Sequence record: MG589383
From: Shigella phage phi25-307
Reading direction: 5' to 3' (one strand)
Length of the DNA: 64,000 bases
Part shown: piece by piece, positions 1-64,000 of the stretch
How positions within the stretch are numbered: position 1 is the stretch's first letter
How the letters are laid out: every line of letters starts with the position of its first letter
Made by a program: the position numbers and the translations under genes
The notes under the pieces: model-generated
What the model saw: only the letters and a program-made list of their open reading frames with translations
Databases searched by the model: none
What the model was told of the DNA's origin: nothing

Positions 1-211
1 CACCTCCATAAGAGCGTGCTGCTCGTCCTGCATAAATCTTTGCTAAACCGATATCTTCGGTAAAGAATACACGATCCAAGTTTTTCTTACGTCCGGTTTC
101 AGACAGAACTCCTGTTTCTTCAGGAGGACAAAGCATGTTTTCGATGTTAGCTGAACTACTTGAACCGTGATAAAAAATCTTAAATTCTGCTTTACAATCG
201 ATGGTTTTCAT
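1..211 (-). CDS. hypothetical protein, N-terminal part only (gene runs off the window start)
   Basis: ATG at 211..209 behind RBS GGAGAACAAA; open frame to position 1 (MKTIDCKAEFKIFYHGSSS...); early promoter immediately upstream. Confidence 0.45.
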   Translation of the reverse strand, partial: MKTIDCKAEFKIFYHGSSSSANIENMLCPPEETGVLSETGRKKNLDRVFFTEDIGLAKIYAGRAARSYGG

Positions 212-237
212 TTTGTTCTCCAGTAGTTGATAGGTCT

Positions 238-266
238 ATAATAACACAACTACTGGAGAAGTAAAC
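238..266 (-). promoter_or_regulatory. T4 early-type promoter (GTTTAC -35, 17 nt spacer, TATTAT -10)
   Basis: plus-strand ataata 238-243 and gtaaac 261-266; reads GTTTAC-N17-TATTAT on minus strand. Confidence 0.5.
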
Positions 267-641
267 TTAAAAACGTAATTTAGATACATCTGCGTTGATT
301 TCGGTTTGGTTTGCGTCGTATGCAATTAAACGAACCGCTTTAGATGGGTCATTCAATGCATAGAAATGATGGAACATTGCTCGAACAATATCACCATTTA
401 CGAGTTCTACCTGGATAGGAGAACCTTTTTCGAGTTGGAAATGTTCATAAGCTTTGATGGTTCGCAGATAATCAAGTTTTTGATTTCCGGCTCCAACAAT
501 TTGTACGATACGTTTGCCCATGTTTTCCATACGAGATACAATAGTTTTAGGAGCAAGAATAACGTAGGTTGCCAGCGGAGAAACTACTTCAACAGTTGTG
601 TTTTCGGTGATTGCAGTAAAAATTGCTTGAGACATATTCAT
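267..641 (-). CDS. hypothetical protein (124 aa), downstream of gene 41
   Basis: ORF with RBS AAGAGGAAAA before ATG; no recognisable motif. Confidence 0.55.
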   Translation of the reverse strand: MNMSQAIFTAITENTTVEVVSPLATYVILAPKTIVSRMENMGKRIVQIVGAGNQKLDYLRTIKAYEHFQLEKGSPIQVELVNGDIVRAMFHHFYALNDPSKAVRLIAYDANQTEINADVSKLRF

Positions 642-670
642 AATGTTTTCCTCTTGGTTTGTGTAAGTAC

Positions 671-700
671 ATCATATCATGCCTAGAGGAAGATGTAAAC
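671..700 (-). promoter_or_regulatory. early-type promoter candidate (GTTTAC ... TATGAT)
   Basis: gtaaac 695-700 and atcata 671-676 on plus strand, 18 nt spacer. Confidence 0.35.
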
Positions 701-707
701 CCCGAAA

Positions 708-729
708 GGAGACCGAAGTCTCCTTTTTA
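708..729. terminator. hairpin GGAGAC-CGAA-GTCTCC followed by TTTTTA (terminator-like, just 3-prime of gene 41)
   Basis: perfect 6 bp inverted repeat with tetraloop; T-run on plus side. Confidence 0.4.
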
Positions 730-2172
730 TTAAAATTTTAACTCATTGGCTAAGCTATCTAGGTCAGCACGTGTTGCTTTGGCTTTACCTACGCGTTCCG
801 TACGATTCACCTCTGCCTGACGCATCTGAGCACCTGCGTTTTCATTTACTGTGTTAGGTGTGTTCATGCCTTCTTGCTCAATCTCAATCCATTTCTGGTT
901 GCCTTTACGTACACCCATCAGGAATTTATTCCACTTATTCTTATCACCATATCGTGATTTGATTTGTTTGATAAGTTGTTGTTCAGCTTGTGCAAGTTCT
1001 TCGGTTTCAATTACGGCCAACATGAAATCTGCCGTTGCTGGTAAACCTGCTGATTCTGCAATATCGCTCATGTTCATATCCGAAGCATCCCATGCTGCAC
1101 GTCCTACTTGAGCTGCAGTCCATAGAACTGTTTCAGATTCTACTGCTAATGCACGAAGTTCTTCTGCGATAGCTTTAACTAATGTGTAGCTATTTTCAGT
1201 GTAAACTCTGATACGACAAGACCCACAAATACCTAAGTAATCAACCATGATTACAGATGGCACAAAGTTCTTCTTGAGTTTCAATTCATTAAGCAATGCA
1301 CGGAATGTATTAGCATTAGCTCCGCCAGTAGGATACTGTTTAACTACTAAACGTCCTAATGTGGATTTTGAACGCCATTTTTCCATCTTGGCTTTATATT
1401 CAGCATAAGATACGTTACCATCATCGATATCATCGAGTGATACGTCAAGCATGTTTGCATCTATACGCTTAGCACAAACTTCTTCAGCCATTTCCATAGA
1501 AATATAAAGAACATTATGACCTGTTTGAAGATAATCTGCAGCAAGTGAACAAAGGCCTAAAGATTTACCAACGTTAACACCAGCCATTAAAACATTCAGT
1601 GTACCGGTTTCAGCACCACCTTTAGTTATTTTATTTAGAATGTTTAATTTGAACGGGACCTTACGTGCTTTGTTCAGATAAGAAAGCCAGCGTGCTTCAT
1701 AGTCTTCCATCCAGTCATGTCCAACATAACTATCAAACGAAATTGAAAGTGCTTGACGCATAATATCAGGAATAGCTCCTACGTCAGGCATTTTCTTGTT
1801 ACGTTGTTCTGGAGGTAGTTCAGCATTAGACTGAATCTCAATGATTTTGGATGTAGCATTATACATCGCTTTTTGCTGGACATATTTCTCAGTTTCTTTA
1901 ACCAACCATTCATGGTCTTCAGGAGTATCAGCCAATTTTTCAATTAGATCTGAAGTTCCTTTATATTCGGCTTCAGTTAAAGAACTGTTATCTAAAGCCA
2001 CCTTTAATGCATTGATAGACGGCATTGCATTATATTCGTTAACGTGGCTCTTTATAATTTTAAAGACATTTTTTGCCGGTCCACGCTCAAAGTACTCAGA
2101 ATCCATATAAGGCCAGACCTTAGAAAAATAAGCCTGGTCATATACTAGATGAGACAAAATAATTTCTACCAC
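730..2172 (-). CDS. 41: gp41 replicative DNA helicase (DnaB-like)
   Basis: 480 aa; Walker A GVNVGKS; near-collinear with recalled T4 gp41 (MVEIILSHL...ANELKF); GTG start with AAGGAG RBS. Confidence 0.95.
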   Translation of the reverse strand: MVEIILSHLVYDQAYFSKVWPYMDSEYFERGPAKNVFKIIKSHVNEYNAMPSINALKVALDNSSLTEAEYKGTSDLIEKLADTPEDHEWLVKETEKYVQQKAMYNATSKIIEIQSNAELPPEQRNKKMPDVGAIPDIMRQALSISFDSYVGHDWMEDYEARWLSYLNKARKVPFKLNILNKITKGGAETGTLNVLMAGVNVGKSLGLCSLAADYLQTGHNVLYISMEMAEEVCAKRIDANMLDVSLDDIDDGNVSYAEYKAKMEKWRSKSTLGRLVVKQYPTGGANANTFRALLNELKLKKNFVPSVIMVDYLGICGSCRIRVYTENSYTLVKAIAEELRALAVESETVLWTAAQVGRAAWDASDMNMSDIAESAGLPATADFMLAVIETEELAQAEQQLIKQIKSRYGDKNKWNKFLMGVRKGNQKWIEIEQEGMNTPNTVNENAGAQMRQAEVNRTERVGKAKATRADLDSLANELKF

Positions 2173-2181
2173 GATAACTCC

Positions 2182-2523
2182 TTAAAAGAATTTAAATTTT
2201 TTCTTGGTCCGTTCATTAAAAGCTTGTTGTACTTGCATTGTAACACATTTTTCAACATGTGGTGCAAGTTCTGCTTTTCTGTCCTGGTCAAGAACTGCAA
2301 AGTCCATTACGATTTTACCATCAACCCAGTCTAGTTTTGTAATATAGACTATATGATGAGAACCATCTTCAAGTGTAATCAGAATCTCTTGAATGACATT
2401 TTCCATTGCTGAACGGATAATTTTAAGAGATTCATTAAACACTCGTTCTTTGCGAATGTCTTCCCCTTCCGAAGAAGGGGAGTCATCAACGATTTCTAGA
2501 TTTAAATCATTGAGATTATTCAT
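2182..2523 (-). CDS. 40: gp40-like protein (by position between uvsX and 41)
   Basis: small ORF directly after uvsX stop; ATG at 2523; positional homology only. Confidence 0.5.
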   Translation of the reverse strand: MNNLNDLNLEIVDDSPSSEGEDIRKERVFNESLKIIRSAMENVIQEILITLEDGSHHIVYITKLDWVDGKIVMDFAVLDQDRKAELAPHVEKCVTMQVQQAFNERTKKKFKFF

Positions 2524-3688
2524 CGAAATCTTCCATTTCGTCAAGGTCGTTTTCTATATCTGCTGCAGACGGAGCATCAGAAGTTTTAACCGGAACTTTA
2601 GTTGTTGCTTTGCAATTAATAAGGTCGTTAACAGCGTCATCAACTTCTTTAATAGAAGAGATAGCACCTAGTTTATATTTAGTTTCAATTGCATCTCGGA
2701 AAGGTTTGTGTTTAAACAACGGCCCCCAGAATTCTACACAATCAGTAGCTTTAGCACGCCATGATTTCTCTTCACGAATCATTTCGCCCGTTTCTTCGTC
2801 AAGGAATTCTCGAGCATACCAACCAGCTTTAGGCTTAACCACAAAACCAATTTCAGTTGCCATTTCTAACAAGCCACTGAATGGGTCGATACCACCATCG
2901 AAATTAACCGTGATTGGGAAAGTAGATTTCTCTTTAACTGTACGAGATTTTTCTGCTTTCAACGTGAAGTCATAACCGGTCAATTCTGTACCTTCTTTAA
3001 CCTGACGTTTAGAGATAAAGAATACGGTGTTAGCAGAGTAAAGAATACCTGTACCACCACCCATAATCTCTTTAGGATACAATCCGCCGATTTCCATTGC
3101 TGTATGGTTGATTGCAACACATGGAATATCTTTAATAGTCAGATAAGGAGTCACAATGCGGAACAGAGATTTAAGTGCCTTAGCACGAGACATATCACCT
3201 ACAACTTTCTCGTTCAACGCATCTTCGGTTTCTTTCTTAGATGCAGTATTACCGATTGAATCGATAAAGATAATAACTTTATCACCGCGTTCAATCGCGT
3301 CAAGCTGATTAGTCATATCAACTTTAAGTTGTTCGACAGATTGAATCGGAGTATGAACTACACGGTCTAAATCAACACCCATTGAACGAAAATAAGATTC
3401 TGAAGCACCAAATTCTGAATCATAGAACAAACAAATTGCATCTTTATATTTCTTCATATATGCTGCAACCATGGTCAGCCCAAACAACGTTTTAAAGTGT
3501 TTAGAAGGAGCAGCAAAAATAGTTAAGCCTGATTGCAACCCGGCATTCAGTGCACCACCTAATGCAATATTCAACATCGGAATACGAGTAGGGACTTCAT
3601 CGCGATTATTAAACAGCTTAGACTTAGTCAAGTCTGCAGTCATTTTAGAAGTAGAAGCTTTAATCAGACGAGATTTTAAATCAGACAT
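2516..3688 (-). CDS. uvsX: UvsX recombinase (RecA/Rad51 family)
   Basis: 390 aa; MSDLKSRLIKASTSK... N-terminus and acidic C-terminal tail as in T4 UvsX. Confidence 0.95.
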   Translation of the reverse strand: MSDLKSRLIKASTSKMTADLTKSKLFNNRDEVPTRIPMLNIALGGALNAGLQSGLTIFAAPSKHFKTLFGLTMVAAYMKKYKDAICLFYDSEFGASESYFRSMGVDLDRVVHTPIQSVEQLKVDMTNQLDAIERGDKVIIFIDSIGNTASKKETEDALNEKVVGDMSRAKALKSLFRIVTPYLTIKDIPCVAINHTAMEIGGLYPKEIMGGGTGILYSANTVFFISKRQVKEGTELTGYDFTLKAEKSRTVKEKSTFPITVNFDGGIDPFSGLLEMATEIGFVVKPKAGWYAREFLDEETGEMIREEKSWRAKATDCVEFWGPLFKHKPFRDAIETKYKLGAISSIKEVDDAVNDLINCKATTKVPVKTSDAPSAADIENDLDEMEDFDE

Positions 3689-3743
3689 TGTATTTTTTCC
3701 ATAGGCATCATTATATTTTACTCATGTTTAAAAGATAAGACGA

Positions 3744-3770
3744 TTATATACTAAGGGTTATACAGCATTT
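3744..3770 (-). promoter_or_regulatory. middle (MotA-type) promoter candidate upstream of uvsX
   Basis: minus strand AAATGCTGTA (Mot-box-like) - 12 nt - TATAAT. Confidence 0.35.
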
Positions 3771-3788
3771 AAAACTTTAAACAGGCTC

Positions 3789-4337
3789 TTAACGAGCCCA
3801 TTTGATAATTTCTGTAATCAAATAATTACGTTCGCTTGCATTAAATCCTATAACTTTGTTAGCACCGTCATGATTAAGTAATTGATACGTTTGGATTTTG
3901 TTATGAATTGCAAACTCTTCAAAATATGAAATGACTGTATTAAAACCGAATGAAGACAAAGTAATAAGATCGTCTTCAAAACTTTCAGTCATTTCGTTAC
4001 GTGTTAAAATAATTGTGAACACATCATGGTTTTGGCAAAGACGAACATAATCCTGTTCATAAACGTCAAGAACCGAGTCCGCATCTTGTCGAATACGTCC
4101 ATAAACCCAGTTACTAATATATCCACGGTCTAACAGATAAATCTTAGTAGGGTCTAAATAATTCAACATCGTTTCGAAACAGCCAACTTCATTTCGAGAC
4201 TTAACATCGAAACGTCCATTAACTGTTCGTTTAGGGAAATCAATCTTTACATATCTTTCACTAATTTCCATTATGTCATTAATGAAAGTTGTTTTACCAG
4301 CATTATCCGGGCCATCTACTAAAATAATTTTAGCCAT
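3789..4337 (-). CDS. P-loop kinase-like protein (nucleoside/nucleotide kinase fold)
   Basis: Walker A VDGPDNAGKTT near N-terminus; 182 aa; sits at the T4 bgt locus. Confidence 0.6.
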   Translation of the reverse strand: MAKIILVDGPDNAGKTTFINDIMEISERYVKIDFPKRTVNGRFDVKSRNEVGCFETMLNYLDPTKIYLLDRGYISNWVYGRIRQDADSVLDVYEQDYVRLCQNHDVFTIILTRNEMTESFEDDLITLSSFGFNTVISYFEEFAIHNKIQTYQLLNHDGANKVIGFNASERNYLITEIIKWAR

Positions 4338-4338
4338 T

Positions 4339-5238
4339 TTATTCCTCGATTACGACATCTTCGTATTTAGGTATATTATACGGTGAAGAAATTAAAGCAT
4401 TAAAGTAGATGAACTCACCAAGACCTGGATGGAATACTTCTTCAGGATTTTCGAAATATTGAATCTTCGGTCGTCCTTTAAGAATTTGATAGTACTCAGT
4501 TTTAGTTGGTTTAAAAATTCGAATCAGCGCTTCTTCAGGATACTTATTTCTGTCGAAGCTATTATTTGGATCGGTTATATAAAGCGGTTGACCTAATTGA
4601 ATTGCACATTCAACCACTTGTTCAAAACGATAGCACGGGTCACTAATTCGAAATGGATGAAAAATACCATCTAGATGAATAGGAGCCAAATCACCTACAA
4701 GACGCTGCATGATGGAAGGACGTATAACTTTCTGGGTTACGATAATCTTATTACCATCGGCACCAGCGTTAACCAGCACTTCCTTTTGACGTTTATTCAA
4801 CACAGTAGTTTGAAGTGAACGATTAACCGACAACATATCGGTTTTTAAGAATTCGTCAATATAAAAACGTGGTTTATTAGGGTCTGCAGTGATATTGAAA
4901 TTGAATTCCACATCAAAAGCGCCGTCATATCCAGTGATATCTGTGATTAGAAAATCACAATCATAATAAGCAATTAATGAATCAACCACAAATTCATTTT
5001 CAGACCAGAAATATTTACGAGTGTTATACGCGTTATCTTTATACCATAATGGAACAAACTTAAATTCTGGGAAAAGACGTTCACATTCTTTAATATCAGA
5101 TGCATTACGTGGATATGTAATCACATCACCCGGATTAGCACGGTGCAAATGAAGTTGGAAGTTGCCATCCTTAAGGATAGCGTACTGTCCAGTTTCATAA
5201 GACCGCATACTCAAGATAGGTACGCGGAAAATAGCCAT
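4339..5238 (-). CDS. hypothetical protein at bgt locus; candidate DNA sugar transferase
   Basis: 299 aa ORF; start overlaps gene 42 stop as TAATG; no known motif, function inferred from position only. Confidence 0.55.
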   Translation of the reverse strand: MAIFRVPILSMRSYETGQYAILKDGNFQLHLHRANPGDVITYPRNASDIKECERLFPEFKFVPLWYKDNAYNTRKYFWSENEFVVDSLIAYYDCDFLITDITGYDGAFDVEFNFNITADPNKPRFYIDEFLKTDMLSVNRSLQTTVLNKRQKEVLVNAGADGNKIIVTQKVIRPSIMQRLVGDLAPIHLDGIFHPFRISDPCYRFEQVVECAIQLGQPLYITDPNNSFDRNKYPEEALIRIFKPTKTEYYQILKGRPKIQYFENPEEVFHPGLGEFIYFNALISSPYNIPKYEDVVIEE

Positions 5239-5954
5239 TAGTCAAGGAATCCTTTAACATAATCAAAATCACGTTCAAACACATGGGCACTTACCATGGT
5301 ATGAGTATAATCACCAACTTCTACACCGCATTCGTTAGCGATATAATGAAGTAATTTTCCTTGGAGATAAAAATCCAACTGCATAACAACAGCACAGTTC
5401 TGAGAACGCATATGACAGTGGGTATAAAGCTTACCATCACGAATATAATAAGTCACTGAGTCAGTACATGGATATTCAAGCGTTTCGTCTGAATCAAGCA
5501 AAGCCTGATCAGAACTTTCTAGAATTTGGAACACAACTCTTCGAGAGTTAGGCTTCTCTTTAAGTTCTTTTAGAAGAGCTGGTAATTGGGCCACAATGCG
5601 AGGACCATAGAAAGTGTTGAAGTTCGCCGGCAAAACATCTGATTTTGGTTTAGAAATAAATTTAGCGACATTAGGATATGCCTTAAACGCTTCTTCTGCG
5701 TTGGTACCACCAGAAATCATAAACTTCCAGAAGTCTTCGGCATATTCATAAGAGATGCGGTTAATACGTGGGTCGGTCATTTTGAATGTTGACGGGGTAT
5801 CAACAACTACTGTCATAGACCCAATTTCATTACAACGTCCAATACGAGAATCAGTTACGAATTCCGGGTTTTCTAAAATTTCACGATTGACTGCTTTAAA
5901 TGCGGTTTGAAAATCTGCGGCTTTGATATATTTCATTGTGTTATGTTTTCCCAT
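5238..5954 (-). CDS. 42: dCMP hydroxymethylase (thymidylate synthase superfamily)
   Basis: 238 aa; C-T-D-S-V-x-Y-Y-IRDGK...MRSQN...HVF pattern matches T4 gp42 catalytic region; RBS GAGGTAAAC. Confidence 0.8.
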   Translation of the reverse strand: MGKHNTMKYIKAADFQTAFKAVNREILENPEFVTDSRIGRCNEIGSMTVVVDTPSTFKMTDPRINRISYEYAEDFWKFMISGGTNAEEAFKAYPNVAKFISKPKSDVLPANFNTFYGPRIVAQLPALLKELKEKPNSRRVVFQILESSDQALLDSDETLEYPCTDSVTYYIRDGKLYTHCHMRSQNCAVVMQLDFYLQGKLLHYIANECGVEVGDYTHTMVSAHVFERDFDYVKGFLD

Positions 5955-5973
5955 GTTTACCTCAATACAATTT

Positions 5974-5998
5974 ATTATATACTCAATTCGTAAAGCTT
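5974..5998 (-). promoter_or_regulatory. middle (MotA-type) promoter candidate upstream of gene 42
   Basis: minus strand AAGCTTTAC - 11 nt - TATAAT. Confidence 0.35.
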
Positions 5999-6233
5999 AT
6001 TTGAATTTCTTGACAATGTTGATATAACGTAAAGCTTCAGCATCGATACTTCCAAGAACACTATGAAGAAATGCATCAGCGTAGTATTCCAATTGAACAG
6101 GTTTCTTTAATCACTTTAGCCGCTTTAGTTTCAAACAGGCCCATCAGGGCCTTTTTAAGAATTTGTTCATTAGTGTTCAGTTTCATAGTCAAAATCTCTT
6201 CATTAAGTTGGTGGTTAAAAGTTTTTCTAGAAA

Positions 6234-7394
6234 TCATTCCGGGTACCTCAAAGCGTCATCAGAGTTAGTTATATCAATAATAGATATAGAGTTTTCTGCT
6301 AACCCATTTTTAGATAACTGACGTTTATAATATCTTTCACAATATGTACACGTCGTCCCGCAGATTTCATTAGCACAATCGAAATCTGGATGTCTGAACC
6401 ACCTTTTTTCTAAAAAGCCATCTAACAAAGAGGTTTCAATATTTACTGTATGTGAAAACTCAGTTTCATTTTCAAGAGTGAAAATAGTCTCTAAAGGCTT
6501 CCACAGTTCTAACAAATTACCTTCAAACTTTTCAGAAGCGTATGCTTCAAGAACTTTCAAAATGTAGTCTGTGCTACCTGTACGTCCTGAAACTTTGAAT
6601 TGAGTGATACCAATATCATTATAAAGTTTCAAATCTTGAGGACGAACAAAACGAGTTCTCAGCCAGTTAAATGGGTCTGTATCACGAGCTTTAATGCAGT
6701 GTTGCATTGGATATCCATTTAAGGATTTAGCATCATCAGCTGTAACATCAGTACTATGGAAAATATAGCAAGAGTCACGATAGCTACAATGTGTTGTATA
6801 CCCTTTACCAGCATTAGAACAGAACTCATTTACAAGAACTTCAAATATTATATTGTTCTTATTGCAAAACTCTGCTGCACGCTTCAGGAAAGAAACTGAA
6901 CGGTTCTTATGAATTCCACAGCAGACCTTTTTGATATTATACTGGTCATGCAAGTATTTGATTTGAGTTACAGCATCGACATGTAGAATTGTTGAAACTT
7001 CAATCTCAATGTCTTTATTGACTTCACGAACAATTTCCATAACAACAGGGTTAGCGATAGTAATACGCCATACGCCTATTGACCAAAGATACTGAACATA
7101 ATCCTGAATAGCTTTCTTCTTCCACTCAACTAGTTCTCTTTTTGAACCAGGATTTATCGTGTTGAGTGTATAGTTAAAGCAAATACCTAATTCGTTACAA
7201 CGTTTAACGTAATCTTCTAACATCTTTTTGTCAACGTCAGGAAGCCTAAAATCAGGTCTGGCTGCTACAAAAGCCATTTCTCTTGTAGAGCCGTATACTT
7301 CGTTTATCAAGCTATTAGGATAAGTTTTATTGAGCTCTACGATTTTATCAAGAAGAGCTAAATCAAAATTCGTTCCGATTTTAAAAGTATTCAT
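6234..7394 (-). CDS. hypothetical Cys-rich protein (386 aa) at imm locus
   Basis: long ORF; C-terminal cysteine cluster CANEICGTTCTYC; possible metal or Fe-S binding enzyme. Confidence 0.6.
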   Translation of the reverse strand: MNTFKIGTNFDLALLDKIVELNKTYPNSLINEVYGSTREMAFVAARPDFRLPDVDKKMLEDYVKRCNELGICFNYTLNTINPGSKRELVEWKKKAIQDYVQYLWSIGVWRITIANPVVMEIVREVNKDIEIEVSTILHVDAVTQIKYLHDQYNIKKVCCGIHKNRSVSFLKRAAEFCNKNNIIFEVLVNEFCSNAGKGYTTHCSYRDSCYIFHSTDVTADDAKSLNGYPMQHCIKARDTDPFNWLRTRFVRPQDLKLYNDIGITQFKVSGRTGSTDYILKVLEAYASEKFEGNLLELWKPLETIFTLENETEFSHTVNIETSLLDGFLEKRWFRHPDFDCANEICGTTCTYCERYYKRQLSKNGLAENSISIIDITNSDDALRYPE

Positions 7395-7453
7395 TTTTTA
7401 CATCTCGCGTTAATTGATGCGATGGTTTTTTTTTGCAGGTCTTACTTAAATTA

Positions 7454-7840
7454 TTATAGATTCGGTTTATATGATTTAAATGTTTCGAATTCGCCTTTAT
7501 TCATAAGAGCTTTGAATTCGTCAGGACGCATAGCTTTGTCGTCGATAATCCAATCATATACTGGTTTATGTGTTAGCAAATTATGGTACTTCAATCCAAT
7601 GTTTGCCAAGTTCTGAATCAGACTTGGGAGAATGTCAATTGCTATACGACCAGGACCTACTGACTTCATACCGCGAGCAGTGTAAAGCGTTATGGTATGC
7701 CCTGCATCATACAGGGCATTAATGGCAGACACCATTTCGACGTCTGGTTTGAAGTTCACGTAATCACGATTGTTATTCCACTCTGTTATACAATCATCGA
7801 CATCAAAACAAAGATTAAGCATGTTTTTTACACGGTGCAT
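7454..7840 (-). CDS. HAD-superfamily phosphatase-like protein
   Basis: FDVDDC (DxD nucleophile motif), LYTARG, conserved K, WIIDDK; ATG overlaps upstream stop as TAATG. Confidence 0.55.
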   Translation of the reverse strand: MHRVKNMLNLCFDVDDCITEWNNNRDYVNFKPDVEMVSAINALYDAGHTITLYTARGMKSVGPGRIAIDILPSLIQNLANIGLKYHNLLTHKPVYDWIIDDKAMRPDEFKALMNKGEFETFKSYKPNL

Positions 7841-9525
7841 TAGATTCGTTCCCATTGATGAGTGATATCGCCACCGATTGGACGATAAGAAACACCAGTT
7901 TCTTTATCAGTTAGTACCCATTTACCAGGATTTTTTGTAATCAGAGTAGCCGTTACAGGTTCTGCTACATCATAACTAATAGTGCCGTCCTGAAGTACAC
8001 GGCCCATATTACGTAATTGCTTAGTCAGAAGTTCCATACCTTTATAATATGCGGCTACCGCTTTAAGTGGATTATTCTTGAAATAACCACCTAATGCAAT
8101 CCAGATAATTGCTACAGCCAAATGATGATACTCATTAAACGAACTCATCTTTCCATATTTGTAAACTAATGGATTGATGTTAATAGTCACATTACAAGTT
8201 GTTTCATCAATAGTAAACTGTCCCCAGGTCGGATTAGCATTGAATTCATCATAACCTGAAACAGCATAAAGCACTTTAGCTTCATCATACAATTTTGGCC
8301 CGTAAATCTTGGTTTCACCAAAATATCCACGAGGGTCGATAAACTTGACTTCACCATTATCAGTAATCATAGTATTACTGAAGTTTGGGTCACCATGAAT
8401 AACAGAGTACTGTCCCTGAGAACGGTTATGATAACGAATAAGGTGTTCTAAAGCTTGTTTCAGCATTGGCTTCAGACGCCCAATCTTAGTGTAGTTCACA
8501 TGTGTGATTTTACCGAATGAATCAATCAATGGTTGAATACTTTCACAACGATCAATAACTTTCGTATAGAACTCTTTAGTGAAATCACGGCGAACAGTTT
8601 CAGGACTTACAAAATAAGTGTCTGTGCTGAATTTCAGTGCATCTAAAATTGCATCAACAATTTGTGGACGAGCAAGACTTGATTTGGATTTAATATATTC
8701 AAATGCCGGCTTACCTTTAATGCGTTCCATTTCAAAGTTATTTTCATTAACAGAAACTAACTGAGGAACTGAATCTGATTTCACTTTAAGATACCATGAA
8801 ATCTCATCTTTCTGAAGAGCTCGACCCTGTTCGGTTAATGCGAATTTAGTTACAGTTTCTTCACCAATTTCAACTGCATTAAAACTACGATTAAGTTCAC
8901 GAACTTCATGAGCTTTTTCAAGTTTAGGCATATCACCTAAATCAATTAGATTCATAAGCTCTGATTTATTGAATGCGCTGCCGTAAAGGAATTCTACGAA
9001 ATCACGTCCTTTGCAGTATTCATGAATTTCCTCATCAGTAGAACCCATATAGAATTCCCAGTCTTTGAACTGATAAATTCCTACAACATTACCACCTGTT
9101 GAACCTACATTAGTGATATTTTCACCGTCGAAATTATATCGACATTCGTCACCCTTAACATAGATTGCGTTAACATTCCAAGACCATGAACCAAAATCAG
9201 GAATAATATCACACCAGTTAACAATTACATTATGGCCGTCTAAATCTTTGTGTAATTTAGCAAGAGCATAAGCAGAACCATACGCTTCATCAACTGTACG
9301 AATAGTCACATTGAACCCTTCTTGCTCACAATAAGCTCGAACAGTTTCAGCAAATTTTGAATGAACTACTACAATAATTTCATCTGCACCAAGGTCAGAA
9401 TAAATTGTATACAAATTGCTCAGAATAGTGTCTTGTTTATAGTTAACAAGCACCTTAGGAATATGATGTGTTATTGGATACAAACGAGTTGCCAGTCCAG
9501 CACCAAGAATAACAGCTTTTTTCAT
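7840..9525 (-). CDS. bifunctional sugar-1-phosphate nucleotidyltransferase / sugar kinase
   Basis: N-terminus ILGAGLATRLYPIT..IPK (GxGTRLxPxT NTase signature); C-terminus HGDPNFSNTMI...FIDPRG (APH/choline-kinase Brenner motif). Confidence 0.85.
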   Translation of the reverse strand: MKKAVILGAGLATRLYPITHHIPKVLVNYKQDTILSNLYTIYSDLGADEIIVVVHSKFAETVRAYCEQEGFNVTIRTVDEAYGSAYALAKLHKDLDGHNVIVNWCDIIPDFGSWSWNVNAIYVKGDECRYNFDGENITNVGSTGGNVVGIYQFKDWEFYMGSTDEEIHEYCKGRDFVEFLYGSAFNKSELMNLIDLGDMPKLEKAHEVRELNRSFNAVEIGEETVTKFALTEQGRALQKDEISWYLKVKSDSVPQLVSVNENNFEMERIKGKPAFEYIKSKSSLARPQIVDAILDALKFSTDTYFVSPETVRRDFTKEFYTKVIDRCESIQPLIDSFGKITHVNYTKIGRLKPMLKQALEHLIRYHNRSQGQYSVIHGDPNFSNTMITDNGEVKFIDPRGYFGETKIYGPKLYDEAKVLYAVSGYDEFNANPTWGQFTIDETTCNVTININPLVYKYGKMSSFNEYHHLAVAIIWIALGGYFKNNPLKAVAAYYKGMELLTKQLRNMGRVLQDGTISYDVAEPVTATLITKNPGKWVLTDKETGVSYRPIGGDITHQWERI

Positions 9526-9706
9526 GTTGTGGTCCTCATTGGTAAGTAGGAGTATTGTACACTATTCTAGTTAAAGCATTCATACTTTGCTTGTAGTCCA
9601 ATCATAATCCATCCAATTACAAGTGTTGGAATCATTACCGGAGCCGTTAAGCTCCAGTAGATAGTCATGACAAGCATCAATAGTAAAAGTCCTATTGTTA
9701 TTGCTT

Positions 9707-10342
9707 TCATTGTTCGCCTCGTAACATGGCACCTAGTGCACCGCCAGGGTGGAACTTAAGGAAGTCATTAGAGGTAAATCCACGTTCAGACGAAAGGTTG
9801 ATAGCAAACGTATCGATAAGCGCTAACAACAATGTAGTGGACATAGTCGGAGCCAGAGAATTCTCATCAACCTCTACTGCGATGCCTGTACAGAAAGAGT
9901 AATCAAAAAGGGCTTCATTTTCTTGTGGAATGTCTGGGTTACAATGCAACAGAATCTGTTTGACGTTCGGACGAATCATTTTAAGATGCTTAGCCACACC
10001 TATCATTTCTTCAGTTTTACCAGAACGACTAATATGAATCAACACATCATTAGGCGCAATGAATCCTGCATCACCGTGAGAATAATGCCCGGTGTTCAAG
10101 TACATACTCGGGATACCGAGTGAAGCAAATGTCTCAGAAGCTTTAGTTGCAATATTAGCATTCTTACCAACACCTGTAATAATTACTCGGCTTTCATAAT
10201 TACTAAGTCCCGGACGTCGAAGAGTTTCTAGAATAGCATTATAACGAGCAGGGTTTTGACTAATTACTTTGGCCATAGCGGCCAAAGAAGAAGATTGTTT
10301 TATGATTGCGTCAATAGCGATAGTAATAGGAGTAGTTTTCAT
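9707..10342 (-). CDS. SIS-domain arabinose-5-phosphate isomerase (KdsD/GutQ family)
   Basis: ITGVGKNANIATKASETFASLGIPS...HGDAG...ISRSGKTEE...HPGGALG aligns to KdsD SIS core. Confidence 0.85.
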   Translation of the reverse strand: MKTTPITIAIDAIIKQSSSLAAMAKVISQNPARYNAILETLRRPGLSNYESRVIITGVGKNANIATKASETFASLGIPSMYLNTGHYSHGDAGFIAPNDVLIHISRSGKTEEMIGVAKHLKMIRPNVKQILLHCNPDIPQENEALFDYSFCTGIAVEVDENSLAPTMSTTLLLALIDTFAINLSSERGFTSNDFLKFHPGGALGAMLRGEQ

Positions 10343-10382
10343 ATTTCTCTCATTTAATTAGTTTACCGTCCATGTCATTATA

Positions 10383-13094
10383 TCAAAAATCGAACATATC
10401 GAACAGAGATGCTTTCTTCTCGTAATCGAGTTTCGCTGCTGATGTGAATCCTTCAAGTGGTTTAATAAATGTCTTCTCAAGGAGAACAGTGTAGTCCATC
10501 CAATGAAGTACGTCGTCTTTAATTAAATCTGTGATTTCAGTACCAGAAGGCCATGCGATACATTTATCACCGAATGGGTTTCCTTCACGTAAAGGCAGAA
10601 CATATACTTTTTCACCTTCTACAACTTGTGGTGCATCGATATTACCTTTGATAGCACGGTTATACGTCAGAATTCCACGAATATGGAACGGGCATTTGGG
10701 ACCAGGGAATCCACCTACATCGTATTTAGCAATGTTATTCGCAGAAGATACCGACGCGATGCTAATATAATTCAATTGACGGAATTCTTTTTCAAACTCT
10801 TTAAAATATTCTTGTAATGATTCTTCACCTTCTTGAAGCATACGACGAATACATTCTTTAAGAGCTTTCTGTACTGCTTTAGGAGTCGAAGATTTCTGAG
10901 TCTCTAGACCCATGATTTTGAGTTTAGGCTCAGCGTAACGAGTACCTTCCATATCCCATACGTTTAATGCATAACGTTTCTTACCAGTCCAGAATCCACC
11001 AATACCTTTAGAACCAAGTGGAGGCCCAGCGATAGCTTCTCGGTCCATGAACATTAAGTGTTGTTTATTGTTCATGTATTCACACATTTCACGGAAACCT
11101 CTATCAATAGCTGGTTCCATACGTTCACGTGCAAACTTATCTAAGAAGTCTACCCAATGGTTGGTATCACGGAATTTAGATTCACCAACCTTATCGATAA
11201 TTTTATCAGCAGATACGTAAATAGAGTCTGTATCACCATAAAGAACGAAAGCTTCACCTTCTGTACCGCAAACTTCATTCAGATATTCATTAACTTTACG
11301 TTCAATCCACTGTAAAGCCATTTGTCCGAATGTTGTGATTGCAGTAGCATTACGCAAATCATAATAACGGAACCAAACGTTGCCAAGTGCACCATAAAGT
11401 GAGTTGATAAGCAATTTACGGTTAATTTGGGCAGTCATACCTGCAACTTCAGTACGTTGAGCTCTAAACAACATTTCATTAAGAGATTTAGCAGACAACT
11501 TTTTAATCTTTTCTTTAATCTCATCGCTGAAGTCGAAACGATAATCAACATCTAATGGTTCGTCAACAGAAAGATTAGGATTATGCAATGCCTCTTTAAT
11601 TATTTCACCATTACGTTGAGCTGCAAGCATGTAACCTTTATGTTCTTTACGTTGATTAAAGACCTTAGTGATTTCAGTTGGAACTACACCATCACGGTCT
11701 TTATAATACATCATGCCGTTAGGAGAACAACTGTACACATCAGAAGGACGTTCAGCAACAGCGTTAATATAATCATGCAATGGAGCTACTTTAAACGTTC
11801 CTGCTATTGTTTCTGGGCTAATATTCACTTGGCGAATAATACTTGGATACAGAGATGTAAGGTCGAAACTCATTACATATTTGTATCGATTTGGAATAGG
11901 TTCCTTAACAAAAGCGCCAGGATAAGGTTGAACCGGGTGAGAACGACCTTGTGGAATCACCTTGTTCTGCTCTTTAAGGCTATTAAAAATAATAGCATCC
12001 CATGTTTTAATTGGGCTAAATACAGATTGAATCTGAATTTTAGCATAATAACCCATGTCCAAACTCAAGTTGATGAACTGACGCTTAGCATCAATTTGCA
12101 ATACACGATACACATCGATAATGTTATAAGAAATATATCGTTGGTGATTGCTTTCACGAAGCTTAGAAATAGGGCCGTCATATTTCAGTTTACCAACGTT
12201 CAATTCAAATTCTGAAATGTAATCCAGAGAATATGACGGTTGATTGGTAAAAGAGAATTTTTTGTAAAGGTCAATGTAATCAAGAACAGAGATACCGAAC
12301 AATGTAATGATTTCACGAGAACCATACATGTTTTCGATAACTTTAACACGAGTTTTACGATGTGGTGATAAACGTTTCGCAGTAGATTCGCCAAAAATAT
12401 TCTTGATTCGGTTATACACATACGGAATATCAAATGACTCAACGTTCCATCCAGTCAAAATGACAGGAGTTTTCTGTTGCCAGAAGTTGAGATATTCCAT
12501 CAACAATTCTTTTTCGTTATCGAACGGCATATAAATGATTTTATCGATAATTTCGGATGGAACTTCATCACCACCTTGTTCTTGAAGCTTAGCCGCAATT
12601 TCGATAGACCATTCTTCTACATTACCATATGGAGAATTCAATAGATCAAATACGTAGAACCTGTCGTCAATTGAGTCATAATGGGTGATAGCATCAATCG
12701 GATGTTTTGCTTGTGAAGGCTCAGGGAACCCATCCGGAGATGTTACTTCGATGTCGAAGTTAGCCGCACGAATTTTTGTATGGTCGTATTTGATTTCATA
12801 GTTATAAGTGTCAGACAAATACGCCAATTTGAAATCGTCCATGCCAAGTGCTTCAAGACCGATATCTTCCATGCGTTTAATCCATTGGGAGGCATCACGC
12901 ATATTAGCGAACAACTTACGAGTACACGGCTTACCGTAGATATCGAAATATTTCGTAGCCTGACTTTCCGGACAATGAGCAAACAGTGATGGTTTATATT
13001 CTACTTCACGAGTACGTTCACGGCCGTTAGAATCGATGTAACGTTCAAAAATTGAATCACCAATCTGTTCAACCGTTAAGTAAAATTCTTTCAT
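10383..13094 (-). CDS. 43: DNA polymerase gp43 (family B)
   Basis: 903 aa; exo motifs FDIEV, NIIDVYRVL; YGDTDS polymerase motif; matches recalled RB69 gp43. Confidence 0.97.
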   Translation of the reverse strand: MKEFYLTVEQIGDSIFERYIDSNGRERTREVEYKPSLFAHCPESQATKYFDIYGKPCTRKLFANMRDASQWIKRMEDIGLEALGMDDFKLAYLSDTYNYEIKYDHTKIRAANFDIEVTSPDGFPEPSQAKHPIDAITHYDSIDDRFYVFDLLNSPYGNVEEWSIEIAAKLQEQGGDEVPSEIIDKIIYMPFDNEKELLMEYLNFWQQKTPVILTGWNVESFDIPYVYNRIKNIFGESTAKRLSPHRKTRVKVIENMYGSREIITLFGISVLDYIDLYKKFSFTNQPSYSLDYISEFELNVGKLKYDGPISKLRESNHQRYISYNIIDVYRVLQIDAKRQFINLSLDMGYYAKIQIQSVFSPIKTWDAIIFNSLKEQNKVIPQGRSHPVQPYPGAFVKEPIPNRYKYVMSFDLTSLYPSIIRQVNISPETIAGTFKVAPLHDYINAVAERPSDVYSCSPNGMMYYKDRDGVVPTEITKVFNQRKEHKGYMLAAQRNGEIIKEALHNPNLSVDEPLDVDYRFDFSDEIKEKIKKLSAKSLNEMLFRAQRTEVAGMTAQINRKLLINSLYGALGNVWFRYYDLRNATAITTFGQMALQWIERKVNEYLNEVCGTEGEAFVLYGDTDSIYVSADKIIDKVGESKFRDTNHWVDFLDKFARERMEPAIDRGFREMCEYMNNKQHLMFMDREAIAGPPLGSKGIGGFWTGKKRYALNVWDMEGTRYAEPKLKIMGLETQKSSTPKAVQKALKECIRRMLQEGEESLQEYFKEFEKEFRQLNYISIASVSSANNIAKYDVGGFPGPKCPFHIRGILTYNRAIKGNIDAPQVVEGEKVYVLPLREGNPFGDKCIAWPSGTEITDLIKDDVLHWMDYTVLLEKTFIKPLEGFTSAAKLDYEKKASLFDMFDF

Positions 13095-13106
13095 TTAATT
13101 TCCTTT

Positions 13107-13122
13107 AGACGAGTTATTGTCT
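13107..13122 (-). promoter_or_regulatory. gene 43 translational operator hairpin (stem AGAC/GUCU, loop AAUAACUC)
   Basis: minus strand AGAC-AATAACTC-GTCT then AAAGGAAATTAA-ATG; loop identical to the known T4 gp43 operator loop. Confidence 0.6.
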
Positions 13123-13150
13123 TTTGTTTGTTGATGAACTTATTATACTC

Positions 13151-13168
13151 CAAATGGGACCGAAGTCC
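13151..13168 (-). terminator. hairpin ATGGGAC-UUCG-GUCCCAU between regA and 43 (terminator or RNA-stability element)
   Basis: 7 bp stem with UUCG tetraloop on minus strand; weak U-tract. Confidence 0.4.
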
Positions 13169-13175
13169 CATTGCT

Positions 13176-13544
13176 TTAATTACCAATTGTATATTTTGCT
13201 TTCAAAGTCCAGTCATCTTTCTGTTTAAAAGAGATAACACGGAAGTTATTAGTCAGGCCAAACAGATCTTCACGAGCAGAGTCTTCAATAACAATCAATC
13301 CCCATTCTTCAAGCAACTGGGCAATCGAATCACGTCGCTGATAGTCTTCACCGTCAATATCAACCTGACGTCCATCCATACGCAACATTTCTTTAAAGTG
13401 GACGATATAGTACTTACCTTGCTTTTGGAGGATATGACAAGACTGGTAAAGGACTTTATCCTTGTTATTAGCGATGCCCATACGAGTCAGAGTCTCTTTG
13501 ACTTTCAGAAAATCTTCAGGGTTCTTCAATTTAATTTCAATCAT
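13176..13544 (-). CDS. regA: RegA translational repressor
   Basis: MIEIKLKNPEDFLKVKETLTRMGIANNKDKVLYQSCHIL... matches T4 RegA; ATG at 13544. Confidence 0.85.
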   Translation of the reverse strand: MIEIKLKNPEDFLKVKETLTRMGIANNKDKVLYQSCHILQKQGKYYIVHFKEMLRMDGRQVDIDGEDYQRRDSIAQLLEEWGLIVIEDSAREDLFGLTNNFRVISFKQKDDWTLKAKYTIGN

Positions 13545-13546
13545 TT

Positions 13547-14110
13547 TTACCATTCCAATGCTAATTTTTTAAATTGTTTTTGTTCTTTCACATTTTTTGT
13601 AACTTCTTTGAGAAACTCATCAGTGACCATGGCCTTCAGTTCTTTAAGGACTATTGGCAACTTGTTATTTTTTTCAAGGAGCCGCTTATACTCAGTAGCA
13701 TCATTCATGTTGATTGTGTAATGTTTCATCAACAGTTTGATAACTAGTAACTCTGAAGTGTCTTCGACTAGTTTAGCCCATTTAGAGAATCGACGACCAC
13801 GCGGAATTGCCGCCATCATATAGTTGAAGTGCGCTTCATCACTTAATTCAGAACCGACTAAGTTCATCATGTAAACAGCTGGCATACATTCTGGGAACTG
13901 GGATAATGAGTTCTCAACCATAAATTTTGAGTAGTCGACCTGAGCAATTGACATAGATTTCTTTTCATTAATAGCATTAATGATTTTAAAGAATTCATTC
14001 TCAGGTTTTTCTTTAAACATATCAGCACATTTTTGAATCGCATCGGCGTCATTAGACTTCCATGCAATTTGGTGCTCGTTAAGCTGGACGTCATCATCGA
14101 ATAAGTTCAT
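13547..14110 (-). CDS. 62: gp62 clamp-loader small subunit
   Basis: 187 aa, position between regA and 44. Confidence 0.8.
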
Positions 14111-14111
14111 A

Positions 14112-15074
14112 TTATTTCCAAGTTAGTTCGCAGGTCAGTTGAAGAAGCATATACATAACATGTAATTCAATATTACTTGCTAATCCATGAAACTTATTGT
14201 TTTCGCCTGCAATTTCATAAAGCGAAATAATACTTTTACCAGGTGCAACTTGGTCATAACATTCTGAAACTAATTTATCGATGAACCATGAATAATCTGC
14301 GGCATATTTTGGAGCTAATGCACGAAGCTGTTTGATATCTTTGTTCTTCATTGCTTCGATGACATCAGAGACTGTGCCACGGTCGTTAGTTACGATAGAC
14401 AAAATACCCGCATCAAGAACACCTTTAGACGAGTACTGGTCTAATTGACCAATTGTACGACGAAAGTCCGGGAAGTTCTTTTTAACCAGAGCTGCAACAA
14501 CTTTCATATCAGCGATTTCGATATTTTCGTTCTTACAGATTTCAACCATACGATGAATCATTTTCTTCATCATCGAGATTTTATCTTCTTCCGTTGGACG
14601 TCCGAATTCGATAACTCGACAACGACTACGTAATGGTTCAATAATTCCATCGATGTTGTTAGCAGTAATAATAATAGAACAGTTACTAGAGAATTCTTCC
14701 ATAAACGTACGAAGGTGACGTTGTGATTCGGCGAGGCCACTACGGTCAAATTCATCGATAACAATAACTTTTGGCTTGCCTTCCATTGAGACTGAACGAG
14801 CAAATGCAGTTAACGGACCACGCACAAAATCAATTTTACAATCGGAACCGTTGACGAACATCATTTCGGCATTGATATCATTACATAATGCTTTTGCTAC
14901 GGTTGTTTTACCTGTACCCGGAGAAGGAGAGTGCAAAATAATATGAGGAAGTTTTCCTTTAGATACTAAAGACTTGAATGTTTCATGGTCATACGCAGGC
15001 AGAATACATTCGTCAATGGAAGAAGGACGATATTTCTGTTCTAGAATGTGTTCTTTGGGATTGATAGTAATCAT
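14112..15074 (-). CDS. 44: gp44 clamp-loader ATPase (RFC-like AAA+)
   Basis: 320 aa; Walker [10 protein letters not shown]; Walker B VIVIDEFD; SRC motif. Confidence 0.9.
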
Positions 15075-15149
15075 GTAATTTTCCTCATTATCATTAAACT
15101 GGAGGATTTCTCCTCCATAATCGTATCACAATAAACGTAAAGCTTTGAC

Positions 15150-15836
15150 TTAGAAGTCGTGAGTAGAATCGGCTTCCATTGCAATAACATAACTTACTTG
15201 AGAGCTTTCAAACTTGGCTGCAACTTTATCACCAGCTCCCCACAACATTACTTTATAGTTACCTGGCTGGATTTTCATATTAGCCATATTGATTACGAAG
15301 TTAAAATTGTTAGAACCGTCATAATCGGTAAGAGTCAAAGAATACTTAGGACGAGTTAAGCCAGAATCTTCAACTTTATTATAGCCGTTGATAACAATTT
15401 TACCATCTTTATTTGTAATAGCAATTGTATCAATCTGAAGACCACGTGAAACTCGAAGCAATTGTTGAAGGTCTTCAGCTTTAATTTCAGTAATCACAGA
15501 AGCCACTGGGAATTGAATTGGCTTATTAGGAAAAACAATGGTGCTCTTGTCAGCGGCAGGCCAATAAACCGTGGAACGTGTATCTGCAATTTTAATATTG
15601 CCATCGGTGTGCATCGAAATTTCAGCATCATCAGACACTAGACTCAAAATGCTTAAGAAGCTATTCAAATCATAAAGTGCTACGTCAAAATCAATTTCAT
15701 CAGAGATATTTGCTTCCGCATAAGTGGTGCCATTAACTGCACGAGTCATAATAAATTTACCTTGACTCAGCAGAATGCCGGAGTTAATAGAGGCAAAGTT
15801 TTTCAGAATAGCGATAGTATCTTTAGACAGTTTCAT
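15150..15836 (-). CDS. 45: gp45 sliding clamp
   Basis: MKLSKDTIAILKNFASINSGI... collinear with T4 gp45; internal ATG at 15836 used. Confidence 0.9.
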   Translation of the reverse strand: MKLSKDTIAILKNFASINSGILLSQGKFIMTRAVNGTTYAEANISDEIDFDVALYDLNSFLSILSLVSDDAEISMHTDGNIKIADTRSTVYWPAADKSTIVFPNKPIQFPVASVITEIKAEDLQQLLRVSRGLQIDTIAITNKDGKIVINGYNKVEDSGLTRPKYSLTLTDYDGSNNFNFVINMANMKIQPGNYKVMLWGAGDKVAAKFESSQVSYVIAMEADSTHDF

Positions 15837-15876
15837 TTTATTTCCTTTCAAGACAATTCAAAGTTTAACAAATTTA

Positions 15877-16293
15877 TTATGCAGCAACCATTTGCTTTTT
15901 AATAGCTTCAGGCAGTGATTCAATATATTCTGGAATTTTAGAAGCAACAATTTCGCCAGCTGCAATTAGTTGTTCGTCGGCATCAACACAATAGAAATCT
16001 TCCAGACGCTCAGAACCATCTTTATCGAGAACGATTTTTCCGCCGGCTTCAATAGAATCTTTATAGTGCTTACGCATCAGATGAATCCACATATCAGATA
16101 CATCGTTATCAATAAAACCATAAATCATAAAACGAGTTTCTTGTGGCAAAGATTGGAGTTTTTTAGCACTTGCGTCATCACAATGCAGGACCCATGCTTT
16201 ACGAACACGATTATGGTTATGTGGGTTAGCGTCAGTACGGATAGAAGTAACTTTCAGATCAGCAGCAGTGAAACCTTTAGCAGTAGTAAACAT
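15877..16293 (-). CDS. rpbA: RpbA-like protein (by position)
   Basis: 138 aa ORF immediately downstream of 45 as in T4; no motif check possible. Confidence 0.4.
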   Translation of the reverse strand: MFTTAKGFTAADLKVTSIRTDANPHNHNRVRKAWVLHCDDASAKKLQSLPQETRFMIYGFIDNDVSDMWIHLMRKHYKDSIEAGGKIVLDKDGSERLEDFYCVDADEQLIAAGEIVASKIPEYIESLPEAIKKQMVAA

Positions 16294-16305
16294 ATTATTT
16301 CTCTC

Positions 16306-16506
16306 TTATTCGTAGAAGTCGGTAACTGTCCATGCGGAATTGCGATTAGACATTATTTTATTATACTCATCTTTAAAAGCAGATTTGAGCATTTGTTCAG
16401 TAACAATATGTTCTTCACCTGAAAACGTATTGGTCAAAACATATTTTTTAATTTCAGGGACAACGAGAAGATGTTGGCCGGTTGAATACTCCATGTTGTT
16501 CTCCAT
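16306..16506 (-). CDS. hypothetical protein (66 aa)
   Basis: small ORF with MotA-type promoter upstream. Confidence 0.4.
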   Translation of the reverse strand: MENNMEYSTGQHLLVVPEIKKYVLTNTFSGEEHIVTEQMLKSAFKDEYNKIMSNRNSAWTVTDFYE

Positions 16507-16521
16507 TTAATTTGATGTGGT

Positions 16522-16548
16522 CATTATAACCACATCGTGTTAAAGCGT
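16522..16548 (-). promoter_or_regulatory. middle (MotA-type) promoter candidate
   Basis: minus strand AACGCTTTA - 12 nt - TATAAT. Confidence 0.4.
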
Positions 16549-18237
16549 TTATGAAACAGTCATTACCGTAAATCGTCCAACTTTGCTCATCTGAAGATGC
16601 TGTCCATACCGTTGAGGGTCATGGTCTCGATGAGAGATAATGAACACATTAGTATTTTGTAAACTTCCAAGAATGGTATCTATAGCCTTAACAGCCTCAG
16701 AATCGACAGCGCCATCAAAAACCTCATCAAGAATCAGAGTGTTGATTTTAACACCAGAGACCTTTTCAGCAATATCTCGCCATGTAAACAACAATGCGAT
16801 ATCGATACGCGCTTTTTCGCCTTGACTAAATGAAGCATAACTGAACTCTTCACGGCCACGTGATTTTATAGATTCATTGAATTCTTCGTCAATAGAAAAC
16901 ACGTAATCAGCTTCCATGATTTTAAGATAATGGTTAATCTGCTTGTTGAACAGAGGCACATATTTTTTAATGATAGCACCTTTAATACCAGAATCTTTTA
17001 ACATATCTGTGATAATACCACGATGGTATTTTTCAAGAACGATATCCGATTTTGTTTTAATGATTTTATCAAGTTCTTTTTGAAGCAAAGCTATCTCATC
17101 AACATGGTCGATAAATTCCGCTGAGGCTTGTTCTATTGCAGCTTTAACTTTCTTAGCTTTATCAATAGTGGCAATCATTGCTTGTTTCTTGGTACGAATA
17201 TCAGATGCAAGGTCCTGTTTAGTCTTAACATTAGCTCTATATTCGTCCACTAGGACACTCAGATTATCTCTGTGGCATGTAAGTTGCTCGAATGAGTGAT
17301 TACATTCGTGAAGCTTATCGGTAATCTTAGAGACAATAGGATCACCCTGGTGCAACTGCGATGCACAAGTAGGACATGTACCACCATCATGATACATCTT
17401 AATAACTTTGTTATACGAGTCAATTTTAGATTTAATCAAGAATGCTTCTTGTCCTATCTTGTTGAATGCCTCAGTAGGGTCTTCATCAAGAACGATATTA
17501 AGTAGTCGCTCATTAGCTTCTTCGATTTCTGCTTTTAATGAACGAGCTTCTTTGGCTAGGTCGTCATACATGTTCTGTAGACGCGCTACGTTATCACCAG
17601 ATAATTTCTTTTGACGTTCGATATTCTCGTTATAAATCTTAATTTGTTGGATAATACCATCTTTCTTGGCATCGAGAACTTGTCCCTGGGAATTAAGTTC
17701 TCGAACTTGAGACTTATTGATTTTATCCATTTCAGCGAGTGTGCCGACTTCTAAAAGGTCTTCGACAAGTTTTCTGCGAGCAGGGGTGCTAAGAGCCATG
17801 AAAGGGGTATACCCTGCCGTCCCAAGCACAACGATTTGTTTAAAAGACGCGTATGACATTCCGATGCTACGTTCAAATTCTTCTTGGAAGTCACGACTGC
17901 TGGCAGATTCATCAAGACGAACACCGTCAACGGAGATTTCGAAAATATTGGGCTTTTGGCCACGTTTAATGAAGTATTTTTTACCATCGAATTCCATCCA
18001 AAGCTCAACTAAGAGCCCTTTCTTGTTCGTGCTATTAATGATTTGCCCTTTCTTAACATCACGAAATGGTTTACCGAAAAGTCCGAAAGTAATGGCTTCT
18101 AACATCGTAGATTTACCACCACCATTTTTACCAGTGATTAATGTCTTTTGGACTTTATCTAATTGGATATCAATAGGATTCCCACCTACCGACATGATGT
18201 TTTGATAACGAACACGATTTAATTTAAATGATTTCAT
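16549..18237 (-). CDS. 46: gp46 recombination nuclease ATPase subunit (Rad50/SbcC-like)
   Basis: 562 aa; Walker A GKNGGGKST at N-terminus, coiled-coil middle, CxxC hook CPTC, Walker B/D-loop LILDEVFD at C-terminus. Confidence 0.9.
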   Translation of the reverse strand: MKSFKLNRVRYQNIMSVGGNPIDIQLDKVQKTLITGKNGGGKSTMLEAITFGLFGKPFRDVKKGQIINSTNKKGLLVELWMEFDGKKYFIKRGQKPNIFEISVDGVRLDESASSRDFQEEFERSIGMSYASFKQIVVLGTAGYTPFMALSTPARRKLVEDLLEVGTLAEMDKINKSQVRELNSQGQVLDAKKDGIIQQIKIYNENIERQKKLSGDNVARLQNMYDDLAKEARSLKAEIEEANERLLNIVLDEDPTEAFNKIGQEAFLIKSKIDSYNKVIKMYHDGGTCPTCASQLHQGDPIVSKITDKLHECNHSFEQLTCHRDNLSVLVDEYRANVKTKQDLASDIRTKKQAMIATIDKAKKVKAAIEQASAEFIDHVDEIALLQKELDKIIKTKSDIVLEKYHRGIITDMLKDSGIKGAIIKKYVPLFNKQINHYLKIMEADYVFSIDEEFNESIKSRGREEFSYASFSQGEKARIDIALLFTWRDIAEKVSGVKINTLILDEVFDGAVDSEAVKAIDTILGSLQNTNVFIISHRDHDPQRYGQHLQMSKVGRFTVMTVS

Positions 18238-18488
18238 ATGTATTCTCTTCGAATGAAGTCCTCTACATATTTTAACATATCATCTCTATCAGCAAAATAT
18301 TCATCTAATTCTGCATACATAACAACACCCGGTGCGTACTCACAGGTAACATACATTGTTCCAAAGAAACGAGGAGTTGATTCCTCGTAATTCTCAGTCC
18401 ATTCAACGACACCAATATAACCGTCACCAATACTAAATTCATGACGTTGGATTTCATAATCAGTCTTCGTCATTATACGCGTCCTCAA
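18234..18488 (-). CDS. hypothetical protein (84 aa)
   Basis: ORF between 46 and 47. Confidence 0.45.
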   Translation of the reverse strand: MRTRIMTKTDYEIQRHEFSIGDGYIGVVEWTENYEESTPRFFGTMYVTCEYAPGVVMYAELDEYFADRDDMLKYVEDFIRREYI

Positions 18489-18717
18489 TACACGCTTCAG
18501 CCATTTTAAGAATAGAGCCAGGAGTATCGTTGTCCATTATATTAAAGCTAAATTCAATAGCCCAGTCAGTGTAGACATGAACTGCTTTAACTTCATTGCC
18601 TTCAACGCGTAATGGCTCAATCCAATACTTGATAGTGTTCTCGAATCCATCATCATCTTTAACGTCCATTTCAACTTCAAGCCTGAGTCCAGCATTGTTA
18701 AATTCATCTAAAGTCAT
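18460..18717 (-). CDS. hypothetical protein (85 aa)
   Basis: ORF between 46 and 47. Confidence 0.45.
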   Translation of the reverse strand: MTLDEFNNAGLRLEVEMDVKDDDGFENTIKYWIEPLRVEGNEVKAVHVYTDWAIEFSFNIMDNDTPGSILKMAEACIEDAYNDED

Positions 18718-19733
18718 TGTGTTGCCTCGATATAAAGTTCATTGGAATATTTGACCAGCGCTTCTCTGTCTTCGTCTGAGATATCTGGAATCGCGTCAAT
18801 ATATTCTTTAATGATATCTTGAAGTGATTTAATCTCGATTTCCTGGTCATCATCAGATTCAACGCTGTTATCAACTTTAGAAACCATACGAAGAGAGTGA
18901 ACTACTTTTTCAAGTTCAGATTCAAACTTAGTCAACTCTGAATCAATTTCTGATACTATAACACGTACGGCTAGATTAGTATAATCAGAATAATTGATTT
19001 TGCCTTTAAACGGATAAGTGATTCGTCGATGCCATGTTGTTTCATTAGGAATAAATTCCATACGTTCAACATCAGTGTCAAATACCCAGAATCCGCGTGG
19101 GTCGTTTTCATCACCTGCAGTAAGGGTCCATGGTGTCCCAATATATTTGACGTTAGCAGCTTCAGAGATTGTGTGGAAGTGGCCGGACCAGACTTGTTTA
19201 TAGGTCTTTAAAAAATCAGGTTCAAGCCCATGAGACTTCATTCCTTTATAGAAATAAAAACCATTCAGTTCCCAGTGCCCAACACAATACGCGGCAGAAG
19301 AAGTCTTGATGTGCTCTAAGATTTCACCAGTATTTTCTTCGCACATCCAAGGAATTAAATCAATCAAACATCCGTCAAAATCTACTGTAGTAGGCTTATC
19401 ATATACTTTAACATTAGGATATTTAGCTAAAAGCTCAGTAGAAGCGTTTGGAGTTAAAGTATTTTTAAAGTGCATATCATGGTTTCCTACAACAGTATGT
19501 AGGGTAATACCAGCATCATCAAGCATTTGAACTATTTCACGTGCGAACTCCATAGTTTTATGCGTGATTGCTTTTCGCACATCAAAAATATCGCCGTATT
19601 GAATCCATGTAGTAATTCCATTTTTCTTAGAATATTCTATCGCCTGCTTAATTCCATCCAACTGAATGGATTGAACCCACTCATCATCGGCTTTAACACC
19701 TAAATGCCAATCACCTAAATTTAAAATTTTCAT
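18714..19733 (-). CDS. 47: gp47 recombination nuclease (Mre11/SbcD-like phosphoesterase)
   Basis: 339 aa; N-terminal D-x-H (LGDWHLG) and GNHD calcineurin-like motifs. Confidence 0.9.
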   Translation of the reverse strand: MKILNLGDWHLGVKADDEWVQSIQLDGIKQAIEYSKKNGITTWIQYGDIFDVRKAITHKTMEFAREIVQMLDDAGITLHTVVGNHDMHFKNTLTPNASTELLAKYPNVKVYDKPTTVDFDGCLIDLIPWMCEENTGEILEHIKTSSAAYCVGHWELNGFYFYKGMKSHGLEPDFLKTYKQVWSGHFHTISEAANVKYIGTPWTLTAGDENDPRGFWVFDTDVERMEFIPNETTWHRRITYPFKGKINYSDYTNLAVRVIVSEIDSELTKFESELEKVVHSLRMVSKVDNSVESDDDQEIEIKSLQDIIKEYIDAIPDISDEDREALVKYSNELYIEATQ

Positions 19734-19779
19734 ATTATTTCCTCATTAGTTAATTCATTCTATCATCCGTTTATAAAGC

Positions 19780-19806
19780 AAAAAAAAAGGAACTCCGAAG
19801 AGTTCC
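19780..19806 (-). terminator. rho-independent terminator (GGAACUC-UUCG-GAGUUCC + U9)
   Basis: perfect 7 bp stem, UUCG tetraloop, nine-T run on minus strand. Confidence 0.65.
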
Positions 19807-20018
19807 TATCCACATAGTACACCGTACAGAGGCTCATTTGAACTTTTAAATCTAATGGGCTTGTATGTAATAGTTCCTTCGGCTTTAGCTTTATCATAAG
19901 ACTCTTTAAAACGTCTCATTCTTTCTGCTTTGCCTTTACGGATTTTATCGAAATTTTCAGAGGTCATGTCGTTCGTCATGCATAATCACCTCTCAGAAAA
20001 TACCTAAATCGATTTCTC

Positions 20019-20240
20019 TCATCGTTTCCACCATTTCTTAACTTGAAATGAATCAACCCATACGAGTTGTTTTGGGTCTGCCTTTACAATAGGTGGACAA
20101 ATTTCTGTAATAGAACCGTCGTGATATTCCTTTTCAGAGATTTTAACACAAAGAGGACCTCCCAATTTAAGGGTGAACCCTGCGTTCAGCTTCAGACGTT
20201 TAAACTTTGTTTGAACTAGCGCCATTAATGATGTCCTCAA
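20019..20240 (-). CDS. hypothetical protein (73 aa)
   Basis: small ORF in the 47-55 interval. Confidence 0.4.
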   Translation of the reverse strand: MRTSLMALVQTKFKRLKLNAGFTLKLGGPLCVKISEKEYHDGSITEICPPIVKADPKQLVWVDSFQVKKWWKR

Positions 20241-20523
20241 TAGCCTGACGAGTAGTAACCCACTGGATTTTAATTAACTTGTCATTATATGGTTGTCGTA
20301 GAATATCCCGAGATTTCTTAATAGCATATTCGTAAGCTTCGAAGTTGTTTTGAATTGCTGCTTCTTGAGCATGAGCATAAAGACGGTTTAGTTCAAAACG
20401 ATTCTTTTTAAGAATCTTTTCGGATTTTTTACGTGCTTCAGCTTCATTTTTCTTTTGGATTTCTTGTAGCATTTTAGCTACTGCATCTTCTGCTTCTTTA
20501 TTTTCAATAATCTCGGTAGTCAT
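20200..20523 (-). CDS. hypothetical protein (107 aa)
   Basis: small ORF in the 47-55 interval. Confidence 0.45.
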   Translation of the reverse strand: MTTEIIENKEAEDAVAKMLQEIQKKNEAEARKKSEKILKKNRFELNRLYAHAQEAAIQNNFEAYEYAIKKSRDILRQPYNDKLIKIQWVTTRQAIEDIINGASSNKV

Positions 20524-20524
20524 A

Positions 20525-20734
20525 TTATCTCATTAAATTAAAATAAAAACGTCCGTCCTCTTCAATACAGAACTCATACTCAACCGGAGTCCCATTTATC
20601 GAAAATGACACGTCATGTGGGTTCAAAGGGTCGATGTCAAAATTAATTTTAAATTCACGACCCAACAGTTTTACCAAATAAGGTATTGCTTCGTCAAAAG
20701 GTTCTTCTAAGTAGTTAGAGATGTCAATTGTCAT
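20525..20734 (-). CDS. hypothetical protein (about 70 aa)
   Basis: start trimmed to internal ATG so it does not overlap gene 55. Confidence 0.4.
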
Positions 20735-21281
20735 CCTCATATAAAAAATCCAAACTAGGCGAATCGCTAACAACTTCCTTCTTTTCAGCCCCAGGAGCTT
20801 TATAAGCGGATTCTTCATAATGCGTCATTTTATCGTAGATGTCTTGAATAAACGTTTCATCTACCAACGCTACCATATCATCGTCATGACTGTCGTAGAC
20901 ATTATGAACGAAGTAACTATATTTCTTTGCAACTTCCTTACGTTCTTTTTTGATACGTTGGACAAAAGCATTAAAACAAGCTCTAGTTATGTATGCATGT
21001 GGGTTATTGTACTTAGTTTCGTCGAAATTATGAAGTCCCTTAATAGAGGCTTCAATCCCATCTGCAATCATCTCCTGCTTCCAAGACTGGGTATATCCTG
21101 AAAAGTTGAAACGTTTGGACAGGCCTTCGGCGATAAGCATAATTGCTAAACCGATTGTATCATTCTGACGAATAATTTTGTTTGGGTCTTTATTATTTAA
21201 GAGCTCCTTTTTCCACTCGATTATAGCGGCGAGAAGCTCTTTATTATTCACATAGTTATTTTTAGGTTTTTGTTCAGTCAT
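20724..21281 (-). CDS. 55: gp55 late-transcription sigma factor
   Basis: 185 aa; ...NYVNNKELL...[55 protein letters not shown]... matches T4 gp55. Confidence 0.95.
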
Positions 21282-21436
21282 AAGTACCTCTTAGCTCAAT
21301 TCATAGGTCTATTATATCATAATATTTAGAGACCTATCTTAAAGCACGAGATACTACCAAAGATACGTAACTTTCATAAAATTGTCGACTTAAAATTCAC
21401 CAAACTTTTATTCGGTTATAGTAATTCGAGATAGTT

Positions 21437-21664
21437 TCATTCTAGTTCCTTTGCTGCTTCAAGAGCAGCATCCAGCGAATCAAATTGGTCAACGAAATCA
21501 ATATTCAACGCATCGTCAACCGTAGCATATAACCACCATTGTTTGAATTCGTATTCTAGAATAAATCCAGGCCCTTCAATCTGAGGAAGACCTAGGCTAT
21601 TTGTACCAACTTCGTAACCAGCTAGACGCAGGTCATTAATCAAAGTTTCTGTTAATACGCTCAT
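21437..21664 (-). CDS. hypothetical protein (75 aa)
   Basis: ORF. Confidence 0.45.
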   Translation of the reverse strand: MSVLTETLINDLRLAGYEVGTNSLGLPQIEGPGFILEYEFKQWWLYATVDDALNIDFVDQFDSLDAALEAAKELE

Positions 21665-21993
21665 TTTACCGCCTTAACAATTTTCAGGTCAACGAATTTT
21701 TTCTTACGTTGATTTTTCATACGACGGATAGTCTTTTCAGAGATTTCATGTTTCTGATAAGCTTTAGATTCAACACCAAATGCAGCAACGTCAAATTCAG
21801 AAAGAATATATTGTACTAGAATTTCACGAATAGAATTACGTCCAATTTTCTGGTCGTGTTTTTGCATGATTTCATAAAGACGGAATTCCCACGCGTCAAG
21901 AACTTGAGGAGTAACAATATTGCCGGATTCAAGAAGAGCAACAACTTTATCGAAAGCGAAAGAATTAACTACATTTTTGATTTTAGTAGACAT
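21661..21993 (-). CDS. hypothetical protein (110 aa)
   Basis: internal ATG at 21993 with RBS GAGGAAAATAAT. Confidence 0.5.
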   Translation of the reverse strand: MSTKIKNVVNSFAFDKVVALLESGNIVTPQVLDAWEFRLYEIMQKHDQKIGRNSIREILVQYILSEFDVAAFGVESKAYQKHEISEKTIRRMKNQRKKKFVDLKIVKAVK

Positions 21994-22011
21994 ATTATTT
22001 TCCTCGGTTGT

Positions 22012-22056
22012 TTTATTATCCAATGAGAGCATTATACTCTGCTCTCAAGAGTTTGT
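22012..22056. repeat. 45 bp intergenic element with inverted repeat GAGAGC/GCTCTC; identical copy at 52286..52330
   Basis: exact sequence tttattatccaatgagagcattatactctgctctcaagagtttgt seen at both loci. Confidence 0.8.
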
Positions 22057-22059
22057 GCA

Positions 22060-22299
22060 TTATTTCGTGATAAGATAATGTAAATAGTTTGCTTGACGAA
22101 CACTGATATCAACACCCATATCAAAGATACCTTTATAGAACGGGTATTTGTTTTCAGTAGAATCTAGACTAAAAGCCTTTCCACCACAACTAACGGTAAT
22201 AGCATCAGTTAAAGTGTCATATACAAACTTAATAGTTGAACCATTCACTACGACTTCAAGACGTTTTTTCGATGTAGTAATGTCTAATTCTTGTTCCAT
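22060..22299 (-). CDS. hypothetical protein (79 aa)
   Basis: ORF. Confidence 0.45.
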   Translation of the reverse strand: MEQELDITTSKKRLEVVVNGSTIKFVYDTLTDAITVSCGGKAFSLDSTENKYPFYKGIFDMGVDISVRQANYLHYLITK

Positions 22300-22362
22300 G
22301 ATATTTTCCTCATTTTAAGACGATAGGAAGATAATAACATGTCTTCCTATCGTTGTACATTA

Positions 22363-22575
22363 TTAACCGAACTTTTTAGCGCCTTTCCAGCCTTCGTACA
22401 TAACTGCACAAGTCAGTAGTACAGCGTGCTGGCATTCTTTGTATTTGTAAATCCAGAACCAGCGTAAGAAGTCTTCGTCCTCAACACCGTTGAGTTTCAT
22501 ATTGGCAAAGAATTCGGCACGTTCTTCACGAAGTTGCCATGACACAATATTTTCAGGATTCATTTTGTGTTCCAC
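22363..22575 (-). CDS. hypothetical protein (70 aa)
   Basis: ORF. Confidence 0.4.
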   Translation of the reverse strand: MEHKMNPENIVSWQLREERAEFFANMKLNGVEDEDFLRWFWIYKYKECQHAVLLTCAVMYEGWKGAKKFG

Positions 22576-22694
22576 GCCCCATTTTCATCAATAAACTTAA
22601 TCCAGTCATTTACAGACCATTTAGTTGTATCACCCTTTGGATTAACATTTAAAGTATATAATCCCTGCTTAAAAAGCATTCGTTTGATATTCAT
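22560..22694 (-). CDS. hypothetical small protein (44 aa)
   Basis: ATG at 22694 with RBS GAGGAAATT. Confidence 0.35.
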   Translation of the reverse strand: MNIKRMLFKQGLYTLNVNPKGDTTKWSVNDWIKFIDENGAWNTK

Positions 22695-22701
22695 AATTTC
22701 C

Positions 22702-22995
22702 TCAACTGTAACGATAACATTCGTTAGCTTTACGTTTGGCTTCAGTATGAGAAGTATTATAATCATAATCTTCTTTACTGTAAACATCTTTTTTCAACTT
22801 ACGAACTTCTTTGCGGAGTTGTCGATTCATTTCGTTCTTGACTTCAGAATCAACGCCTTTCATACGTTTCCATTTATCTGAGCGGAATATGTTTTCAACC
22901 ATGTCTTTGTGGCTAACACCGTCAGGAGCTTTACGTTTACCAAAATAGTCGTAATCACGAACTTTCAAATCTTTACGACGATACGTTTTACCCAT
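22702..22995 (-). CDS. hypothetical basic protein (98 aa)
   Basis: ATG at 22995 with RBS GAGGTACTT; Lys/Arg-rich. Confidence 0.45.
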   Translation of the reverse strand: MGKTYRRKDLKVRDYDYFGKRKAPDGVSHKDMVENIFRSDKWKRMKGVDSEVKNEMNRQLRKEVRKLKKDVYSKEDYDYNTSHTEAKRKANECYRYS

Positions 22996-23002
22996 AAGTA
23001 CC

Positions 23003-23251
23003 TCAGAGGTTGATTGATACAATGCGTTTGATAAAATTCACTTCACTTACTGAAAGGTCTTTAAGACCGATTGATTCTAAACGCTGAGTAAGCGTCAACA
23101 TTGGGATATAGTCCCATTGTGTTTTAGACGTTTGATAAGTACGGACGCCATTAGCAATTTCAACATGTAAATCGGAAATGGTAATGAATACCAGTCGCTC
23201 GTCATTAACTTTAAGGGTTAGAACAACTTTCTTTGAATCTAAACTAATCAT
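23003..23251 (-). CDS. hypothetical protein (82 aa)
   Basis: ORF. Confidence 0.45.
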   Translation of the reverse strand: MISLDSKKVVLTLKVNDERLVFITISDLHVEIANGVRTYQTSKTQWDYIPMLTLTQRLESIGLKDLSVSEVNFIKRIVSINL

Positions 23252-23430
23252 GGCTTAATTTCCTTCGCAATTGAACAGAAGATACCACGGTCACAAAGCA
23301 TTTCACCAATTTCTGGATATTTGATCGAACGGTACCAAACATCTAGGCTTGAAACTCTGGTTATCTGTACTGCATTACCGCTGACAGAATAGTACTGGTC
23401 GACCTTAATTTCTTTATCTTCAATTGTCAT
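23248..23430 (-). CDS. hypothetical protein (60 aa)
   Basis: internal ATG with RBS GAGGAAAATAAA. Confidence 0.4.
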   Translation of the reverse strand: MTIEDKEIKVDQYYSVSGNAVQITRVSSLDVWYRSIKYPEIGEMLCDRGIFCSIAKEIKP

Positions 23431-23595
23431 TTTATTTTCCTCTATAGTAGATGGTTTAATCTTAACACATCTATTGAGGATGTAAACTGTTTTATGAAAA
23501 TATTTTTGATTTGAGAGGGGCACAAGGAGATAGTGAAGTGAGGATTCCAATAGATTATATTAGAAATGGGATAAAGAAGACCAGGCGGCACCTGG

Positions 23596-23904
23596 TCAAT
23601 CTTCTATGATATCAGAGTCGTATCCTAATGAAATCAAGGACTTTTTAAACTCTGCAATATTCTTTTGTTTCTTACCATTTAAAAATATGACAGGATAACG
23701 AATATTAAGTGAAGTGAATCCTGCACGTTTAGCAAGAGATACGATTAAAGGACGGTCATATTCAATCTTACCATTATTAGTGAGGACTTTATAAAATGTA
23801 TAAGGAGCATTGAGTTCCTTTAAAAGTTTTGTAACAGTATAACATCCTGGACAACGTCCTACTTCTTCAGGGATGCCATAAATTTCAATTAAGTTTTGAC
23901 CCAC
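23596..23904 (-). CDS. nrdH: glutaredoxin-like protein (NrdH-like)
   Basis: CPGC redox motif near N-terminus; 102 aa; precedes nrdG/nrdD. Confidence 0.6.
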   Translation of the reverse strand: MGQNLIEIYGIPEEVGRCPGCYTVTKLLKELNAPYTFYKVLTNNGKIEYDRPLIVSLAKRAGFTSLNIRYPVIFLNGKKQKNIAEFKKSLISLGYDSDIIED

Positions 23905-24196
23905 AGGAAATTACCCCTTGATAGTTCCAGGTTTTTAGAACTTCTTCGCAAACAGCTTCTTCATCAACGGTTTCATAAGGAACATAAACCTGGATAAGGA
24001 ATCCGGTATCGTCGAAGCTGAAATAAACCGTAGGCTTAATACCATGAATCTCAGACAATGCATAGATGTCTTTAAGGTCGTCTTCTTTACCAACAAAAAA
24101 CCCTGGGTTCAGGTCACAATCATAAAAATACCATTCATCACCGAACTTGTCCCATGCATTCCAGTTTGTTACAACATATTCTTCAAATCTAATCAT
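23885..24196 (-). CDS. hypothetical protein (103 aa)
   Basis: ORF. Confidence 0.45.
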   Translation of the reverse strand: MIRFEEYVVTNWNAWDKFGDEWYFYDCDLNPGFFVGKEDDLKDIYALSEIHGIKPTVYFSFDDTGFLIQVYVPYETVDEEAVCEEVLKTWNYQGVISCGSKLN

Positions 24197-24198
24197 AA

Positions 24199-24438
24199 TT
24201 AAGCCTTTTTATCAAGAACATCATTCAACTTATTAGTAATTTTATCCAGGCGTTCATTAAACTCGCTAGAAGATAGTCCTTTTTCTGGAGAAATTAAACT
24301 AATCACGAAAAATACAACAGTAAAAGGAATAAGAAAAATAGCTCCAACTGCCATAAACAAAAAGAACGTTACAGTTGTAAGAAAATCAGCTAAACCTTTA
24401 CGAAATTTATACATATTTACCCTTAATTGATTAACCAA
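24199..24438 (-). CDS. small membrane protein (79 aa)
   Basis: hydrophobic segment FLFMAVGAIFLIPFTVVFFVISLI. Confidence 0.45.
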   Translation of the reverse strand: MVNQLRVNMYKFRKGLADFLTTVTFFLFMAVGAIFLIPFTVVFFVISLISPEKGLSSSEFNERLDKITNKLNDVLDKKA

Positions 24439-24528
24439 GCATTGATAAACACTAAACTATATTGCGAATAAAATTCTGGACCAAAACGAAAAATCATATC
24501 ATTTATAGTATCCATAATGTAATTCAAT

Positions 24529-24999
24529 TTAATCATGTTTCCACACCCCATCGGTATTTGACCAAAGTCGCTGATTATCTGATCCTCGCCACAGTTTTTT
24601 GGTCGGAAGATTTTTCTCATACTTCCCATCAATAATAACATCAACATATTTAAGCATTTCTAGTTGTTTAATATCTTCAAACTTGTATCCTGTCCACAAC
24701 CAAATGCTTTTATTCGGATAAAGATTTTTTACTGTTTGAACCACAGAGTGAATAACATCTCGGTTGTCAGGATAGAGAGGGTCACCTCCGGTTATAGTCA
24801 ATCCTTCTATATAATCATTATTCAAGCATTCAATTAATTGTTCTAGTGTCTCTCCAGTGAATGGAATACCATTTCTAGCATTCCATGTTGATTTATTATA
24901 ACACCCTTCACATTTATGCAAACACCCTGTAACGAAAAGAACGACCCTGCATCCAGGGCCATTCACAAAATCGCAGGGATAAAATCTATCGTAATTCAT
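24529..24999 (-). CDS. nrdG: anaerobic ribonucleotide reductase activase (radical SAM)
   Basis: 156 aa; CLHKCEGC (CxxxCxxC) motif. Confidence 0.9.
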   Translation of the reverse strand: MNYDRFYPCDFVNGPGCRVVLFVTGCLHKCEGCYNKSTWNARNGIPFTGETLEQLIECLNNDYIEGLTITGGDPLYPDNRDVIHSVVQTVKNLYPNKSIWLWTGYKFEDIKQLEMLKYVDVIIDGKYEKNLPTKKLWRGSDNQRLWSNTDGVWKHD

Positions 25000-26813
25000 T
25001 GGTGTTTAACCCTATGCATGATTTCTTTATTTTTGCCAAGATTAAATCCGCGTTCGTTCGGATTTCCCAAATAGCCACATGTTCTTCTTATTGTGTTCAT
25101 CTTTTTAGGATCAGTTTCTCCGCAAACTGAACAAACAAATCCGTTTTCAGTAGGAGTCATTTCATGGGTACTTCCGCATGTAAAACATTTATCTACTGGC
25201 ATATTAACACCAAAATAATCTAAATGTTGTGCAGCATAATCCCAGACAGCCTCAAGACCTTTTAAGTTATTTTTCATATCAGGAAGTTCAACATAAGAAA
25301 TGTGTCCACCTGTTGCAATGAAATGATATGGGGCTTCGCGAGAAATCTTTTCAAATGGAGTAATATTTTCTTCTACTGAAACGTGGAAACTATTAGTGTA
25401 CCAGCCTTTATCAGTGACATCCTTTACACTTCCATATTTTTCTGTGTCGAGTTTACAGAAACGATAACACAAGTTTTCAGCAGGAGTAGAATACAAGCTA
25501 AAAGCAAAACCGGTTCTTTCAGTCCACTGCTTAAGACGAGCATTCATTTTAGTCAAAATTTCTTGCCCAATATCACGTCCGACAAGAATATTCAATTCGT
25601 GAATACCAATGTATCCTAAAGACACTGAACTTCTACCGTTTTTAAATAACTCAATTATGTCGTCATCAGGTTTAAGACGAACCCCGAATGCACCTTCTTG
25701 GTAAAGAATAGGAGCAACAGTAGCTTTAACTCCTTTTAAGGAACTAATTCTACACATCAAAGCTTCAAAACACAGATCCATTCGTTCATTAAATAGCTCA
25801 ACAAATTTCTGTTCATTGAACTGTGTTCCAATATAAGAATCTAACGCAATACGAGGAAGATTCAGTGTTACAACACCAAGATTATTACGTCCATCAAGAA
25901 TTTCATTACCAGTCGAATCTTTCCATACACTCAAGAAACTACGACAACCCATTGGAGAAACAGGAATAGATGAACCGGTGATAGCTTTATTATTCTTAAC
26001 TGAAATAATATCAGGATACATTCTTTTGCTTGCACACTCTAGAGCAAGCTGCTTAATATCATAGTTCGGATCGTCTTTATAAAGATTAACACCTTCTTCA
26101 ACGAACATAACAAGTTTAGGGAAAATAGGAGTTATCCCGTCGCGACCAAGACCTTTAATACGATTTTTAAGAATTGCCTTCTGAATAATTCGTTCAGTCC
26201 AGTCAGTTCCAGTACCAAATGTGATTGTTACAAAAGGCGTTTGTCCGTTTGAACTAAAGAGAGTATTTACTTCGTATTCATACGCTTGGAATGCATCGTA
26301 TACGTCTTTTTCTGTTTTAGATTGGGCATAATTCAACGCATCAGCGATTTGCCATTTTTCTGCATCCTCAATATGTTTTGCATAGGTGCGTTTAACATAA
26401 GGAGAAAGAACTTTATCGACATTCGCAAATGTAGTTCCACCATACTGATGCGAAGCAACTTGTGCAGTAATTTGTGCCATAATTGCAGTAGCAACGCCAA
26501 TAGATTTAGGTGTTTCAATTTGAGCATTACCTAGCTTAAATCCATTCTCAAGCATCCCCTTTAAATCTACTAAACAGCAATTAGTAAATGGAAGAGCAGG
26601 AGAATAATCAATATCATGGAAATGGATAATTCCACTTTCATGTGCTTTCATAATAAAAGACGGGACCATATTTTTGGCAATGTGCTTAGACACAATACCA
26701 GCCATAAGGTCCCGTTGAGTTGGAAAAACACGAGAATCTTTATTAGCATTCTCGTTCAAAAGATCTTTATTAGTTTTATTAATTAATCCTTCAATTTCTT
26801 TTTCAATTTTCAT
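24996..26813 (-). CDS. nrdD: anaerobic ribonucleoside-triphosphate reductase
   Basis: 605 aa; C-terminal glycyl-radical motif RRTCGYLG and Zn-Cys cluster; uninterrupted frame. Confidence 0.95.
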   Translation of the reverse strand: MKIEKEIEGLINKTNKDLLNENANKDSRVFPTQRDLMAGIVSKHIAKNMVPSFIMKAHESGIIHFHDIDYSPALPFTNCCLVDLKGMLENGFKLGNAQIETPKSIGVATAIMAQITAQVASHQYGGTTFANVDKVLSPYVKRTYAKHIEDAEKWQIADALNYAQSKTEKDVYDAFQAYEYEVNTLFSSNGQTPFVTITFGTGTDWTERIIQKAILKNRIKGLGRDGITPIFPKLVMFVEEGVNLYKDDPNYDIKQLALECASKRMYPDIISVKNNKAITGSSIPVSPMGCRSFLSVWKDSTGNEILDGRNNLGVVTLNLPRIALDSYIGTQFNEQKFVELFNERMDLCFEALMCRISSLKGVKATVAPILYQEGAFGVRLKPDDDIIELFKNGRSSVSLGYIGIHELNILVGRDIGQEILTKMNARLKQWTERTGFAFSLYSTPAENLCYRFCKLDTEKYGSVKDVTDKGWYTNSFHVSVEENITPFEKISREAPYHFIATGGHISYVELPDMKNNLKGLEAVWDYAAQHLDYFGVNMPVDKCFTCGSTHEMTPTENGFVCSVCGETDPKKMNTIRRTCGYLGNPNERGFNLGKNKEIMHRVKHQ

Positions 26814-27283
26814 TTTAAACTCTTTCTAAGCTGCTTTTTGAATGAAGCTATTAATTGTGTTTTGGTATCAGATTCATTATATTCAAATCCTCTTTGAAGC
26901 ATCTCAGCCATCATTTCCTCTTTACCTAGTCTTGAGAACTCTTTAGTTTTGTCTGGAACAAAATTAGGATGGATATTATTATCAGAATAATCTTGTTTCA
27001 AATAAGCAAGAAGAGCTTCAAGCCATTCGAGGTAGTCGACATCACGTCCTTTAAGACCAGAACGGTTGAACTTATGCTTCATTTGACCTTCTGCTGCGTT
27101 GCACAGATTACAGAGTAACCCACGAACTCTACCGGCTTTTGGCCCGTTTAATTCATGGTCGTGGTCAAGATGGTTACCTTGAACATCAGGGTCTAATTCA
27201 CGGTGGCAAATAGGACACTTACCATTCTGTGCATCATAAAATTTTTGTTTTTCTTCTTTATATTTTGCGCCTGATAATAACAT
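26810..27283 (-). CDS. 49: endonuclease VII (Holliday junction resolvase)
   Basis: 157 aa; CPICHREL...HLDHDH...LCNLCN zinc/His motifs as in T4 gp49. Confidence 0.9.
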   Translation of the reverse strand: MLLSGAKYKEEKQKFYDAQNGKCPICHRELDPDVQGNHLDHDHELNGPKAGRVRGLLCNLCNAAEGQMKHKFNRSGLKGRDVDYLEWLEALLAYLKQDYSDNNIHPNFVPDKTKEFSRLGKEEMMAEMLQRGFEYNESDTKTQLIASFKKQLRKSLK

Positions 27284-27318
27284 GATAAACCCTTACCTTA
27301 AATAGATAAGGGTATTTA

Positions 27319-27744
27319 TTAACTTAAACGTCTTTCTAAATATTCAATGTATTCTGCGGCTGCTTGCATCAGATTACCTTCATAGCCGTCGTTATTTTCT
27401 TGTCCGGCTAATTTAGCTAATGCATAAGAAATTCGTTCACCTTCGAATTCACCAAGTTTACTACCTAGCACATCCGCAATATCAGCCGAATCAATTTCTT
27501 CGAGTTCATCTATTGAATGGGATTCCCAGAAGCACCAAAGAGAAGTATCACGGTCATAGATGCAAAGTTTCTCACCTGTGTTCAACAACACTTCGATAAT
27601 GCCATGGGCACCATAACCATCTTCGGTAGTAGTACCAATTACCTTGATGATCGTATCTTTCTTTAATTCAGGAAACTTATCTTGGAGTTCTTCGTCTTCT
27701 TTAACAATTTTGAACCATTTACCGCGAGTTTCAGAAATATTCAT
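27319..27744 (-). CDS. hypothetical acidic protein (about 141 aa; start uncertain)
   Basis: ORF; internal ATG chosen, alternative upstream start possible. Confidence 0.4.
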   Translation of the reverse strand: MNISETRGKWFKIVKEDEELQDKFPELKKDTIIKVIGTTTEDGYGAHGIIEVLLNTGEKLCIYDRDTSLWCFWESHSIDELEEIDSADIADVLGSKLGEFEGERISYALAKLAGQENNDGYEGNLMQAAAEYIEYLERRLS

Positions 27745-28044
27745 ATCAATATTCTCTATAAAAGTTACGATGAGAACGTTTAGCTTTGCGAAGCTGACGT
27801 TTAGTAGGACGAACTGTAAATGGTTGTCCAGAGAAAAAATTCGGATCGGTTTTAATAAGCAAATACCAATCATGCTTGCCATTTTTTAATAAACGGTACA
27901 ATAATTTAACTTGCATAATAATCTCTTCCCATTTCCATATCAATTAATTCATTTATTGAAGGTTCATCATAACATGGTTCTTCGTAGTTGTAAACCGTTT
28001 CGACGTCTGGCTCGACTGTCTCCCATCGAGCCGAATACCACGGT

Positions 28045-28389
28045 TTAACCCCGGAGTTTATTGAGCTCTTCATAATCAATCCAGGATTCTAGCCCTGACG
28101 GCAGGTCACATTCAATGTTCCACAGAAGCTCTTCGATGGCTTGTAGGCGATTATATTCTTCAACGGTAATGGTAACCATTGGTGCAACCGGTTCTGCCTT
28201 TTTAACCATCATATCGTTCATCAGGACGTAAAGGTCATCACGAACGACACTGTCGTTCCATGTCCATATTTCAGCATCTCGAACCAATGAAGTCGGAATC
28301 GAATTTAAAACTTCAAGCTTAGTAGGAGCGTCAGGGCCGAGAAGAGTTGCTACAAATTTATATGCTTTGGCGAAATCAATATCGTTCAT
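28045..28389 (-). CDS. hypothetical protein (114 aa)
   Basis: ORF. Confidence 0.5.
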   Translation of the reverse strand: MNDIDFAKAYKFVATLLGPDAPTKLEVLNSIPTSLVRDAEIWTWNDSVVRDDLYVLMNDMMVKKAEPVAPMVTITVEEYNRLQAIEELLWNIECDLPSGLESWIDYEELNKLRG

Positions 28390-28649
28390 TTAAAATATTC
28401 TCGCAGTTGGTCGAATCCACCAATATGACTTCCGTCAGGAGCAAACACTTGAGGCATAGTCAATCCGACTTGTGATTCACGTCCAAGCTTAACCAGAAGC
28501 TCAGCAATTTTCTCATCATCGAACACACCTTTTTCTGGCATAACATTAATGAATTCGAATGGCTGTTTCTTAACAGTCAGCAATCGTTTCGCATTATCGC
28601 AATAAATGCATTTATGAATAGTAGAGTCATAACCATACACTTTAAACAT
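28386..28649 (-). CDS. nrdC: thioredoxin/glutaredoxin NrdC
   Basis: MFKVYGYDS..HKCIYC.. (CxYC active site) matches T4 NrdC. Confidence 0.85.
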   Translation of the reverse strand: MFKVYGYDSTIHKCIYCDNAKRLLTVKKQPFEFINVMPEKGVFDDEKIAELLVKLGRESQVGLTMPQVFAPDGSHIGGFDQLREYFK

Positions 28650-29055
28650 TATTTTTCCTTTCATCGATTAAATATGCAACACCAAATACAATACATGTAA
28701 TAAAACCTGTGATACCGATAGAGAACATCAACACTGTACCAAAGAACCAAATCAAGTTATCTTTAGTAGTTTGTTTGATATCCATCTCACGAATTTCTAT
28801 AGCTATCGTATCACCTTTATTCAGAAGCGTATAAAACGACGGTGATACATGCCTGTCAAAAACTCGACCTTGTTCATCTTTATAAACTGCAATAAATTCC
28901 AATTTAGAATATTTTCCTGAAGATTGGCCTGAGATTAATTCCACTACCTCCACAGGAATTACTTTAGTTTCCATGTAAGTATTCTGGCTGTTCCAAATGA
29001 ATGGAATAATAGCAAAAACTAAAGCTGCGATAAAACAACGAAGGCTATATCTCAT
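28642..29055 (-). CDS. membrane protein (137 aa)
   Basis: N- and C-terminal hydrophobic helices. Confidence 0.5.
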   Translation of the reverse strand: MRYSLRCFIAALVFAIIPFIWNSQNTYMETKVIPVEVVELISGQSSGKYSKLEFIAVYKDEQGRVFDRHVSPSFYTLLNKGDTIAIEIREMDIKQTTKDNLIWFFGTVLMFSIGITGFITCIVFGVAYLIDERKNNV

Positions 29056-29360
29056 TATAATGTTCTCTCAAATTTGTGGAAGCATTTACGGCATTTCAAT
29101 TTCAAGTTATCAGTGGTCCAGTTAACCAGTTGGACTTGGATAGTTCCACATTCCGGGCATGGATGTTTTGCTGCCGATTTGGCAGCATTTTCACGTCGTT
29201 CAACCATTTTCATGATTTCGTTCCATGCCGGAGGAACGAACTCTTCTTCACCGTGGATTTTATCTCGCTGAACAAATTCAATCTTTGAACTATCGTCAAT
29301 AAACTTAACCAAGCCGTGATTAGTGCTCATGTCAATATCCTCTAAAAGACGTAGTTTCAT
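29055..29360 (-). CDS. zinc-ribbon protein (101 aa)
   Basis: CPEC ... CRKC motif pairs. Confidence 0.5.
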   Translation of the reverse strand: MKLRLLEDIDMSTNHGLVKFIDDSSKIEFVQRDKIHGEEEFVPPAWNEIMKMVERRENAAKSAAKHPCPECGTIQVQLVNWTTDNLKLKCRKCFHKFERTL

Positions 29361-30310
29361 TATAAAACCTCAATGGCATTTCGTAAACCGTCAGCTTTTG
29401 CATTCAGAGCTTTTAATGATTTAGTTTGTTCTGCAATCCGGGCTTCGACTTCTTTCAGACGAGATTTGAGATATTCGCGTTCTTCTCTTAAATTATCAAC
29501 TTTTTCTGCTTTAGTCTCTTTAATAGGCTTAGGCTTATACTCGTTAGGGTTCTTCAACTTAATTTGAATACGAGAACTGAATAACATTGAACCGTTATCT
29601 TCGGTTTCGCTGAACATTTCAACAACATCCATGGTCTGTAATATCATACGAAGTTTATAAGACAACGAACGAATAGTTTTGTTGCGCTTATTAATTTCTT
29701 CGGCTTTCATGGTACCGAGATTACGTGAGTAGTAATAAGGAACCTGGATATCAATTGATAATGATGCGTTACCATTACCGGTTGGTTTGAATACTGCAGT
29801 AACCCAGTCTTTAACATGAACTTTATTTGTACGACCGTCGCCGCCTGTGAATAATTTACGTGAATGTTTAAAAAGCATGTTCACTTGGTTATTGAATTCA
29901 CAAGCAAATTTATCAGCAAATTTAGTTTCAGGAATGGTAGATAACCAATCAGCCAAATGGGTCTTTTTAACATCGTTAATAATAGTAAATTCAACTAAAT
30001 CAGTTTTAGATGTCACAGATTTAATAAAGCTCGGCTTCATAAAGTTTTTAATGTTATCACGAGCCACAGTAGAAGATAATAAACGAGAACGTTTAAACCA
30101 TTGAAGCAGCGTCCCTAATGAATGAGAATACGCATTCTGAGTATCTTTACAGATATGATTTTCTTGACCTGTGTATGTACCAAAATCGCGAAGAATACCA
30201 CTTACTACAACTCGGTGTGGAACATCAAATCCTAATGAACCAGAAGCACGTTGGGCATGAACGTTAGCGATAAGACCTGCAAAATAATCAACATAATGTG
30301 AACGTGTCAT
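29360..30310 (-). CDS. hypothetical protein (316 aa) with C-terminal coiled coil
   Basis: RBS GAGGAAAATATT; early promoter upstream. Confidence 0.6.
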   Translation of the reverse strand: MTRSHYVDYFAGLIANVHAQRASGSLGFDVPHRVVVSGILRDFGTYTGQENHICKDTQNAYSHSLGTLLQWFKRSRLLSSTVARDNIKNFMKPSFIKSVTSKTDLVEFTIINDVKKTHLADWLSTIPETKFADKFACEFNNQVNMLFKHSRKLFTGGDGRTNKVHVKDWVTAVFKPTGNGNASLSIDIQVPYYYSRNLGTMKAEEINKRNKTIRSLSYKLRMILQTMDVVEMFSETEDNGSMLFSSRIQIKLKNPNEYKPKPIKETKAEKVDNLREEREYLKSRLKEVEARIAEQTKSLKALNAKADGLRNAIEVL

Positions 30311-30338
30311 AATATTTTCCTCTCGTTAAGATAGATTC

Positions 30339-30368
30339 ATTATACTCCAACCATCCTTGGTTGTAAAC
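30339..30368 (-). promoter_or_regulatory. early promoter (GTTTAC-18-TATAAT)
   Basis: plus attata 30339-30344 and gtaaac 30363-30368; spacer contains ccatccttgg. Confidence 0.5.
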
Positions 30369-30372
30369 TGAT

Positions 30373-31305
30373 TTATGATTTTAATGCATTCATTGCGTTA
30401 AAAAGTTTAGAGTACTGCAACTGGAGCTTGGTAACTACTTGTTGAGCATCACGAAGCTTAGCTTGTGCTTTGTCAAGTTCAACAGACAGTTGGTCCACAG
30501 TGGCTTTGATTTGATTATAATAGTAATCTTCGGCAGGAAGAAGACCATTAGAGATTTCCAGTTTAGGCGACGGCGTACCGTTAAACATAACAGGTTGTGC
30601 TGAAGCTGCATTAATCTTACCGATAGTCGGGGCGACAATAATTGACGCTTCGAACGTTGCATTTTCCTTTTTAAGATTTTGATAGTATTCAGAGTCTTTG
30701 TGCCACCATGGCGCAGGAACCTTTTTACCAATAGATACACGAGCCTGGATAGCGATATGGCCCTTATTCTTGATAACGTCGATAATATTAAGCTCACGAG
30801 AATAAATTGCTTTAATCTGGTGAATATTATCACCTAACACTTCCAACGCTTGGTGGAATACACGAGCAACGTTATCATTCTTAGGTTTATACGTAAGAGT
30901 GAACTCGTTCTCACTGATAACCATGATTTCTAACTTATCGTAAGTATATTTCAAATGTTTCATGTTAATTGCTTGAGGACGAATACGAGAAGCAATGGCC
31001 ATCAGATTGTTAAGGTTATTTCTGAACTGTTTAGCAAAATATTGTCCGTAGCCGCCGATACAAAAATTACGAAGTTTCTGTTTGGCTAATAAACGGCTGA
31101 ACTCACCATTTTTAATGAACTCTTTAACGGGTGTGTTAGTAACGCATTCAAATTGAGTAAACTTACGAGAATTAATCCCATAATATGAACAGATTTCCTC
31201 AATCTCTTCAGGAGTCTTTACAGGCATACGGATAGGATTAGGACCTGGGGTATATGCGTTCGAGGTAAATTCTTTGATAAGTTCTCTACGTGTAATAGAA
31301 GCCAT
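30373..31305 (-). CDS. hypothetical protein (310 aa)
   Basis: RBS GAGGAATATAAA; early promoter upstream. Confidence 0.6.
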   Translation of the reverse strand: MASITRRELIKEFTSNAYTPGPNPIRMPVKTPEEIEEICSYYGINSRKFTQFECVTNTPVKEFIKNGEFSRLLAKQKLRNFCIGGYGQYFAKQFRNNLNNLMAIASRIRPQAINMKHLKYTYDKLEIMVISENEFTLTYKPKNDNVARVFHQALEVLGDNIHQIKAIYSRELNIIDVIKNKGHIAIQARVSIGKKVPAPWWHKDSEYYQNLKKENATFEASIIVAPTIGKINAASAQPVMFNGTPSPKLEISNGLLPAEDYYYNQIKATVDQLSVELDKAQAKLRDAQQVVTKLQLQYSKLFNAMNALKS

Positions 31306-31331
31306 TTTATATTCCTCATGTTGAAAAATTT

Positions 31332-31361
31332 ATTATACTCCAACCATCCTTGGTTGTACAT
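31332..31361 (-). promoter_or_regulatory. early promoter variant (ATGTAC -35, TATAAT -10)
   Basis: same ccatccttgg spacer as the promoter at 30339. Confidence 0.4.
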
Positions 31362-32356
31362 CATTCCTTAAGAAGTTTTACTACTTGAATAAGATTAGCT
31401 CGTTCTGTTTTATTTTTACCGTTTAAGCCTGCTAATCGTGAGATTTCATCATCAGTCTGTTGAATAGTTACATTAAGTTCGTTAATCAAAGCTTCAAAGT
31501 ATTTGATTTGCTCAGCATGTTTTGATTCAAATTTCTGAACCGGAATAACGTCTTGGTTTAGTTCATCAATAAGGTCTTTAAGAGCATCTTCTTGGTTGAT
31601 ATCATATTCAACTTCTTTTATTTCTTCAACGAGCTCGTCTTTATATCTAACGTCTTTTAGTCCTGGTGCTGGTCCTGAAATCTCTTCTTTAAGAGTACAA
31701 ACATATCCAATACGATATCCAATGCCGTCTCGCTTGATAACAACTTCGTCGATAAATCCACAATGTTTAAGACCAGAGCCGATTAAGTCAAAATATCCTT
31801 GACGTCGTCCTTCAAACGTTACACGAACTACTAAGACAGTTTTACCTGCAACCTTTTGAAGCTCACATTTATAAAAGTCTGTTGAACCTGAATAACGTGG
31901 ATGAGTTTTAAAGTTCATCTGACGATCTAGGCCCATTTGTAAGCGTGCTGATACGGCCATAAAACGTGTTTGGTTCTCATTAAGATGAGCAACAATCCAT
32001 TTCAAAGGCATTTTACACTGTTCACGACCGAACAAATCAGTACGTCCTAGATTACGCAGGATGTTGTTAGAGTTAATCATCGACAGAACGTTAAGTTTAT
32101 TCAGCGCGCTGAAGATTCCATCGGCCATTGATTTTCCGTAACCTTTACACGCTTTAATAAGCGCTCGCGGTAGATTAGTATAGATTTCAGACGGCATATG
32201 AAAATCAAATTTACTAGTCAGTAATTGATGAACTTGGATAGCAATTTGCTCATAATTAAGTGCTCTGCGATCATTATGGTCTTTAAACCACACTTTAATC
32301 TGTGAAGCACATAAACCGTTAATTTCATGTTTTACCGCATCAGATGTAATGCTCAT
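31361..32356 (-). CDS. hypothetical protein (331 aa)
   Basis: ORF; MotA-type promoter upstream. Confidence 0.6.
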   Translation of the reverse strand: MSITSDAVKHEINGLCASQIKVWFKDHNDRRALNYEQIAIQVHQLLTSKFDFHMPSEIYTNLPRALIKACKGYGKSMADGIFSALNKLNVLSMINSNNILRNLGRTDLFGREQCKMPLKWIVAHLNENQTRFMAVSARLQMGLDRQMNFKTHPRYSGSTDFYKCELQKVAGKTVLVVRVTFEGRRQGYFDLIGSGLKHCGFIDEVVIKRDGIGYRIGYVCTLKEEISGPAPGLKDVRYKDELVEEIKEVEYDINQEDALKDLIDELNQDVIPVQKFESKHAEQIKYFEALINELNVTIQQTDDEISRLAGLNGKNKTERANLIQVVKLLKE

Positions 32357-32391
32357 AACTATTTCCTCAGATTGAATTGGAACTCAAAACC

Positions 32392-32419
32392 ATTATAACC
32401 CGTCCTTGGGTAAAGCGTT
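32392..32419 (-). promoter_or_regulatory. middle (MotA-type) promoter candidate
   Basis: minus strand AACGCTTTAC - 12/13 nt - TATAAT. Confidence 0.4.
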
Positions 32420-32946
32420 TATGCGTGAACCGTCTTTAAACGTTCTTCAAATTTCCGAAGAGTACTAATACGTTCTGCTTTCTGTTTTGTATAGTTTGCA
32501 ATACGTTCTGAAGTGAGAGCGTATCGTTCGTTTACTGTTTCTTTCATGAAGTCAGGGATTTCACGAGAAGCTTTAATTTCATCAAACTTATCGAGTACTG
32601 CCTGGTCTTCAGCGATTAAATTTTCGTACATCTCGATATCTTTCTTGATAAACTCGATATCTTCCTGGGTTACTTTGGATAAACGAGATGCTTTATCCTT
32701 TTTGTACTGCTCGTTAGTTTCACGAGACCAGAATAATGTACGTTTTTTGTTAGTGTTTTTGTAGACTTCCACAATTCCAACTGAATCGATGATAACAATC
32801 CAATTCCAGCGAGATTTGAAAATCTGACCTCCGTCCACGGTAATCTCGTTACCATAAGCAATGTCATTAAAGAACTTGCTTTGTGCTTCAGATTTAAATT
32901 TACCGTCGTTATAATTTACCAGGTTGAAAATATCTTTAGCGTTCAT
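32419..32946 (-). CDS. hypothetical protein (175 aa)
   Basis: ORF. Confidence 0.55.
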   Translation of the reverse strand: MNAKDIFNLVNYNDGKFKSEAQSKFFNDIAYGNEITVDGGQIFKSRWNWIVIIDSVGIVEVYKNTNKKRTLFWSRETNEQYKKDKASRLSKVTQEDIEFIKKDIEMYENLIAEDQAVLDKFDEIKASREIPDFMKETVNERYALTSERIANYTKQKAERISTLRKFEERLKTVHA

Positions 32947-32974
32947 GTTTTACCTCCAGTAGTTGATAGGTCTA

Positions 32975-33002
32975 TAATAACATAACCATAGACCTTGTAA
33001 AC
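32975..33002 (-). promoter_or_regulatory. early promoter (GTTTAC-16-TATTAT)
   Basis: gataggtctataataaca ... gtaaac on plus strand. Confidence 0.5.
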
Positions 33003-33004
33003 AA

Positions 33005-33292
33005 CTAAAAGAAACTTTTTTCGGTATTTTTTCCACTGAACCAAACCGATTTCGGAATTTTCTGTAATTTTTCAGATTTAAGTTTCTCTTCCTGTTCTTT
33101 CTTATATGCATCCTTGTCGTACTGGAACAACTCTAGGGCATTCTTTTGTAGACGGTCTAAGGTAATTAAGGCTTTAGTTTTTCCTTTCAAGGAAGAGTCC
33201 TGGCGAACCTCCTCGCTATATTGCATCGTAGAACTAACTATACGATGAGCATAGAGTTCGACTGCTGCTTTAATTTTTTGCATAAAATCCAT
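33005..33292 (-). CDS. hypothetical protein (95 aa)
   Basis: ORF. Confidence 0.45.
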   Translation of the reverse strand: MDFMQKIKAAVELYAHRIVSSTMQYSEEVRQDSSLKGKTKALITLDRLQKNALELFQYDKDAYKKEQEEKLKSEKLQKIPKSVWFSGKNTEKSFF

Positions 33293-33430
33293 AACATATC
33301 CTCTTTGATTTGTACATCATTATTTTTAAATATTTCTATGCCCTCAGTAGGTTCCTGGTGTCCTTCTTTGAGGTAAGCCATATGATTATTCATCTTTATG
33401 GCTTTTGTTACCTCAGAACTTCCTATAAGC

Positions 33431-34411
33431 TTATTTCAGTAAAGTTACTTCAGAGATTTCCTCCCAACCATCTTTATCAGTTGAAATAAAATCTGCTACG
33501 TAAAGAGCCGTACGTAATGATACATTGCGAAGACGAGATACGTTAGCCTTCATCCAGGACAATGCTTTATACGTTTCTGCATCCGTCAGACCACGTTTCT
33601 GCATCATGTCAGTAGATAATATTACATCTTCAACTCGAACCATAATCTCTTCATTAGAGTGTACTCCAAGGTCGAGATACACTGAACGAGATACTAAAGC
33701 TTGAAGGTGTGGGGCAAGTTTCGAACCGCGTTCTAACTCTTTATCGATATCAACGTTAGTAATGAAAACGATAGTACCTTCAAACTCAAATTCTTTATCA
33801 ATACCCTTATCATCGAGATAAGATGACGCAGTGCTCCAACAAACTTTGCGTTTATCTCCGGTATCTAATGCTGCTTTAAGAAGGTTCAAGATGTCCATAT
33901 CTGAGAATACGTCAACGTCGTCGATTAAGAGAACGCTGTCTGCATCACGGTTGAGCCAAAGTTGTTCGTAAAGGCCAATACCAGAGATTTTACCATTAAT
34001 GCTTTTGTATTTGATGAAACCGTTATCATTAGCATTATTAAGTGCTTTATCCAGAGAATACGTCTTACCAATACCAGCTGCACCTGAAATAATGAGTGAA
34101 CGAATTTTACCATCGATAATGCCATTCGTCATCATGTTCATTACTTTAAAGCGTTTGTTGATACGAGTTTTCATATCTTCAGTGCTTTCAACAACTGCAA
34201 CTGGTGACGTCTCAACTCTTTCCATTACGATGTCTGATTTGAAGACCCATACTCCACGTTCAGAACCATCAATCATAACGAAAATTTTACCATCACCTAA
34301 GTGGGAACATTCAGGATTAAGCTTTGCCGGGAACCAGGTCTTTGTGGCAACATAAGAACCAGAGATTTCGTTATTACGATAGATACCTTTTTTGATTTGA
34401 ACGTTGAACAT
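33431..34411 (-). CDS. P-loop NTPase (326 aa)
   Basis: Walker A GAAGIGKTYS, Walker B LLIDDVD; ATG at 34411 with RBS GGAGAA. Confidence 0.6.
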   Translation of the reverse strand: MFNVQIKKGIYRNNEISGSYVATKTWFPAKLNPECSHLGDGKIFVMIDGSERGVWVFKSDIVMERVETSPVAVVESTEDMKTRINKRFKVMNMMTNGIIDGKIRSLIISGAAGIGKTYSLDKALNNANDNGFIKYKSINGKISGIGLYEQLWLNRDADSVLLIDDVDVFSDMDILNLLKAALDTGDKRKVCWSTASSYLDDKGIDKEFEFEGTIVFITNVDIDKELERGSKLAPHLQALVSRSVYLDLGVHSNEEIMVRVEDVILSTDMMQKRGLTDAETYKALSWMKANVSRLRNVSLRTALYVADFISTDKDGWEEISEVTLLK

Positions 34412-34449
34412 TTTATTCTCCAATTTACTCATTTCGTTTCGATAGGTCT

Positions 34450-34478
34450 ATAATAACATGTTTAAAGCAAAAGTAAAC
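34450..34478 (-). promoter_or_regulatory. early promoter (GTTTAC-17-TATTAT)
   Basis: gataggtctataataaca ... gtaaac. Confidence 0.5.
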
Positions 34479-34480
34479 AA

Positions 34481-34699
34481 TTATTTGCGACGAGATTTTT
34501 TGGTAAGAGGTTGAAAGAACACTGCTTTACCGGCTGGGGTTAAGGTGACTCGTAATGCATTACCGATTCCTAAGGATGCTTTAACTAAACCTTTAGCTTT
34601 CAGTTCACCGAATGCTTGACGTTGTTCTGCATCACGAGTGTTAACCATAAGACCTTTATCACCTGCTTCACGAATCATTTCTAACATTTTGGTTTTCAT
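34481..34699 (-). CDS. hypothetical protein (72 aa)
   Basis: ATG at 34699 with RBS AGGAGAACAAA. Confidence 0.5.
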   Translation of the reverse strand: MKTKMLEMIREAGDKGLMVNTRDAEQRQAFGELKAKGLVKASLGIGNALRVTLTPAGKAVFFQPLTKKSRRK

Positions 34700-34727
34700 T
34701 TTGTTCTCCTCTTGTTTTGATAGGTCT

Positions 34728-34756
34728 ATAGTATCATATCCTAAAAGCATGTACAC
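34728..34756 (-). promoter_or_regulatory. early promoter variant (GTGTAC -35, TACTAT -10)
   Basis: gataggtctatagta ... gtacac. Confidence 0.4.
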
Positions 34757-34778
34757 TACTTTTTAAAAATATTTTAAC

Positions 34779-34797
34779 CCCCTAAAGGGACCCGAAG
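34779..34797 (-). terminator. hairpin GGGACC-UUCG-GGUCCC after the secreted-protein gene (terminator-like)
   Basis: 6 bp GC stem with UUCG loop; short U-tract. Confidence 0.45.
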
Positions 34798-34807
34798 GTC
34801 CCCACAT

Positions 34808-35089
34808 TTACTTATCGCACTTAGCAACATAATTAGGCATATCACAGAATACGGAGCGAGTAACTACTCGGCCCTTTGACCATGCTTCAGTTGCTTGTCC
34901 GGCCGTGCTATTAATATAGCTTGATCTAATGTTCTCAATACCCTGAGAATGTGATGCATTTACCGAACCATTAGAAGGCCCAGAAGACTGGTTACCACCA
35001 GCTCCTGCACTACCGCCAGCAGCACCCGTGGTAGCACCAACAGAGAATGCCATCATTACTGCGAATAAACCAATTACTAATTTTTTCAT
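34808..35089 (-). CDS. secreted Gly/Ser-rich small protein (signal peptide)
   Basis: MKKLVIGLFAVMMAFSVGA signal-like N-terminus; late promoter TATAAATA upstream. Confidence 0.55.
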   Translation of the reverse strand: MKKLVIGLFAVMMAFSVGATTGAAGGSAGAGGNQSSGPSNGSVNASHSQGIENIRSSYINSTAGQATEAWSKGRVVTRSVFCDMPNYVAKCDK

Positions 35090-35120
35090 ATTTACCTCAA
35101 GTTAATGGTTATTTATCTAC

Positions 35121-36110
35121 TTATTTATAGTAAGAATTATGATTTTCGAGATAGACTTGTTCAAGGAAGTCATCCCAGAAACTCATATCTACTTTTTGTT
35201 GCATGCCGTTCTTGGCAGCTTGTTCTGATGCTTGTTCAACTTGGTCAACGATATCTTCTAGGAATTCTTGTACAGTTTTAAATGTATGTTTACCAAGCTT
35301 AACATCGAGAATAAATGGAGCATCCTGAAGTGGGTAAACCAGGTCGCCTGTTTTGTAAATTTCCAATAATTGAAGTCCACCACGACATGCATGACTCAAT
35401 GCTTTCCAGTCAATACCTTCGTTAGCTTCTGCCTTACGAGCACGTTCACCATAGTTCTCTTCCAGTTTAACCAGGATGGCATTGAACTCTTTATTGGTTA
35501 ACGTGTCTTGGAATTTACGGTCTAACAGATTATAGAATGTTTGCTTACCTGTTTTCTCGTTTTCAGTTTCAATCCACGAAGCAAATTCACCTACGGGCAG
35601 AACATTCTTCATATGTGATAAACGAATTACTGCACCATTATCAAAGTATTGTCCCCATTCATTAGAACGTTTAAGGGCTTGACGAAGAACAGCCAGTCGA
35701 GAACCCTTGACGCCGTATTTAGAAGCTTGCTTACGAACATACCCTAAATAAGATTTCATGTTAGTAGTATAGAAACGAGACCTGTTGTCTTGAATATACT
35801 TCCACACGTCAGGCAAATCAGATTTAACTACTAAACTTGGTGGAGTGTGAAGCATATCTAATGCGACGGTTTCACCATCCGCAGCTAGTTTAAAGAAATA
35901 TTTGAGACTATACAACTCATGGTCCACGTCGTCTTTTGTGTTCTTAGAAGATGTGTTATTCGTGTTCTTGCTCATATGTTCTTTAACGTTACCGGTCAAG
36001 ATGTCACGAGCATGAGGGACGTAAATTTCTTTAAAATCAACGTCAGATTCAGGAGTAGACGTTCCATAAAGGTGGCTACCAAAGTAGCCTTTCATAATTG
36101 TTTTCATCAT
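35121..36110 (-). CDS. nucleotidyltransferase-fold protein (329 aa)
   Basis: N-terminal YFGSHLYGTSTPESDVDF = GS...G...TPxSD[IV]D Pol-beta-type NTase motif. Confidence 0.6.
   Translation of the reverse strand: MMKTIMKGYFGSHLYGTSTPESDVDFKEIYVPHARDILTGNVKEHMSKNTNNTSSKNTKDDVDHELYSLKYFFKLAADGETVALDMLHTPPSLVVKSDLPDVWKYIQDNRSRFYTTNMKSYLGYVRKQASKYGVKGSRLAVLRQALKRSNEWGQYFDNGAVIRLSHMKNVLPVGEFASWIETENEKTGKQTFYNLLDRKFQDTLTNKEFNAILVKLEENYGERARKAEANEGIDWKALSHACRGGLQLLEIYKTGDLVYPLQDAPFILDVKLGKHTFKTVQEFLEDIVDQVEQASEQAAKNGMQQKVDMSFWDDFLEQVYLENHNSYYK
35122..35129 (-). promoter_or_regulatory. late promoter TATAAATA
   Basis: exact T4 late -10 consensus on minus strand about 33 nt upstream of ATG at 35089. Confidence 0.5.
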
Positions 36111-36580
36111 TTAGCCTTATATTCAAGAGTAGGACAGACTTTTTCTTTACGAGCTTTAAGGTATTCGCCTATTAATGATTTCTTACGTTCAATAGGCTCA
36201 AGTCCATTTTTAATTCGTTCTTGGTTTTGCGCAATGAACTCAATTTCTTTATAATATTTTCTGTCGTTATATTTGTCTAACAACCAAGATGGACCAATTA
36301 TCAACCCGGCAGAAATAAAAGCCATGACTGATACCATTAAAATGCCTACGCCAATTGAGGCCGGAACTAATGTCCATAGACTGCTAAAAACAAAGAATCT
36401 AGTTAAAATTTCCTGGCCAATGATTACGACTGCTGCTAAAATCGCAAATCCAATAATTGAAACAGACAATACTGGGATTAACGTTTTCCAAAAATAAGCA
36501 CACAACGTTTTAGGGCGATTCCATGTACTATTGAACGCGGCATAAATTTTAAAGTGCCAAGAGTTTTCATTGATAATCAT
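36107..36580 (-). CDS. membrane protein (157 aa)
   Basis: two or three predicted TM helices. Confidence 0.5.
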   Translation of the reverse strand: MIINENSWHFKIYAAFNSTWNRPKTLCAYFWKTLIPVLSVSIIGFAILAAVVIIGQEILTRFFVFSSLWTLVPASIGVGILMVSVMAFISAGLIIGPSWLLDKYNDRKYYKEIEFIAQNQERIKNGLEPIERKKSLIGEYLKARKEKVCPTLEYKAK

Positions 36581-36589
36581 AATAATTCC

Positions 36590-37120
36590 TTATTTCAAAG
36601 TCGGGATAATAGAATCAAGATAAGCTTTAAGAGCAACTGCTTCATCTTTGTCTAATGTAATGATATGCTGACGAAGGTCATCAATTTGACGAATAACTAC
36701 GACATCACCATCTTCATACGAAGGATTAACGCCTAGGACTGTTGTATAGTCAGGGCGGTCCTGATTTGTAATAAAAGCATTACGGCATTTAGCCCATTGA
36801 AGTTTGGCCTTTTTGGCTGTTTCAGATTCCACGAATTCTTTCACCTTAGTGACGAATGTTTTCCAATTATTAATAGAAAAACATTCGTCTTCAGTTTCGA
36901 TATTAACCCCACTATAAAGTCCATGATAAAAACGAACTTGGAGGTCTTCACCAATGTTAATTACAGATGCATGTCCCGGTGGATTGAGTTTCAAAATCTT
37001 GTCCAGTTCCATAGGAAGAATAGTAGCAGCATCATCTTCTTGTGTCAGAACATACACATAACCACGTTTTTCGATACATAAATCACCAAACAACTCGGTT
37101 GTTTCAATTACAGTTTTCAT
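36590..37120 (-). CDS. hypothetical protein (176 aa)
   Basis: ORF. Confidence 0.5.
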   Translation of the reverse strand: MKTVIETTELFGDLCIEKRGYVYVLTQEDDAATILPMELDKILKLNPPGHASVINIGEDLQVRFYHGLYSGVNIETEDECFSINNWKTFVTKVKEFVESETAKKAKLQWAKCRNAFITNQDRPDYTTVLGVNPSYEDGDVVVIRQIDDLRQHIITLDKDEAVALKAYLDSIIPTLK

Positions 37121-37436
37121 ATTATTCACCAATTAAAGTTTCAACAAAATTCACCAAAGCATTCTGGCAAGCATCAACCTGATTTTCATAAAAGTCTTCG
37201 TTATCATTTACCGCATGATAAGCTACATCATTCAAATCTGAATCAGCTTCACGTAAGTCACGGATAAGGTCCATCAATTTATTAGCTTGTTCACGGGTCA
37301 TTTTACCATACTCGTTTCAATAAGATTCACTATGCCGTTTACCATGTTATAAGTAAACATCGGATAATTGTATTGTACTACAACATAAGCGATAAGCAAA
37401 AGTTTCATTTTGTTCTCCATTTGTTTTGGTAGGATT

Positions 37437-37466
37437 ACTATATCATAGTCCTACCAAGACGTAAAC
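37437..37466 (-). promoter_or_regulatory. early promoter (GTTTAC-18-TATAGT)
   Basis: drives two tiny ORFs (36 and 59 codons) at 37408..37123 that are not in the ORF track. Confidence 0.45.
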
Positions 37467-37723
37467 TACCGATTGTGTTTTAAATGTTGATAAAGTTCTT
37501 CAACTTGTTTAGGGTCCAAAACAATTAAGTCATTTTCTTGGCGAAGATAAATCCATCCCTTATCCCCACGGCCATTTTTACAAAACATCACCACCATATC
37601 ATCATCTTCAGCGCTTTCAGGTAAAAGTTCAAGTACACCGTCTTCAGATTTTCCAGTATAATCGTAAAGCATAATGTCCTCACATAATCTCGTTAACATA
37701 CATTTGCAATTCGGTGTGGGCAT
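37466..37723 (-). CDS. hypothetical protein (85 aa)
   Basis: ORF. Confidence 0.45.
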   Translation of the reverse strand: MPTPNCKCMLTRLCEDIMLYDYTGKSEDGVLELLPESAEDDDMVVMFCKNGRGDKGWIYLRQENDLIVLDPKQVEELYQHLKHNR

Positions 37724-37859
37724 CTGCCATCTTTTTCATAGCTCTGTTAATGTCGATGTCTCCATCTTCGCAACCATGAGCATTTTCCCAATCAGATACC
37801 GCATTAGCGTACTCTTCAATCAAAAACATCAACTTAGAAATCTTTTCTTTACGTGTCAT
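37680..37859 (-). CDS. hypothetical protein (59 aa)
   Basis: ATG at 37859 with RBS GAGGAG. Confidence 0.4.
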   Translation of the reverse strand: MTRKEKISKLMFLIEEYANAVSDWENAHGCEDGDIDINRAMKKMADAHTELQMYVNEIM

Positions 37860-37886
37860 AACGTTCTCCTCTAGTAAGTAAGGACT

Positions 37887-37915
37887 ACTATAACACAACC
37901 TGAGGAAAAGTAAAC
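37887..37915 (-). promoter_or_regulatory. early promoter (GTTTAC-17-TATAGT)
   Basis: ggactactataaca ... gtaaac. Confidence 0.5.
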
Positions 37916-37926
37916 TGATAGATGCC

Positions 37927-37954
37927 AAAAAGCCCCAACCATAAGGAAGGGGCT
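37927..37954 (-). terminator. rho-independent terminator after rI (AGCCCC...GGGGCU + U5)
   Basis: 6 bp GC stem, 12 nt loop, TTTTT on minus strand. Confidence 0.55.
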
Positions 37955-37960
37955 AGTAAA

Positions 37961-38263
37961 TTAGATAGATGTAGGCTCTAATTTTATTTTCATGAACTCG
38001 GCAAATTGTCTGGCAGTTTTTATGCCTTGTTCATGACATTCAAATGCATCATCACAGGGGCTATTTTTGTAATGCTTTGCCATATACTTATAGAATTTTT
38101 CAGAATTCTCGACATTTTGAATTTCAAACAAAGTATATACGTTTTTAATCCCTGATTCCATAAAGTTATCAAAATATGGGTCAGTGTACGCAGTACCAAC
38201 GATAGGAGTTGTTGCTGCAAAAAACCCCAGCATCGCCATGACAGCTATCGCTCTTAAGGCCAT
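37961..38263 (-). CDS. rI: rI lysis-inhibition regulator (periplasmic)
   Basis: MALRAIAVMAMLGFF...DPYFDNFMESGIKNVY...CDDAFEC as in T4 rI. Confidence 0.8.
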   Translation of the reverse strand: MALRAIAVMAMLGFFAATTPIVGTAYTDPYFDNFMESGIKNVYTLFEIQNVENSEKFYKYMAKHYKNSPCDDAFECHEQGIKTARQFAEFMKIKLEPTSI

Positions 38264-38281
38264 ATAGGCCTCCTGTTAATT

Positions 38282-38488
38282 TTAGCCAGTATTTATTTTT
38301 CGCCTTTGGACGGCCTTAACATCTGTGAGGTATTTTTCCAGCTTGCGCTTGCGTGTATAATCAGCTTTAGAACCAGTTTGACGGATATCCTCGTTTAAAT
38401 GAGAAATAGAATGTCCTAATTCTCTTCGGATTTCATCCAATTGGGTTACAGTAAGATTACGAAGTTGTTTTTCGTTTAATTGCTGCAT
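38282..38488 (-). CDS. hypothetical protein (68 aa)
   Basis: ORF. Confidence 0.45.
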
Positions 38489-38515
38489 ATATACCTCTTG
38501 GTTAGATATTAGTAT

Positions 38516-39097
38516 TTATAACAACCCTGTCAAATCATTCCAATGCTTCCGGCATAATGACACATATCTATCAGTATCACCAATTTCAATTTGACTGCCA
38601 TCTGTAATTGGAAGTCCGTCTTCAGTGACTCTAGCTACCATTGTGGCCTTTTTACCACAATGACAGACACCTTTAAGTTCAACAAGCTTATCGGCAATAG
38701 CCATTAATGCTTGAGAACCTTCAAATAGATTACCTTTAAAATCTGTTCGTAGTCCATATGCCATTACCGGCACATTGTATACGTCAACAATACGACTAAG
38801 TTGATACACCTTTTCAGTAGTTAAGAACTGAGCTTCGTCAACAAATACACAATGAATATCCTTTTGTGCTGTAGCCCATTTATAGAATTCAAAGATATCC
38901 ATGTCTTTTGTAATTATATTGGCGTCCTGACGAATACCAATACGAGAGACTATTTCACCTTTTGAATCGCGAGTATCAATAGCCGGTTTAAGAACTAATA
39001 CACCCATGCCACGTTCTTTATAGTTATGGGCGGCAGTCAAAAGAGAAGCAGATTTTCCAGCATTCATTGCTGCATAAGTAAAAATTAAACTCGCCAT
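38516..39097 (-). CDS. tk: thymidine kinase
   Basis: 193 aa; P-loop AAMNAGKS, VDEAQF, C-terminal CxCG...C..H zinc motif. Confidence 0.9.
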   Translation of the reverse strand: MASLIFTYAAMNAGKSASLLTAAHNYKERGMGVLVLKPAIDTRDSKGEIVSRIGIRQDANIITKDMDIFEFYKWATAQKDIHCVFVDEAQFLTTEKVYQLSRIVDVYNVPVMAYGLRTDFKGNLFEGSQALMAIADKLVELKGVCHCGKKATMVARVTEDGLPITDGSQIEIGDTDRYVSLCRKHWNDLTGLL

Positions 39098-39098
39098 C

Positions 39099-39287
39099 TT
39101 AGTCCTTAGTTAAATTTTCTAAATATGTTTCTAAATCATTTTCAGCTTTATCGATAGATTTTACTAATTCGTAGTATGTTTCAGCATCTCCATAATCCGA
39201 AGCCAATTCAAAAGATAAATCTCGTTCTAAACTAATAATTTCACTGATTAAAAATCGTATTTCATTCTTTTGTTCGCGAGTAATCAT
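39099..39287 (-). CDS. hypothetical acidic protein (62 aa)
   Basis: ORF. Confidence 0.4.
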   Translation of the reverse strand: MITREQKNEIRFLISEIISLERDLSFELASDYGDAETYYELVKSIDKAENDLETYLENLTKD

Positions 39288-39490
39288 AAGGAATTTATAT
39301 AATCAATAAGTTCTTGTTCTTTATCGTCGAAATCTTTACACAGTTCTTCGTATTCGTCGGTATTAAAAGGACCGCATTCATCGCAAACTTTTTCCAATTC
39401 ACTATTTTTATCAATAACTTCGTGAATAAGAGAAAACAGTCTGTCTTTTTGTTCTTTACTTAAACTCATAACCATGTAACCTTTAAGCAA
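39284..39490 (-). CDS. hypothetical acidic protein (68 aa)
   Basis: ORF. Confidence 0.4.
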   Translation of the reverse strand: MLKGYMVMSLSKEQKDRLFSLIHEVIDKNSELEKVCDECGPFNTDEYEELCKDFDDKEQELIDYINSL

Positions 39491-39693
39491 TATTCTTCTA
39501 CATGTTGTTTACGACCTTTCTTATCAATAAAGGTATATTCAACGAATGTTCCAATATAGTCTTTATCTACATCATGTGGACTATTAATTGGGCATTTAGT
39601 ACGGCAAATGCGTTCCCATTGACGAATAATTACTGCCTTATTCTTTGGGTCATATGGATGTGGATAATGTATATTCATAATAATGGTTCCCAA
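39466..39693 (-). CDS. hypothetical protein (75 aa)
   Basis: ORF. Confidence 0.4.
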   Translation of the reverse strand: MGTIIMNIHYPHPYDPKNKAVIIRQWERICRTKCPINSPHDVDKDYIGTFVEYTFIDKKGRKQHVEEYCLKVTWL

Positions 39694-40142
39694 TCAACAA
39701 TCACAATTTCTAGTTTAGTGGAATACGTATCTAAAATCTCTTCGATGACGTCCCAGTTTCCACCACCAATACCTGCACCAATTCTTGGCATATAAATTAC
39801 AGGCTTTGTTATCTTATTCTTTCCGAATTCATTTAATTCTATTATACAATTCATTAAAGCATAGTACTCAAAATTAGGTCCCGGCTCAAACTGCGTATAA
39901 AGATTAAAGCAATAAGCTTTATGGGTCTTAAAATATTTTTCATAAACCGAATAAGTCCCGAGTTTAGACTCGTCTCCGAATTCGGTTTGAAGTTTATCGG
40001 CTTCCAGAATTTTTGGATAAGCCTTTGCTAATTGTCCTGCCACACCGGCGCCCATTGTATGAAAACAATTACACCCGTGAGCAATATTATTACCTTTAGA
40101 AAACAGGGCGACAATATCGCCCTTGATATAGTTTTTAATCAC
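39675..40142 (-). CDS. macro-domain protein (ADP-ribose binding/processing)
   Basis: HGCNCFHTMGAGVAGQL and PRIGAGIGGG motifs; likely GTG start at 40142. Confidence 0.65.
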   Translation of the reverse strand: MIKNYIKGDIVALFSKGNNIAHGCNCFHTMGAGVAGQLAKAYPKILEADKLQTEFGDESKLGTYSVYEKYFKTHKAYCFNLYTQFEPGPNFEYYALMNCIIELNEFGKNKITKPVIYMPRIGAGIGGGNWDVIEEILDTYSTKLEIVIVDWEPLL

Positions 40143-40482
40143 TTGCTGCAAGTCCTCTAGTATAAGAGTCAACTAGACGGTCCACCATAGAATTGCATGC
40201 TGCCTTATCTTTAGGTTCCGCCACCGAGCATTCTAATATTTGCCATTTTTTATAGTATCTTTTAATTAAGGTAGACGCCTTGAACCTACTAGACGCCCCA
40301 TCTTTTTCTCCGTCTTTATACGCATATAACAATTTTTGTGAAAAATCTACTTTACACTCTTGACTTTTACCACAATAATCAGACGCCGTTCTGTTTGTAT
40401 ACTCCGTTACATCAGTATATGTAGTATTAGCAAGAGCGCTAAATGAAACCAAGCCAACTATTAAAGCCAACATTTTGGTCAT
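40135..40482 (-). CDS. secreted protein (signal peptide, Cys-containing)
   Basis: MLALIVGLVSFSALA signal-like N-terminus. Confidence 0.5.
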   Translation of the reverse strand: MTKMLALIVGLVSFSALANTTYTDVTEYTNRTASDYCGKSQECKVDFSQKLLYAYKDGEKDGASSRFKASTLIKRYYKKWQILECSVAEPKDKAACNSMVDRLVDSYTRGLAASD

Positions 40483-41021
40483 TCTTTTATTTCCAGTAGT
40501 TTATTTGATTTAAGGTAATTAGCCTTTTCTAGGACTTCAGAAGCATATTTACTTCCAGCACTTGTCTTCCATCCCGCATTATATGAGGATATAGCTTTTC
40601 TTATATCCCCGTTATGTATATTTAACCAATAAGAAAATTCGATATAAGCCCATCTGGCTGAATTAGACCGCTTAGATAGCATTTTCTTAATTTGGGCATC
40701 AGTCATATTATAACCAAGCTGGTTAATTCTTGCCCTCATTGTTGGTAGATAATTTTGGAACATTCCATACGCATGGTGACCTTTCTTATCTTTAAGATTA
40801 ATACCTGCAGATGATTCCTGCCATAGTATTGCGGCCATTATGTATCCAAGTCCTTTCTTATGCATATTTTCATGCGTTTTAAATTTTCCATCCTTAGAAA
40901 ACTGTTCCCCAAACTGATAAGCATAATTCAAGTTATCGAGTTGGACATTACTAAAAGTATGCTCGGAGCTATGTGCTGATAATGAAAGAGCAAATAGACC
41001 AGCGAGTAGTGCTTTTCTCAT
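40479..41021 (-). CDS. secreted lytic-transglycosylase-like protein
   Basis: signal peptide; WQESS and YGMFQ motifs resembling the SLT catalytic region. Confidence 0.5.
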   Translation of the reverse strand: MRKALLAGLFALSLSAHSSEHTFSNVQLDNLNYAYQFGEQFSKDGKFKTHENMHKKGLGYIMAAILWQESSAGINLKDKKGHHAYGMFQNYLPTMRARINQLGYNMTDAQIKKMLSKRSNSARWAYIEFSYWLNIHNGDIRKAISSYNAGWKTSAGSKYASEVLEKANYLKSNKLLEIKE

Positions 41022-41029
41022 GTTTACCT

Positions 41030-41488
41030 CTAGATTTTAATCACTGCTTTAGAAGCTTTTCCTGGTAGTCGTTTACTGTTAATAATAGCCATTCTGCATT
41101 GAAGAGTCTTCATTTTGAATGCTGGACTTTCGCGACAAACTGTAAGTCCTAACCAAAGATTTCCATCAGTTATTTCTAAACGGCCTGGACGATATTCGAC
41201 ACCTTCGACAAAATCTTCATCAACATCCGGACGTGCCGGCATTGATAAAAATTCTGCAACTTCTTTAACATGATTTTTTACTTTACGAAATAATTCAAAA
41301 ACGTAGTTCTCATCTATTTCTCTCTGTATAGCACGATCTAAGAGATGTTGAGAATACTTGATATGAAAGCCTGGTAGTCCAAGAGACTTTGCAGCATCTT
41401 TTATACCGGCATTTATTTTGCGGAACTCCGTTTCAAAGATTCGACGGAGTTTATTACGGCGGATAAAAACGTCAGAATTGATAGTCAT
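41030..41488 (-). CDS. regB: RegB endoribonuclease
   Basis: 152 aa; MTIN..VFIRRNKLRR.FE.EFR.IN ... CRMAIINS.RLPGKASKAVIK matches T4 RegB. Confidence 0.9.
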   Translation of the reverse strand: MTINSDVFIRRNKLRRIFETEFRKINAGIKDAAKSLGLPGFHIKYSQHLLDRAIQREIDENYVFELFRKVKNHVKEVAEFLSMPARPDVDEDFVEGVEYRPGRLEITDGNLWLGLTVCRESPAFKMKTLQCRMAIINSKRLPGKASKAVIKI

Positions 41489-41517
41489 TTTTGATTTCTC
41501 CTCTAGTTGACAGTTCT

Positions 41518-41546
41518 ATAGTAACACATCTAGAGGAGAAGTAAAC
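41518..41546 (-). promoter_or_regulatory. early promoter (GTTTAC-17-TACTAT) for regB
   Basis: cagttctatagtaaca ... gtaaac. Confidence 0.5.
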
Positions 41547-41550
41547 TACT

Positions 41551-41766
41551 TTATTGATAAAATGGAGTTAAAGCCCAAGATTCTTTAGATACCATATCGG
41601 CGAAATGCCTCATCTCTTCGATTTGGCGACGACGCTGGTCAGCATAGTCTTCTTCGCCTTCTTCCTTACAATCTTCAAGGTCTTCTTCAAGATACTTTAA
41701 GTATTCACTACAAATTTTGTTGACCTTTTCTTGAAAGTCCAATAACCCGGTAATAGTAGAAGCCAT
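41551..41766 (-). CDS. hypothetical acidic protein (71 aa)
   Basis: ORF. Confidence 0.45.
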   Translation of the reverse strand: MASTITGLLDFQEKVNKICSEYLKYLEEDLEDCKEEGEEDYADQRRRQIEEMRHFADMVSKESWALTPFYQ

Positions 41767-42032
41767 TAGTATTTTTCCTCAGGTCGAAATACCGCACGGC
41801 ATGCCCACATGCTGGCTTCTTTTAGATGTTGCTTAGCATACTTAAGAGCCTGCACTGCATCCATATCTTCTTTGGTTTGTTGCTCTGATTCATTTTCTTT
41901 CAAGATATATGCTTCTTCAATCAGAGCATCAAACATCAATCCAAGACGGACTTCTGCGTCTTTAATAGCGTTCACTTTACTGATTTTATCATCGGTATGT
42001 GGCTTGTAGCCTTTGATGTCTTCAATCGACAT
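41766..42032 (-). CDS. hypothetical protein (88 aa)
   Basis: ATG at 42032 with RBS GAGGAAATTCC. Confidence 0.45.
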   Translation of the reverse strand: MSIEDIKGYKPHTDDKISKVNAIKDAEVRLGLMFDALIEEAYILKENESEQQTKEDMDAVQALKYAKQHLKEASMWACRAVFRPEEKY

Positions 42033-42246
42033 AAGGAATTTCCTCATCGGTGGCAAGGTCATATTCAACCAATTGGATAGGCTCATTAATACCATATCCA
42101 CGTACAGTGATATCGGTTGACGGATATTTTCCAGTAATATCACCCGTTCTAAATGCTTCAATGAATGATTGCTCGCCTGAGCAACTAAACCAGGCGGCAA
42201 AACATTTTAAAACATCTTCAGACCCTTCTATAATCAATTTAGCCAT
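42022..42246 (-). CDS. hypothetical protein (74 aa)
   Basis: ORF. Confidence 0.45.
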   Translation of the reverse strand: MAKLIIEGSEDVLKCFAAWFSCSGEQSFIEAFRTGDITGKYPSTDITVRGYGINEPIQLVEYDLATDEEIPYVD

Positions 42247-42608
42247 TATAGACTCTCAGTAAAGGTACGAGCGATAACATCGCGCTGCTGTTCCGGAGTC
42301 AGAGAGTTAAAGCGAACTGCATAACCGGATACACGGATGGTCAGCTGTGGATATTTTTCAGGATGCTTAACTGCATCTTCCAGAGTTTCGCGACGCAGAA
42401 CGTTAACGTTCAGGTGTTGACCACCTTCAATTTTAACTTTAGGTTGATGTTCAATTTCAATTTCACGGGCATTCAAACCGTAGAAAATTTCCGGGTCTAC
42501 AATAGCGTCTTCTTTAAAAGTCTTAGAGACGATAATCCGGGCTTGAGTACCGTCTTCAAAATAAATAGTGCCTTTATGTACACCTTCAAGAATTTGATAT
42601 GCTTTCAT
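42246..42608 (-). CDS. autonomous glycyl-radical cofactor (GrcA/YfiD-like)
   Basis: C-terminal [19 protein letters not shown] = glycyl radical motif RVSGY. Confidence 0.7.
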
Positions 42609-42614
42609 ATAACC

Positions 42615-42923
42615 TCAATTAGAAAATAAATTTATCCAAGATTTTTCTTTAATCAAAAATGGGTCGGAATTAAACGCCATTAAACTTTGAGTAATTAATC
42701 CCTTAAATGACCCATCAATAAATTCCATTTTGAAATGTGGAATACTAGTCATCAACCGTGCATTAGGAGCAGTACAAAGAACATGCTGCCCTGCGAACGG
42801 ACCTTTAGTCAAACGATATCGTTTAGGTTTAAAATGGTAAATCTCATAATTTTCTACAAGAGCCCTTTTATTGCATACTGGGCTGTTATAACAATACTCA
42901 AAAACTTCAATAGTGGTCATCAT
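42615..42923 (-). CDS. hypothetical Cys-rich protein (about 102 aa)
   Basis: ORF, start trimmed to the ATG at the upstream stop. Confidence 0.4.
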   Translation of the reverse strand: MMTTIEVFEYCYNSPVCNKRALVENYEIYHFKPKRYRLTKGPFAGQHVLCTAPNARLMTSIPHFKMEFIDGSFKGLITQSLMAFNSDPFLIKEKSWINLFSN

Positions 42924-43459
42924 TGCATTCCAATCACAAAAAATTGAGGACGAGCAATACCGCCGATGCAATATTTGCTTTTGCAGCAGTGCTGTACTGA
43001 TTTAATATGGACATTGTAAATCTTATCCATATCAGGAGCTTTAATAGGCTCGTCAATTATATACAGAATACGAGAAAGCGTTAATCCACGGAATTTAGAA
43101 CCTTCATTGCCAATAAAACTACGGACAGAATCAGTAAATAAACGGAATCGAATATCATCGCTAGAATAACGAGAAAATTCTTTTTTAATGTTGCCAACAG
43201 AAATTTTAGCATAAGCTGAAGTATTAGAAAGAACAATAACTGTTCCACCATCGAGCAGCCAATTAGCGGCAAAATTAGTTACTGCAGTTGATTTACCAGA
43301 TTGTCTGCCACCATCTAAACGAAGTGTACAGTACTGCTTGAGTACGTCTTCAAATGGTGGGGCATAACCGTTCTTACAAATTTCTTCTACTCTAGCATCA
43401 GAATGGTGTGTAAAAGCATTCATCAGGGATAGATAAGGTCCAGTTAAAAATGTTCTCAT
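42920..43459 (-). CDS. hypothetical protein with P-loop-like GGRQSGKST motif (179 aa)
   Basis: ORF with conserved structured leader upstream. Confidence 0.5.
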   Translation of the reverse strand: MRTFLTGPYLSLMNAFTHHSDARVEEICKNGYAPPFEDVLKQYCTLRLDGGRQSGKSTAVTNFAANWLLDGGTVIVLSNTSAYAKISVGNIKKEFSRYSSDDIRFRLFTDSVRSFIGNEGSKFRGLTLSRILYIIDEPIKAPDMDKIYNVHIKSVQHCCKSKYCIGGIARPQFFVIGMQ

Positions 43460-43632
43460 TTAGTTTCTCTTAAGGTTGGGGCCATTCCGTGGCACATGTT
43501 AGGTCCTTCGACTCGCTATGTAAACCCATTACCGCACTTGGGCTCGACCTTATTACAGGTTGGAAAAGGTACATCACTCAGAGGACTCGACGTTCATAAG
43601 GAGAGGTTGCGTTTCCCTTTATTAGACAAGAA

Positions 43633-43962
43633 TTATACTCTAGGCTTTTGAGCTTGTTTGGTATTGGATTCCCATGCGGCTTTGGTAATTTTGTTAGCGG
43701 CATAACCAAAGGCACTAGATAGAACACCTTTAGAGTTGAATACATCCAATCCAATAAGTACACCTGCTGTGTTAAATTTAGGAGCAAAGTACGCATTAGT
43801 TTTAGAAAGAGCTTTTTTCAATTCAGGGTCTTGAACCAAGCCATCAAAAACGCCTTTACCATTTACTTTATATGTTACTTTGGGATTTTTAGCTTCTTCG
43901 ATAGCAGCTTTCTGTTCCGCAGATAATGTAACTTCAGTGATAAACTCTTGATATGTTTTCAT
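43633..43962 (-). CDS. internal-protein-like capsid-targeted protein (CTS MKTYQEFITE)
   Basis: N-terminal MKTYQEFITE capsid targeting sequence; ATG at 43962. Confidence 0.6.
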   Translation of the reverse strand: MKTYQEFITEVTLSAEQKAAIEEAKNPKVTYKVNGKGVFDGLVQDPELKKALSKTNAYFAPKFNTAGVLIGLDVFNSKGVLSSAFGYAANKITKAAWESNTKQAQKPRV

Positions 43963-44075
43963 TTTGTTCTCTCTAGGTTTAGACCATTCCATGGCCCATG
44001 AATTGTCCATTTTCCGTATTTACCACTCCAAGTAATTATGAATATACTATCACAATTCTAGGAGAAAGTAAACTG

Positions 44076-44378
44076 TTATTTACCTTTAATTACTTTAGCT
44101 GCTTCGATAGCCGCTTGCTGAAGGTCGTCCATAGACATACCGAATTTAGAAGCAAAGTTATCAATTTTCTTTTCGACCGCATTCAAAGGCTTGGCCTGTT
44201 TACCTTCATTAGCGCCTGGAAGAGCGAGAATACGCTCTTTGTCAATATAAAGGCTTACAAGTTTCTTACGGTCTTTATCGGACAAATCATGAAATGAATG
44301 GGCCTTTTTATTTATAGCGGCTTCTAATTTACCTGCACTCACTCGAGCTTCAGTAATAAATTCTTGATATGTTTTCAT
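44076..44378 (-). CDS. ipII: internal protein, IPII-like (CTS MKTYQEFITE)
   Basis: CTS leader; 100 aa, size as T4 IPII. Confidence 0.55.
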   Translation of the reverse strand: MKTYQEFITEARVSAGKLEAAINKKAHSFHDLSDKDRKKLVSLYIDKERILALPGANEGKQAKPLNAVEKKIDNFASKFGMSMDDLQQAAIEAAKVIKGK

Positions 44379-44419
44379 ATGTTTCCTTTAAATGTAAATA
44401 GGCCTAAGTACAGGCCTTA

Positions 44420-44998
44420 TTAATTACCACGGGCTGCATTAGCAACGGCATAAGCGTACTGAACATTAGCGTCTTTAAACGTACCTTTAGAGGTATCTAT
44501 TTCTGCCTTAAAGCCGCCTTTAGCCATAACATCAGCAAATTCTTTACGGAAAGCCATTGCGTCAAGACCTTTCCATGATGATTTGTGCTTGGCGAATTCA
44601 AGACCAGCGTAGTTGACAGCCTTAGCTAATTTATTATCAATAACCCATTTACCGGCTTTAGGCACAAACTTCGGTCCTTTTTGTTTAGAGAACAGTTTTA
44701 AATTCCAGCGACGAAGATCACTGTCGGCTTTAACAAAAGCTGCATCTAAGTTACTAGCAACAACATCTTCAATATGAGCAAATTTAAGTCCGTCAACTTC
44801 AATATTTAGGTCGGTACGCCAGCGAAGTCCTTCCCAAGCGAAAGCTTTAAAGTCGGAAGCTTTTGTAGCTAAGTATCGTTCAAGTGGAGCAGTTTTAGGG
44901 TCAAAGCCGTTTCCACCACGATAAGTCCACTCGTCCTTATTAATGCCTTGAGCTTTTCCTGCAAAGGCCTCGGCGATAAATTCTTTATATGTTTTCAT
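44420..44998 (-). CDS. ipIII: internal protein, IPIII-like (CTS MKTYKEFIAE)
   Basis: CTS leader; 192 aa, size as T4 IPIII. Confidence 0.55.
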   Translation of the reverse strand: MKTYKEFIAEAFAGKAQGINKDEWTYRGGNGFDPKTAPLERYLATKASDFKAFAWEGLRWRTDLNIEVDGLKFAHIEDVVASNLDAAFVKADSDLRRWNLKLFSKQKGPKFVPKAGKWVIDNKLAKAVNYAGLEFAKHKSSWKGLDAMAFRKEFADVMAKGGFKAEIDTSKGTFKDANVQYAYAVANAARGN

Positions 44999-45024
44999 TT
45001 TTGTTCCTATTGTTTTAATTCATG

Positions 45025-45339
45025 TTATTCTTTAGGGAAGTTTTTAGAGTATGCGTCATAAAGTTTATTGCCGATGCGACGGAAGACTCTAGCTGCAAAA
45101 CGGTTTTCAGGGTTTTTAATCATGATTTGCATCATGTAAGTTCCTGCATCCGAAAGAGCTTCTTCATAGTACCCATTAATTTCTTTAAGAGTCCTACGTT
45201 TACCACCAGGACCATCAACAGTAATTTTCCATTTACCTGTAGAAGTGCGGCTCGGTGGCTCAACTTGTTCAATCCAAATATAACCACCTTCAACGCGTTG
45301 ATTGGCGGATTCTGCAATAAATTCTTTATACGTTTTCAT
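45025..45339 (-). CDS. internal-protein-like capsid-targeted protein (CTS MKTYKEFIAE)
   Basis: CTS leader; 104 aa; own early promoter. Confidence 0.6.
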   Translation of the reverse strand: MKTYKEFIAESANQRVEGGYIWIEQVEPPSRTSTGKWKITVDGPGGKRRTLKEINGYYEEALSDAGTYMMQIMIKNPENRFAARVFRRIGNKLYDAYSKNFPKE

Positions 45340-45369
45340 TTTTGTTTCCTTGTTTGTTTTGATAGAGTA

Positions 45370-45399
45370 ATTATACCATATTAATACTTAAGCGTAAAC
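45370..45399 (-). promoter_or_regulatory. early promoter (GTTTAC-18-TATAAT)
   Basis: gtaattatacca ... gtaaac. Confidence 0.5.
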
Positions 45400-45402
45400 T
45401 GT

Positions 45403-45663
45403 TTAAGCTTTACCGCCAGAAATAATTCCGAAGTTGTTAAAATCATATCCAATATCGTCAACATCTACTTTAGGGCTTGCTACAACATAAGCAATTTCAC
45501 CACGTTTTGCATAGGTGTTGATTTCTTTACCATCGCCGCCTAGGAAAGAATACCCATTACGTTTTAATGAGCCAAAGTCTTCCGCATCACCAATGAAAGC
45601 TTTAACTTTAAATTTATGACCTTCGGCATCTGCTTCAGCGATAAATTCTTGATACATTTTCAT
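45403..45663 (-). CDS. internal-protein-like capsid-targeted protein (CTS MKMYQEFIAE)
   Basis: CTS leader; 86 aa. Confidence 0.6.
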   Translation of the reverse strand: MKMYQEFIAEADAEGHKFKVKAFIGDAEDFGSLKRNGYSFLGGDGKEINTYAKRGEIAYVVASPKVDVDDIGYDFNNFGIISGGKA

Positions 45664-45669
45664 TTTTCC

Positions 45670-46083
45670 TTAGTAAATTGATTTACCATAGTATTTGTAC
45701 CAAGTAGGACGCTGAGCAATTTTTTCATCTAAGCGTGCTTGACTTATCGCAATGGACGCTTCGGACGGGACATAATTATTACGAAATTCGGCAGGGATGT
45801 CGGAAATATCCTGGACAGTCGTGTCCTTGATTTTGAAACCACGTTTCAAGCATTCAGCGATTAACTCGATTTGACGTAAACGTAAAAATTCGAGTTTGTC
45901 GTAAAAGAATGTTACATGACCTGTGCCTAAGATAAATGTTGGAGAGATTTTAAAATCCTTTACACGTTTACCGTTTTGAACATGTTTACGGACTGCACCA
46001 AATACACGTGGTAATTCACGATACTCGGCCATAAGATGTTGGTCGGTCAGTTCAGAAACAAGTGTTAAATTGATACGGGTCAT
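45670..46083 (-). CDS. denV: endonuclease V (pyrimidine-dimer DNA glycosylase)
   Basis: [34 protein letters not shown]... matches T4 DenV; ATG at 46083. Confidence 0.9.
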
Positions 46084-46110
46084 AATTTCCTCCAAGTAGT
46101 TGATGAATGT

Positions 46111-46140
46111 ATAGTATCAAAACCCTTGGAGGAAGTAAAC
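46111..46140 (-). promoter_or_regulatory. early promoter (GTTTAC-18-TACTAT) for denV
   Basis: gaatgtatagtatc ... gtaaac. Confidence 0.5.
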
Positions 46141-46141
46141 A

Positions 46142-46423
46142 CTATTTTTCTGAAGCGCCTGAAATATATTTTTCAAGACGTTGTTTCATCAACGAGCCGT
46201 TCTTAGCGATTTCTTCTGGTTTATCGCACATACGCAACAAGGCTTCAAGCTTAACGATATCACTGGTGCGCTCAAATTTGCGAGTATCTATCTTACTAGC
46301 AAGTTCAGAAATACGTGCTAATAGACTTTCAGCTTCAACCAAAGCTGCACCTAGCTTAGTTGCAAATGTGTCAGTAGCTTCGTTAAGAATAGATTCTGAT
46401 AAAAATTCACTATATGTTTTCAT
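46142..46423 (-). CDS. internal-protein-like capsid-targeted protein ([13 protein letters not shown])
   Basis: CTS leader at internal ATG 46423. Confidence 0.55.
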
Positions 46424-46908
46424 ATATACGCTTTCCAAGTTCCTGTTTTAAATGTCGAGATTACGCGTTTCGCGCGATTAGGTGTCTGACGATACCATTT
46501 AGATTGGGCTAGATTTACTGCCGCTTCGTCCCAACGTTTCTGTTGAAGCATACGAAGAGAATTAGTAAAACCAGCGACGCCTGCTACACCCATTTGGAAG
46601 ACCATATTGACCAATGCACATCGACGAACTGCATCTAAAGAATCATATACCGGTTTAAGTTTAGCATTACCCAAGATTCCGCGAACAGCTTTATCAACGT
46701 CTTCATTAAATAACTTTTCAGCCTCATCAAGGGTAATTGTACCGTTGCATTTACGTCCGATCATTCTGTCAAGTTCAGCTTTAGCTACGGCTAAAGACGG
46801 GTTCTTTGTTACTAAATGACCTATGCCAATCGTCCAAAAGCCTTCAGTGTCTTTGTATAAAGTCAGTCTAAGACCTTCGTCATTACGAAGCATTTCAAAT
46901 ATATTCAT
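46420..46908 (-). CDS. e: lysozyme (endolysin, T4 e)
   Basis: [27 protein letters not shown]... matches T4 lysozyme with catalytic E11/D20/T26 context. Confidence 0.95.
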
Positions 46909-46912
46909 AATA

Positions 46913-46932
46913 CCTCCCACGTTTATAGGAGG
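46913..46932 (-). promoter_or_regulatory. hairpin sequestering the lysozyme RBS, with a late-promoter-like TATAAACG in the loop
   Basis: minus strand CCTCC-TATAAACGT-GGGAGG-TATT-ATG. Confidence 0.45.
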
Positions 46933-46942
46933 TATTTATTAC

Positions 46943-47416
46943 TTATAGGATGGTAGTGAGCACCTTATATAATGATTTGCCCATTACATATTCCCATTGA
47001 GAAGGTTTAATTAAAGCGAATGCATCAAATTCAGGAATCTGTCGTCCGTCTGGGAATGTATGATAGGAATTACAAACACTGTTTCTGAATTGCTCGTGCT
47101 CTACAGGGATGGTATATAGGAACAGATGAATATTCTTATTGTCTGAGTAACGATGTTCACCTAGGTCTTTCAGGAAGGCAGGGTCATATTGTGTAAACCC
47201 AGTTTCTTCTTCGCATTCACGAATAGCTGCTTCAATAGGAGATTCACCGGGCTCGACACGACCTTTAGGAATATCCCACCGATGAGCTAAAGAACCTTTA
47301 GGACGAGAACCAGTTACACGCCCCATGAATAATTCTTTATCTTCGGTAAGGAAAATAATACCAGCTGATAGTTCTTTCACTTTATTTTTCTTACTCATCA
47401 TCTCAAATTCCTGCAT
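46943..47416 (-). CDS. nudE: Nudix hydrolase
   Basis: Nudix box GRVEPGESPIEAAIRECEEETG. Confidence 0.85.
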   Translation of the reverse strand: MQEFEMMSKKNKVKELSAGIIFLTEDKELFMGRVTGSRPKGSLAHRWDIPKGRVEPGESPIEAAIRECEEETGFTQYDPAFLKDLGEHRYSDNKNIHLFLYTIPVEHEQFRNSVCNSYHTFPDGRQIPEFDAFALIKPSQWEYVMGKSLYKVLTTIL

Positions 47417-47796
47417 TCGGTAATAAAACGTTCAACTTCATTATTCTTGGCCTTTATCTTGTCTTTACGTTCCTGTAAACTACTTTTAACAAGATTAATA
47501 ATGATGCCTACAGTACCTCCACCAATTATACCACCAATAATACTTACGATAGTAGATGCTAATAAGATGGCGATAATATCTAGTACAGCAAAGGCACTTA
47601 CTTTAGTACTAAAAAACCATATAGACGGTACAAATATAATCCATCCTGTTATCCATTGGCACTTATTGAAAAACCTTTCAAGCTCAGCTTGAGTTGTTCG
47701 TATTACTTCATCAATAGGTTGATATCCATTAATGTATCTGTTCACGATAATACCTGCTGGCTGGTCGATTTTAAATTCTTGGCAAATATGTTTCAC
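47398..47796 (-). CDS. membrane protein (132 aa)
   Basis: multiple hydrophobic helices. Confidence 0.5.
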   Translation of the reverse strand: MKHICQEFKIDQPAGIIVNRYINGYQPIDEVIRTTQAELERFFNKCQWITGWIIFVPSIWFFSTKVSAFAVLDIIAILLASTIVSIIGGIIGGGTVGIIINLVKSSLQERKDKIKAKNNEVERFITECRNLR

Positions 47797-47867
47797 TAAG
47801 TAGGATGGACAGGATGTCCAATCTACTGAATAGTATGAAATACCTTCATTGCCATCAACTATTCATA

Positions 47868-48173
47868 TTATTTTCCTCGACATTCTTTAATGAAATTTTC
47901 TAGATTGGTAGATTCAATAGCTTTTTTACGAGCTTCTGCGTGTTCTTCTTCAGACAATTTACATTTATAATTGACCCAGACATTATGGTCGAAACTAGTC
48001 GTGGCATATAATAACAATGCTCCAACGAATAGCAAAAACGGTGATAAGAATACAAAACCAGGAACACCATCCATATCGTAAGCCTTTTGTAATACTGCAA
48101 CAGAAAGAGCTGCGTAAAAAGGTGATGCAAATATTGTTAAAAGACCAATTCGGTTGGTTTCGCCTAATTTCAT
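47868..48173 (-). CDS. membrane protein (101 aa)
   Basis: hydrophobic helices. Confidence 0.5.
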   Translation of the reverse strand: MKLGETNRIGLLTIFASPFYAALSVAVLQKAYDMDGVPGFVFLSPFLLFVGALLLYATTSFDHNVWVNYKCKLSEEEHAEARKKAIESTNLENFIKECRGK

Positions 48174-48202
48174 AATATTCTCCTCATGTTTTAATAGGAC
48201 TA

Positions 48203-48232
48203 CTATAACATAGTCCTATCATGTTGTAAACA
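48203..48232 (-). promoter_or_regulatory. early promoter (GTTTAC-18-TATAGT)
   Basis: ggactactataaca ... gtaaac. Confidence 0.5.
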
Positions 48233-48243
48233 GTTTTGCGAAA

Positions 48244-49200
48244 CTATTTGAAAGGTTTTACCATATGGAAATTTTGTTTGAAACGTTTGACATAATCATC
48301 ATGTCCTAAGCTTTGGTACATACTTACTACTTTGCTGTAGTTTTCCCAGGCATACTCACGGAACCAACCAGAGGTGATGCTTGTACAGACTTTTTCTAAT
48401 GCCATCATAAAACTGGCTTCAGGGTTAATTTTAAAGTCATTAGGAATCTGAGAACGTTCTAATGCTAGTACACATGATTCTTCGTATACACCGGCCAATT
48501 TGACCATTTCTGGTAATGATTCGAACTTCTCACGTGAGGTCATGACTTCAGAACCGTCTTTCATATAAAATGTATACGCTGGACGGTCTGTTAGTGCAAT
48601 GGCTTCATGAATAGTATCATGGTCATATGTATAGATATCATCTTTAAAGAACGCACTTTTAGAAGTGTCAAGAACCGGGTGAGCATAGTTCAAGGTTTCT
48701 TTCTGGCGTTTCAGCATAATTTCAGTAAGTTCATCGTTCAGTGTAACACCTTTACCACGAAGATACTGAATATGGTTCATAGTCTTTAAAAAGAACGGAT
48801 TATTTTTCTTGAAACGATGAGACATCTTAATTGCAAGACATATCTCAGGAGTTGCCCAGTAAAACCCATTCAAACAGTCTTTAGACAAATGTTTCTTGGC
48901 GTATTTTAAAAGGTCATAAGAAGACGTGAAATCTTCAGGAGTGAGTTCACCGACTAATTCACGGACATTAGTGATTGCCGGAACAATATACGCTTCAAAA
49001 TGAGTTTCGCGTCCATTATGGAAGCATTTGAAAACTTGGACATCAGGGTTATCTTGATGAACATATACACCCATCATTTGATTTTTGAATGTATTCCAAG
49101 AACCTTGGTCTGCAATAAAGTCCCAGTCACTATTTTTGATAGCGTTAGAATCAATAAGACCATGATAGTGAAGTGCACGAGAACCAATAACTAACATCAT
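48244..49200 (-). CDS. hypothetical protein (318 aa)
   Basis: ORF. Confidence 0.55.
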   Translation of the reverse strand: MMLVIGSRALHYHGLIDSNAIKNSDWDFIADQGSWNTFKNQMMGVYVHQDNPDVQVFKCFHNGRETHFEAYIVPAITNVRELVGELTPEDFTSSYDLLKYAKKHLSKDCLNGFYWATPEICLAIKMSHRFKKNNPFFLKTMNHIQYLRGKGVTLNDELTEIMLKRQKETLNYAHPVLDTSKSAFFKDDIYTYDHDTIHEAIALTDRPAYTFYMKDGSEVMTSREKFESLPEMVKLAGVYEESCVLALERSQIPNDFKINPEASFMMALEKVCTSITSGWFREYAWENYSKVVSMYQSLGHDDYVKRFKQNFHMVKPFK

Positions 49201-49228
49201 AATATTTTCCTCGGATTAATTCATTAAC

Positions 49229-49468
49229 TTAAATTTCACGACATGCGATATCATATTCATCCCAGAGGTCATCGTGTGAAGCCTCTACCAATGGAACGAT
49301 TGTACCATTTATGTCTTCATTATAAGGGCAAATTGTACAGTGTGCATCTTCGAATCGAATGCCTTTGTGTTCAGATTTTTTATAACGCATATCGAATATC
49401 TTTGCAAACTTTTCACGAGTAATGGTTTTACCAACCACTTTGGTTCCGATACTTTCGTAATAAATCAT
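49229..49468 (-). CDS. hypothetical Cys/His-containing protein (79 aa)
   Basis: ORF. Confidence 0.45.
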   Translation of the reverse strand: MIYYESIGTKVVGKTITREKFAKIFDMRYKKSEHKGIRFEDAHCTICPYNEDINGTIVPLVEASHDDLWDEYDIACREI

Positions 49469-49496
49469 TGTGGACTCCGTTTAATTTGATAGGACT

Positions 49497-49526
49497 ACTA
49501 TAACATAGCCCTATCTTGTTGTAAAC
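49497..49526 (-). promoter_or_regulatory. early promoter (GTTTAC-18-TATAGT)
   Basis: ggactactataaca ... gtaaac. Confidence 0.5.
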
Positions 49527-49737
49527 TGTTTTAGCAAGAATAACTAGATGATACTCAGCCTTGAACAGTAATACTATTATTTGATACCGAGATTGCGTTC
49601 TGGAGATTCAGTCCTGCGGTATCTTCAATCCATAATGTAACTTCTTCGCGTTCTTCTGTTGCAATTTGGAACAGGTTTTCCAGGGCAGCTACTGCCGTAC
49701 GTACAGCACAATCTAATTCACGAGACATATGATTTCC

Positions 49738-50010
49738 TTAGCAAGTGTGAGAAGACGCAATCCAACCGCCAGTTTCGAGGCTCAGATTGTAGTCGTATTG
49801 GTAAACGTCAGCCCATTCAGCATAGCCGTTTTTTGTACAACGTTCAAGATCGGCTTTAAGCTGTCCGGGTGAATGATAGGTTCCACCCATACCATAAGCT
49901 GGATACAAGTCGAATGTTGTGTTTTGTTTATCAGCAATTTCTTTGGCAGCATCAATAGCTGCATAGATTTTTGCTACAGCTTCAGCCAATTCGGTTTGTT
50001 CTTTAGACAT
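49738..50010 (-). CDS. hypothetical protein (90 aa), paralog of the next ORF
   Basis: shares MSK..E N-terminus, YG.GGTY core and C-terminal SS..C with 50020..50325. Confidence 0.5.
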   Translation of the reverse strand: MSKEQTELAEAVAKIYAAIDAAKEIADKQNTTFDLYPAYGMGGTYHSPGQLKADLERCTKNGYAEWADVYQYDYNLSLETGGWIASSHTC

Positions 50011-50019
50011 AGTGATTCC

Positions 50020-50325
50020 TTAGCACAACGCAGAAGACGAAACCCAAGCACCTTCAGTAATAACGTAACCGTTACCTTCACGCTTAACATCGCCACCATT
50101 ATTTTCAATTTCATCTTTCATCCACTGGGATACGATTTCACCCTTAGGATAATAAGTACGACCGCTACCATAATCACCTACAGAAAATGATACGGCATAT
50201 TGGTCTGCGATCTTTGTTGCTTCTTCTTCGATACGTTCAGCTTGATTCAGAAGTTTATAAATTGCATCTGAAGCGGATTCGGCATCATTAAACTCTGGTA
50301 CTTTAATTTCAATAATCTTACTCAT
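50020..50325 (-). CDS. hypothetical protein (101 aa), paralog of the previous ORF
   Basis: tandem duplicate. Confidence 0.5.
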   Translation of the reverse strand: MSKIIEIKVPEFNDAESASDAIYKLLNQAERIEEEATKIADQYAVSFSVGDYGSGRTYYPKGEIVSQWMKDEIENNGGDVKREGNGYVITEGAWVSSSALC

Positions 50326-50681
50326 TTTCTACATTCCTTAATAAAGTTTTCGATTGTTTCATTTTCACGTCTAGCTAGGAGTTCATTATAACTAATCATT
50401 TGAGAAGCGTAAATCTTTTTATTTTTCTTGTTATGGTTTATAAAATCGTAGTAAAAATAGACTACAGTACAAAATGATGCGATGGATGCAAAGGCTTGGG
50501 TATACCGTAAGTCCTGCCATTGGTCTGTGAATCCACCAGTGTTCCCTATAAATCCTAACACAACGCCGTCAATAAGAAATCCGACTAATCCAAAGGCAAA
50601 TCCCATGCCAATACTCATAATAAAAATTAGAATGTTCTCGCCAAGAGAAGGCCATACGGTTAAGAGTTGAGGCTTTTGCAT
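50322..50681 (-). CDS. membrane protein (119 aa)
   Basis: hydrophobic helices. Confidence 0.45.
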   Translation of the reverse strand: MQKPQLLTVWPSLGENILIFIMSIGMGFAFGLVGFLIDGVVLGFIGNTGGFTDQWQDLRYTQAFASIASFCTVVYFYYDFINHNKKNKKIYASQMISYNELLARRENETIENFIKECRK

Positions 50682-51085
50682 CTTATCTCCTTAACGAATT
50701 CCATAGCTTCTTCATATTCATACTTTTTAACAGCTTCATCATACTGAGCTTGGGCTTTTGCGCACTGAACTTTCCATTCTCTTAATCGGGCTCTGTGATG
50801 ACGTCCTTGGTACCAATATCCCACCCAGTTAATAGGCATTAATAAAAATGGTACAATAAACGACCCGGCTATAATAAGTAAAAACACTGCATCAGACGAT
50901 ATAACTTCACTAGAATCTAAAACAGCTCCTATAATCATAAAGATTAAAAATGCTAAAGCTAAAATAGGGCCAAATAGTACTTCGTTTGGGATTAATTTAC
51001 GCTTGTATTCATACGCCCAGGGCTTACTTGGCATGTATAGGGTTGGCTTTGACATATTCTCTACATTCCATAATAAATTGCTCAA
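50660..51085 (-). CDS. membrane protein (141 aa)
   Basis: hydrophobic helices. Confidence 0.45.
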   Translation of the reverse strand: MSNLLWNVENMSKPTLYMPSKPWAYEYKRKLIPNEVLFGPILALAFLIFMIIGAVLDSSEVISSDAVFLLIIAGSFIVPFLLMPINWVGYWYQGRHHRARLREWKVQCAKAQAQYDEAVKKYEYEEAMEFVKEIRCKSLNS

Positions 51086-51641
51086 GGATTAAATTGTTAG
51101 TGAAATTAGGACTAACAACCATGGTTTCATAAAGCGCATCAATAGCACTTAAAGCATCAGCTCTTTTAAGCAAAGGCTTGCCTTCATACATAGTTTCAGA
51201 ATCGACGATTAACGTAAAGTAATATTTTTTATTATCGACTAGAACTTCAGTATCGATATAAAACATGTTAGACCTTAAGAGCTTATCTCTAAAACCATAA
51301 TAATCTTCAGAGCGTTCGCTGATATAGTCCCGTTCAGTGTTTAAACAACAAACAGACCATGTAGGAGCAATGAAATCAGTGAATCTAATATCATGGTCTG
51401 CAACTAGTTTAGCAATAGCTCTGATATCATGAATCATAATACCTGGGGCTAATAAAGATTTTCGGTTATTTGCATATTCAGTTGTCTCATAAGAAGACGA
51501 CCAGTACCATTTACGTCCAGTTGCAACATATCGTAATGAATCAACTAAAGACGTAGGTGGATTTACCTTATTTCGGAACTCTTCGAACATTGAGTCAATA
51601 TCATTATTTTGGTTTCGCATGTTAACTCCTTTATTATCCAA
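51024..51641 (-). CDS. hypothetical protein (205 aa)
   Basis: ORF. Confidence 0.5.
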   Translation of the reverse strand: MDNKGVNMRNQNNDIDSMFEEFRNKVNPPTSLVDSLRYVATGRKWYWSSSYETTEYANNRKSLLAPGIMIHDIRAIAKLVADHDIRFTDFIAPTWSVCCLNTERDYISERSEDYYGFRDKLLRSNMFYIDTEVLVDNKKYYFTLIVDSETMYEGKPLLKRADALSAIDALYETMVVSPNFTNNLILEQFIMECREYVKANPIHAK

Positions 51642-51669
51642 AAGGAGGACCGGAGTCCTCCGTATTATT

Positions 51670-52263
51670 TTATTTCAAAGAGTTAATATATTCTTGTACA
51701 TCAGCAGAAGTGGTTTCGACACCAGCTGGAGTGCCATTGAACGTTTCAACACGAGTCAGAGTGTCTTCGATATCAACCTTAGTCAGTGCAGCGATTTCAA
51801 TTACATCATCAGCCGTAGAGATACCAAGGGCATTGGCTGCTCGAGTTTCACGAATGTATTCGAGTTTGATTGCCAGATTCTGACGAGCATCGTCAAGTTC
51901 AACCACCTTACGAGCAATTTCAATTCGCATAGCGGCATACCCGTCAGCTTTTGTATTAAGTTGTTCGGCAGTTCGACGATACAGAAGACCAAGCTTGGCA
52001 TGCATGGTAACATCTTGTCCTTCAGCCAGGAGCTTACGAATTTCACGTTCCTTAGAAGCGGCTTGCTTGTTCTTTTCATTAACAAGTTCGCGAATACGTT
52101 TTTCTTCATTAATAGATTTAACAGAAGCCGTTTTTAGTTCTTTGATTTGGGTAATCAACTTATCTGCAGCTGCGTTATACTGTTCTTCGACAGTCAGATT
52201 TTTAGCCATAGCAGTACTCAGTTTAGTGCGGATGAATTCAACAAGTTTCTTCAGTGTGTTCAT
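51670..52263 (-). CDS. coiled-coil protein (about 197 aa)
   Basis: ATG at 52263 with RBS GAAAGGTAATAAT. Confidence 0.5.
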
Positions 52264-52285
52264 ATTATTACCTTTCAATTGGTGG

Positions 52286-52330
52286 TTTATTATCCAATGA
52301 GAGCATTATACTCTGCTCTCAAGAGTTTGT
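52286..52330. repeat. second copy of the 45 bp palindromic intergenic element (see 22012..22056)
   Basis: identical 45 nt. Confidence 0.8.
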
Positions 52331-52333
52331 AAA

Positions 52334-52561
52334 TTATTTTTTAATCAAATTGACATAAAACTCGGCGTCTTCCGGGTGCATGCCTTCACAGTATTCTTCA
52401 ACCATGAACTTCTTAACAGCTTCATAAGGACCACTCAGATTAAGCTCAGTTGTCCAGAACTTGGAATCTTGGGCTGAATCGATACGAACTTCAGGGTGAC
52501 GGTTGCGAATAACTTCTTCGGTGTATTCATAATCAACGACATCAATACTAACTTTAGCCAT
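52334..52561 (-). CDS. hypothetical acidic protein (75 aa)
   Basis: ORF. Confidence 0.45.
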   Translation of the reverse strand: MAKVSIDVVDYEYTEEVIRNRHPEVRIDSAQDSKFWTTELNLSGPYEAVKKFMVEEYCEGMHPEDAEFYVNLIKK

Positions 52562-52802
52562 TTTGTTTTCCTCTTGATTTGATGTGATTACTATAACATA
52601 AACTTACTTAGATGTAAATTATTTCAACGTCACCTTTAGCTGCTTTATAACCTTCAGCCCAAGATACAACAGAGTTTTTATCTGAGGATTCAAATTCAGG
52701 CATTGGACTTTCACCAATATTCACACAATATGTTTCTTCATTTTCATCGAACCAAATAATTAAAGTAATCATTTTGTTTACTCCTCTGTAGTTGATAAGT
52801 CT

Positions 52803-52832
52803 ATAGTATCACCATCCTTGGTGCTTGTACAT
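52803..52832 (-). promoter_or_regulatory. early promoter variant (ATGTAC -35, TACTAT -10)
   Basis: ccatccttgg spacer family; drives a 52-codon ORF at about 52772..52614 not in the ORF track. Confidence 0.35.
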
Positions 52833-52840
52833 CATTATTT

Positions 52841-53146
52841 TTAATTTTTCCAACTTAACAACTTGTAGTGTCCTTCATTAACACGTGGTTTATCCCAAGA
52901 AATACTAATATATGATTCACTGTCAATAGAAGTCGCCGGGTTTTTCTCTACCGTAAGACCTTCACTTTCTAGCCATTCAATAGTATTTGCGCATAAATCG
53001 GAAGAACACCTAATCGGAAACTGGCAAGATTTTTCACCTTTAGATGCAGCGTTATACATCTTTTCTAAAATACGCTTTTGCACGTTTTTAAAAATAGTTT
53101 CAGCGGATTCTTCAGATTTTTTATTCAGTTCAGTATAAAGATTCAT
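52841..53146 (-). CDS. hypothetical protein (about 101 aa)
   Basis: ATG at 53146 with RBS GAGGAG. Confidence 0.5.
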   Translation of the reverse strand: MNLYTELNKKSEESAETIFKNVQKRILEKMYNAASKGEKSCQFPIRCSSDLCANTIEWLESEGLTVEKNPATSIDSESYISISWDKPRVNEGHYKLLSWKN

Positions 53147-53203
53147 AATATTCTCCTCATTAATAGGGCTCATAATATCTCAATCATAAGCCCGTGTAAA
53201 CAA

Positions 53204-53467
53204 TTATTTCATATTATTGAAATAATCTTCCGCATCAAAATCGTTATCATGGTAAACTTTGGTAGACGATTTGGCGTAACCTTCAGCTGAGAACATATTA
53301 ATCACAACTTTAATTGTATACCACTGTCCGTCTTCATTACCCATTACTGCATAGGTTTCATACACCGGGTGTTCGGGTCCAATAACTTTAATATCATTCA
53401 CCGTACGTCCGAAATCTTCTGGAACGCATTTCATAAAGAAGTTGAACAGTTCACCGTAATTATCCAT
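53204..53467 (-). CDS. hypothetical protein (about 87 aa)
   Basis: ATG at 53467 with RBS GGAGAA. Confidence 0.5.
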   Translation of the reverse strand: MDNYGELFNFFMKCVPEDFGRTVNDIKVIGPEHPVYETYAVMGNEDGQWYTIKVVINMFSAEGYAKSSTKVYHDNDFDAEDYFNNMK

Positions 53468-53510
53468 TTCATTCTCCAAGTTATTTTCTGTATCGGTAGT
53501 TGATAGTTGT

Positions 53511-53540
53511 ATAGTACCACGGAAGAACAGGGATGTAAAC
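53511..53540 (-). promoter_or_regulatory. early promoter (GTTTAC-18-TACTAT)
   Basis: gttgtatagtacc ... gtaaac. Confidence 0.5.
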
Positions 53541-53669
53541 AGTTTTGTGAAAAAAAAAGTTTTTGTGGAATTCTAGGGCAGGGAGAGGAAATTAAAAAGT
53601 AGGATAATATATTATAAAGGGTATAAACTAAATGATGTGCCTAGAGAGGTCCAGAAAGGCCTAGATACC

Positions 53670-53697
53670 AAAAAGCCCCAACCTTTCGGAAGGGGCT
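53670..53697 (-). terminator. rho-independent terminator (AGCCCC...GGGGCU + U5) closing the tRNA/small-RNA transcription unit
   Basis: same stem sequence as the terminator at 37927. Confidence 0.55.
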
Positions 53698-53745
53698 ATG
53701 CCTTGCGGCAACCTTGTCGGGGTTCCACCTGCTAAGGCAAGTGTT

Positions 53746-53896
53746 TGTACGAAACGCCGGGATTCGAACCCGGTTATTAAGCAGTTGACGCTACTCAATA
53801 TTTTTAAAAGGCCATATCTCGACCATATCCGAACGTTCCGTCAAAAACGCTACTCGGCTTACGGCAAAGATATTTCCTCGAATCGATAATTCTGTG
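53746..53896 (-). ncRNA. candidate tRNA-like small stable RNA
   Basis: ORF-poor; canonical T-arm CCGGG-TTCGAAT-CCCGG followed by CGTTTCG that can pair with GAAACG about 140 nt upstream; no cloverleaf found. Confidence 0.3.
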
Positions 53897-54008
53897 CGCC
53901 GTTTCTGCTGTGATGTAAGGGGATATTAACGAATCATAAAGATTTATTAAGACCAGTCCTTACTCAGGGAACATCAGTCCGACGACTTGCCGGTAGCGAC
54001 CCGGCTTC

Positions 54009-54353
54009 TTATTTTGGCATATCATCAATTTGTTCTCGACGCCGACGCCATAGATTAATCGCTTCATAAACACATTCTGCGTTTGGTATATGACGGCAAT
54101 AATATAATGATTCGCGTTTCTGGAACCGATGTTGTAATGGAATTTCGTTTAAAAGGTCTTTACGATCAAAGTATTCAAAACTAGTTAACCCAGAACGATT
54201 TTTAAGGAACTTCCAATGGCCAAATTCATTTTGGAAATAAACGTAATCAGCGTGTTGATATAACGAATTAATCAACCGGTCAGAAATAACTGTATCCTGT
54301 TCATTAAAATAAAACGTTAAATCATGAACTACCAGATAAATATTACCTTTCAT
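54009..54353 (-). CDS. hypothetical protein (about 114 aa)
   Basis: ATG at 54353 with RBS GAGGAAAAT; start trimmed to avoid tRNA overlap. Confidence 0.5.
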   Translation of the reverse strand: MKGNIYLVVHDLTFYFNEQDTVISDRLINSLYQHADYVYFQNEFGHWKFLKNRSGLTSFEYFDRKDLLNEIPLQHRFQKRESLYYCRHIPNAECVYEAINLWRRRREQIDDMPK

Positions 54354-54371
54354 ATTTTCCTCACTTAAAGT

Positions 54372-54448
<77 letters not shown>

Positions 54449-54454
54449 AATATA

Positions 54455-54528
54455 TGACCCAGACCAGATTCGAACTGGTAACCTTTCCCTTATGAGGGGA
54501 CTGCTGCTAACCGTTGAGCTACAGGGCC
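54455..54528 (-). tRNA. tRNA with CAU anticodon (Ile-lysidine type or Met)
   Basis: manual fold: T-arm ACCAG-TTCGAAT-CTGGT, anticodon loop CTCATAA; acceptor has one U-U mismatch and the D-arm is atypical. Confidence 0.6.
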
Positions 54529-54607
54529 TAAATAACTTTCTATTATGAAAGGCACTTTAGAGCACCTTTGGTAATAGAGTGTATGAATTAATAATAACAC
54601 ATAATTC

Positions 54608-55123
54608 TTAAAGCAAATCAATCATTTTAACGGTTGGCAAAACGATTTCTTCTTCAATATAAGCAAATTCGACACGTTCAACTACACGCAAGAAATCATA
54701 ATCATAATATTCAGAAGCATGGCCAAGAATATCAGTGAGACCTTCTGATACCAAATATCCGTTCTCACGGAACAGGTCAAATACACGTGATTCGTCTTCT
54801 TCAGATTTATTACCGAGGTCGACTTCAATATCAAAGACCTTTTTAATGAATTCTGGATAAAGCTGGTCTGAGAACAGTCCTTCAACCAAGTATTCATAGA
54901 TTAAAAGCGAGCAATCACTGAATAGTGTATTACCACAGTAACGTTCAGCTTTAGTACTAGAATGACGACTCTTAAATTTCTTCAAGAGATATTTAAACTG
55001 TTGGAGCTCATGCTCTTCTACACCAAATAATGTTTTGGTTTTATAGTTGTCACCGTCATTTTCCCAAGTAGTGACATCAATTACATAACCTTTAGGAATT
55101 GTACTGCCTAAACAAATATTCAT
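54608..55123 (-). CDS. hypothetical protein (171 aa)
   Basis: ORF. Confidence 0.5.
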   Translation of the reverse strand: MNICLGSTIPKGYVIDVTTWENDGDNYKTKTLFGVEEHELQQFKYLLKKFKSRHSSTKAERYCGNTLFSDCSLLIYEYLVEGLFSDQLYPEFIKKVFDIEVDLGNKSEEDESRVFDLFRENGYLVSEGLTDILGHASEYYDYDFLRVVERVEFAYIEEEIVLPTVKMIDLL

Positions 55124-55127
55124 TTAC

Positions 55128-55418
55128 TCACCGTACCATATTAATGTAATTATATTCAATGCAACGTAATTTCAAAGGATTCTTGAAAATATCATATTCA
55201 AGAGGACCTTTTTCTGTTTCAATAAAGAAATCAAAGTTAACTGTGTTAAATTTATCATCTTCACAGAGTAATTTAACCTGTGAAGACGAACGGTCGATGT
55301 AAACCTTTTCAACTTCAAAACATGTTAAAATGCCATAATCATCAATCAAGGCTTTAGCTGCTTCTTGATCATATTTATATCCATTTTCAATGGATGATAC
55401 TTTCGCATAAAGAATCAT
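55128..55418 (-). CDS. hypothetical protein (96 aa)
   Basis: ORF. Confidence 0.45.
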   Translation of the reverse strand: MILYAKVSSIENGYKYDQEAAKALIDDYGILTCFEVEKVYIDRSSSQVKLLCEDDKFNTVNFDFFIETEKGPLEYDIFKNPLKLRCIEYNYINMVR

Positions 55419-55420
55419 TA

Positions 55421-55813
55421 TTAACCTTTATCAACAATAGTATGTGTATGGGCATTTACGATTTGCCACCAGTCAAAACTATCGCCAAATCGTTTTGATT
55501 TATTGTCTTCAATAATTTGGCGTAATTCATCTTCAGTAGCGGCTTTCGCGATTAAATCAGCATATCCACCACGAGGATAATAATTATCACCTGCAAAAAG
55601 TAAAAAGTTTGGTTTAATATTATTAAACTCTTCAAGAGTAATAACTGTTCCACCAGGTTGAACAATATCTACATAACTATATCCTAATTTTTGAGCAGCA
55701 TCTACTGCTTCAAGCAGGGTATCATGAGCCCATCCAATTTGGCAATCTGGCTTTTCAGATGGATTAGCCTGATAATCCGCGTACACTTTATACATTCTAT
55801 TCACCTTTTGCAA
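55421..55813 (-). CDS. hypothetical protein (130 aa)
   Basis: ORF. Confidence 0.5.
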   Translation of the reverse strand: MQKVNRMYKVYADYQANPSEKPDCQIGWAHDTLLEAVDAAQKLGYSYVDIVQPGGTVITLEEFNNIKPNFLLFAGDNYYPRGGYADLIAKAATEDELRQIIEDNKSKRFGDSFDWWQIVNAHTHTIVDKG

Positions 55814-55982
55814 TTTTATCCATAACGATAGCGATTAAGCCGATTAGAAATGCTACTACCAATGAGATAGAATTTTCTGTTGTTGTCAGTAGTCCACAAA
55901 TGAATCCTACAAACATCGAAAAACTAAAAGCCATTGAAGCAATTACTACAGCAACATTACGAATCAGTTCAGCACGTTTCAT
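55797..55982 (-). CDS. small membrane protein (61 aa)
   Basis: hydrophobic; early promoter upstream. Confidence 0.45.
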   Translation of the reverse strand: MKRAELIRNVAVVIASMAFSFSMFVGFICGLLTTTENSISLVVAFLIGLIAIVMDKIAKGE

Positions 55983-56011
55983 TTTATTCTCCTCAGTAGT
56001 TGATAGGGTAA

Positions 56012-56041
56012 TAGTATCACTACCCTATCTAAAAGTAAACG
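56012..56041 (-). promoter_or_regulatory. early promoter (GTTTAC-18-TACTAT)
   Basis: gggtaatagtatc ... gtaaac. Confidence 0.5.
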
Positions 56042-56051
56042 GTTTTATAAA

Positions 56052-56360
56052 CTATTTTATTCCGCGTGATGCAATCGTATTCTGCCGTTTAACGCCAGTT
56101 TGTTTAAAGTTATGATTGTCGAGTTGATCGGTACGAGCAACTCCAAACGATGATTTAATCTTAGCTTTAGATCCTTTAGTTATAGAAATAAACATCTCGG
56201 GAGCCCCTTTCTTAAAGTCCGAAGCAATTACTTCAACACCGTTCTTAGCAAGTGACCTCAGAATTGCTTCCGCATACTCATCATCAAGACCCGCTTGAGT
56301 ATGAATAACGAATGTCTTTGGTGCAGCTGCTTCACAGATAAATTCTTTGAAAGTTTTCAT
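56052..56360 (-). CDS. ipI: internal protein, IPI-like by position (CTS MKTFKEFICE)
   Basis: CTS leader; 102 aa; adjacent to the 57B homolog as ipI is in T4. Confidence 0.55.
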   Translation of the reverse strand: MKTFKEFICEAAAPKTFVIHTQAGLDDEYAEAILRSLAKNGVEVIASDFKKGAPEMFISITKGSKAKIKSSFGVARTDQLDNHNFKQTGVKRQNTIASRGIK

Positions 56361-56390
56361 TTTATTTTCCTAATTAATTTTGATAGGACT

Positions 56391-56420
56391 ACTATAACAT
56401 AGTCCTATCAGCATGTAAAC
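56391..56420 (-). promoter_or_regulatory. early promoter (GTTTAC-18-TATAGT)
   Basis: ggactactataaca ... gtaaac. Confidence 0.5.
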
Positions 56421-56433
56421 TGTTTTGTGAAAA

Positions 56434-57119
<686 letters not shown>

Positions 57120-57123
57120 TTTA

Positions 57124-57858
57124 TTACCTTAAGATTGTTTCAATTTTAGAATAAAGCTCTTCTAAAGAGCCGTCGTTTGTAATAACTAAATCGCCTTCTT
57201 CAATAGGCAACCCAGCTTCTGTAATATGTTTATCAACGGATTCCGTACCAGAGCGAACCACATGAATAACTGTAGCACCCATCGCTCTAGCGGTTTCCAT
57301 TTCATGGACTTGACGTGTATCGGTTACAACATAGTAATCGAAATCACTTCCAATATAATCCATATAGTTTAATGCAAAAAGTTTAACCCAATACATACGG
57401 TCAAATAAATTAACGACAACATCCGTACCGAGGGCTTGCATAAGACGGCGGATTGACCATGTGTCGTTGATATTATTTATAGCTTCACGCAGGGCTTCAT
57501 ATGGTTTAATATCTAGATATGAATACCCACCTTCTAATGATGATAATACTTTAACATTATTAATTGGTAAATATTGACTTTGTAAATAAATTAGCGCTTC
57601 TTCTATTAATTCAATAACATCCAACTTATTGATATTTAATGGTGTTTCACGGTCATATCCAACACCTTCAAAGTATTCATATTTCAACTCAGTGAATACA
57701 TCAGGATTTTCAGCATGCCTACGTCCCCAGGCTATTGCTAGAGCGTCTTTAATCGGATATGCCAATTGGTATTTTACGGATTTAAAGTTTGAATTGATGT
57801 AATCGGCAGTAGTGTCTTTACCACTACGTTTGATGCCGCTTAAAAAGATTAGCTCCAT
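57124..57858 (-). CDS. 1: gp1 deoxynucleoside monophosphate kinase
   Basis: IFLSG.KRSGKDT P-loop; SIRRLMQALGTD..VN.FDRMYWVKLFAL as in T4 gp1. Confidence 0.9.
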   Translation of the reverse strand: MELIFLSGIKRSGKDTTADYINSNFKSVKYQLAYPIKDALAIAWGRRHAENPDVFTELKYEYFEGVGYDRETPLNINKLDVIELIEEALIYLQSQYLPINNVKVLSSLEGGYSYLDIKPYEALREAINNINDTWSIRRLMQALGTDVVVNLFDRMYWVKLFALNYMDYIGSDFDYYVVTDTRQVHEMETARAMGATVIHVVRSGTESVDKHITEAGLPIEEGDLVITNDGSLEELYSKIETILR

Positions 57859-57911
57859 AGGTTTTCCTCATATAATTTATGAATGATTATAACATACGGA
57901 GCTAGAAGCGA

Positions 57912-58496
57912 TTAACGCAAGGAAGGGTGTCTAGAAATGGATTTAGATTCGACCGCTTGACGTGGCTGTTGAGATACAATGACTTCACCATCCTTTTCTA
58001 TCGTCATATACGCGTAGTGAATAGTTGCTACGCACGTAACGGCAGGGTCAGAGTCTTCGGTGTAACTAAATTCAATTTCACTCAAATCAGAAATCCATGG
58101 TTTATAGAAATTTGCCGTCAAAACTACTTCGGTCTTATTGTTGTTTAAAATGTGCAAAGTAACAAACTCGGGACCATCTGAGTGGGCCGTATTATGTCCG
58201 GTTATATAGTTATTAGTGCTGAGCATCCATTTATACATGTTCATCCAGGACGTCATGTCTTCATCAACTATAAATCGTACAACAAAAGGGTCATATTCAA
58301 ATGTGGTGCCTGCACGCATTGCACGTCCTAACCCCATTGTGCCTGTCACAGTTTCAACAACAGGAATTCTCACACCTGGTAATGGAGCCGTTTGGGCATT
58401 GAGCACAAAACCTGAAGTTCGTGTACTATCTGGGATATCCACAACAAAGTTTGTTATATTTGTTTGGTTAAAAATCTGTCTCGCTGGACGAGTCAT
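57912..58496 (-). CDS. 3: gp3 tail completion / sheath stabiliser (by position)
   Basis: ATG at 58496 with RBS GAGGTG; T4 order 1-3-2-4. Confidence 0.6.
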   Translation of the reverse strand: MTRPARQIFNQTNITNFVVDIPDSTRTSGFVLNAQTAPLPGVRIPVVETVTGTMGLGRAMRAGTTFEYDPFVVRFIVDEDMTSWMNMYKWMLSTNNYITGHNTAHSDGPEFVTLHILNNNKTEVVLTANFYKPWISDLSEIEFSYTEDSDPAVTCVATIHYAYMTIEKDGEVIVSQQPRQAVESKSISRHPSLR

Positions 58497-58598
58497 AAGC
58501 ACCTCAAAAACGCTTTAATAAAAATGCAGTATAATGGTTTTAGGTCTCTTCCATTAATCCGGTTCAACAGAATATCAGAAGAACGGAAGAGAATAGAA

Positions 58599-59420
58599 TT
58601 AAGATTTCCAAACAGTATTCGCAGAGAAACGTTTTCCTTTTGACATAAACTGCTGAGTAGGTAACATGATTATGTTAGCCCAGTCTTTAGGAGCTATTTC
58701 TGTTATTGTTCCTCTAATGTGGCCTGGCAGGTATGCTTTAATCATTTTGTCAGCACCTTGAAATCCTTTCACCTTGCTCCAGTCTATCTTCAACTTTGTG
58801 TTATTAGTAATAGTAGTTGTGCTAGCATATTGCTTCAGCAATTCTTCAAGAAACTGTTGTCGTGCTTTAGGTGGGATATAGTGCAAGTTTAACCCATACA
58901 TCAAATTATGTTTACCTAATCCTAAATAAATAATCAAAGGATATCGGTCCCAGTACGGCAGAGTATCTTTATGTTTAGCATCATACACGTAAGTATAAAT
59001 TTTGCCTGGCGTAGGCTTGACTACTTTATGACCTTTTACACTTTTCTTAATTGTTTCAACAAACCACTTAGATGATTTGTTGTTTACTGCTGCGCCTTCA
59101 TTTCTAATCTTTTCTCGTATTGAACTGCGAAACGAGTTTATCATCAGAAGTTGACGTTCTTGCTTATTGAGTTTATTTTTAGGTTTAGATTCAAGCGTTT
59201 CAATTTTCTGTTCAGTTTTAATAGCTGATGCATATTTAGACATTGCAGACTTAAACGTCGAGTATTTTATTCCTTTTGATTCTGCAAATGCTTTTGCAGT
59301 GATTCCTTTCTCTTTAGCTTTCTTGTATTCTAATCCTACCTTAATCCATTTTCTTTCGTTAATAGACCTTGCGATCTTAACGACTTGTACCCCTTCAGAT
59401 ATAACTTGGAATATGCTCAT
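58599..59420 (-). CDS. 2: gp2 DNA end-protector protein (by position and size)
   Basis: 273 aa, basic; between 3 and 4. Confidence 0.65.
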
Positions 59421-59422
59421 AA

Positions 59423-59875
59423 TTACCCCTTGTATCCGAGTTTTCTAAGACCATCTTCGGTTAGAACTCGGAATTTTATATTTCTCTTTTCAGCAACAGC
59501 TGAGGCAGCTTTCCATTTGTCACAGTTCACAGACCAGGTATATATTTCATTCATATAACGTTTCTTTGCTGCGGTAGTAAGATTTGCAGGCTTAATAGGT
59601 GGTTGAGTTTCTTTCTTTGGTTTTATTTCTACAAAGAACTCTTGACCTGATGCATCTTTCATCCATATGTCCATATAGTACCGACGTTTTTTACCTTCAG
59701 CATTACAAAAATATGGAATTACTGCTGTTTCACTACCCCATGCAATAATTTCTGGATTTTTATCTAACCATTCGAAAAAGAATTTTTCCCAGTTTGAACG
59801 ATACGTTATTTTGGTATGGTCTCCACGGTATTTTTTTAAATTTTTTGGGACCCATTTACCAGAGTAGGCCATGTT
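59423..59875 (-). CDS. 4: gp4 head completion protein
   Basis: 150 aa from ATG at 59875 with RBS AAGGAGGA; late promoter upstream. Confidence 0.7.
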
Positions 59876-59883
59876 GTCCTCCT

Positions 59884-59891
59884 TATAAATA
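59884..59891 (+). promoter_or_regulatory. late promoter TATAAATA for gene 53
   Basis: exact consensus on plus strand about 43 nt before the gene 53 start. Confidence 0.6.
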
Positions 59892-59898
59892 GTATTAT

Positions 59899-59906
59899 TA
59901 TTTATA
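59899..59906 (-). promoter_or_regulatory. late promoter TATAAATA for gene 4 (divergent from the gene 53 promoter)
   Basis: exact consensus on minus strand 24 nt before gene 4 ATG. Confidence 0.6.
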
Positions 59907-59933
59907 CCAATTTCATATTGGAAGGAGACTATC

Positions 59934-60509
59934 TTGTTATTTACATTCTTCGACCCAATAGGATATAGTGCTAAAACAGTTAATAAGAACGCACCTACTA
60001 TTCCTATGACAGACATATTTCGTAACTATAAAGAGTACTTTAAGCGTGTTGCTGCCAATTATAGATTACGTTCTTATTACATTAAAGGCTCTCCGCGTCC
60101 TGAAGAACTAGCAAACATAATTTATGGCAACCCTCAATTATACTGGGTCCTTTTGATGTGTAATGACAACTATGATCCGTATTATGGTTGGATTACATCT
60201 CAGGAAGCAGCGTATCAAGCTTCTATTCAGAAATATGCTAATGCTGGCGGTGACCAAGTTCTTTATCATATTAATGAAAATCGTGAGAAATTTTACAATT
60301 TGGTTTCATATCCGGACGAGCCTTTAGTGTGGTACGATAAAGGTGATGAAGCTCGTAAGTATCCGCAATATAAAGGACCTTTAGCTGCAGTAGATACTTA
60401 TGAAGCGGCAGTATTAGATAATGAAAAACTTCGTAAAATAAAAATTGTTGCAAAAGAAGATATAAACTCGTTTATCACAGATTTGATTCGTGAGATGGAG
60501 ATTGCATAA
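59934..60509 (+). CDS. 53: gp53 baseplate wedge protein
   Basis: 191 aa; apparent TTG start after RBS GGAAGGAGA; stop overlaps gene 5 ATG (TAATG). Confidence 0.75.
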   Translation: MLFTFFDPIGYSAKTVNKNAPTIPMTDIFRNYKEYFKRVAANYRLRSYYIKGSPRPEELANIIYGNPQLYWVLLMCNDNYDPYYGWITSQEAAYQASIQKYANAGGDQVLYHINENREKFYNLVSYPDEPLVWYDKGDEARKYPQYKGPLAAVDTYEAAVLDNEKLRKIKIVAKEDINSFITDLIREMEIA

Positions 60510-62242
60510 TGGAAATGATTAGCAGTAGCCTTAATTGGTTCGTGGGTGTTGTCGAGGACAGAATGGACCCATTAAAACAAGGGCGAGTTCGAGTTCGAGT
60601 CGTTGGTCTTCATCCGGCGCAGAGAACACAAGGTGATGTACAAGGTATTCCTACAGAAAAACTTCCATGGATGACTGTTATTCAACCTATTACGTCTGCA
60701 TCAATGTCAGGTATTGGTGGTTCTGTTACAGGACCTGTTGAAGGAACTCGAGTATATGGTCATTTCTTAGACAAATGGAAAACAAACGGGATTGTACTTG
60801 GTACATACGGCGGAATAGTACGTGAAAAGCCTAATAGACTTGAAGGTTTTTCAGACCCGACAGGCCAATATCCGCGACGTTTAGGTAGTGATACGAACGT
60901 ATTAAACCAAGGTGGTGAAGCTGGTTATTATTCGAACTCTAACGTAATTCAAGATAACAACTTGGATTATGGTATAAACCCAGATGATACAGATTTAGCA
61001 AATATTCCAGAAGATGATGACCCTAATTTTACAATAACAGAAATGTTACGTCGTGACGAAGGTCTTCGTGATAAAGTGTATTGGGACCATCTCGGGTATC
61101 CTACAGTAGGTATTGGACACCTTATAGTAATGGAAAAAACCCGAGATATGTCTCGAATTAATAAATTATTATCTGATCAAGTAGGGCGTGAAGTAACAGG
61201 AAATCCGGGAACTATTACATTAGAAGAAGCAACAGCGTTATTTGAGAAGGACCTTGCTAAGATGCAGAAAGACATTCGTTCTAATTCTAAAGTAGGTCCT
61301 GTTTATGCTAAAATGAACAGATCTCGCCAAATGGCATTAGAAAACATGTGCTTCCAGATGGGCGTAGGCGGTGTAGCAAAATTCAATACTATGCTTAAAG
61401 CAATGGCCACAGGTGATTGGAAAACCGCATACAAATCTGGACGCGATTCGTTATGGTTCCAACAGACTAAAGGACGCGCTTCACGTGTAACAACAATTAT
61501 TTTAACCGGTAACATGGAATCATACGGTGTTCCTGTTAAAACACCACCTTCACCAGGAGTTGGTGCCGATTTAGTTACTAGAAATACCGATCCAGAAGAC
61601 CCAGCTGGTCCTCCTGTTCCGTTAGATTCACGTATCCTTTTTAAAGAACCTGAATCAAGTTATCGTGGTGAGTATCCATATGTTCATGCTATGGAAACAG
61701 AAAGCGGTCACATCCAAGAATTTGACGATACTCCAGGTAATGAACGTTATCGCTTAGTTCATCCAACAGGGTCATATGAGGAAGTTTCTCCGTCTGGGCG
61801 TCGTACTCGTAAAACTGTAGAAGACCTTTTTGACATCACTAATGGCGATGGGAACTTCTTGATTTCTGGTGATAAGCTTGTTAACGTTGGTGCTAATGAA
61901 ATATATTATAACATGGCAGACCGCCTCCATCAAATAGACGGCAATGACACAATCTTTATTCGTGGTAACCAATCTAAAACTGTTGAAGGCGATGGAACTC
62001 TTTACGTTAAGGGTAATATCAAAATAGTTGTTGACGGAAATGCAGATATTCTTGTTAAAGGTGATGCTAAAACTCAGGTCGAAGGGAATCATGATTACAC
62101 CGTCAACGGAAACGTTAAATGGACTGTTAATGGTAATGTTGATATGACTGTTGCCGGGGATTGGGCAGAAACAATGTCTACAATGAGCTCAGTAGCTTCA
62201 GGACAATACACTGTTGACGGATCTCGTATTGATATTGGGTAA
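60509..62242 (+). CDS. 5: gp5 baseplate hub / tail-associated lysozyme with C-terminal beta-helix
   Basis: 577 aa; lysozyme core EMLRRDEGLR..VYWD..GYPTVGIGHL; C-terminal VxGxxxxx octapeptide repeats. Confidence 0.95.
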   Translation: MEMISSSLNWFVGVVEDRMDPLKQGRVRVRVVGLHPAQRTQGDVQGIPTEKLPWMTVIQPITSASMSGIGGSVTGPVEGTRVYGHFLDKWKTNGIVLGTYGGIVREKPNRLEGFSDPTGQYPRRLGSDTNVLNQGGEAGYYSNSNVIQDNNLDYGINPDDTDLANIPEDDDPNFTITEMLRRDEGLRDKVYWDHLGYPTVGIGHLIVMEKTRDMSRINKLLSDQVGREVTGNPGTITLEEATALFEKDLAKMQKDIRSNSKVGPVYAKMNRSRQMALENMCFQMGVGGVAKFNTMLKAMATGDWKTAYKSGRDSLWFQQTKGRASRVTTIILTGNMESYGVPVKTPPSPGVGADLVTRNTDPEDPAGPPVPLDSRILFKEPESSYRGEYPYVHAMETESGHIQEFDDTPGNERYRLVHPTGSYEEVSPSGRRTRKTVEDLFDITNGDGNFLISGDKLVNVGANEIYYNMADRLHQIDGNDTIFIRGNQSKTVEGDGTLYVKGNIKIVVDGNADILVKGDAKTQVEGNHDYTVNGNVKWTVNGNVDMTVAGDWAETMSTMSSVASGQYTVDGSRIDIG

Positions 62243-62245
62243 TAT

Positions 62246-62761
62246 ATGGCACAAATACTTCCTTTAAATACCGACTTAGGAGAAGACATGGAAGGGGCGT
62301 CTATTGACGTCCTTTTTACTCCACAGTTAGAAACAACCGAAACTTTAGTGTCAATAAATATAACAGATTATGAACCGACACAAGGCATTACGGTAGATGG
62401 TAATCGTTTATATGGAACATATGAAAGTGTGTTTAGCTTTTCTTCGGATGCATTGAAATACCGATTAAATGACGATTTTGAAACCGCATCTTCATGGGAT
62501 GATTTACCAAAAGATGAATCCGCACAGTTATATTTGTGGAGAGCTCCTCAGAATCTTCGTAAAGTGTTTAGTTATACGGTTGAAATGATTTATAACTACC
62601 AAGAAGAAAGTTCATCAGGCGGTTCTAGAAGTGACTCTGGTACAGAACCTCCACCGGCTCCAGTACAAAAAACTCTTACTAAGGTTTATACAAAAACTAT
62701 AGTAGGAAATTGGAGCAAATGGGCTCAACAATTACGAAACTATGTTTATGTGAGGCCGTGA
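62246..62761 (+). CDS. 5.1: gp5.1-like protein
   Basis: 171 aa ORF directly after gene 5. Confidence 0.55.
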
Positions 62762-62763
62762 AA

Positions 62764-63057
62764 ATGTCTGGTTTAAGTTACGACAAGTGCGTTACAACAG
62801 GTCATGAAGCATGGCCTCCTACTGTAATAAATGCTTCCCAATCTAAAGTGTTCACCGGCGGTATTCCTGTTCTTGTGGCAGGAGACCAAATAACACCTCA
62901 TACAGAAATTAAAAAACCATACGAGACTCATGGAGGTGTTACTGAACCTCGTACATCTAAAGTATACGTCACTGGTAAAAAGGCTGTTCAAATGGCTGAC
63001 CCAATTTCATGCGGGGATACTGTTTCTCAGGCCTCGTCAAAAGTCTTTATAAAATAG
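62764..63057 (+). CDS. 5.4: gp5.4 PAAR-like spike-tip protein
   Basis: 97 aa from ATG at 62764; His/Cys-containing small protein at the position of T4 5.4. Confidence 0.6.
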
Positions 63058-63065
63058 GAATTAAA

Positions 63066-64000
63066 ATGGCAAACACTCCTGTAAATTATCAATTAACACG
63101 AACAGCGAATGCTATTCCCGAGATTTTTATCGGGGGCACATTTGCCGAAATCAAACAGAACATTATCGAATGGCTCAACGGGCAGAATGAATTTCTTGAT
63201 TATGATTTTGAAGGTTCGCGTTTAAACGTATTGTGTGACCTTTTAGCATATAACACTCTTTACATCCAACAGTTCAGTAATAGTGCAGTGTATGAAAGTT
63301 TTATGCGTACTGCAAACTTGCGTAGTTCTGTTGTACAAGCGGCTCAAGATAACGGATATCTGCCTTCATCTAAATCAGCAGCACAAACAGAAATTATGCT
63401 CACATGTACGGATGCATTAAATAGAAACTATATCACCATTCCACGTGGCACTCGTTTCTTAGCATACGCTAAAGATACTTCTGTTAACCCGTATAACTTT
63501 GTTTCTACTGAAGATGTCATTGTAGTTAAAGACAAAAATAACCAATATTTTCCACGTCTTCGATTAGCTCAAGGACGTATTGTTCGCACTGAATTAACAT
63601 TTGATAGATTAAAACCTATCATTATTCGTGATAAGAATATTGACCGTAATTTGGTTAAGTTGTATGTTGACGGAGCAGAATGGATTAACTGGACTCGTAA
63701 GTCGATGGTTCACGCTGGTTCTACGTCAACAATCTATTATATGCGTGAAACAGTTGATGGGAACACTGAATTTTATTTTGGTGAAGGTGAAATCTCTATT
63801 AACACATCAGAAGGCGCGTTAACATCTAACTATATTGGTGGCCTTAAACCTGTTCAGGGTTCTAAAATCGTAATTGAGTATATTTCTACTAATGGCGCAG
63901 ATGCTAACGGTGCTGTAGGATTTTCTTATGCTGATACATTAGCTAATATCACGGTAATCGGTATTAACGAGAACCCTAGCAATAACCCAGACTTTGTTGG
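63066..64000 (+). CDS. 6: gp6 baseplate wedge protein (N-terminal part; runs off the window end)
   Basis: ATG at 63066 (MANTPVNYQLTRTANAIPEIF...); open frame to window end. Confidence 0.8.
   Translation, partial: MANTPVNYQLTRTANAIPEIFIGGTFAEIKQNIIEWLNGQNEFLDYDFEGSRLNVLCDLLAYNTLYIQQFSNSAVYESFMRTANLRSSVVQAAQDNGYLPSSKSAAQTEIMLTCTDALNRNYITIPRGTRFLAYAKDTSVNPYNFVSTEDVIVVKDKNNQYFPRLRLAQGRIVRTELTFDRLKPIIIRDKNIDRNLVKLYVDGAEWINWTRKSMVHAGSTSTIYYMRETVDGNTEFYFGEGEISINTSEGALTSNYIGGLKPVQGSKIVIEYISTNGADANGAVGFSYADTLANITVIGINENPSNNPDFV

Follow-up and report, generated by a model that had tools for sequence, protein, structure and literature searches.

Phage phi25-307 lacks recognizable homologues of the T4 glucosyltransferases and carries a predicted arabinosyl-5-hydroxycytosine cluster at the b-gt/42 locus

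Analysis of a 64,000-nucleotide stretch of the Shigella phage phi25-307 genome (record MG589383; hereafter, the window) indicates that this phage is very probably a Mosigvirus without a-gt or b-gt, which has at the b-gt/42 locus a cluster for arabinosyl-5-hydroxycytosine instead. Gene content, orthology, an active-site signature and a GT-B fold were observed here, as was the lack of any a-gt, b-gt or ba-gt homologue. Judged by its database matches, the window belongs to the genome of a Mosigvirus, an RB69/JS09-like T-even phage: the taxonomy lines of matching records read Mosigvirus, and the region from gene 47 to gene 55 is 99.0% identical to that of RPN187, 98.5% to that of JS09 and ca. 94% to those of other Mosigvirus genomes. 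A 2.6-kb query spanning genes 47 to 55 was matched with at least 80% coverage by 145 records. Phage vB_EcoM-RPN187 is 95-99% identical to the window over aligned stretches, which make up most of it, and positions 1-166,999 of its 167,158 bp were used as a stand-in for the phi25-307 genome beyond the window.

The interval between genes 47 and 55 is 990 bp long and contains no a-gt, just as the initial annotation had stated. Gene 47 (18714..19733; a 339-aa ORF with a Pfam Metallophos domain, gp47 in JS09 and RB69), which codes for an SbcD-like recombination endonuclease subunit, forms the downstream border, while gene 55 (20724..21281; a 185-aa ORF, gp55 in JS09, RB69 and T4), which codes for the late sigma factor, forms the upstream one. 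Like all features of the window listed below with coordinates, both are on the minus strand. Three small ORFs had been reported between them, but four are present, the 57-codon ORF closest to gene 47 having been overlooked. As a similarity search revealed, they are not a-gt but conserved neighbors of it in T4. Starting from gene 55, they are the homologues of a-gt.5 (20525..20734; 69 aa, overlapping the end of gene 55; Pfam DUF5491, E 5e-13; 47% identity to the T4 protein), a-gt.4 (20200..20523; 107 aa; Pfam DUF2654, E 1e-27; 58%), a-gt.3 (20019..20225; 68 aa from the ATG at 20225; PHROG 1648, E 2e-34; 71%) and a-gt.2 (19806..19979; 57 aa; Pfam DUF5486, E 4e-28; PHROG 2140; 75%), and are followed by a terminator, a MotA-type site and gene 47. 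The 73-codon ORF of the initial annotation does exist as the longest ORF at a-gt.3, with a TTG start at 20240, but the JS09 and RB69 annotations start at the ATG. Relative to the T4 interval, only 47.1, a-gt and mobB are missing.

The small ORFs were considered as substitutes for a-gt and rejected as such, since T4 carries the same four genes beside a-gt; despite their names, a-gt.2 to a-gt.5 are independent of it. A literature search for their functions yielded just a passing mention in one paper. An a-gt pseudogene remnant was likewise rejected: a-gt.2 and gene 47 are separated by only 72 bp (19734-19805), which are taken up by the terminator, the promoter-like site and a Shine-Dalgarno sequence.

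The putative intrinsic terminator (19780..19807) overlaps the TAG stop codon of a-gt.2. Its 8-bp stem and UUCG tetraloop, AGGAACUC-UUCG-GAGUUCCU, occupy positions 19788-19807 on the minus strand, and a U run extends from there to 19780. The site thus combines the features of a rho-independent terminator: a GC-containing hairpin, a direct U tract and a location downstream of a stop codon. The predicted energy of the 37-nt hairpin segment is -12 kcal/mol (z = -3.6 versus shuffles); folding of the entire 97-nt intergenic piece was uninformative (z = -0.34), and significance is confined to the hairpin segment. The hairpin sequence is the same in five Mosigvirus genomes (the window, RB69, JS09, 308Ecol101PP and RPN187), with T-runs of varying length, and is annotated as "terminator" in the records of PhAPEC2 and NRG-P0074. 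We infer that the hairpin terminates transcription, in agreement with the terminator described initially.

In MotA-dependent middle promoters of T4, a MotA box, (a/t)(a/t)TGCTT(t/c)A, precedes a TAnnnT -10 element by ca. 12 bp. A pattern search revealed a middle-promoter-like site of this type, TGCTTTA-N11-TAGAAT (19757..19780), directly upstream of gene 47; its longer form, TTTGCTTTA-N11-TAGAAT at 19757-19782, fits the MotA consensus, and the gene 47 Shine-Dalgarno sequence, GAGGAAA, is found downstream. The pattern occurs at 11 sites in the window versus 1.95 expected (none of 100 shuffles reached 11), and eight of the 11 are on the coding strand. A σ70 promoter scan of positions 18500-21600 returned 14 sites versus 10.9 expected, none of which stood out. 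The MotA-box site would be expected to drive transcription of genes 47/46.

The same gene order (47, a-gt.2 to a-gt.5, 55), which is that of the genus, is found in RB69 (NC_004928) and in JS09, and the RB69 region between genes 47 and a-gt.2 differs from that of the window only in the terminator T-run, which is three bases longer in the window. In T4 (NC_000866) the order is 47, 47.1, a-gt, mobB, a-gt.2 to a-gt.5, 55. Genes 47, 55 and the four a-gt.N ORFs (the latter 47-75% identical) are homologous to those of the window, and in both phages a UUCG hairpin and, after it, a GCTTTA MotA-box-like site are located downstream of a-gt.2, but T4 has ca. 2.2 kb of extra DNA comprising mobB, a-gt and 47.1. 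T4 contains two copies of the hairpin-plus-MotA-box cassette, which flank the mobB/a-gt module: the site that follows the a-gt.2 hairpin is an exact TGCTTTA, and the one that follows the a-gt hairpin is AGCTTTA, with one mismatch to the core searched for. Recombination between such repeated flanking cassettes could explain why some phages have the a-gt module and others do not. The Jiaodavirus Mineola resembles the window in the order of genes 55 and a-gt.5 to a-gt.2 and in having a terminator before gene 47, and likewise has neither mobB nor 47.1; it differs in carrying an a-gt (66% identity to that of T4) between a-gt.2 and the terminator.

In place of gene 42, the window contains a gene (5238..5954) whose thymidylate-synthase (TS)-like product is 98% identical to RB69 gp48 (RB69p048) and is predicted to be a 5-hydroxy-dCMP synthase. 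The protein matches Pfam Thymidylat_synt (E 1e-15) and the 238-residue chains of PDB entries 9iqc/9ir2, labelled "Thymidylate synthase" (E 7e-160), which probably represent the HY126 homologue, for which PMC13326640 cites a crystal structure. No other protein encoded in the window is gp42-like; this one shows 25% identity to T4 gp42 (E 7e-11). In the alignment, the YPC motif with the catalytic Cys, a Glu at -3, RSQN and QLD are found, while Asn replaces ThyA D169, Asp replaces N177 and Glu replaces L143. T4 gp42, the phage td protein and ThyA of E. coli all keep D169, and gp42-type enzymes are expected to have Asp at both 169 and 177, whereas the window protein has N169 and D177. The TS fold, the catalytic Cys and the N177D, L143E and D169N substitutions are those expected of a 5-hydroxy-dCMP synthase, for which D169N/N177D is the published signature (PMC13326640). 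RB69 gp48 converts dCMP to 5-hydroxy-dCMP with O2 and flavin, making 5-hydroxy-dC into which 18O2 is incorporated, and RB69 DNA carries mono- and di-arabosyl groups directly on 5-hydroxycytosine, not on hydroxymethylcytosine (hmC) (PMC13326640). These data on RB69 DNA and gp48 come from the literature; by analogy, the DNA of phi25-307 would be the same, its base predicted not to be hmC and its sugar predicted not to be glucose.

The initial annotation had envisaged a non-glucose modification of hmC. As far as the sugar is concerned, this agrees with our prediction; the hmC part does not, given a TS homologue of the gp48 type with D169N. A gp42 orthologue that makes hmC, to which a non-glucose sugar is then added, was first proposed for RB69 in 2018, when Thomas et al. 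found arabinose in its DNA and took hmC to be the acceptor (PMC6024577), and the distant relatedness of the window protein to gp42 is compatible with such a scheme. We nevertheless regard arabinosyl-hmC as quite unlikely, because the TS homologue bears D169N and is nearly identical to an enzyme that makes 5-hydroxy-dC, and because a tblastn search of RPN187 found no second gp42-like gene. In annotation, the label of hmC phage should be avoided where this 47-55 arrangement occurs together with a D169N TS homologue. The TS-like gene is still called "dCMP hydroxymethylase" in many records.

The TS-like gene is part of a replacement cluster that spans positions 3789-10342, between uvsX and gene 43, and whose products are 98-100% identical to their RB69 gp45 to gp55 counterparts. 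All of the following ORFs are intact. The first gene of the cluster (3789..4337) codes for a P-loop nucleotide kinase, a homologue of RB69 gp45 (98% identity to RB69p045) with weak matches to dTMP kinases; the kinase role of gp45 is listed in Table 1 of PMC13326640. Next to it is a gene (4339..5238) for a 299-aa GT-B-fold glycosyltransferase, the homologue of RB69 gp46:47 and the predicted arabinosyltransferase 1. A HAD-type sugar phosphatase (7454..7840; RB69 gp51 homologue, 98% identity to RB69p051) matches the NCBIfam capsule biosynthesis phosphatase (E 4e-13) and is AfhF-like, the gp51-type phosphatase being the AfhF counterpart (PMC13326640). A 561-aa AfhE-like protein (7840..9525; RB69 gp53_52 homologue) is a bifunctional sugar-1-phosphate nucleotidyltransferase and kinase, a role assigned to the gp53_52-type enzyme in PMC6024577 and PMC13326640; its Pfam NTP_transferase and weak kinase-family matches are all below gathering cut-offs. 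Finally, an arabinose-5-phosphate isomerase with a Pfam SIS domain (9707..10342; RB69 gp55 homologue, 99.5% identity to RB69p055) matches NCBIfam KpsF/GutQ (E 2e-32) and KdsD (E 7e-31). The RB69 record splits 046/047 and 052/053, splits that have been attributed to sequencing errors (PMC6024577, PMC13326640); in the window, the 299-aa and 561-aa ORFs are uninterrupted, and the latter, a single ORF, is 99% identical to both RB69 halves. An ORF049-like gene codes for 53 aa in the window and for 79 aa in RB69.

Together, the isomerase, the bifunctional kinase/uridylyltransferase and the HAD phosphatase would convert ribulose-5-phosphate to UDP-arabinofuranose. The flavin- and O2-dependent TS-like synthase, encoded in the cluster with the nucleotide kinase, would provide 5-hydroxycytosine in place of hmC. 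The 299-aa protein, structurally a distant relative of a-gt, is predicted to perform the first arabosyl transfer. A second arabinosyltransferase of the ORF003c type was not found in the window (best E 0.11); in RPN187, its homologue is encoded at 2520-3620 (98.9% identity) and is a GT-B protein that matches PDB 9iqz (E 4e-250). In relatives, the ORF003c-type gene is located near rIIA, outside the window. Together, the two GT-B proteins would cause cytosine to be replaced by mono- and di-arabinosyl-5-hydroxycytosine.

Both the 299-aa protein and the ORF003c type are predicted to be arabinosyltransferases, not glucosyltransferases. That either of them uses UDP-glucose, the DNA being glucosylated by enzymes non-homologous to those of T4, is very improbable: the window gene is part of an operon-like cluster that also codes for an arabinose-5-phosphate isomerase, a phosphatase and a sugar kinase/uridylyltransferase, the sugar found in RB69 DNA is arabinose and not glucose (PMC6024577, PMC13326640), and the DLP3 glycosyltransferases extend RB69 DNA with UDP-Araf (PMC13326640). 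Individual arabinosyltransferases were inactive on 5-hydroxycytosine DNA in vitro (PMC13326640). The cluster resembles the Afh system of HY126 and gp76-83 of DLP3 in its TS-like hydroxylase (9iqc/9ir2), an ORF003c-type glycosyltransferase (9iqz, matched in RPN187), its AfhE-like bifunctional enzyme, its AfhF-like phosphatase and its arabinose-5-phosphate isomerase; DLP3 differs in having three glycosyltransferases and tri-arabinosylation. The arabinosyl-5-hydroxycytosine chemistry is already known from publications of 2025-2026, with the gp48 activity and the cluster described by Lee 2026 (PMC13326640).

No homologue of a T4 glucosyltransferase was found by tblastn. T4 a-gt, 47.1 and mobB had no match in the window (best E 0.28-0.53, with 0.53 for a-gt) or in RPN187 (1-166,999; best E for a-gt 1.4). 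T4 b-gt had no match in either sequence, the region from uvsX to genes 42/43 included (best E 4.8), and neither did a T2-type ba-gt, for which that of RB27 served as query (best E 0.8-3.7). A Pfam scan of 20 further large ORFs (24-57 kb) revealed no glycosyltransferase family, a weak result, since Pfam also misses the 299-aa glycosyltransferase; sequence searches are in general blind to a glucosyltransferase that has become unrecognizable. RB69 likewise has no a-gt, b-gt or ba-gt homologue, and the absence of these genes from RB69-type phages has been known since 2018 (Thomas 2018, PMC6024577, section 3.2). By homology, phi25-307 lacks both T4 glucosyltransferases, as had been claimed, with RPN187 standing in for the DNA beyond the window. 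The search for other GT-B enzymes that had been suggested gave no a-gt or b-gt sequence homologue in the window or RPN187, but did reveal the GT-B fold in the 299-aa and ORF003c-type proteins, so that relatives of the T4 enzymes are found elsewhere at the level of fold only. The T4 genes would be absent because arabinose is put on 5-hydroxycytosine by a different cluster in the same window, and would not be needed because the phage makes no hmC.

T4 a-gt matches 657 phage records, nearly all in two identity bands: 502 records at 90% or above and 143 at 60-80%, with two at 80-90% and ten below 60%. In the 60-80% band, the rows sampled belong to phages of Klebsiella and Raoultella (65-66% identity), Mineola among them. 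That a-gt or b-gt has moved to the ca. 105 kb outside the window can be given hardly any credence, for although cassettes are exchanged among T-even genomes and the window is a mosaic relative to every database record (no phage record covers positions 40000-64000 completely), so that the remainder could differ from relatives, there is no match with E below 1 in RPN187 (1-166,999), the a-gt matches fall into a Tequatrovirus-type (at least 90%) and a Klebsiella-phage-type band, and the hmC acceptor would be missing in a 5-hydroxycytosine phage.

The cluster also contains a gene (6234..7394) for an RB69 gp50 homologue, a U32-family protein with clustered cysteines (Pfam Peptidase_U32, E 7e-11). 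Cellular relatives of this protein include RlhA (5-hydroxycytidine in 23S rRNA), TrhP and UbiU/UbiV. It is conceivable, though on balance doubtful, that the phage protein is a prephenate-dependent hydroxylase that would constitute a second, O2-independent route to 5-hydroxycytosine. Such a route would make DNA hypermodification possible in the gut, whose lack of oxygen keeps the O2- and flavin-dependent TS-like hydroxylase from working, and would be a testable answer to the question of how gut phages without oxygen manage an O2-dependent base modification. The protein has Cys192, 203, 209 and 233, a C-terminal CX4CX3CX2C motif and a conserved K(V/I)(E/S)GR motif. Four Cys, candidate ligands of a 4Fe-4S cluster like that of the cellular hydroxylases, are present in the homologous region, but their spacing, CX10CX5CX23C versus CX6CX15-16CX3-38C in cellular hydroxylases, counts against a prephenate-dependent hydroxylase, and pairwise BLASTP with E. 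coli UbiU, UbiV, TrhP and RlhA gave no significant match. In Dhakavirus JS10, which infects E. coli, the cluster occurs without U32, and this speaks against the O2-independent route; no U32 homologue is among the listed DLP3 cluster genes (gp76-83). A full-text literature search found nothing linking U32 to phage 5-hydroxycytosine, and the association described next may be new.

The U32 gene is present in 220 phage records. The organisms listed for them do not include Acinetobacter, a strict aerobe, although 57 Acinetobacter phage records contain the arabinosyltransferase, a pattern in favor of the O2-independent route. Sister genera have a chorismate mutase gene inserted between U32 and the TS homologue, the stop and start codons of adjacent genes overlapping. 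A phage DAHP synthase is found in 211 records, a phage distribution nearly equal to that of U32, with matching host genera. The co-occurrence of U32 with chorismate mutase and DAHP synthase suggests an O2-independent hydroxylase.

The interval between gene 47 (18714-19733) and gene 55 (20724-21281) spans 990 bp and contains four ORFs; these, like gene 46 (16549-18237) and all other genes of the region around 46-47-55, are on the minus strand. A similarity search of the small ORFs, proposed in the initial annotation, revealed homologues of T4 a-gt.2 (19806-19979; 57 aa, Pfam DUF5486, 75% identity), a-gt.3 (20019-20225; 68 aa from ATG or 73 aa from an upstream TTG, 71% identity), a-gt.4 (20200-20523; 107 aa, DUF2654, 58% identity), and a-gt.5 (20525-20734; 69 aa, DUF5491, 47% identity). 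The Pfam families matched by three of the four are built on T4-like phage proteins, and each ORF matches a PHROG of unknown function. The initial annotation was thus right that no alpha-glucosyltransferase gene (a-gt) lies between 47 and 55, and the strong terminator it described is present, but it counted three small ORFs, having overlooked a-gt.2.

The T4 gene order is 47, 47.1, a-gt, mobB, a-gt.2, a-gt.3, a-gt.4, a-gt.5, 55; the window lacks all three genes found in T4 between 47 and a-gt.2. In Klebsiella phage Mineola (Jiaodavirus), a-gt is located between the terminator and a-gt.2 (47, terminator, a-gt, a-gt.2 to a-gt.5, 55), whereas the window has the terminator and no a-gt. The arrangement in RB69 and JS09 (47, terminator, a-gt.2 to a-gt.5, 55) is identical to that of the window. 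Because the gene orders differ in this way, the a-gt module is cleanly present or absent, and a-gt.2 to a-gt.5 are conserved neighbours that are independent of a-gt.

Both T4 glucosyltransferases had been claimed to be missing, and this was borne out. When T4 a-gt, b-gt (beta-glucosyltransferase), 47.1, and mobB and the T2-type ba-gt of RB27 were used as tblastn queries, only chance-level matches (E >= 0.28) were obtained, both in the window and in positions 1-166,999 of the 167,158-bp genome of Escherichia phage vB_EcoM-RPN187 (RPN187), a close relative standing in for the genome outside the window. Homologues of a-gt, b-gt, and ba-gt are likewise missing from RB69 (Thomas et al. 2018, PMC6024577; repeated by Lee et al. 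2026, PMC13326640). Out of 50,697 phage records, 657 were matched by T4 a-gt: 502 at 90% identity or more, 2 at 80-90%, 143 at 60-80% (Klebsiella and Raoultella phages at 65-66% in the rows sampled), and 10 below 60%. A Pfam screen of large ORFs for glycosyltransferases returned incidental matches to anti-CBASS Acb1 (56434-56889), an Acb2/Tad1 hairpin domain (41766-42200), a Macro domain (39675-40172), and an RlaP-like nucleotidyltransferase (35121-36110), and one ORF (33431-34432) had weak, sub-cut-off AAA and HTH matches.

A hairpin, AGGAACUC-UUCG-GAGUUCCU, lies in the 72 bp separating a-gt.2 from gene 47 (free energy -12 kcal/mol, z = -3.6). It overlaps the stop codon of a-gt.2, and a U run comes after it. 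Downstream are TTTGCTTTA-N11-TAGAAT, GAGGAAA, and the gene 47 ATG, in this order. As a putative middle promoter of the T4 type, TTTGCTTTA-N11-TAGAAT fits a MotA box plus a -10 element. The pattern TGCTTYA-N11-13-TANNNT occurs at 11 sites in the window versus 1.95 expected (ca. five-fold enrichment), eight of them on the coding strand of early/middle genes. Two such sites were observed in the arabinosylation cluster, at 4375-4399, upstream of the kinase/GT genes, and at 9554-9578, upstream of the bifunctional gene. The sequence between a-gt.2 and 47 is unchanged in RB69, JS09, 308Ecol101PP, and RPN187 except for the length of the terminator T-run (19780-19788), which is 3 bases shorter in the first three and 1 longer in RPN187; these differences may be due to homopolymer slippage or sequencing error.

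T4 carries two copies of a UUCG hairpin with a GCTTTA MotA-box-like site behind it, one after a-gt.2 and one after a-gt. The mobB/a-gt module therefore lies between directly repeated regulatory cassettes (the two are at 2586-2630 and 4681-4735 of the T4 locus L003). A single copy is present in the window, the downstream half of which resembles the T4 copy after a-gt. Recombination between the repeats would interconvert arrangements with and without the module, and the single cassette of the window is consistent with gain or loss by this route.

Between uvsX (2516-3688) and gene 43 (10383-13094), in place of T4 segA, b-gt, 42, imm, and imm.1, the window contains seven other genes, 98-100% identical to RB69 gp45 to gp55. 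Based on RB69 identity and domain evidence, they are predicted to encode a P-loop nucleotide kinase (3789-4337), a thymidylate synthase (TS) homologue (5238-5954), a U32-family protein (6234-7394, minus strand), a HAD phosphatase (7454-7840), a nucleotidyltransferase fused to a kinase (7840-9525), and a SIS-domain arabinose-5-phosphate isomerase (9707-10342); the remaining one encodes a 299-aa protein with a predicted GT-B fold (4339-5238). The latter ORF and 7840-9525 (561 aa) are intact, whereas each is split in the RB69 reference record (046/047 and 052/053), which supports the published view that the splits are sequencing errors.

The TS homologue is only 25% identical to T4 gp42 and matches crystallised chains 9iqc/9ir2 (E 7e-160). 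Relative to ThyA, it carries the substitutions D169N, N177D, and L143E. Asp169 is kept in T4 gp42, phage td, and E. coli ThyA; the contrast is equally seen with the td and gp42 rows, which were taken from database loci. According to Lee et al. (PMC13326640), D169N is a predictor of 5-hydroxy-dCMP synthases; 5-hydroxy-dC is the product of RB69 gp48, which takes its oxygen from O2; and in RB69 DNA arabinose is linked directly to 5-hydroxycytosine. On these grounds, the base is predicted not to be hydroxymethylcytosine (hmC). Of the proposed non-glucose hmC modification, "non-glucose" stands and "hmC" does not. Many database records label the D169N homologue next to the 299-aa gene "dCMP hydroxymethylase" or "thymidylate synthase", names that misstate the predicted product, 5-hydroxy-dCMP.

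The 299-aa protein matched no family at the sequence level; its AlphaFold2 model, for which 59 homologues were used, reached a pLDDT of 95.4. Our analysis agrees with Lee et al. (PMC13326640), who assigned RB69 gp46:47 as the putative first arabinosyltransferase. A second transferase, of the RB69 ORF003c type, was not found in the window; RPN187 encodes a homologue, which matches 9iqz (E 4e-250). Thus, sequence searches of the window and of RPN187 gave no a-gt or b-gt homologue, but the phage does have GT-B enzymes, related to a-gt at the fold level only and predicted to belong to the arabinose pathway. The findings at the 47-55 and b-gt/42 loci are ordinary, all having been described for RB69-type phages.

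The U32 protein contains Cys192, 203, 209, and 233 and a C-terminal CX4CX3CX2C motif. Its gene is a table entry ("sugar or heterocycle reductase") without discussion in Lee et al. (PMC13326640) and is absent from the text of the Thanatos paper. The family includes RlhA (annotated "23S rRNA 5-hydroxycytidine C2501 synthase"), TrhP, and UbiU/UbiV, enzymes that hydroxylate without O2, using prephenate to supply the oxygen (PMC6599085, PMC10990095). It is possible, though rather doubtful, that the phage protein is a prephenate-dependent, O2-independent anaerobic cytosine hydroxylase. The observations in favour are as follows. A chorismate mutase gene (Pfam CM_2, E 2e-11) lies between the U32 and TS genes in Winklervirus and in phages of Klebsiella, Yersinia, Proteus, Edwardsiella, and Shewanella (54 records; 114 aa, overlapping stop/start codons; 7158-7502 in comparison locus L013). 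The corresponding slot of the window holds only a 53-aa ORF of the RB69 ORF049c type (6076-6237, minus strand), which lacks the CM domain; a few N-terminal residues align with chorismate mutase (22% identity overall), and the ORF is a possible remnant of that gene. A DAHP synthase gene, present in RPN187 and relatives, has a phage distribution (211 records) mirroring the 220 records with the U32 gene. Acinetobacter is missing from the organisms listed with the U32 gene, although the arabinosyltransferase occurs in 57 Acinetobacter phage records. Against a hydroxylase role are the Dhakavirus JS10 cluster, which lacks U32, and the cysteine spacing, which differs from that of cellular U32 hydroxylases. 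The corresponding slot of the window holds only a 53-aa ORF of the RB69 ORF049c type (6076-6237, minus strand), which lacks the CM domain; a few N-terminal residues align with chorismate mutase (22% identity overall), and the ORF is a possible remnant of that gene.

Over the 47-55 region, identity is 99.0% to RPN187, 98.5% to JS09, and ca. 94% to other Mosigvirus (RB69 group) phages; RPN187 is 95-98% identical across most aligned stretches of the whole window. Since no database record matches the entire window exactly, we conclude that it is a mosaic within Mosigvirus. Positions ca. 52340-55170 are without a match in RPN187. Only two tRNA genes, Arg-tct and Met-cat (54372-54528), are encoded in the window, against ten at the equivalent position in RPN187.

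Follow-up and report, generated by a model that had tools for sequence, protein, structure and literature searches.

An exact 45-nt intergenic repeat in Shigella phage phi25-307: a probable cassette of early promoter, hairpin and RegB site

The DNA analysed here, hereafter the window, is a 64,000-nucleotide stretch of the genome of Shigella phage phi25-307 (MG589383), a T4-like phage of the genus Mosigvirus (RB69/JS09 group). The 45-mer TTTATTATCCAATGAGAGCATTATACTCTGCTCTCAAGAGTTTGT occurs in it exactly at nucleotides 22012–22056 and 52286–52330 (plus strand), two identical copies 30 kb apart as a first-pass annotation had reported. Every gene flanking either copy is on the minus strand. Copy 1 separates the stop codon of a homolog of RB69ORF075c (22060–22299) from the start of the 55.2 ortholog (ATG, 21991–21993), and copy 2 separates the stop codon of frd.3 (52334–52561) from the start of the e.6 ortholog (ATG, 52261–52263); the placement described in that annotation, from one minus-strand stop to the next minus-strand start, thus holds at both loci. 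Weaker similarity between the copies reaches ~68 nt (22009–22076 versus 52283–52350, 88%). No further match to the 45-mer was found in the window at up to three mismatches, nor any in 100 dinucleotide-preserving shuffles. The features of the two copies, together with regB, are as follows.

22060–22062, minus strand: TAA stop codon of the RB69ORF075c homolog, abutting the -35 hexamer of copy 1
22054–22059, minus strand: copy 1 predicted -35, TGCACA (4/6 matches; phage AV113 has TTTACA here)
22040–22047, minus strand: copy 1 hairpin 5' arm, TGAGAGCA, within the promoter spacer
22031–22036, minus strand: copy 1 predicted -10, TATAAT, comprising loop nucleotides 4–8 and the first nucleotide of the 3' arm
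22024–22031, minus strand: copy 1 hairpin 3' arm, TGCTCTCA, equivalent to -7 to +1, its last A (22024) being the predicted start
22011–22021, minus strand: copy 1 RegB/S1-type site, GGAUAAUAAAA, 11 nt, identical to two T4 GGAU sites reported to be cut
21661–22005, minus strand: copy 1 downstream unit, SD GAGG (22002–22005) and the 55.2 ortholog (ATG 21991–21993; DUF7570)
52334–52336, minus strand: TAA stop codon of frd.3 (52334–52561, PF05798), abutting the -35 of copy 2
52328–52333, minus strand: copy 2 predicted -35, TTTACA
52314–52321, minus strand: copy 2 hairpin 5' arm, TGAGAGCA
52305–52310, minus strand: copy 2 predicted -10, TATAAT
52298–52305, minus strand: copy 2 hairpin 3' arm, TGCTCTCA, with the predicted start A at 52298
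52285–52295, minus strand: copy 2 RegB/S1-like site, GGAUAAUAAAC (9/11; C replaces A at position 11)
51670–52276, minus strand: copy 2 downstream unit, SD GAAAGG (52271–52276) and the e.6 ortholog (ATG 52261–52263)
41030–41488, minus strand: regB (PF10715, E = 1.2e-68), the endoribonuclease proposed to cut the GGAU sites in trans

Read on the minus strand, both copies share a single layout: TAA, the -35 hexamer, 17 nt, TATAAT, seven nucleotides ending in A, UU, and GGAUAAUAAA(A/C). The A/T-rich tract AAATAA lies upstream, with the TAA directly adjoining the -35 in both cases, and an SD and ATG come 9–15 nt past GGAUAAUAAA(A/C). From the predicted start to the ATG the distance is 31 nt in copy 1 (55.2) and 35 nt in copy 2 (e.6).

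A genome-wide search for further copies had been proposed, and in related phages the repeat is not limited to two sites. The nearest genome, SQ17, shows 100% identity across 301 nt around copy 1 and carries a third copy upstream of ndd, outside the span of the window, with a 33-nt identical core. JS09 has three copies (upstream of ndd, e.6 and 55.2) and a diverged fourth between pseT.1 and ORF231c, giving 3–4 copies per genome in these relatives. In all, 159 phage records carry the element, each at 2–3 places, which rules out an assembly artefact and disposes of the earlier concern over sequencing error or misassembly.

A consensus scan of the minus strand called a sigma70-type promoter at both copies, TTTACA-17-TATAAT at copy 2 (11/12 matches) and TGCACA-17-TATAAT at copy 1 (10/12), with no TGn extended -10 at either. 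The -35 of copy 1 (TGCACA) is weak, and the HMM score of its RB69 ortholog is 8.9. Nolan et al. (2006) listed 58 predicted RB69 early promoters (PMC1524935, Additional file 3), and a check against the RB69 sequence identified Pe:42515 as the ortholog of copy 1 and Pe:72069, with a published score of 25.3 against the 8.9 of Pe:42515, as that of copy 2. The published RB69 promoter model ends at the same base as the start A predicted here. In the portions of that paper that were searched neither "palindrom" nor "RegB" occurs, and the two orthologs appear as HMM promoter matches only, with no mention of a hairpin, of covariation within it or of an adjoining RegB-type site. Both copies are accordingly best described as predicted T4-type early promoters, which would be active from a start at the A ending the palindrome.

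Two other promoter classes were considered. A MotA-dependent middle promoter, sought as (a/t)(a/t)TGCTT(t/c)a 11–13 nt upstream of the -10, was rejected since no TGCTT is present at -30, and a gp55-dependent late promoter was rejected since the element contains no TATAAATA.

The first-pass annotation had held that the repeat fits none of the promoter classes of this phage. That view is incorrect, because about half of the early promoters of this phage group share the architecture of the cassette, here a minus-strand sigma70-type early promoter with orthologs among the published RB69 predictions. Other minus-strand intergenic promoters in the window consist of (G)TTTACA, a spacing of 16–17 nt and TATAAT or TATAGT, with an inverted repeat around the -10 whose arms differ from one promoter to another (TGATAGGACTA/TAGTCCTATCA, AGGTCTAT/ATAGACCT, ACGATAGGAAGA/TCTTCCTATCGT). 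In the complete genome of JS09 the -10 lies in a hairpin loop at 18 of 38 predicted early-strand promoters. There the complementarity between spacer and downstream region is promoter-specific, with a mean MFE of -9.6 kcal/mol as against -6.1 ± 0.4 kcal/mol when spacers were joined to the downstream regions of other promoters (200 permutations, the best of which reached only -7.25).

The palindrome itself is TGAGAGCA/TGCTCTCA, 8+8 nt around an 8-nt loop holding the -10; the inverted repeat with its TATAAT had been recognised previously, though with arms of 6 bp, which is too short. The 5' arm falls in the promoter spacer and the 3' arm spans -7 to +1. As RNA the 45-mer folds with -13.8 kcal/mol (z = -4.0). 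Rfam 15 gave no match at the element at the gathering score.

IMG/VR was searched with a pattern of the family. A first version, AAACTCT-N8-GAGTATAA with 15 specified bases, was too loose, returning 120 loci of which ~11–12 were true family members. The pattern adopted specified 21 bases and fixed neither the inner six positions of the 5' arm nor any of the 3' arm beyond its first two bases; it gave 30 loci. The scaffold TACAAACTCT-arm-GAGTATAA-arm precedes a number of genes, among them 55.2, e.6 and ndd, with arm pairs that include TGAGAGCA/TGCTCTCA, TGGGAGCA/TGCTCCCA, TGGGACCA/TGGTCCTA and TGGGGTCA/TGACCCCA. Across 18 distinct variants, which are related sequences so that the covariation counts are not independent events, stem pairing is complete (144/144 cells, 100%); none of 500 shuffles reached 100%, and slid controls gave 35–54%. 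Three stem pairs are altered on both sides among the 18 variants, and every one-sided change yields a sense-strand G.U, never an A.C. The 55.2 copy of RB69 adds two compensatory changes, U-A to C-G and C-G to A-U. The remaining JS09 hairpin promoters point in the same direction (4 G.U : 1 A.C : 1 other), which is not significant alone (p = 0.375). The original judgement that the repeat is a functional element rather than a product of chance holds.

These data bear on the possibility that the palindrome acts as DNA, whether as the operator of a dimeric regulator, as a cruciform, or as the target of a recombination enzyme mobilising promoter-ORF cassettes. Such a role would suit a perfect palindrome centred on the -10 and the homology breakpoints described below, and a protein recognising the stem-loop was speculated upon by Arbiol et al. 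The arms vary yet stay complementary, the opposite of what is expected of a protein recognition site, and because they covary rather than stay conserved, and one-sided changes are G.U only, the protein binding site suggested in the first-pass annotation is not favoured. A double-stranded DNA feature would moreover be strand-symmetric, 8-bp stems with 8-nt loops extrude poorly, and the breakpoints share no single position, some being at one edge or the other and some within the -35/AT-rich part. We consider action as DNA very improbable. G.T is the least destabilising DNA mismatch, which leaves some room for a sense-strand DNA hairpin. On the whole the substitution pattern argues for selection of the stem as a sense-strand RNA hairpin and not as a protein-binding DNA palindrome.

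Since the 5' arm lies upstream of the predicted start, locally initiated RNA would lack the hairpin and only read-through RNA could fold it. This expectation follows from standard promoter geometry and is consistent with the published RB69 promoter model. A comparable arrangement exists at T4 e, soc, 49 and I-TevI, whose hairpins contain a late promoter and mask the SD when they fold in early read-through RNA. As would be the case here, RNA started inside those hairpins is without the 5' arm and read-through RNA folds; the T4 promoters are late ones and the SD is sequestered, whereas the promoter here is early and the SD is outside the hairpin.

Promoter-early stem-loop (PeSL) cassettes are known from T4-type phages (Arbiol et al. 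2010, PMC2839356; Comeau et al. 2014, PMC4122927), with the PST/T4 consensus TTTACW-N17-TAYWAT. The present element shares their defining traits: it occupies the intergenic space between early ORFs of one strand, and the A/T-rich tract ahead of its -35 holds the stop codon of the upstream ORF; it has sigma70-like -35 and -10 hexamers spaced by 17 nt, a stem-loop overlapping the -10, and an SD and ATG at its 3' end; it is repeated in the genome; and close relatives show indels or replacements at it. A subclass with the stem-loop overlapping the -10 is part of the published definition (PMC2839356). These descriptions (PMC2839356, PMC4122927) cover RB49/phi1, PST/T4 and nt-1/KVP40, and RB69-like phages were not found in them. 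They differ from the present case in two respects. The stems of RB49 consist of G/C tracts and terminate transcription, whereas the stem here is without a U-tract; and the PeSL descriptions do not include a RegB-type site alongside the cassette.

The first of these differences concerns the published PeSL view, according to which the hairpin would mainly attenuate or terminate read-through from upstream and so insulate the 55.2 and e.6 units. In RB49 a PeSL stem-loop cut lacZ expression about as much as rrnB T1 (PMC2839356), and the orthologous 55.3|55.2 spacer of T4 has a UUCG hairpin and U5 tract right before the same GGAUAAUAAAA. In the present element the U run after the stem is just two long (UGCUCUCAUUGG), no terminator was called there by the scan, and the published RB69 listing gives no predicted terminator at the coordinates of the orthologs; an intrinsic terminator was rejected for these reasons. 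The 8-bp stem is also only moderately G+C-rich, unlike the G4/C4 stems of RB49. The attenuator role known from RB49 may not transfer to a hairpin with no U-tract, and as its main function here it appears possible but doubtful; a part as 3' stabiliser of read-through RNA is the reading we tentatively prefer.

The target of RegB with S1 is an 11-nt single-stranded RNA, GGAGRAYARAA (Durand et al. 2006, PMC1702504). In T4 two of 30 intergenic GGAU motifs are cut, 5' of ORF 55.2 and of motB.2, and one additional cut GGAU site is known in RB69 (PMC1702504). Both of the cut T4 GGAU sites read GGAUAAUAAAA, which is identical to the 11-mer in copy 1. Piesiniene et al. reportedly mapped, in 2004, a GGAU RegB site in RB69. 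Cleavage at GGAU is much poorer than at GGAG except where the A-rich part is strict. Copy 1 is at the orthologous locus, the 55.2 leader, with the 11-mer two nucleotides past the hairpin and matching 10/11 of the consensus. The site of copy 2 matches 9/11, its C at position 11 replacing one of the three most conserved A positions, and is by sequence a weaker candidate RegB site than that of copy 1.

A GGA(G/U) is found 1–2 nt past the stem in 24/24 family members, with 7–10 of 11 consensus matches and an invariant GGA triplet. In the window GGAKRAYARAA occurs eight times versus 0.9 expected, 7/8 on the early (mainly minus) strand, and regB itself is within the window (41030–41488). Several of the consensus sites resemble an SD in sequence and position, e.g. 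GGAGAATAAAA at 34411 and 55982. In its MFE fold the 45-mer has an additional pairing, of the CU ahead of the stem with the GG of the predicted RegB site. In centroid folds of longer context the GGA is unpaired, and the site is predicted to be single-stranded, in the intergenic stretch that separates the hairpin from the SD; family members differ in the distance from stem to GGA.

The resemblance to the T4 GGAU sites lies in the same 11-mer, the same 55.2 leader locus, a position directly after a hairpin, and a phage-encoded regB. The T4 55.2 site is situated behind the UUCG hairpin and U5 tract, a terminator-like structure without a promoter, whereas the hairpin here holds one; the T4 motB.2 site is an SD behind a promoter-in-hairpin. 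Copy 2 further deviates at position 11, and the sites described here are predictions from sequence. RegB cleavage at the cassette in this phage is probable, and the processing site that was among the functions first proposed is a relevant one, with a RegB-type cleavage motif at the 3' end of the element.

The A/U-rich tail (AUAAUAAA) might instead be a site for the RegA repressor or an S1-binding translational enhancer. RB69 RegA SELEX picked AAUAAUAAUAAnA (PMC3014915), and the RegB/S1 site is itself largely an S1-binding sequence. RegA operators overlap the initiation region, whereas the motif is 17–23 nt upstream of the AUG and apart from the real SD; the invariance of GGA in 24/24 members and the reported cutting by RegB of the identical 11-mer at the orthologous locus of T4 also speak against this alternative, which we regard as improbable.

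The role in recombination that was also raised at the outset proved pertinent. Ungapped identity profiles anchored on the cassette show that genomes cease to be homologous to one another at its edges. The suggestion that gene order at these junctions might differ among relatives is borne out. Among the IMG/VR contigs, the upstream flank and cassette are kept and the downstream gene is replaced in L034 versus L141 and L055, and in L134 versus L143; the upstream gene is replaced, and the cassette and downstream gene are kept, in L003 versus L137 and L021 versus L134. Homology to the window ends exactly at 22056 in AV113, AV109, JM10 and EP32a. AV113 is without the whole ORF075c module, the stop of its 55.3 being joined to TTTACA-AACTCTTGAGAGC. 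The breakpoints occur at both edges and in the -35/AT-rich part, with no single fixed position.

Arm sequence tracks lineage and not locus: Mosigvirus copies are all of the TGAGAGCA type except the diverged 55.2 copy of RB69. In JS98/VR-type genomes the 55.2 copy and the ndd copy differ from each other. The lineage-wise arms point to exchange between copies as a simple origin of the 45-nt identity. Taken further, the identity could reflect a recent ectopic gene conversion of two ordinary promoters, with the hairpin and GGAU having no function of their own. Lineage-specific arms common to all Mosigvirus copies would agree with this, as would the requirement of T4-type recombination for <50 bp of homology (PMC2839356). 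Conversion explains the identity within a genome, but not perfect pairing across genera through compensatory changes, and it leaves unexplained the invariant GGA 1–2 nt past every stem. As a full account of the element we give it little credence.

The interpretation that we favour, with a probability of roughly 75%, is that both copies are composite cassettes of the PeSL kind that regulate early genes, each consisting of a promoter in a hairpin and a probable RegB site. Host sigma70 RNA polymerase would start at the A ending the palindrome, from a strong early promoter, copy 1 driving 55.2 and copy 2 driving e.6. RNA initiated locally would lack the hairpin and RNA from upstream promoters would fold it, the hairpin in the latter marking the 3' end of the upstream cistron. 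RegB would cut GGAUAAUAAA(A/C) 1–2 nt past the hairpin, corresponding to +4 to +14 of the local transcript. In T4, T4 PNK phosphorylates the 5'-OH produced by RegB and so opens the RNA to RNase E/G (PMC3014915). By this known pathway the 5'-OH of cut local RNA would be phosphorylated and the RNA degraded, while read-through RNA, once cut, would yield an upstream fragment with the hairpin as its 3' cap. The shared cassette would also serve as a homology patch for recombination, which would account for both the module swaps at its edges and the homogeneity of the copies, including the 45-nt identity.

A more speculative and rather unlikely extension is that the hairpin and RegB site form one coupled module separating two RNA populations, which is at the same time a portable recombination linker. 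Local transcripts, with a naked RegB site at +4, would go rapidly to 5'-end-dependent decay; read-through RNA would be cut just 3' of a protective hairpin, uncoupling the stability of the upstream and downstream cistrons; and gene conversion would keep the module uniform throughout the genome. If true, promoter-in-hairpin plus RNase site would be a general design rule for early units of RB69-, JS98- and VR-type phages, which has not yet been described as such.

The repeat is a genuine, functional element of a type already known, in which a predicted early promoter and a hairpin are combined with a probable RegB site. An eye-catching exact repeat is in this instance ordinary phage regulatory grammar and not a new element to pursue. 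Its variants provide clean covariation evidence that the stem-loop of such a cassette is selected as sense-strand RNA, a test that the PeSL papers (PMC2839356, PMC4122927) do not report. Two separate literatures, on PeSL cassettes and on RegB/S1 sites, are joined by the presence of a RegB-type site 1–2 nt past the hairpin in every member. The module swaps exactly at cassette edges are documented in Mosigvirus, Dhakavirus and Gaprivervirus genomes, and matter for the annotation and engineering of therapeutic T4-like phages.

Several other features of the window were recorded. Minus-strand promoters with -35 positions at 30367 and 31360, ~1 kb apart, have an identical spacer and -10 (ACCAAGGATGGTTGGAG-TATAAT) and are another promoter-cassette subfamily; JS09 has the same ACCAAGGATGGTTGGAG-type pair and a third similar copy at 162342. 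At 209–274 and 41489–41554 (minus strand), the latter directly upstream of regB, are promoter-in-hairpin cassettes with the SD inside the 3' arm (CTCCAGTAGTTG/CAACTACTGGAG and TCTCCTCTAG/CTAGAGGAGA); read-through RNA would hide this SD and locally started RNA would not. Adjacent tRNA genes at 54375–54448 and 54455–54528 (minus strand) are the sole Rfam matches in the window.

The frd.3 homolog (PF05798, 52334–52561) is next to e.6 in this phage, in RB69 and in JS09; the T4 gene name presumably reflects a position near frd. In IMG/VR contig L137 another gene precedes the same cassette and e.6. A 155-nt non-coding gap (21282–21436) separates 55.1 from gene 55; JS09 carries RB69ORF072c (270 bp) there and most relatives are ~183 bp longer, a difference suggestive of a deletion in both this phage and 348Ecol098PP. 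Finally, at least six small ORFs in a row at 43930–46434 (minus strand) all open with ATGAAAACATATCAAGAGTTTATC (MKTYQEFI...), with one more at 56328–56371; we take MKTYQEFI to be the leader motif of T-even internal proteins, and the region looks like a hyperplastic internal-protein locus.

Follow-up and report, generated by a model that had tools for sequence, protein, structure and literature searches.

The Pnkp/Rnl1 pathway of bacteriophage T4 is the founding example of RNA repair in the arms race between phages and their hosts. Nucleases of the RloC type excise the wobble nucleotide and have been proposed to defeat this repair. Other nucleotidyltransferases include the MNT antitoxins, which AMPylate HEPN toxins, and HalB, a defense-system oligodeoxyadenylate synthase that is paired with the HalA effector.

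A family of nucleotidyltransferases linked to RNA ligation is RlaP, which, according to Iyer et al. (2021), occurs with RNA ligases in jumbo phages more often than any other nucleotidyltransferase; they predicted that, ahead of ligation, it puts back nucleotides lost after endonucleolytic cleavage by enzymes such as RloC (PMC7824862). Two RlaPs from RtcB operons of Pseudomonas fluorescens and P. aeruginosa were described by Carruthers, Fatma and Huang (bioRxiv, December 2025). These enzymes add one or two NMPs, or dNMPs, onto an RNA 3'-OH, prefer Mn2+ or Co2+, act preferentially on the 5' half in a mimic of cleaved tRNA, leave DNA and E. coli proteins unmodified, and partially rescue aminoacylation of a tRNA that is missing one anticodon-loop nucleotide (10.64898/2025.12.29.696909). 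The 2.1 A structure of PfRlaP from the same work comprises an N-terminal nucleotidyltransferase domain and a C-terminal helical domain, the final helix of which packs back on the former, and T4 NrdC.11 was placed there in a separate PF10127 SSN cluster (5 versus 1a) and labelled as of function unknown. T4 tolerates a deletion of nrdC.11-mobD.3 (PMC9825161).

Here we analyze an open reading frame of Shigella phage phi25-307 (record MG589383) within a stretch of 64,000 nucleotides, referred to below as the window. A previous reading of the letters alone, made by a model and called the sequence-only reading below, had described the product as a protein with the Pol-beta nucleotidyltransferase fold and of unknown role. 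By its sequence the protein belongs with T4 NrdC.11, which we class as a divergent long-form RlaP (PF10127) Pol-beta nucleotidyltransferase with an active-looking site.

Gene structure and orthology

The nucleotidyltransferase ORF at 35121..36110 on the minus strand is real and encodes 329 aa; its N-terminus is MMKTIMKGYFGSHLYGTSTPESDVDFKEIY and the protein opens with MMKTIMKGYFGSHLYGTSTPESDVDFKEIYVP. It is present exactly as the sequence-only reading had it, and the N-terminal motif quoted there corresponds to residues 10-26. Homologs in 1534 phage records and thousands of cluster representatives, together with invariant motif residues, show that the frame did not arise by chance. There are two adjacent candidate ATG start codons (36110-36108 and 36107-36105), the second of which is used in many records and yields 328 aa. 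The gene ends with the minus-strand codons TAC TAT AAA TAA, the TAA stop lying at 35121-35123.

From the sequence comparisons we regard the product as the Mosigvirus ortholog of T4 NrdC.11. Identity to T4 nrdC.11 is 78% at the amino acid level over the full length (tblastn), and the T4 reference record carries the matching gene nrdC.11, with the product "nucleotidyltransferase" (NP_049709), between mobD and nrdC.10. PHROG 388 ("nucleotidyltransferase") is matched over aa 1-329 with an E-value of 4.6e-126. The 1534 phage records with homologs (tblastn) include phages of Escherichia, Klebsiella, Aeromonas, Acinetobacter and Vibrio, among others. Nucleotide identity across the region is 97.7% with Escherichia phage AV112 and phages related to it, and 97% with phages ST0 and SA79RD, which are classed as Straboviridae, Tevenvirinae, Mosigvirus. 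A 100% identical protein is already in NCBI under the annotation nucleotidyltransferase, and near-identical NCBI proteins are named "nucleotidyltransferase" or "RNA repair pathway DNA polymerase beta".

Many deposited T-even genomes label this gene "thioredoxin", and Pfam finds RlaP only and no thioredoxin fold; the label was apparently carried over from the locus name nrdC.11. The gene should be named RlaP-family (NrdC.11) nucleotidyltransferase rather than "thioredoxin" or "hypothetical protein". A separate observation concerns GEC-3S (NC_025425.1 53229-53897) and Shigella phage SFHK24, where the homolog match is broken into two pieces that together cover no more than 669 nt (40% identity), which indicates that these phages carry a shortened gene.

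Family assignment and active site

The protein matches Pfam PF10127 (RlaP, "RNA repair pathway DNA polymerase beta family") with an E-value of 1.1e-12 and 48.6 bits (gathering score 23), a match that covers aa 7-138 only and corresponds to profile positions 23-145 of 249. An exhaustive HMMER search against 50%-identity cluster representatives retrieved 3228 sequences at E<=1e-3, of which 743 reach E<=1e-30. Of the 150 top relatives listed, nearly all align over almost the full length. Searches of NCBIfam and PADLOC with the protein gave no match.

Conservation was evaluated in an alignment of the query with 70 homologs (71 sequences) of 33-52% identity. The residues G11, S12, G16, S22, D23, D25, N57, D63, Y132, R223, K236, R243 and G273 are invariant in all 71 sequences, and Y124, Q128, K131 and G136 are nearly so. 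Conservation is concentrated in four blocks, namely aa 10-33, 56-89, 103-140 and 220-275, and is poor in aa 141-219. The hG[GS] motif is present as F10-G11-S12 (G11-S12 at 36075-36080), the [DE]x[DE] metal-binding pair as D23-V-D25 (D23 at 36042-36044, D25 at 36036-36038), and the third catalytic carboxylate as the invariant D63 (35922-35924) on strand 62-68. The sequence-only reading had named loss of the catalytic Asp pair in homologs as the observation that would count against it; D23 and D25 are retained in every one of the 71 sequences.

The relationship to canonical RlaP, a protein of about 255 aa, is distant. Profile alignment with hhalign connects the nucleotidyltransferase domains of the two types with 94% probability (E 9.5e-8) and pairs D23, D25 and D63 with D42, D44 and D75 of canonical RlaP, D75 being invariant there as well. 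phmmer does not connect canonical RlaP with the NrdC.11 type, and a comparison of C-terminal profiles only is not significant (E 0.14). A resemblance noticed by eye in this domain, K-x3-[HY]-A-x-R (K236..R243 against K152..R159 of canonical RlaP), was not supported, hhalign placing the columns elsewhere with low confidence.

Predicted structure and domains

An AlphaFold2 model built on the 71-sequence alignment has a pLDDT of 93.6 and a pTM of 0.82. The model consists of an alpha/beta core up to about residue 100 with alternating strands and helices (pLDDT 96-98), followed by a long helix at 119-155, a small beta element of three strands at 177-201 and, at 206-328, a bundle of helices. In nucleotide coordinates of the minus strand, the N-terminal Pol-beta nucleotidyltransferase core (~aa 1-100), which is delimited by the invariant residues, the hhalign match and the model, occupies 35811..36110. 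The conserved block of aa 101-140 (35691..35810), recognized from the conservation profile by W103, nR..FYT and GY...QA.KYG.KGSRL, contains the start of the long helix 119-155. The variable region of aa 141-219 (35454..35690), which includes the beta element, shows the lowest conservation in the alignment and a lower pLDDT; this region probably accounts for most of the ~75 residues by which the protein exceeds the canonical 255-aa RlaP, and may be an insertion. The C-terminal helical domain of aa 220-329 (35124..35453) carries the conserved basic motif YG.RA..A..N.G.DWKA.SHA.R with R223, K236, H240 and R243, followed by TGD..YPL and by VK.G, the latter with K271 and G273. What had been described as an extension of roughly 250 residues is thus a conserved helical domain of ~230 residues that is modelled with confidence.

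The top-ranked PDB matches of the model are Pol-beta nucleotidyltransferases (HalB, 3c18, KNTase and LinB). At the sequence level, neither the single protein nor the 71-sequence profile found anything relevant in the PDB. With an intact catalytic triad and with Pfam, alignment, model and PDB matches in agreement, the fold first suggested from the N-terminal motif is confirmed. Among predicted viral structures (BFVD), phage "nucleotidyltransferases" of 240-290 aa align over their whole length with target-normalised TM values of 0.5-0.7 at 12-14% identity. The BFVD search also shows that baculovirus HE65 and several giant-virus "nucleotidyltransferase" proteins share the fold (E 1e-4 to 1e-6), which suggests that RlaP-like enzymes may occur in eukaryotic viruses too.

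Phage neighborhood

The nucleotidyltransferase gene is part of an operon-like run of overlapping genes on the same strand. Immediately upstream is a gene for a predicted membrane protein of 157 aa (36107..36580, minus strand; annotated "membrane protein" in ST0; no Pfam match), the TGA stop of which overlaps the nucleotidyltransferase start in the sequence ATGATGA, an arrangement that suggests co-transcription and translational coupling. It is preceded by a gene for a 180-aa protein (36590-37132, minus strand) that matches both domains of the T4 y05I-like putative transcription factor (PF24449 8e-40, PF24448 3e-19); the same protein is 46% identical to T4 MobD.1. From promoter annotations in SA79RD and general knowledge of T4 we infer that the run is transcribed before replication. 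A fixed-spacing scan for a MotA-box middle promoter on the coding (minus) strand upstream of the gene gave no match, so the early or middle timing is drawn from these annotations and that general knowledge.

On the downstream side, the sequence-only reading had proposed that the stop codon overlaps a late promoter for a secreted Gly-rich protein. The protein is there, encoded by an ORF of 93 aa (34808..35089, minus strand) that combines a signal peptide with a Gly-rich region and is a neighbor of the enzyme, not a part of it; it has a weak YbgS-like match below the cut-off (E 0.0067) and is found in ST0 and SA79RD and absent from T4. As to the promoter, the T4-type late-promoter consensus TATAAATA at 35122-35129 (minus strand) does overlap the last two sense codons and the TAA of the nucleotidyltransferase gene, precedes the ATG start of the 93-aa ORF by 32 nt, and is annotated as a T4-type late promoter at the same site in SA79RD. 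In the window, however, the octamer TATAAATA is not enriched (7 occurrences versus 7.6 expected by chance), and the late-promoter call therefore relies on position and precedent rather than on statistics. A terminator-like hairpin (34776-34792) is located 3' of the 93-aa ORF, which, with TATAAATA before it and the hairpin after it, appears as a small unit of its own.

Further downstream is the ortholog of NrdC.10 (33431..34432, minus strand), which has 333 aa and 77% identity to T4 NrdC.10. It contains the Walker A motif GAAGIGKT; matches to AAA_22, AAA_16 and STAND-type families are all sub-threshold, and PADLOC gives no match. This AAA-type ATPase was considered as a conserved partner of the nucleotidyltransferase and rejected, as the two genes are neighbors only in T-even phages (0/80 bacterial and 0/3 distant phage loci). 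Between the Gly-rich gene and nrdC.10 there is a 91-aa ORF without a Pfam match (34481-34756, minus strand), the segment of which (~277 nt) is an indel, absent in ST0 and SA79RD and present in AV112-like phages.

No RNA ligase gene is found near the gene within the window. In the close relative ST0, RNA ligase 1 and polynucleotide kinase are encoded ~86-90 kb from nrdC.11, and in phage phiN3 an RNA ligase gene flanks the NrdC.11 homolog on either side. Two unrelated phages have a homing endonuclease gene directly next to their nrdC.11 homolog, namely T4, with mobD upstream (L002 7930-8709), and Sinorhizobium phage phiN3, with a putative homing endonuclease gene downstream (L004 7033-7659); the window contains no homing endonuclease gene.

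Bacterial relatives and their RNA-repair context

Relatives outside phages were collected by scanning one genome per bacterial and archaeal species for the pattern DWKA[LIV][SH]HAxR. The scan found 141 NrdC.11-type relatives of 33-52% identity, several of them on megabase-sized chromosomal contigs. ORFs were called in 80 loci that were kept, and neighbors were clustered for the 73 of them where the called ORFs included the homolog.

The commonest neighbor at these 73 loci is a ~255-aa protein that matches the full PF10127 model at 1e-77 and is the canonical RlaP. Its gene is present at 19/73 loci, in most of them immediately downstream on the same strand, the two genes often overlapping by 4 nt or lying a few bases apart (loci L012, L015, L022, L024, L033, L045, L055, L060, L071, L074, L076, L080 and L086, among others). 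Since the two genes co-occur side by side in bacteria, the NrdC.11 type and canonical RlaP are paralogs whose roles are probably not identical. An apparent fusion of the two in a 601-aa frame (L073) is an artefact of ORF calling in GC-rich DNA and was discarded as Rosetta-stone evidence.

RtcB is encoded at 8 of the 73 loci and TROVE/Ro60 at 4, either or both being present at 10. For example, the gene order is TROVE, x, RtcB, x, NrdC.11-type, RlaP at L030 and RtcB, NrdC.11-type, RlaP at L084. A Pfam scan of 121 operon-like neighbors of bacterial NrdC.11-type genes matched 17 members to RlaP, 3 each to RtcB, AAA_33 and DEAD helicase, and 2 each to RNA 3'-phosphate cyclase (RtcA) and RNase III.

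Proposed role and alternative explanations

According to the sequence-only reading, nothing in the sequence settles whether nucleotides, proteins or RNA are modified. This was too pessimistic, because the protein is a PF10127/RlaP member and a T4 NrdC.11 ortholog with bacterial relatives in RtcB/Ro60 operons, and the characterized RlaP enzymes modify RNA at its 3'-OH end but neither DNA nor protein (10.64898/2025.12.29.696909). Our analysis establishes the family, shows that the active site is intact, and documents both the fold and the RNA-repair context of the bacterial relatives. The chemistry, i.e., addition of 1-2 NMPs to an RNA 3'-OH, has been demonstrated for distant Pseudomonas members, and by analogy the phage enzyme would have the same activity.

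With slightly more confidence than doubt, we propose that the phage enzyme restores nucleotides to nuclease-trimmed tRNA before resealing by Pnkp and Rnl1, both the activity and the target being extrapolated from relatives. In this scheme, one or a few NMPs would pass from NTP to the 3'-OH of damaged RNA without a template, in a site where D23, D25 and D63 would coordinate a pair of divalent metal ions and where conserved basic residues of the helical domain (K131, R223, K236, H240, R243 and K271) would position the triphosphate and the RNA. The enzyme would act preferentially on the 5' half left when a host anticodon nuclease, for example RloC, cuts a tRNA in its anticodon loop and then trims it, and the restored end could then be processed and sealed by the phage polynucleotide kinase/phosphatase and RNA ligase 1. 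Since Rnl1 needs exactly a 3'-OH and a 5'-phosphate, the incompatibility noted for RtcB (10.64898/2025.12.29.696909) should not arise in the T-even phages.

A more specific version, which we consider possible but unlikely, is that the NrdC.11 type is a functionally distinct second RlaP, of which the T-even phages took the long form only, and that it rebuilds a defined nucleotide, e.g., the wobble base of tRNA-Lys, as a dedicated counter to RloC. The variable beta insert would then act as the specificity element. The position of NrdC.11-type genes directly upstream of canonical RlaP in RtcB/RtcA/Ro60 operons implies that two nucleotidyltransferases could divide the work, and the division might be by nucleotide, by end, or within a heteromer.

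It is unlikely, and a shade more so, that the enzyme adds nucleotides to RNA 3' ends for some other purpose, such as rebuilding or maturing the 3'-CCA of tRNA or tailing host or phage transcripts to alter their stability. The family and the active site are equally compatible with such a function; Pseudomonas RlaP labels rRNA-sized RNA, full-length tRNA and cleaved tRNA with little NTP specificity (10.64898/2025.12.29.696909), the window carries the adjacent phage genes for tRNA-Arg(TCT) and tRNA-Met(CAT) (54372-54528, minus strand), and the homolog of Erwinia phage Hena1 is ~2 kb from an annotated tRNA nucleotidyltransferase gene. Against this, there is no Pfam match at E<=1 to PF01743 PolyA_pol or the CCA-adding families, RlaP favored the internal break over the acceptor 3' end in tRNA-half mimics (10.64898/2025.12.29.696909), and the bacterial relatives are found beside the ligation-type genes RtcB, RtcA and Ro60 rather than beside tRNA maturation genes.

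Synthesis of a free oligonucleotide or nucleotide signal in the manner of HalB or the CD-NTases, which would mimic or jam a host defense signal, appears improbable: identity to HalB is 14-16%, with scores typical of any Pol-beta nucleotidyltransferase, the characterized RlaPs extend RNA and make no free products (10.64898/2025.12.29.696909), and the bacterial context is RNA repair and not defense effectors. The kinship to CD-NTases put forward earlier likewise finds no PADLOC family or Pfam CD-NTase match, and the genomic setting is a phage early operon.

Nucleotidylylation of a protein or a small molecule, as by the MNT antitoxins or the aminoglycoside and lincosamide nucleotidyltransferases, has a similarly slim chance. 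Kinship to the MNTs is not borne out, PF01909 NTP_transf_2 scoring only 13.4 bits (E 0.11; cut-off 21 bits), and the features of MNT antitoxins are missing, with 329 aa instead of ~100-150 aa and no neighbor with a HEPN match. A HEPN RNase active site within the helical domain was also considered and rejected, the domain having H240-x2-R243 in place of an Rx4-6H motif. The resemblance to aminoglycoside nucleotidyltransferases is confined to the fold (8-12% identity, TM near 0.3; no Pfam or NCBIfam match), and Pseudomonas RlaP left E. coli proteins unlabelled (10.64898/2025.12.29.696909). A catalytically dead structural or regulatory remnant is highly improbable, for, although the gene is dispensable in T4 (PMC9825161) and shortened in some phages (e.g., GEC-3S), the metal-binding and motif residues are all invariant across a very large and diverse family that is conserved over its whole length.

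Novelty and implications

The orthology to NrdC.11 and the membership in PF10127 are already in databases and the literature, so that the finding itself is known. What we add is modest, namely that the NrdC.11 type represents a long form of its own, marked by the variable region of aa 141-219, that the bacterial NrdC.11 type is typically paired with canonical RlaP and embedded in RtcB/RtcA/Ro60 operons, and that the T-even phages carry the long form only (no second RlaP is encoded within the 64-kb window). The classification will not surprise a specialist; the gene does provide a testable hypothesis on how T-even phages answer wobble-excising nucleases. If nucleotides are indeed put back as we favor, NrdC.11-type enzymes would supply a third component so far missing from T-even tRNA repair, and the retention of a gene that is dispensable in the laboratory, in more than 1500 sequenced phages, would be accounted for.

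Comparison with known systems

The antibiotic-modifying enzymes KNTase ANT(4') and LinB differ from the phage protein in their antibiotic substrates and have no sequence match to it at the family level. Hailong HalB (PDB 9dbh) is also different, with 217 residues; no HalA-like partner is encoded here and PADLOC gives no match. The Pseudomonas RlaPs and the phage protein share PF10127, the G-S, D-x-D and third-Asp residues, the arrangement of an N-terminal core and a C-terminal helical domain, and the occurrence of relatives of both types in RtcB operons. They differ in being ~75 residues shorter than the phage protein, whose aa 141-219 hold the beta element, and in a C-terminal domain that is not alignable by sequence, and it is for the Pseudomonas enzymes that activity has been demonstrated. 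The closest system is T4 NrdC.11 itself (COG3541/PF10127). In T4 the homing endonuclease gene mobD overlaps the 5' end of nrdC.11, where the gene for the 157-aa membrane protein is found here, and T4 is without the two small ORFs (the Gly-rich one with the late promoter and the 91-aa one) between nrdC.11 and nrdC.10. In both phages the enzyme has the same sequence motifs, and its gene precedes nrdC.10 within the early tk-nrdC region.

Follow-up and report, generated by a model that had tools for sequence, protein, structure and literature searches.

tk.4/adfM of Shigella phage phi25-307: a Mosigvirus orthologue of the T4 macrodomain gene linked to DarTG2 resistance

The stretch of DNA analysed here, referred to as the window, comprises 64,000 nucleotides of Shigella phage phi25-307 (MG589383). 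It contains a co-oriented and tightly packed block of genes in the order regB-vs.1-vs-tk.4-tk.3-tk.2-tk.1-tk. The gene tk.4, also called adfM, and its features are as follows.

39675..40142, minus strand: tk.4/adfM coding sequence, 155 codons plus a TGA stop, for a predicted single-domain macrodomain protein
40140..40142, minus strand: GTG start codon of tk.4, aligned with the ATG of T4 tk.4
40153..40157, minus strand: Shine-Dalgarno-like GAGGA, 10 nt upstream of the GTG and inside the 3' end of vs
40032..40079, minus strand: loop 1, HGCNCFHTMGAGVAGQ, residues 22-37, with H22, the invariant N25 and a GxG phosphate-binding motif
40068-40070, minus strand: codon of N25
39891..39893, minus strand: CAG codon of Gln84, at the position of DarG Lys80, TARG1 Lys84 and SCO6735 Gln85
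39759..39788, minus strand: loop 2, PRIGAGIGGG, residues 119-128, the diphosphate-binding loop
39675..39678, minus strand: ATGA overlap of the tk.4 stop (TGA) and the tk.3 start (ATG), from the sequence and the moskry annotation

Read from the window, the open reading frame ends with the TGA at 39675-39677 on the minus strand, and its mechanical upper limit is a TTG at 40172, giving 165 aa. The first-pass annotation had preferred the GTG as the start, and comparison with relatives bears this out. T4 tk.4 has an ATG at exactly the aligned position, and T4 Tk.4 cannot be longer because an in-frame TAG directly precedes this ATG. In the RB69 and moskry records the gene starts at this GTG, and the junction sequence is that of the window. 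The GAGGA motif, which sequence comparison finds kept in T4, RB69 and moskry, would be the Shine-Dalgarno element of tk.4. Two longer N-termini were rejected: the TTG at 40172 falls within the vs coding sequence, and the TTG at 40151 is separated from the GAGGA motif by a single nucleotide. The stop upstream in T4 and the annotation of the close relatives speak against both, and the spacing of GAGGA fits the GTG only.

The first codons of tk.4 contain the vs stop codon (TAA, 40135-40137), and from the close packing we infer translational coupling within the block. For tk.3 (39466-39693, minus strand), the mechanical list of reading frames takes the TTG at 39693 as its start. The likelier choice is the ATG at 39676-39678, which agrees with the 213-nt gene annotated in moskry. 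The order regB-vs.1-vs-tk.4-tk.3-tk.2-...-tk is common to T4 and RB69, but tk.3 is absent in RB69. At this place RB69 (NC_004928, 7317-7960) is without both tk.3 and tk.1, so that tk.2 comes directly after tk.4, and a tk.1-like gene labelled 'helicase loader' is located elsewhere. Comparison of RB69 with the close relatives thus indicates that the small genes around tk.4 vary and that tk.4 itself is retained. There is no darT next to tk.4, whose neighbours are vs and tk.3. The tk.4 family profile matches this reading frame only, and no second macrodomain was found in the window.

The predicted products of vs (40135-40482) and vs.1 (40479-41021), both on the minus strand, have signal-peptide-like hydrophobic N-termini, MTKMLALIVGLVSFSALA and MRKALLAGLFALSLSAHS. 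For Vs this is surprising, since its annotation as 'valyl-tRNA synthetase modifier' is that of a cytoplasmic protein. The preprint on the HIDEN-SEQ transposon screen describes vs as the T4 gene with the strongest depletion in minimal medium (bioRxiv 10.1101/2025.11.20.689424). Several product names in the moskry record (MN850651; moskry_130, _133, _139 and _140) are doubtful and apparently copied from other records: the name 'endoribonuclease RegB' is given to homologues of vs.1, vs.7 and vs.8, and 'putative ABC transporter ATP-binding protein' to tk.3.

Over the 3.2 kb around tk.4, many Escherichia phages of the genus Mosigvirus (Tevenvirinae) share 97-98% identity with the window; for several hundred other T-even phages the figure is about 60-80%. 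The window protein shares 99% identity (151/153) with RB69 Tk.4 (NP_861803) and 84% (130/155, ungapped, over the full length) with T4 Tk.4 (NP_049723). Length, start position and all invariant residues are the same in T4 and RB69, and T4 also shares the position between vs and tk.3. The window phage and RB69 begin the gene with GTG and T4 with ATG, and none of the 25 substitutions that separate T4 Tk.4 from the window protein falls at an invariant position. The gene is therefore the Mosigvirus orthologue of T4 tk.4, in a T4-like phage of the RB69 type. Homologues were detected by tblastn in 2,791 of 50,697 phage records. In RefSeq, those of T4 and RB69 are described as "phosphatase; Tk.4; contains A1pp phosphatase motif", and other records carry the labels "macro domain protein" or "Poa1p-like family protein". 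A 2026 preprint reports that the T2 tk.4 mRNA is a partner of the sRNA ArcZ, with the protein level unaffected; it mislabels T2 tk.4 as 'putative thymidine kinase'.

What is known of the function comes from T4. [quoted passage not shown] When T4 and T2 were deprived of their anti-DarTG1 factors, AdfN and AdfA, they still resisted DarTG2, and a further factor had been predicted. In the T4 preprint, tk.4 was the sole significant T4 match in the HIDEN-SEQ screen on a DarTG2 host, and a clean deletion of tk.4 sensitised T4 to DarTG2; the T4 assays were run in M9 glucose at 30 C or with chloramphenicol below the MIC, and the gene was renamed adfM, for anti-DarT factor macrodomain (bioRxiv 10.1101/2025.11.20.689424). 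This result fills the gap left by the DarTG2-resistant adfN/adfA-less T4 and T2. Removal of ADP-ribose from DNA by T4 AdfM is the proposal of the authors, for which their evidence is genetic (bioRxiv 10.1101/2025.11.20.689424).

Since T4 tk.4 emerged from the screen as the only gene needed for DarTG2 resistance, the function of the gene in the window can be regarded, by analogy with its orthologue, as largely known. The anti-DarTG2 phenotype itself has been demonstrated in T4 only; for the window protein, de-ADP-ribosylation of DNA and a glutamine-based mechanism are what we infer. The first-pass annotation had suggested reversal of host ADP-ribosylation. That part agrees with the screen and knockout of the T4 orthologue (84% identity), with the correction that the mark would be ADP-ribosyl-thymidine in DNA, not ADP-ribose on protein or in free form. 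Phage T5 (NC_005859), which is sensitive to DarTG2, has no homologue of Tk.4 or DarG type in a six-frame search (best tblastn E 4.7; no profile matches), and this lack fits its sensitivity as a single data point. T5 encodes two Sir2-like proteins, T5.102 and T5.105, which are NAD/ADP-ribose-related genes of another kind.

The protein had been called a macrodomain from its glycine-rich loops, and both of the motifs quoted, HGCNCFHTMGAGVAGQ and PRIGAGIGGG, are present in the translation of tk.4. Profiles, fold and structural matches now agree on this assignment. Pfam Macro PF01661 scores 27.4 bits, above its gathering score of 22, and covers positions 2-117 of the 118 in the model; PHROG 335 matches with E = 2.7e-66. 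Structure prediction had been named beforehand as a possible point of refutation, and the AlphaFold2 model, built on 75 homologues, gave a macro fold (pLDDT 96.0, pTM 0.91). The predicted structure has the three-layer alpha/beta/alpha architecture and the two glycine-rich ADP-ribose-binding loops, and the top Foldseek matches in the PDB were all macrodomains: TARG1, Poa1p, DarG, BT1257 and SCO6735. On the model, the protein is a macrodomain of the ALC1-like class, together with TARG1, DarG, Poa1p and SCO6735.

Across 75 homologues, the most distant about 38% identical, no variation occurs at G23, N25, C26, G33, A35, D49, G62, N80, Y82, Q84, P119, I121, G122 and G124. N25 is the counterpart of SCO6735 N27, DarG N22 and PhiKZ AdfM N23, the importance of which has been demonstrated by mutation (PMC9411070, PMC13309987). 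G122 and G124 correspond to G126 and G128 of SCO6735, and H22 to its H24. Q84 belongs to the motif N80-x-Y82-T83-Q84 (NLYTQ), and mafft, hhalign and hmmsearch align it with the Gln of NMIGQ in BT1257 and SCO6735 and with Lys80 of NFPTK in Taq DarG. As judged by profile and multiple alignments, not by coordinates, Q84 occupies the position of the catalytic lysine of DarG and TARG1. A pairwise phmmer alignment to BT1257 that placed Q84 opposite an Asp was discarded, being out of register with the profile, multiple and profile-profile alignments.

The T4 preprint calls Tk.4 a DarG homologue (bioRxiv 10.1101/2025.11.20.689424). DarG is the only PADLOC model matched by the window protein (E = 2.5e-8, 31.8 bits), and the profile-profile probability against DarG-type sequences is 98.7%. 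On the DarG equivalog model (NCBIfam NF048014), whose cut-off is 250 bits, the window protein reaches 30.4 and covers only positions 4-146 of 338. DarG (PDB 5M31, 5M3E, 5M3I, 7OMU) has its catalytic Lys80 in FPTK where the window protein has Gln84 in LYTQ, and it has about 340 residues with a C-terminal DarT-binding domain, which the window protein, at 155 residues, is without. Identity with DarG is rejected on these three grounds: the score, the Gln for Lys80 and the missing domain. The tk.4 family profile gives 62.6 bits for BT1257, 54.2 for SCO6735, 46.5 for Taq DarG and 33.3 for PhiKZ gp104. By these sequence measures the kinship of Tk.4 with DarG is real but distant, and the T-even AdfM is SCO6735-like rather than DarG-like.

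SCO6735 lacks the catalytic Lys and Asp of TARG1 and the Lys of DarG, and has Gln85 there (PMC9411070). On DNA thymidine it takes off DarT-made ADP-ribose at a higher rate than DarG does, and it protects E. coli against DarT (PMC9411070). Its Q85A mutation abolishes activity, N27S nearly does so, and G128E reduces it; in the mechanism proposed, Gln85 positions the distal ribose and a water molecule mediates the reaction (PMC9411070). SCO6735 (PDB 5E3B) and Bt_1257 (PDB 2FG1, 2AFC) share with the window protein the Gln at the catalytic-Lys position and the conserved Asn (Q85/N27 versus Q84/N25 here), at only about 22-30% identity. They are products of bacterial chromosomal genes, whereas tk.4 is a phage gene. 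The 'mobile loop' that follows the Gln in SCO6735, said to typify the subclass, is 5 residues shorter in the window protein. The DNA-positioning lysines of SCO6735 are also absent, K34 being A32 here and K89 lying in the missing loop. Full membership of the SCO6735/BT1257 group is therefore rejected, for want of the mobile loop and the two lysines; on the alignments, Tk.4 is treated as a putative sister lineage with the same catalytic layout.

Taken together, it is likely that tk.4/adfM encodes a free-standing macrodomain of 155 residues that reverses the DarT2 ADP-ribosylation of phage DNA, probably by catalysis of the SCO6735/BT1257 type. The gene would be expressed from the regB-tk block. 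On infection, DarT2 toxin would be released from the DarTG2 toxin-antitoxin defence and would ADP-ribosylate thymidines at TNTC motifs in single-stranded phage DNA. The macrodomain would bind the ADP-ribose between its two glycine-rich loops and hydrolyse the ribose-thymine N-glycosidic bond, restoring DNA that can be replicated. Gln84, held by Asn25, probably positions the distal ribose, and water would do the chemistry, in contrast to DarG and TARG1, which rely on a catalytic lysine.

Hydrolysis might be dispensable if the macrodomain bound and inhibited DarT2 or shielded the modified sites. The catalytically dead mutants SCO6735 Q85A, DarG K80A and TARG1 K84A inhibit DarT in vitro, that of SCO6735 most strongly (PMC9411070), and the T4 genetic data would look the same for hydrolysis and for binding (bioRxiv 10.1101/2025.11.20.689424). 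However, the window protein is without the C-terminal domain by which DarG binds DarT, and the full catalytic set is invariant in 75 homologues to about 38% identity, which points to selection for enzymatic activity. For counter-defence by an orphan gene, catalysis would also be the better fit, as has been argued for AdfN. A purely non-catalytic block is accordingly judged quite unlikely, and enzymatic removal of the mark is preferred.

Poa1p (PDB 6LFQ-6LFU) is the second-best relative of the window protein, with similarity of sequence and fold that includes the HxCNC motif; H22 and T29 of the window protein correspond to Poa1p H23 and S30, mutated in PDB 6LFS and 6LFT. The substrates within this class differ: Poa1p acts on ADP-ribose-1''-phosphate, and TARG1/OARD1 (PDB 4J5R) on Glu/Asp-linked ADP-ribose of proteins and also on ADP-ribosyl-thymidine. 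Tk.4 might then be a housekeeping enzyme of small molecules, an ADP-ribose-1''-phosphate phosphatase or an O-acetyl-ADP-ribose deacetylase, with the DarTG2 phenotype secondary. The names 'phosphatase, A1pp motif' on which such a role leans are a carry-over by homology, none of them derived from an assay of a phage protein. The sole phenotype known for T4 tk.4 is specific to DarTG2. Moreover, at the position of Gln84, invariant in the Tk.4 homologues, Poa1p has a Ser in the pairwise phmmer alignment and TARG1/OARD1 has a Lys. We know of no source of ADP-ribose-1''-phosphate in T-even infection. Such a housekeeping role is considered very unlikely beside the removal of ADP-ribose from DNA.

The breadth of the class raises the question of other targets, protein or RNA, with marks made by the phage enzymes Alt, ModA and ModB or by another host transferase. 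T-even phages do encode ADP-ribosyltransferases, and a review describes macrodomains as versatile enzymes. SCO6735 and TARG1 also remove modifications from proteins (PMC9411070). Yet the T-even phages, although they carry tk.4, are sensitive to CmdTAC, an mRNA ADP-ribosyltransferase. There is no phenotype in support of reversal on protein or RNA. Alt and the Mod enzymes modify arginine, and to our knowledge the arginine linkage is not one that ALC1-like macrodomains cleave. Protein or RNA as the main target is thus held to be highly improbable. Slighter still is the probability that the protein degrades or sequesters immune signals derived from ADP-ribose (gcADPR and His-ADPR of Thoeris), as had also been proposed: it has no specific similarity to known anti-Thoeris proteins, and its match to ThsA is no better than that of any other macrodomain. 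No link of tk.4 to Thoeris, CmdTAC or the Alt/Mod enzymes was found in the literature. ADP-ribosyl-thymidine in DNA is retained as the probable substrate.

PhiKZ gp104 was independently named AdfM; it removes DarT2-made ADP-ribose from DNA in vitro, and its N23A mutant is impaired (PMC13309987). It resembles the window protein as a phage orphan macrodomain of similar size that counters DarTG2, with the same name, an MGAG loop and the conserved Asn. It differs in being of the DarG type: its sequence, taken as the translation of the published construct, has the FPTK lysine motif, matches Mtb DarG with E = 9e-25 and reaches 132.9 bits on the DarG model of PADLOC, where the window protein has 31.8. 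It also differs in having direct biochemical proof and in its import into the phage nucleus (PMC13309987). As compared at the level of sequence, the PhiKZ and T-even "AdfM" are different lineages of one fold class, and they were probably recruited separately. This distinction is mentioned neither in the Cell Rep 2026 paper (PMC13309987) nor in the accessible part of the T4 preprint (bioRxiv 10.1101/2025.11.20.689424).

A bolder reading would make the Tk.4-type AdfM a distinct and minimal third lineage of ADP-ribosyl-DNA hydrolases, with SCO6735-like Gln catalysis in the absence of the clamping loop and lysines, recruited independently of the PhiKZ AdfM and possibly different in substrate range. 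This is considered rather unlikely. If it were true, the mechanism would be one as yet undescribed for a viral protein. The enzyme might be tuned to TNT(hmC) DNA containing glucosyl-hydroxymethylcytosine. Its targets might also extend to ADP-ribose on other bases, on RNA or on proteins, giving protection beyond DarTG2. Homologues occur in about 2,800 phage records, and such an enzyme would then rank among the most widespread counter-defence enzymes of phages.

As an orthologue that already has a name and, via T4, an assigned function, tk.4 of the window is ordinary and no discovery. Its interest lies in that tk.4/adfM is the T-even escape from DarTG2, the thymidine-specific branch of these systems, which is relevant to the prediction of host range and to the choice and engineering of therapeutic phages. 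The legacy label "phosphatase (A1pp motif)" should become "anti-DarT2 macrodomain AdfM", with the proviso that the name AdfM now covers two unrelated macrodomain lineages, the T4 Tk.4 type with Gln and the PhiKZ gp104 type with Lys. The layout of Gln84 and Asn25 offers specific mutants for the study of mechanism. This active-site assignment and the SCO6735-like character of the T-even AdfM are the most useful outcome of the analysis.

With respect to expression, a promoter scan of 38400-42200 gave 8 sigma-70-like sites compared with 14.3 in shuffled sequence and was uninformative. At 40105-40123 on the minus strand, in codons 7-13 of tk.4, there is a GC-rich hairpin, AGGGCGAUAUUGUCGCCCU, followed by a U-rich tract and flagged as terminator-like. 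Located shortly past the end of vs, some 20 nt into the coding part of tk.4, it has the same sequence in T4, RB69 and moskry. The fold of minimum energy pairs the Shine-Dalgarno region of tk.4 with the U-rich tail (z = -2.4, a weak value). The hairpin may serve as an attenuator or for translational control, or it may be no more than a by-product of the conserved KGDIVAL codons.
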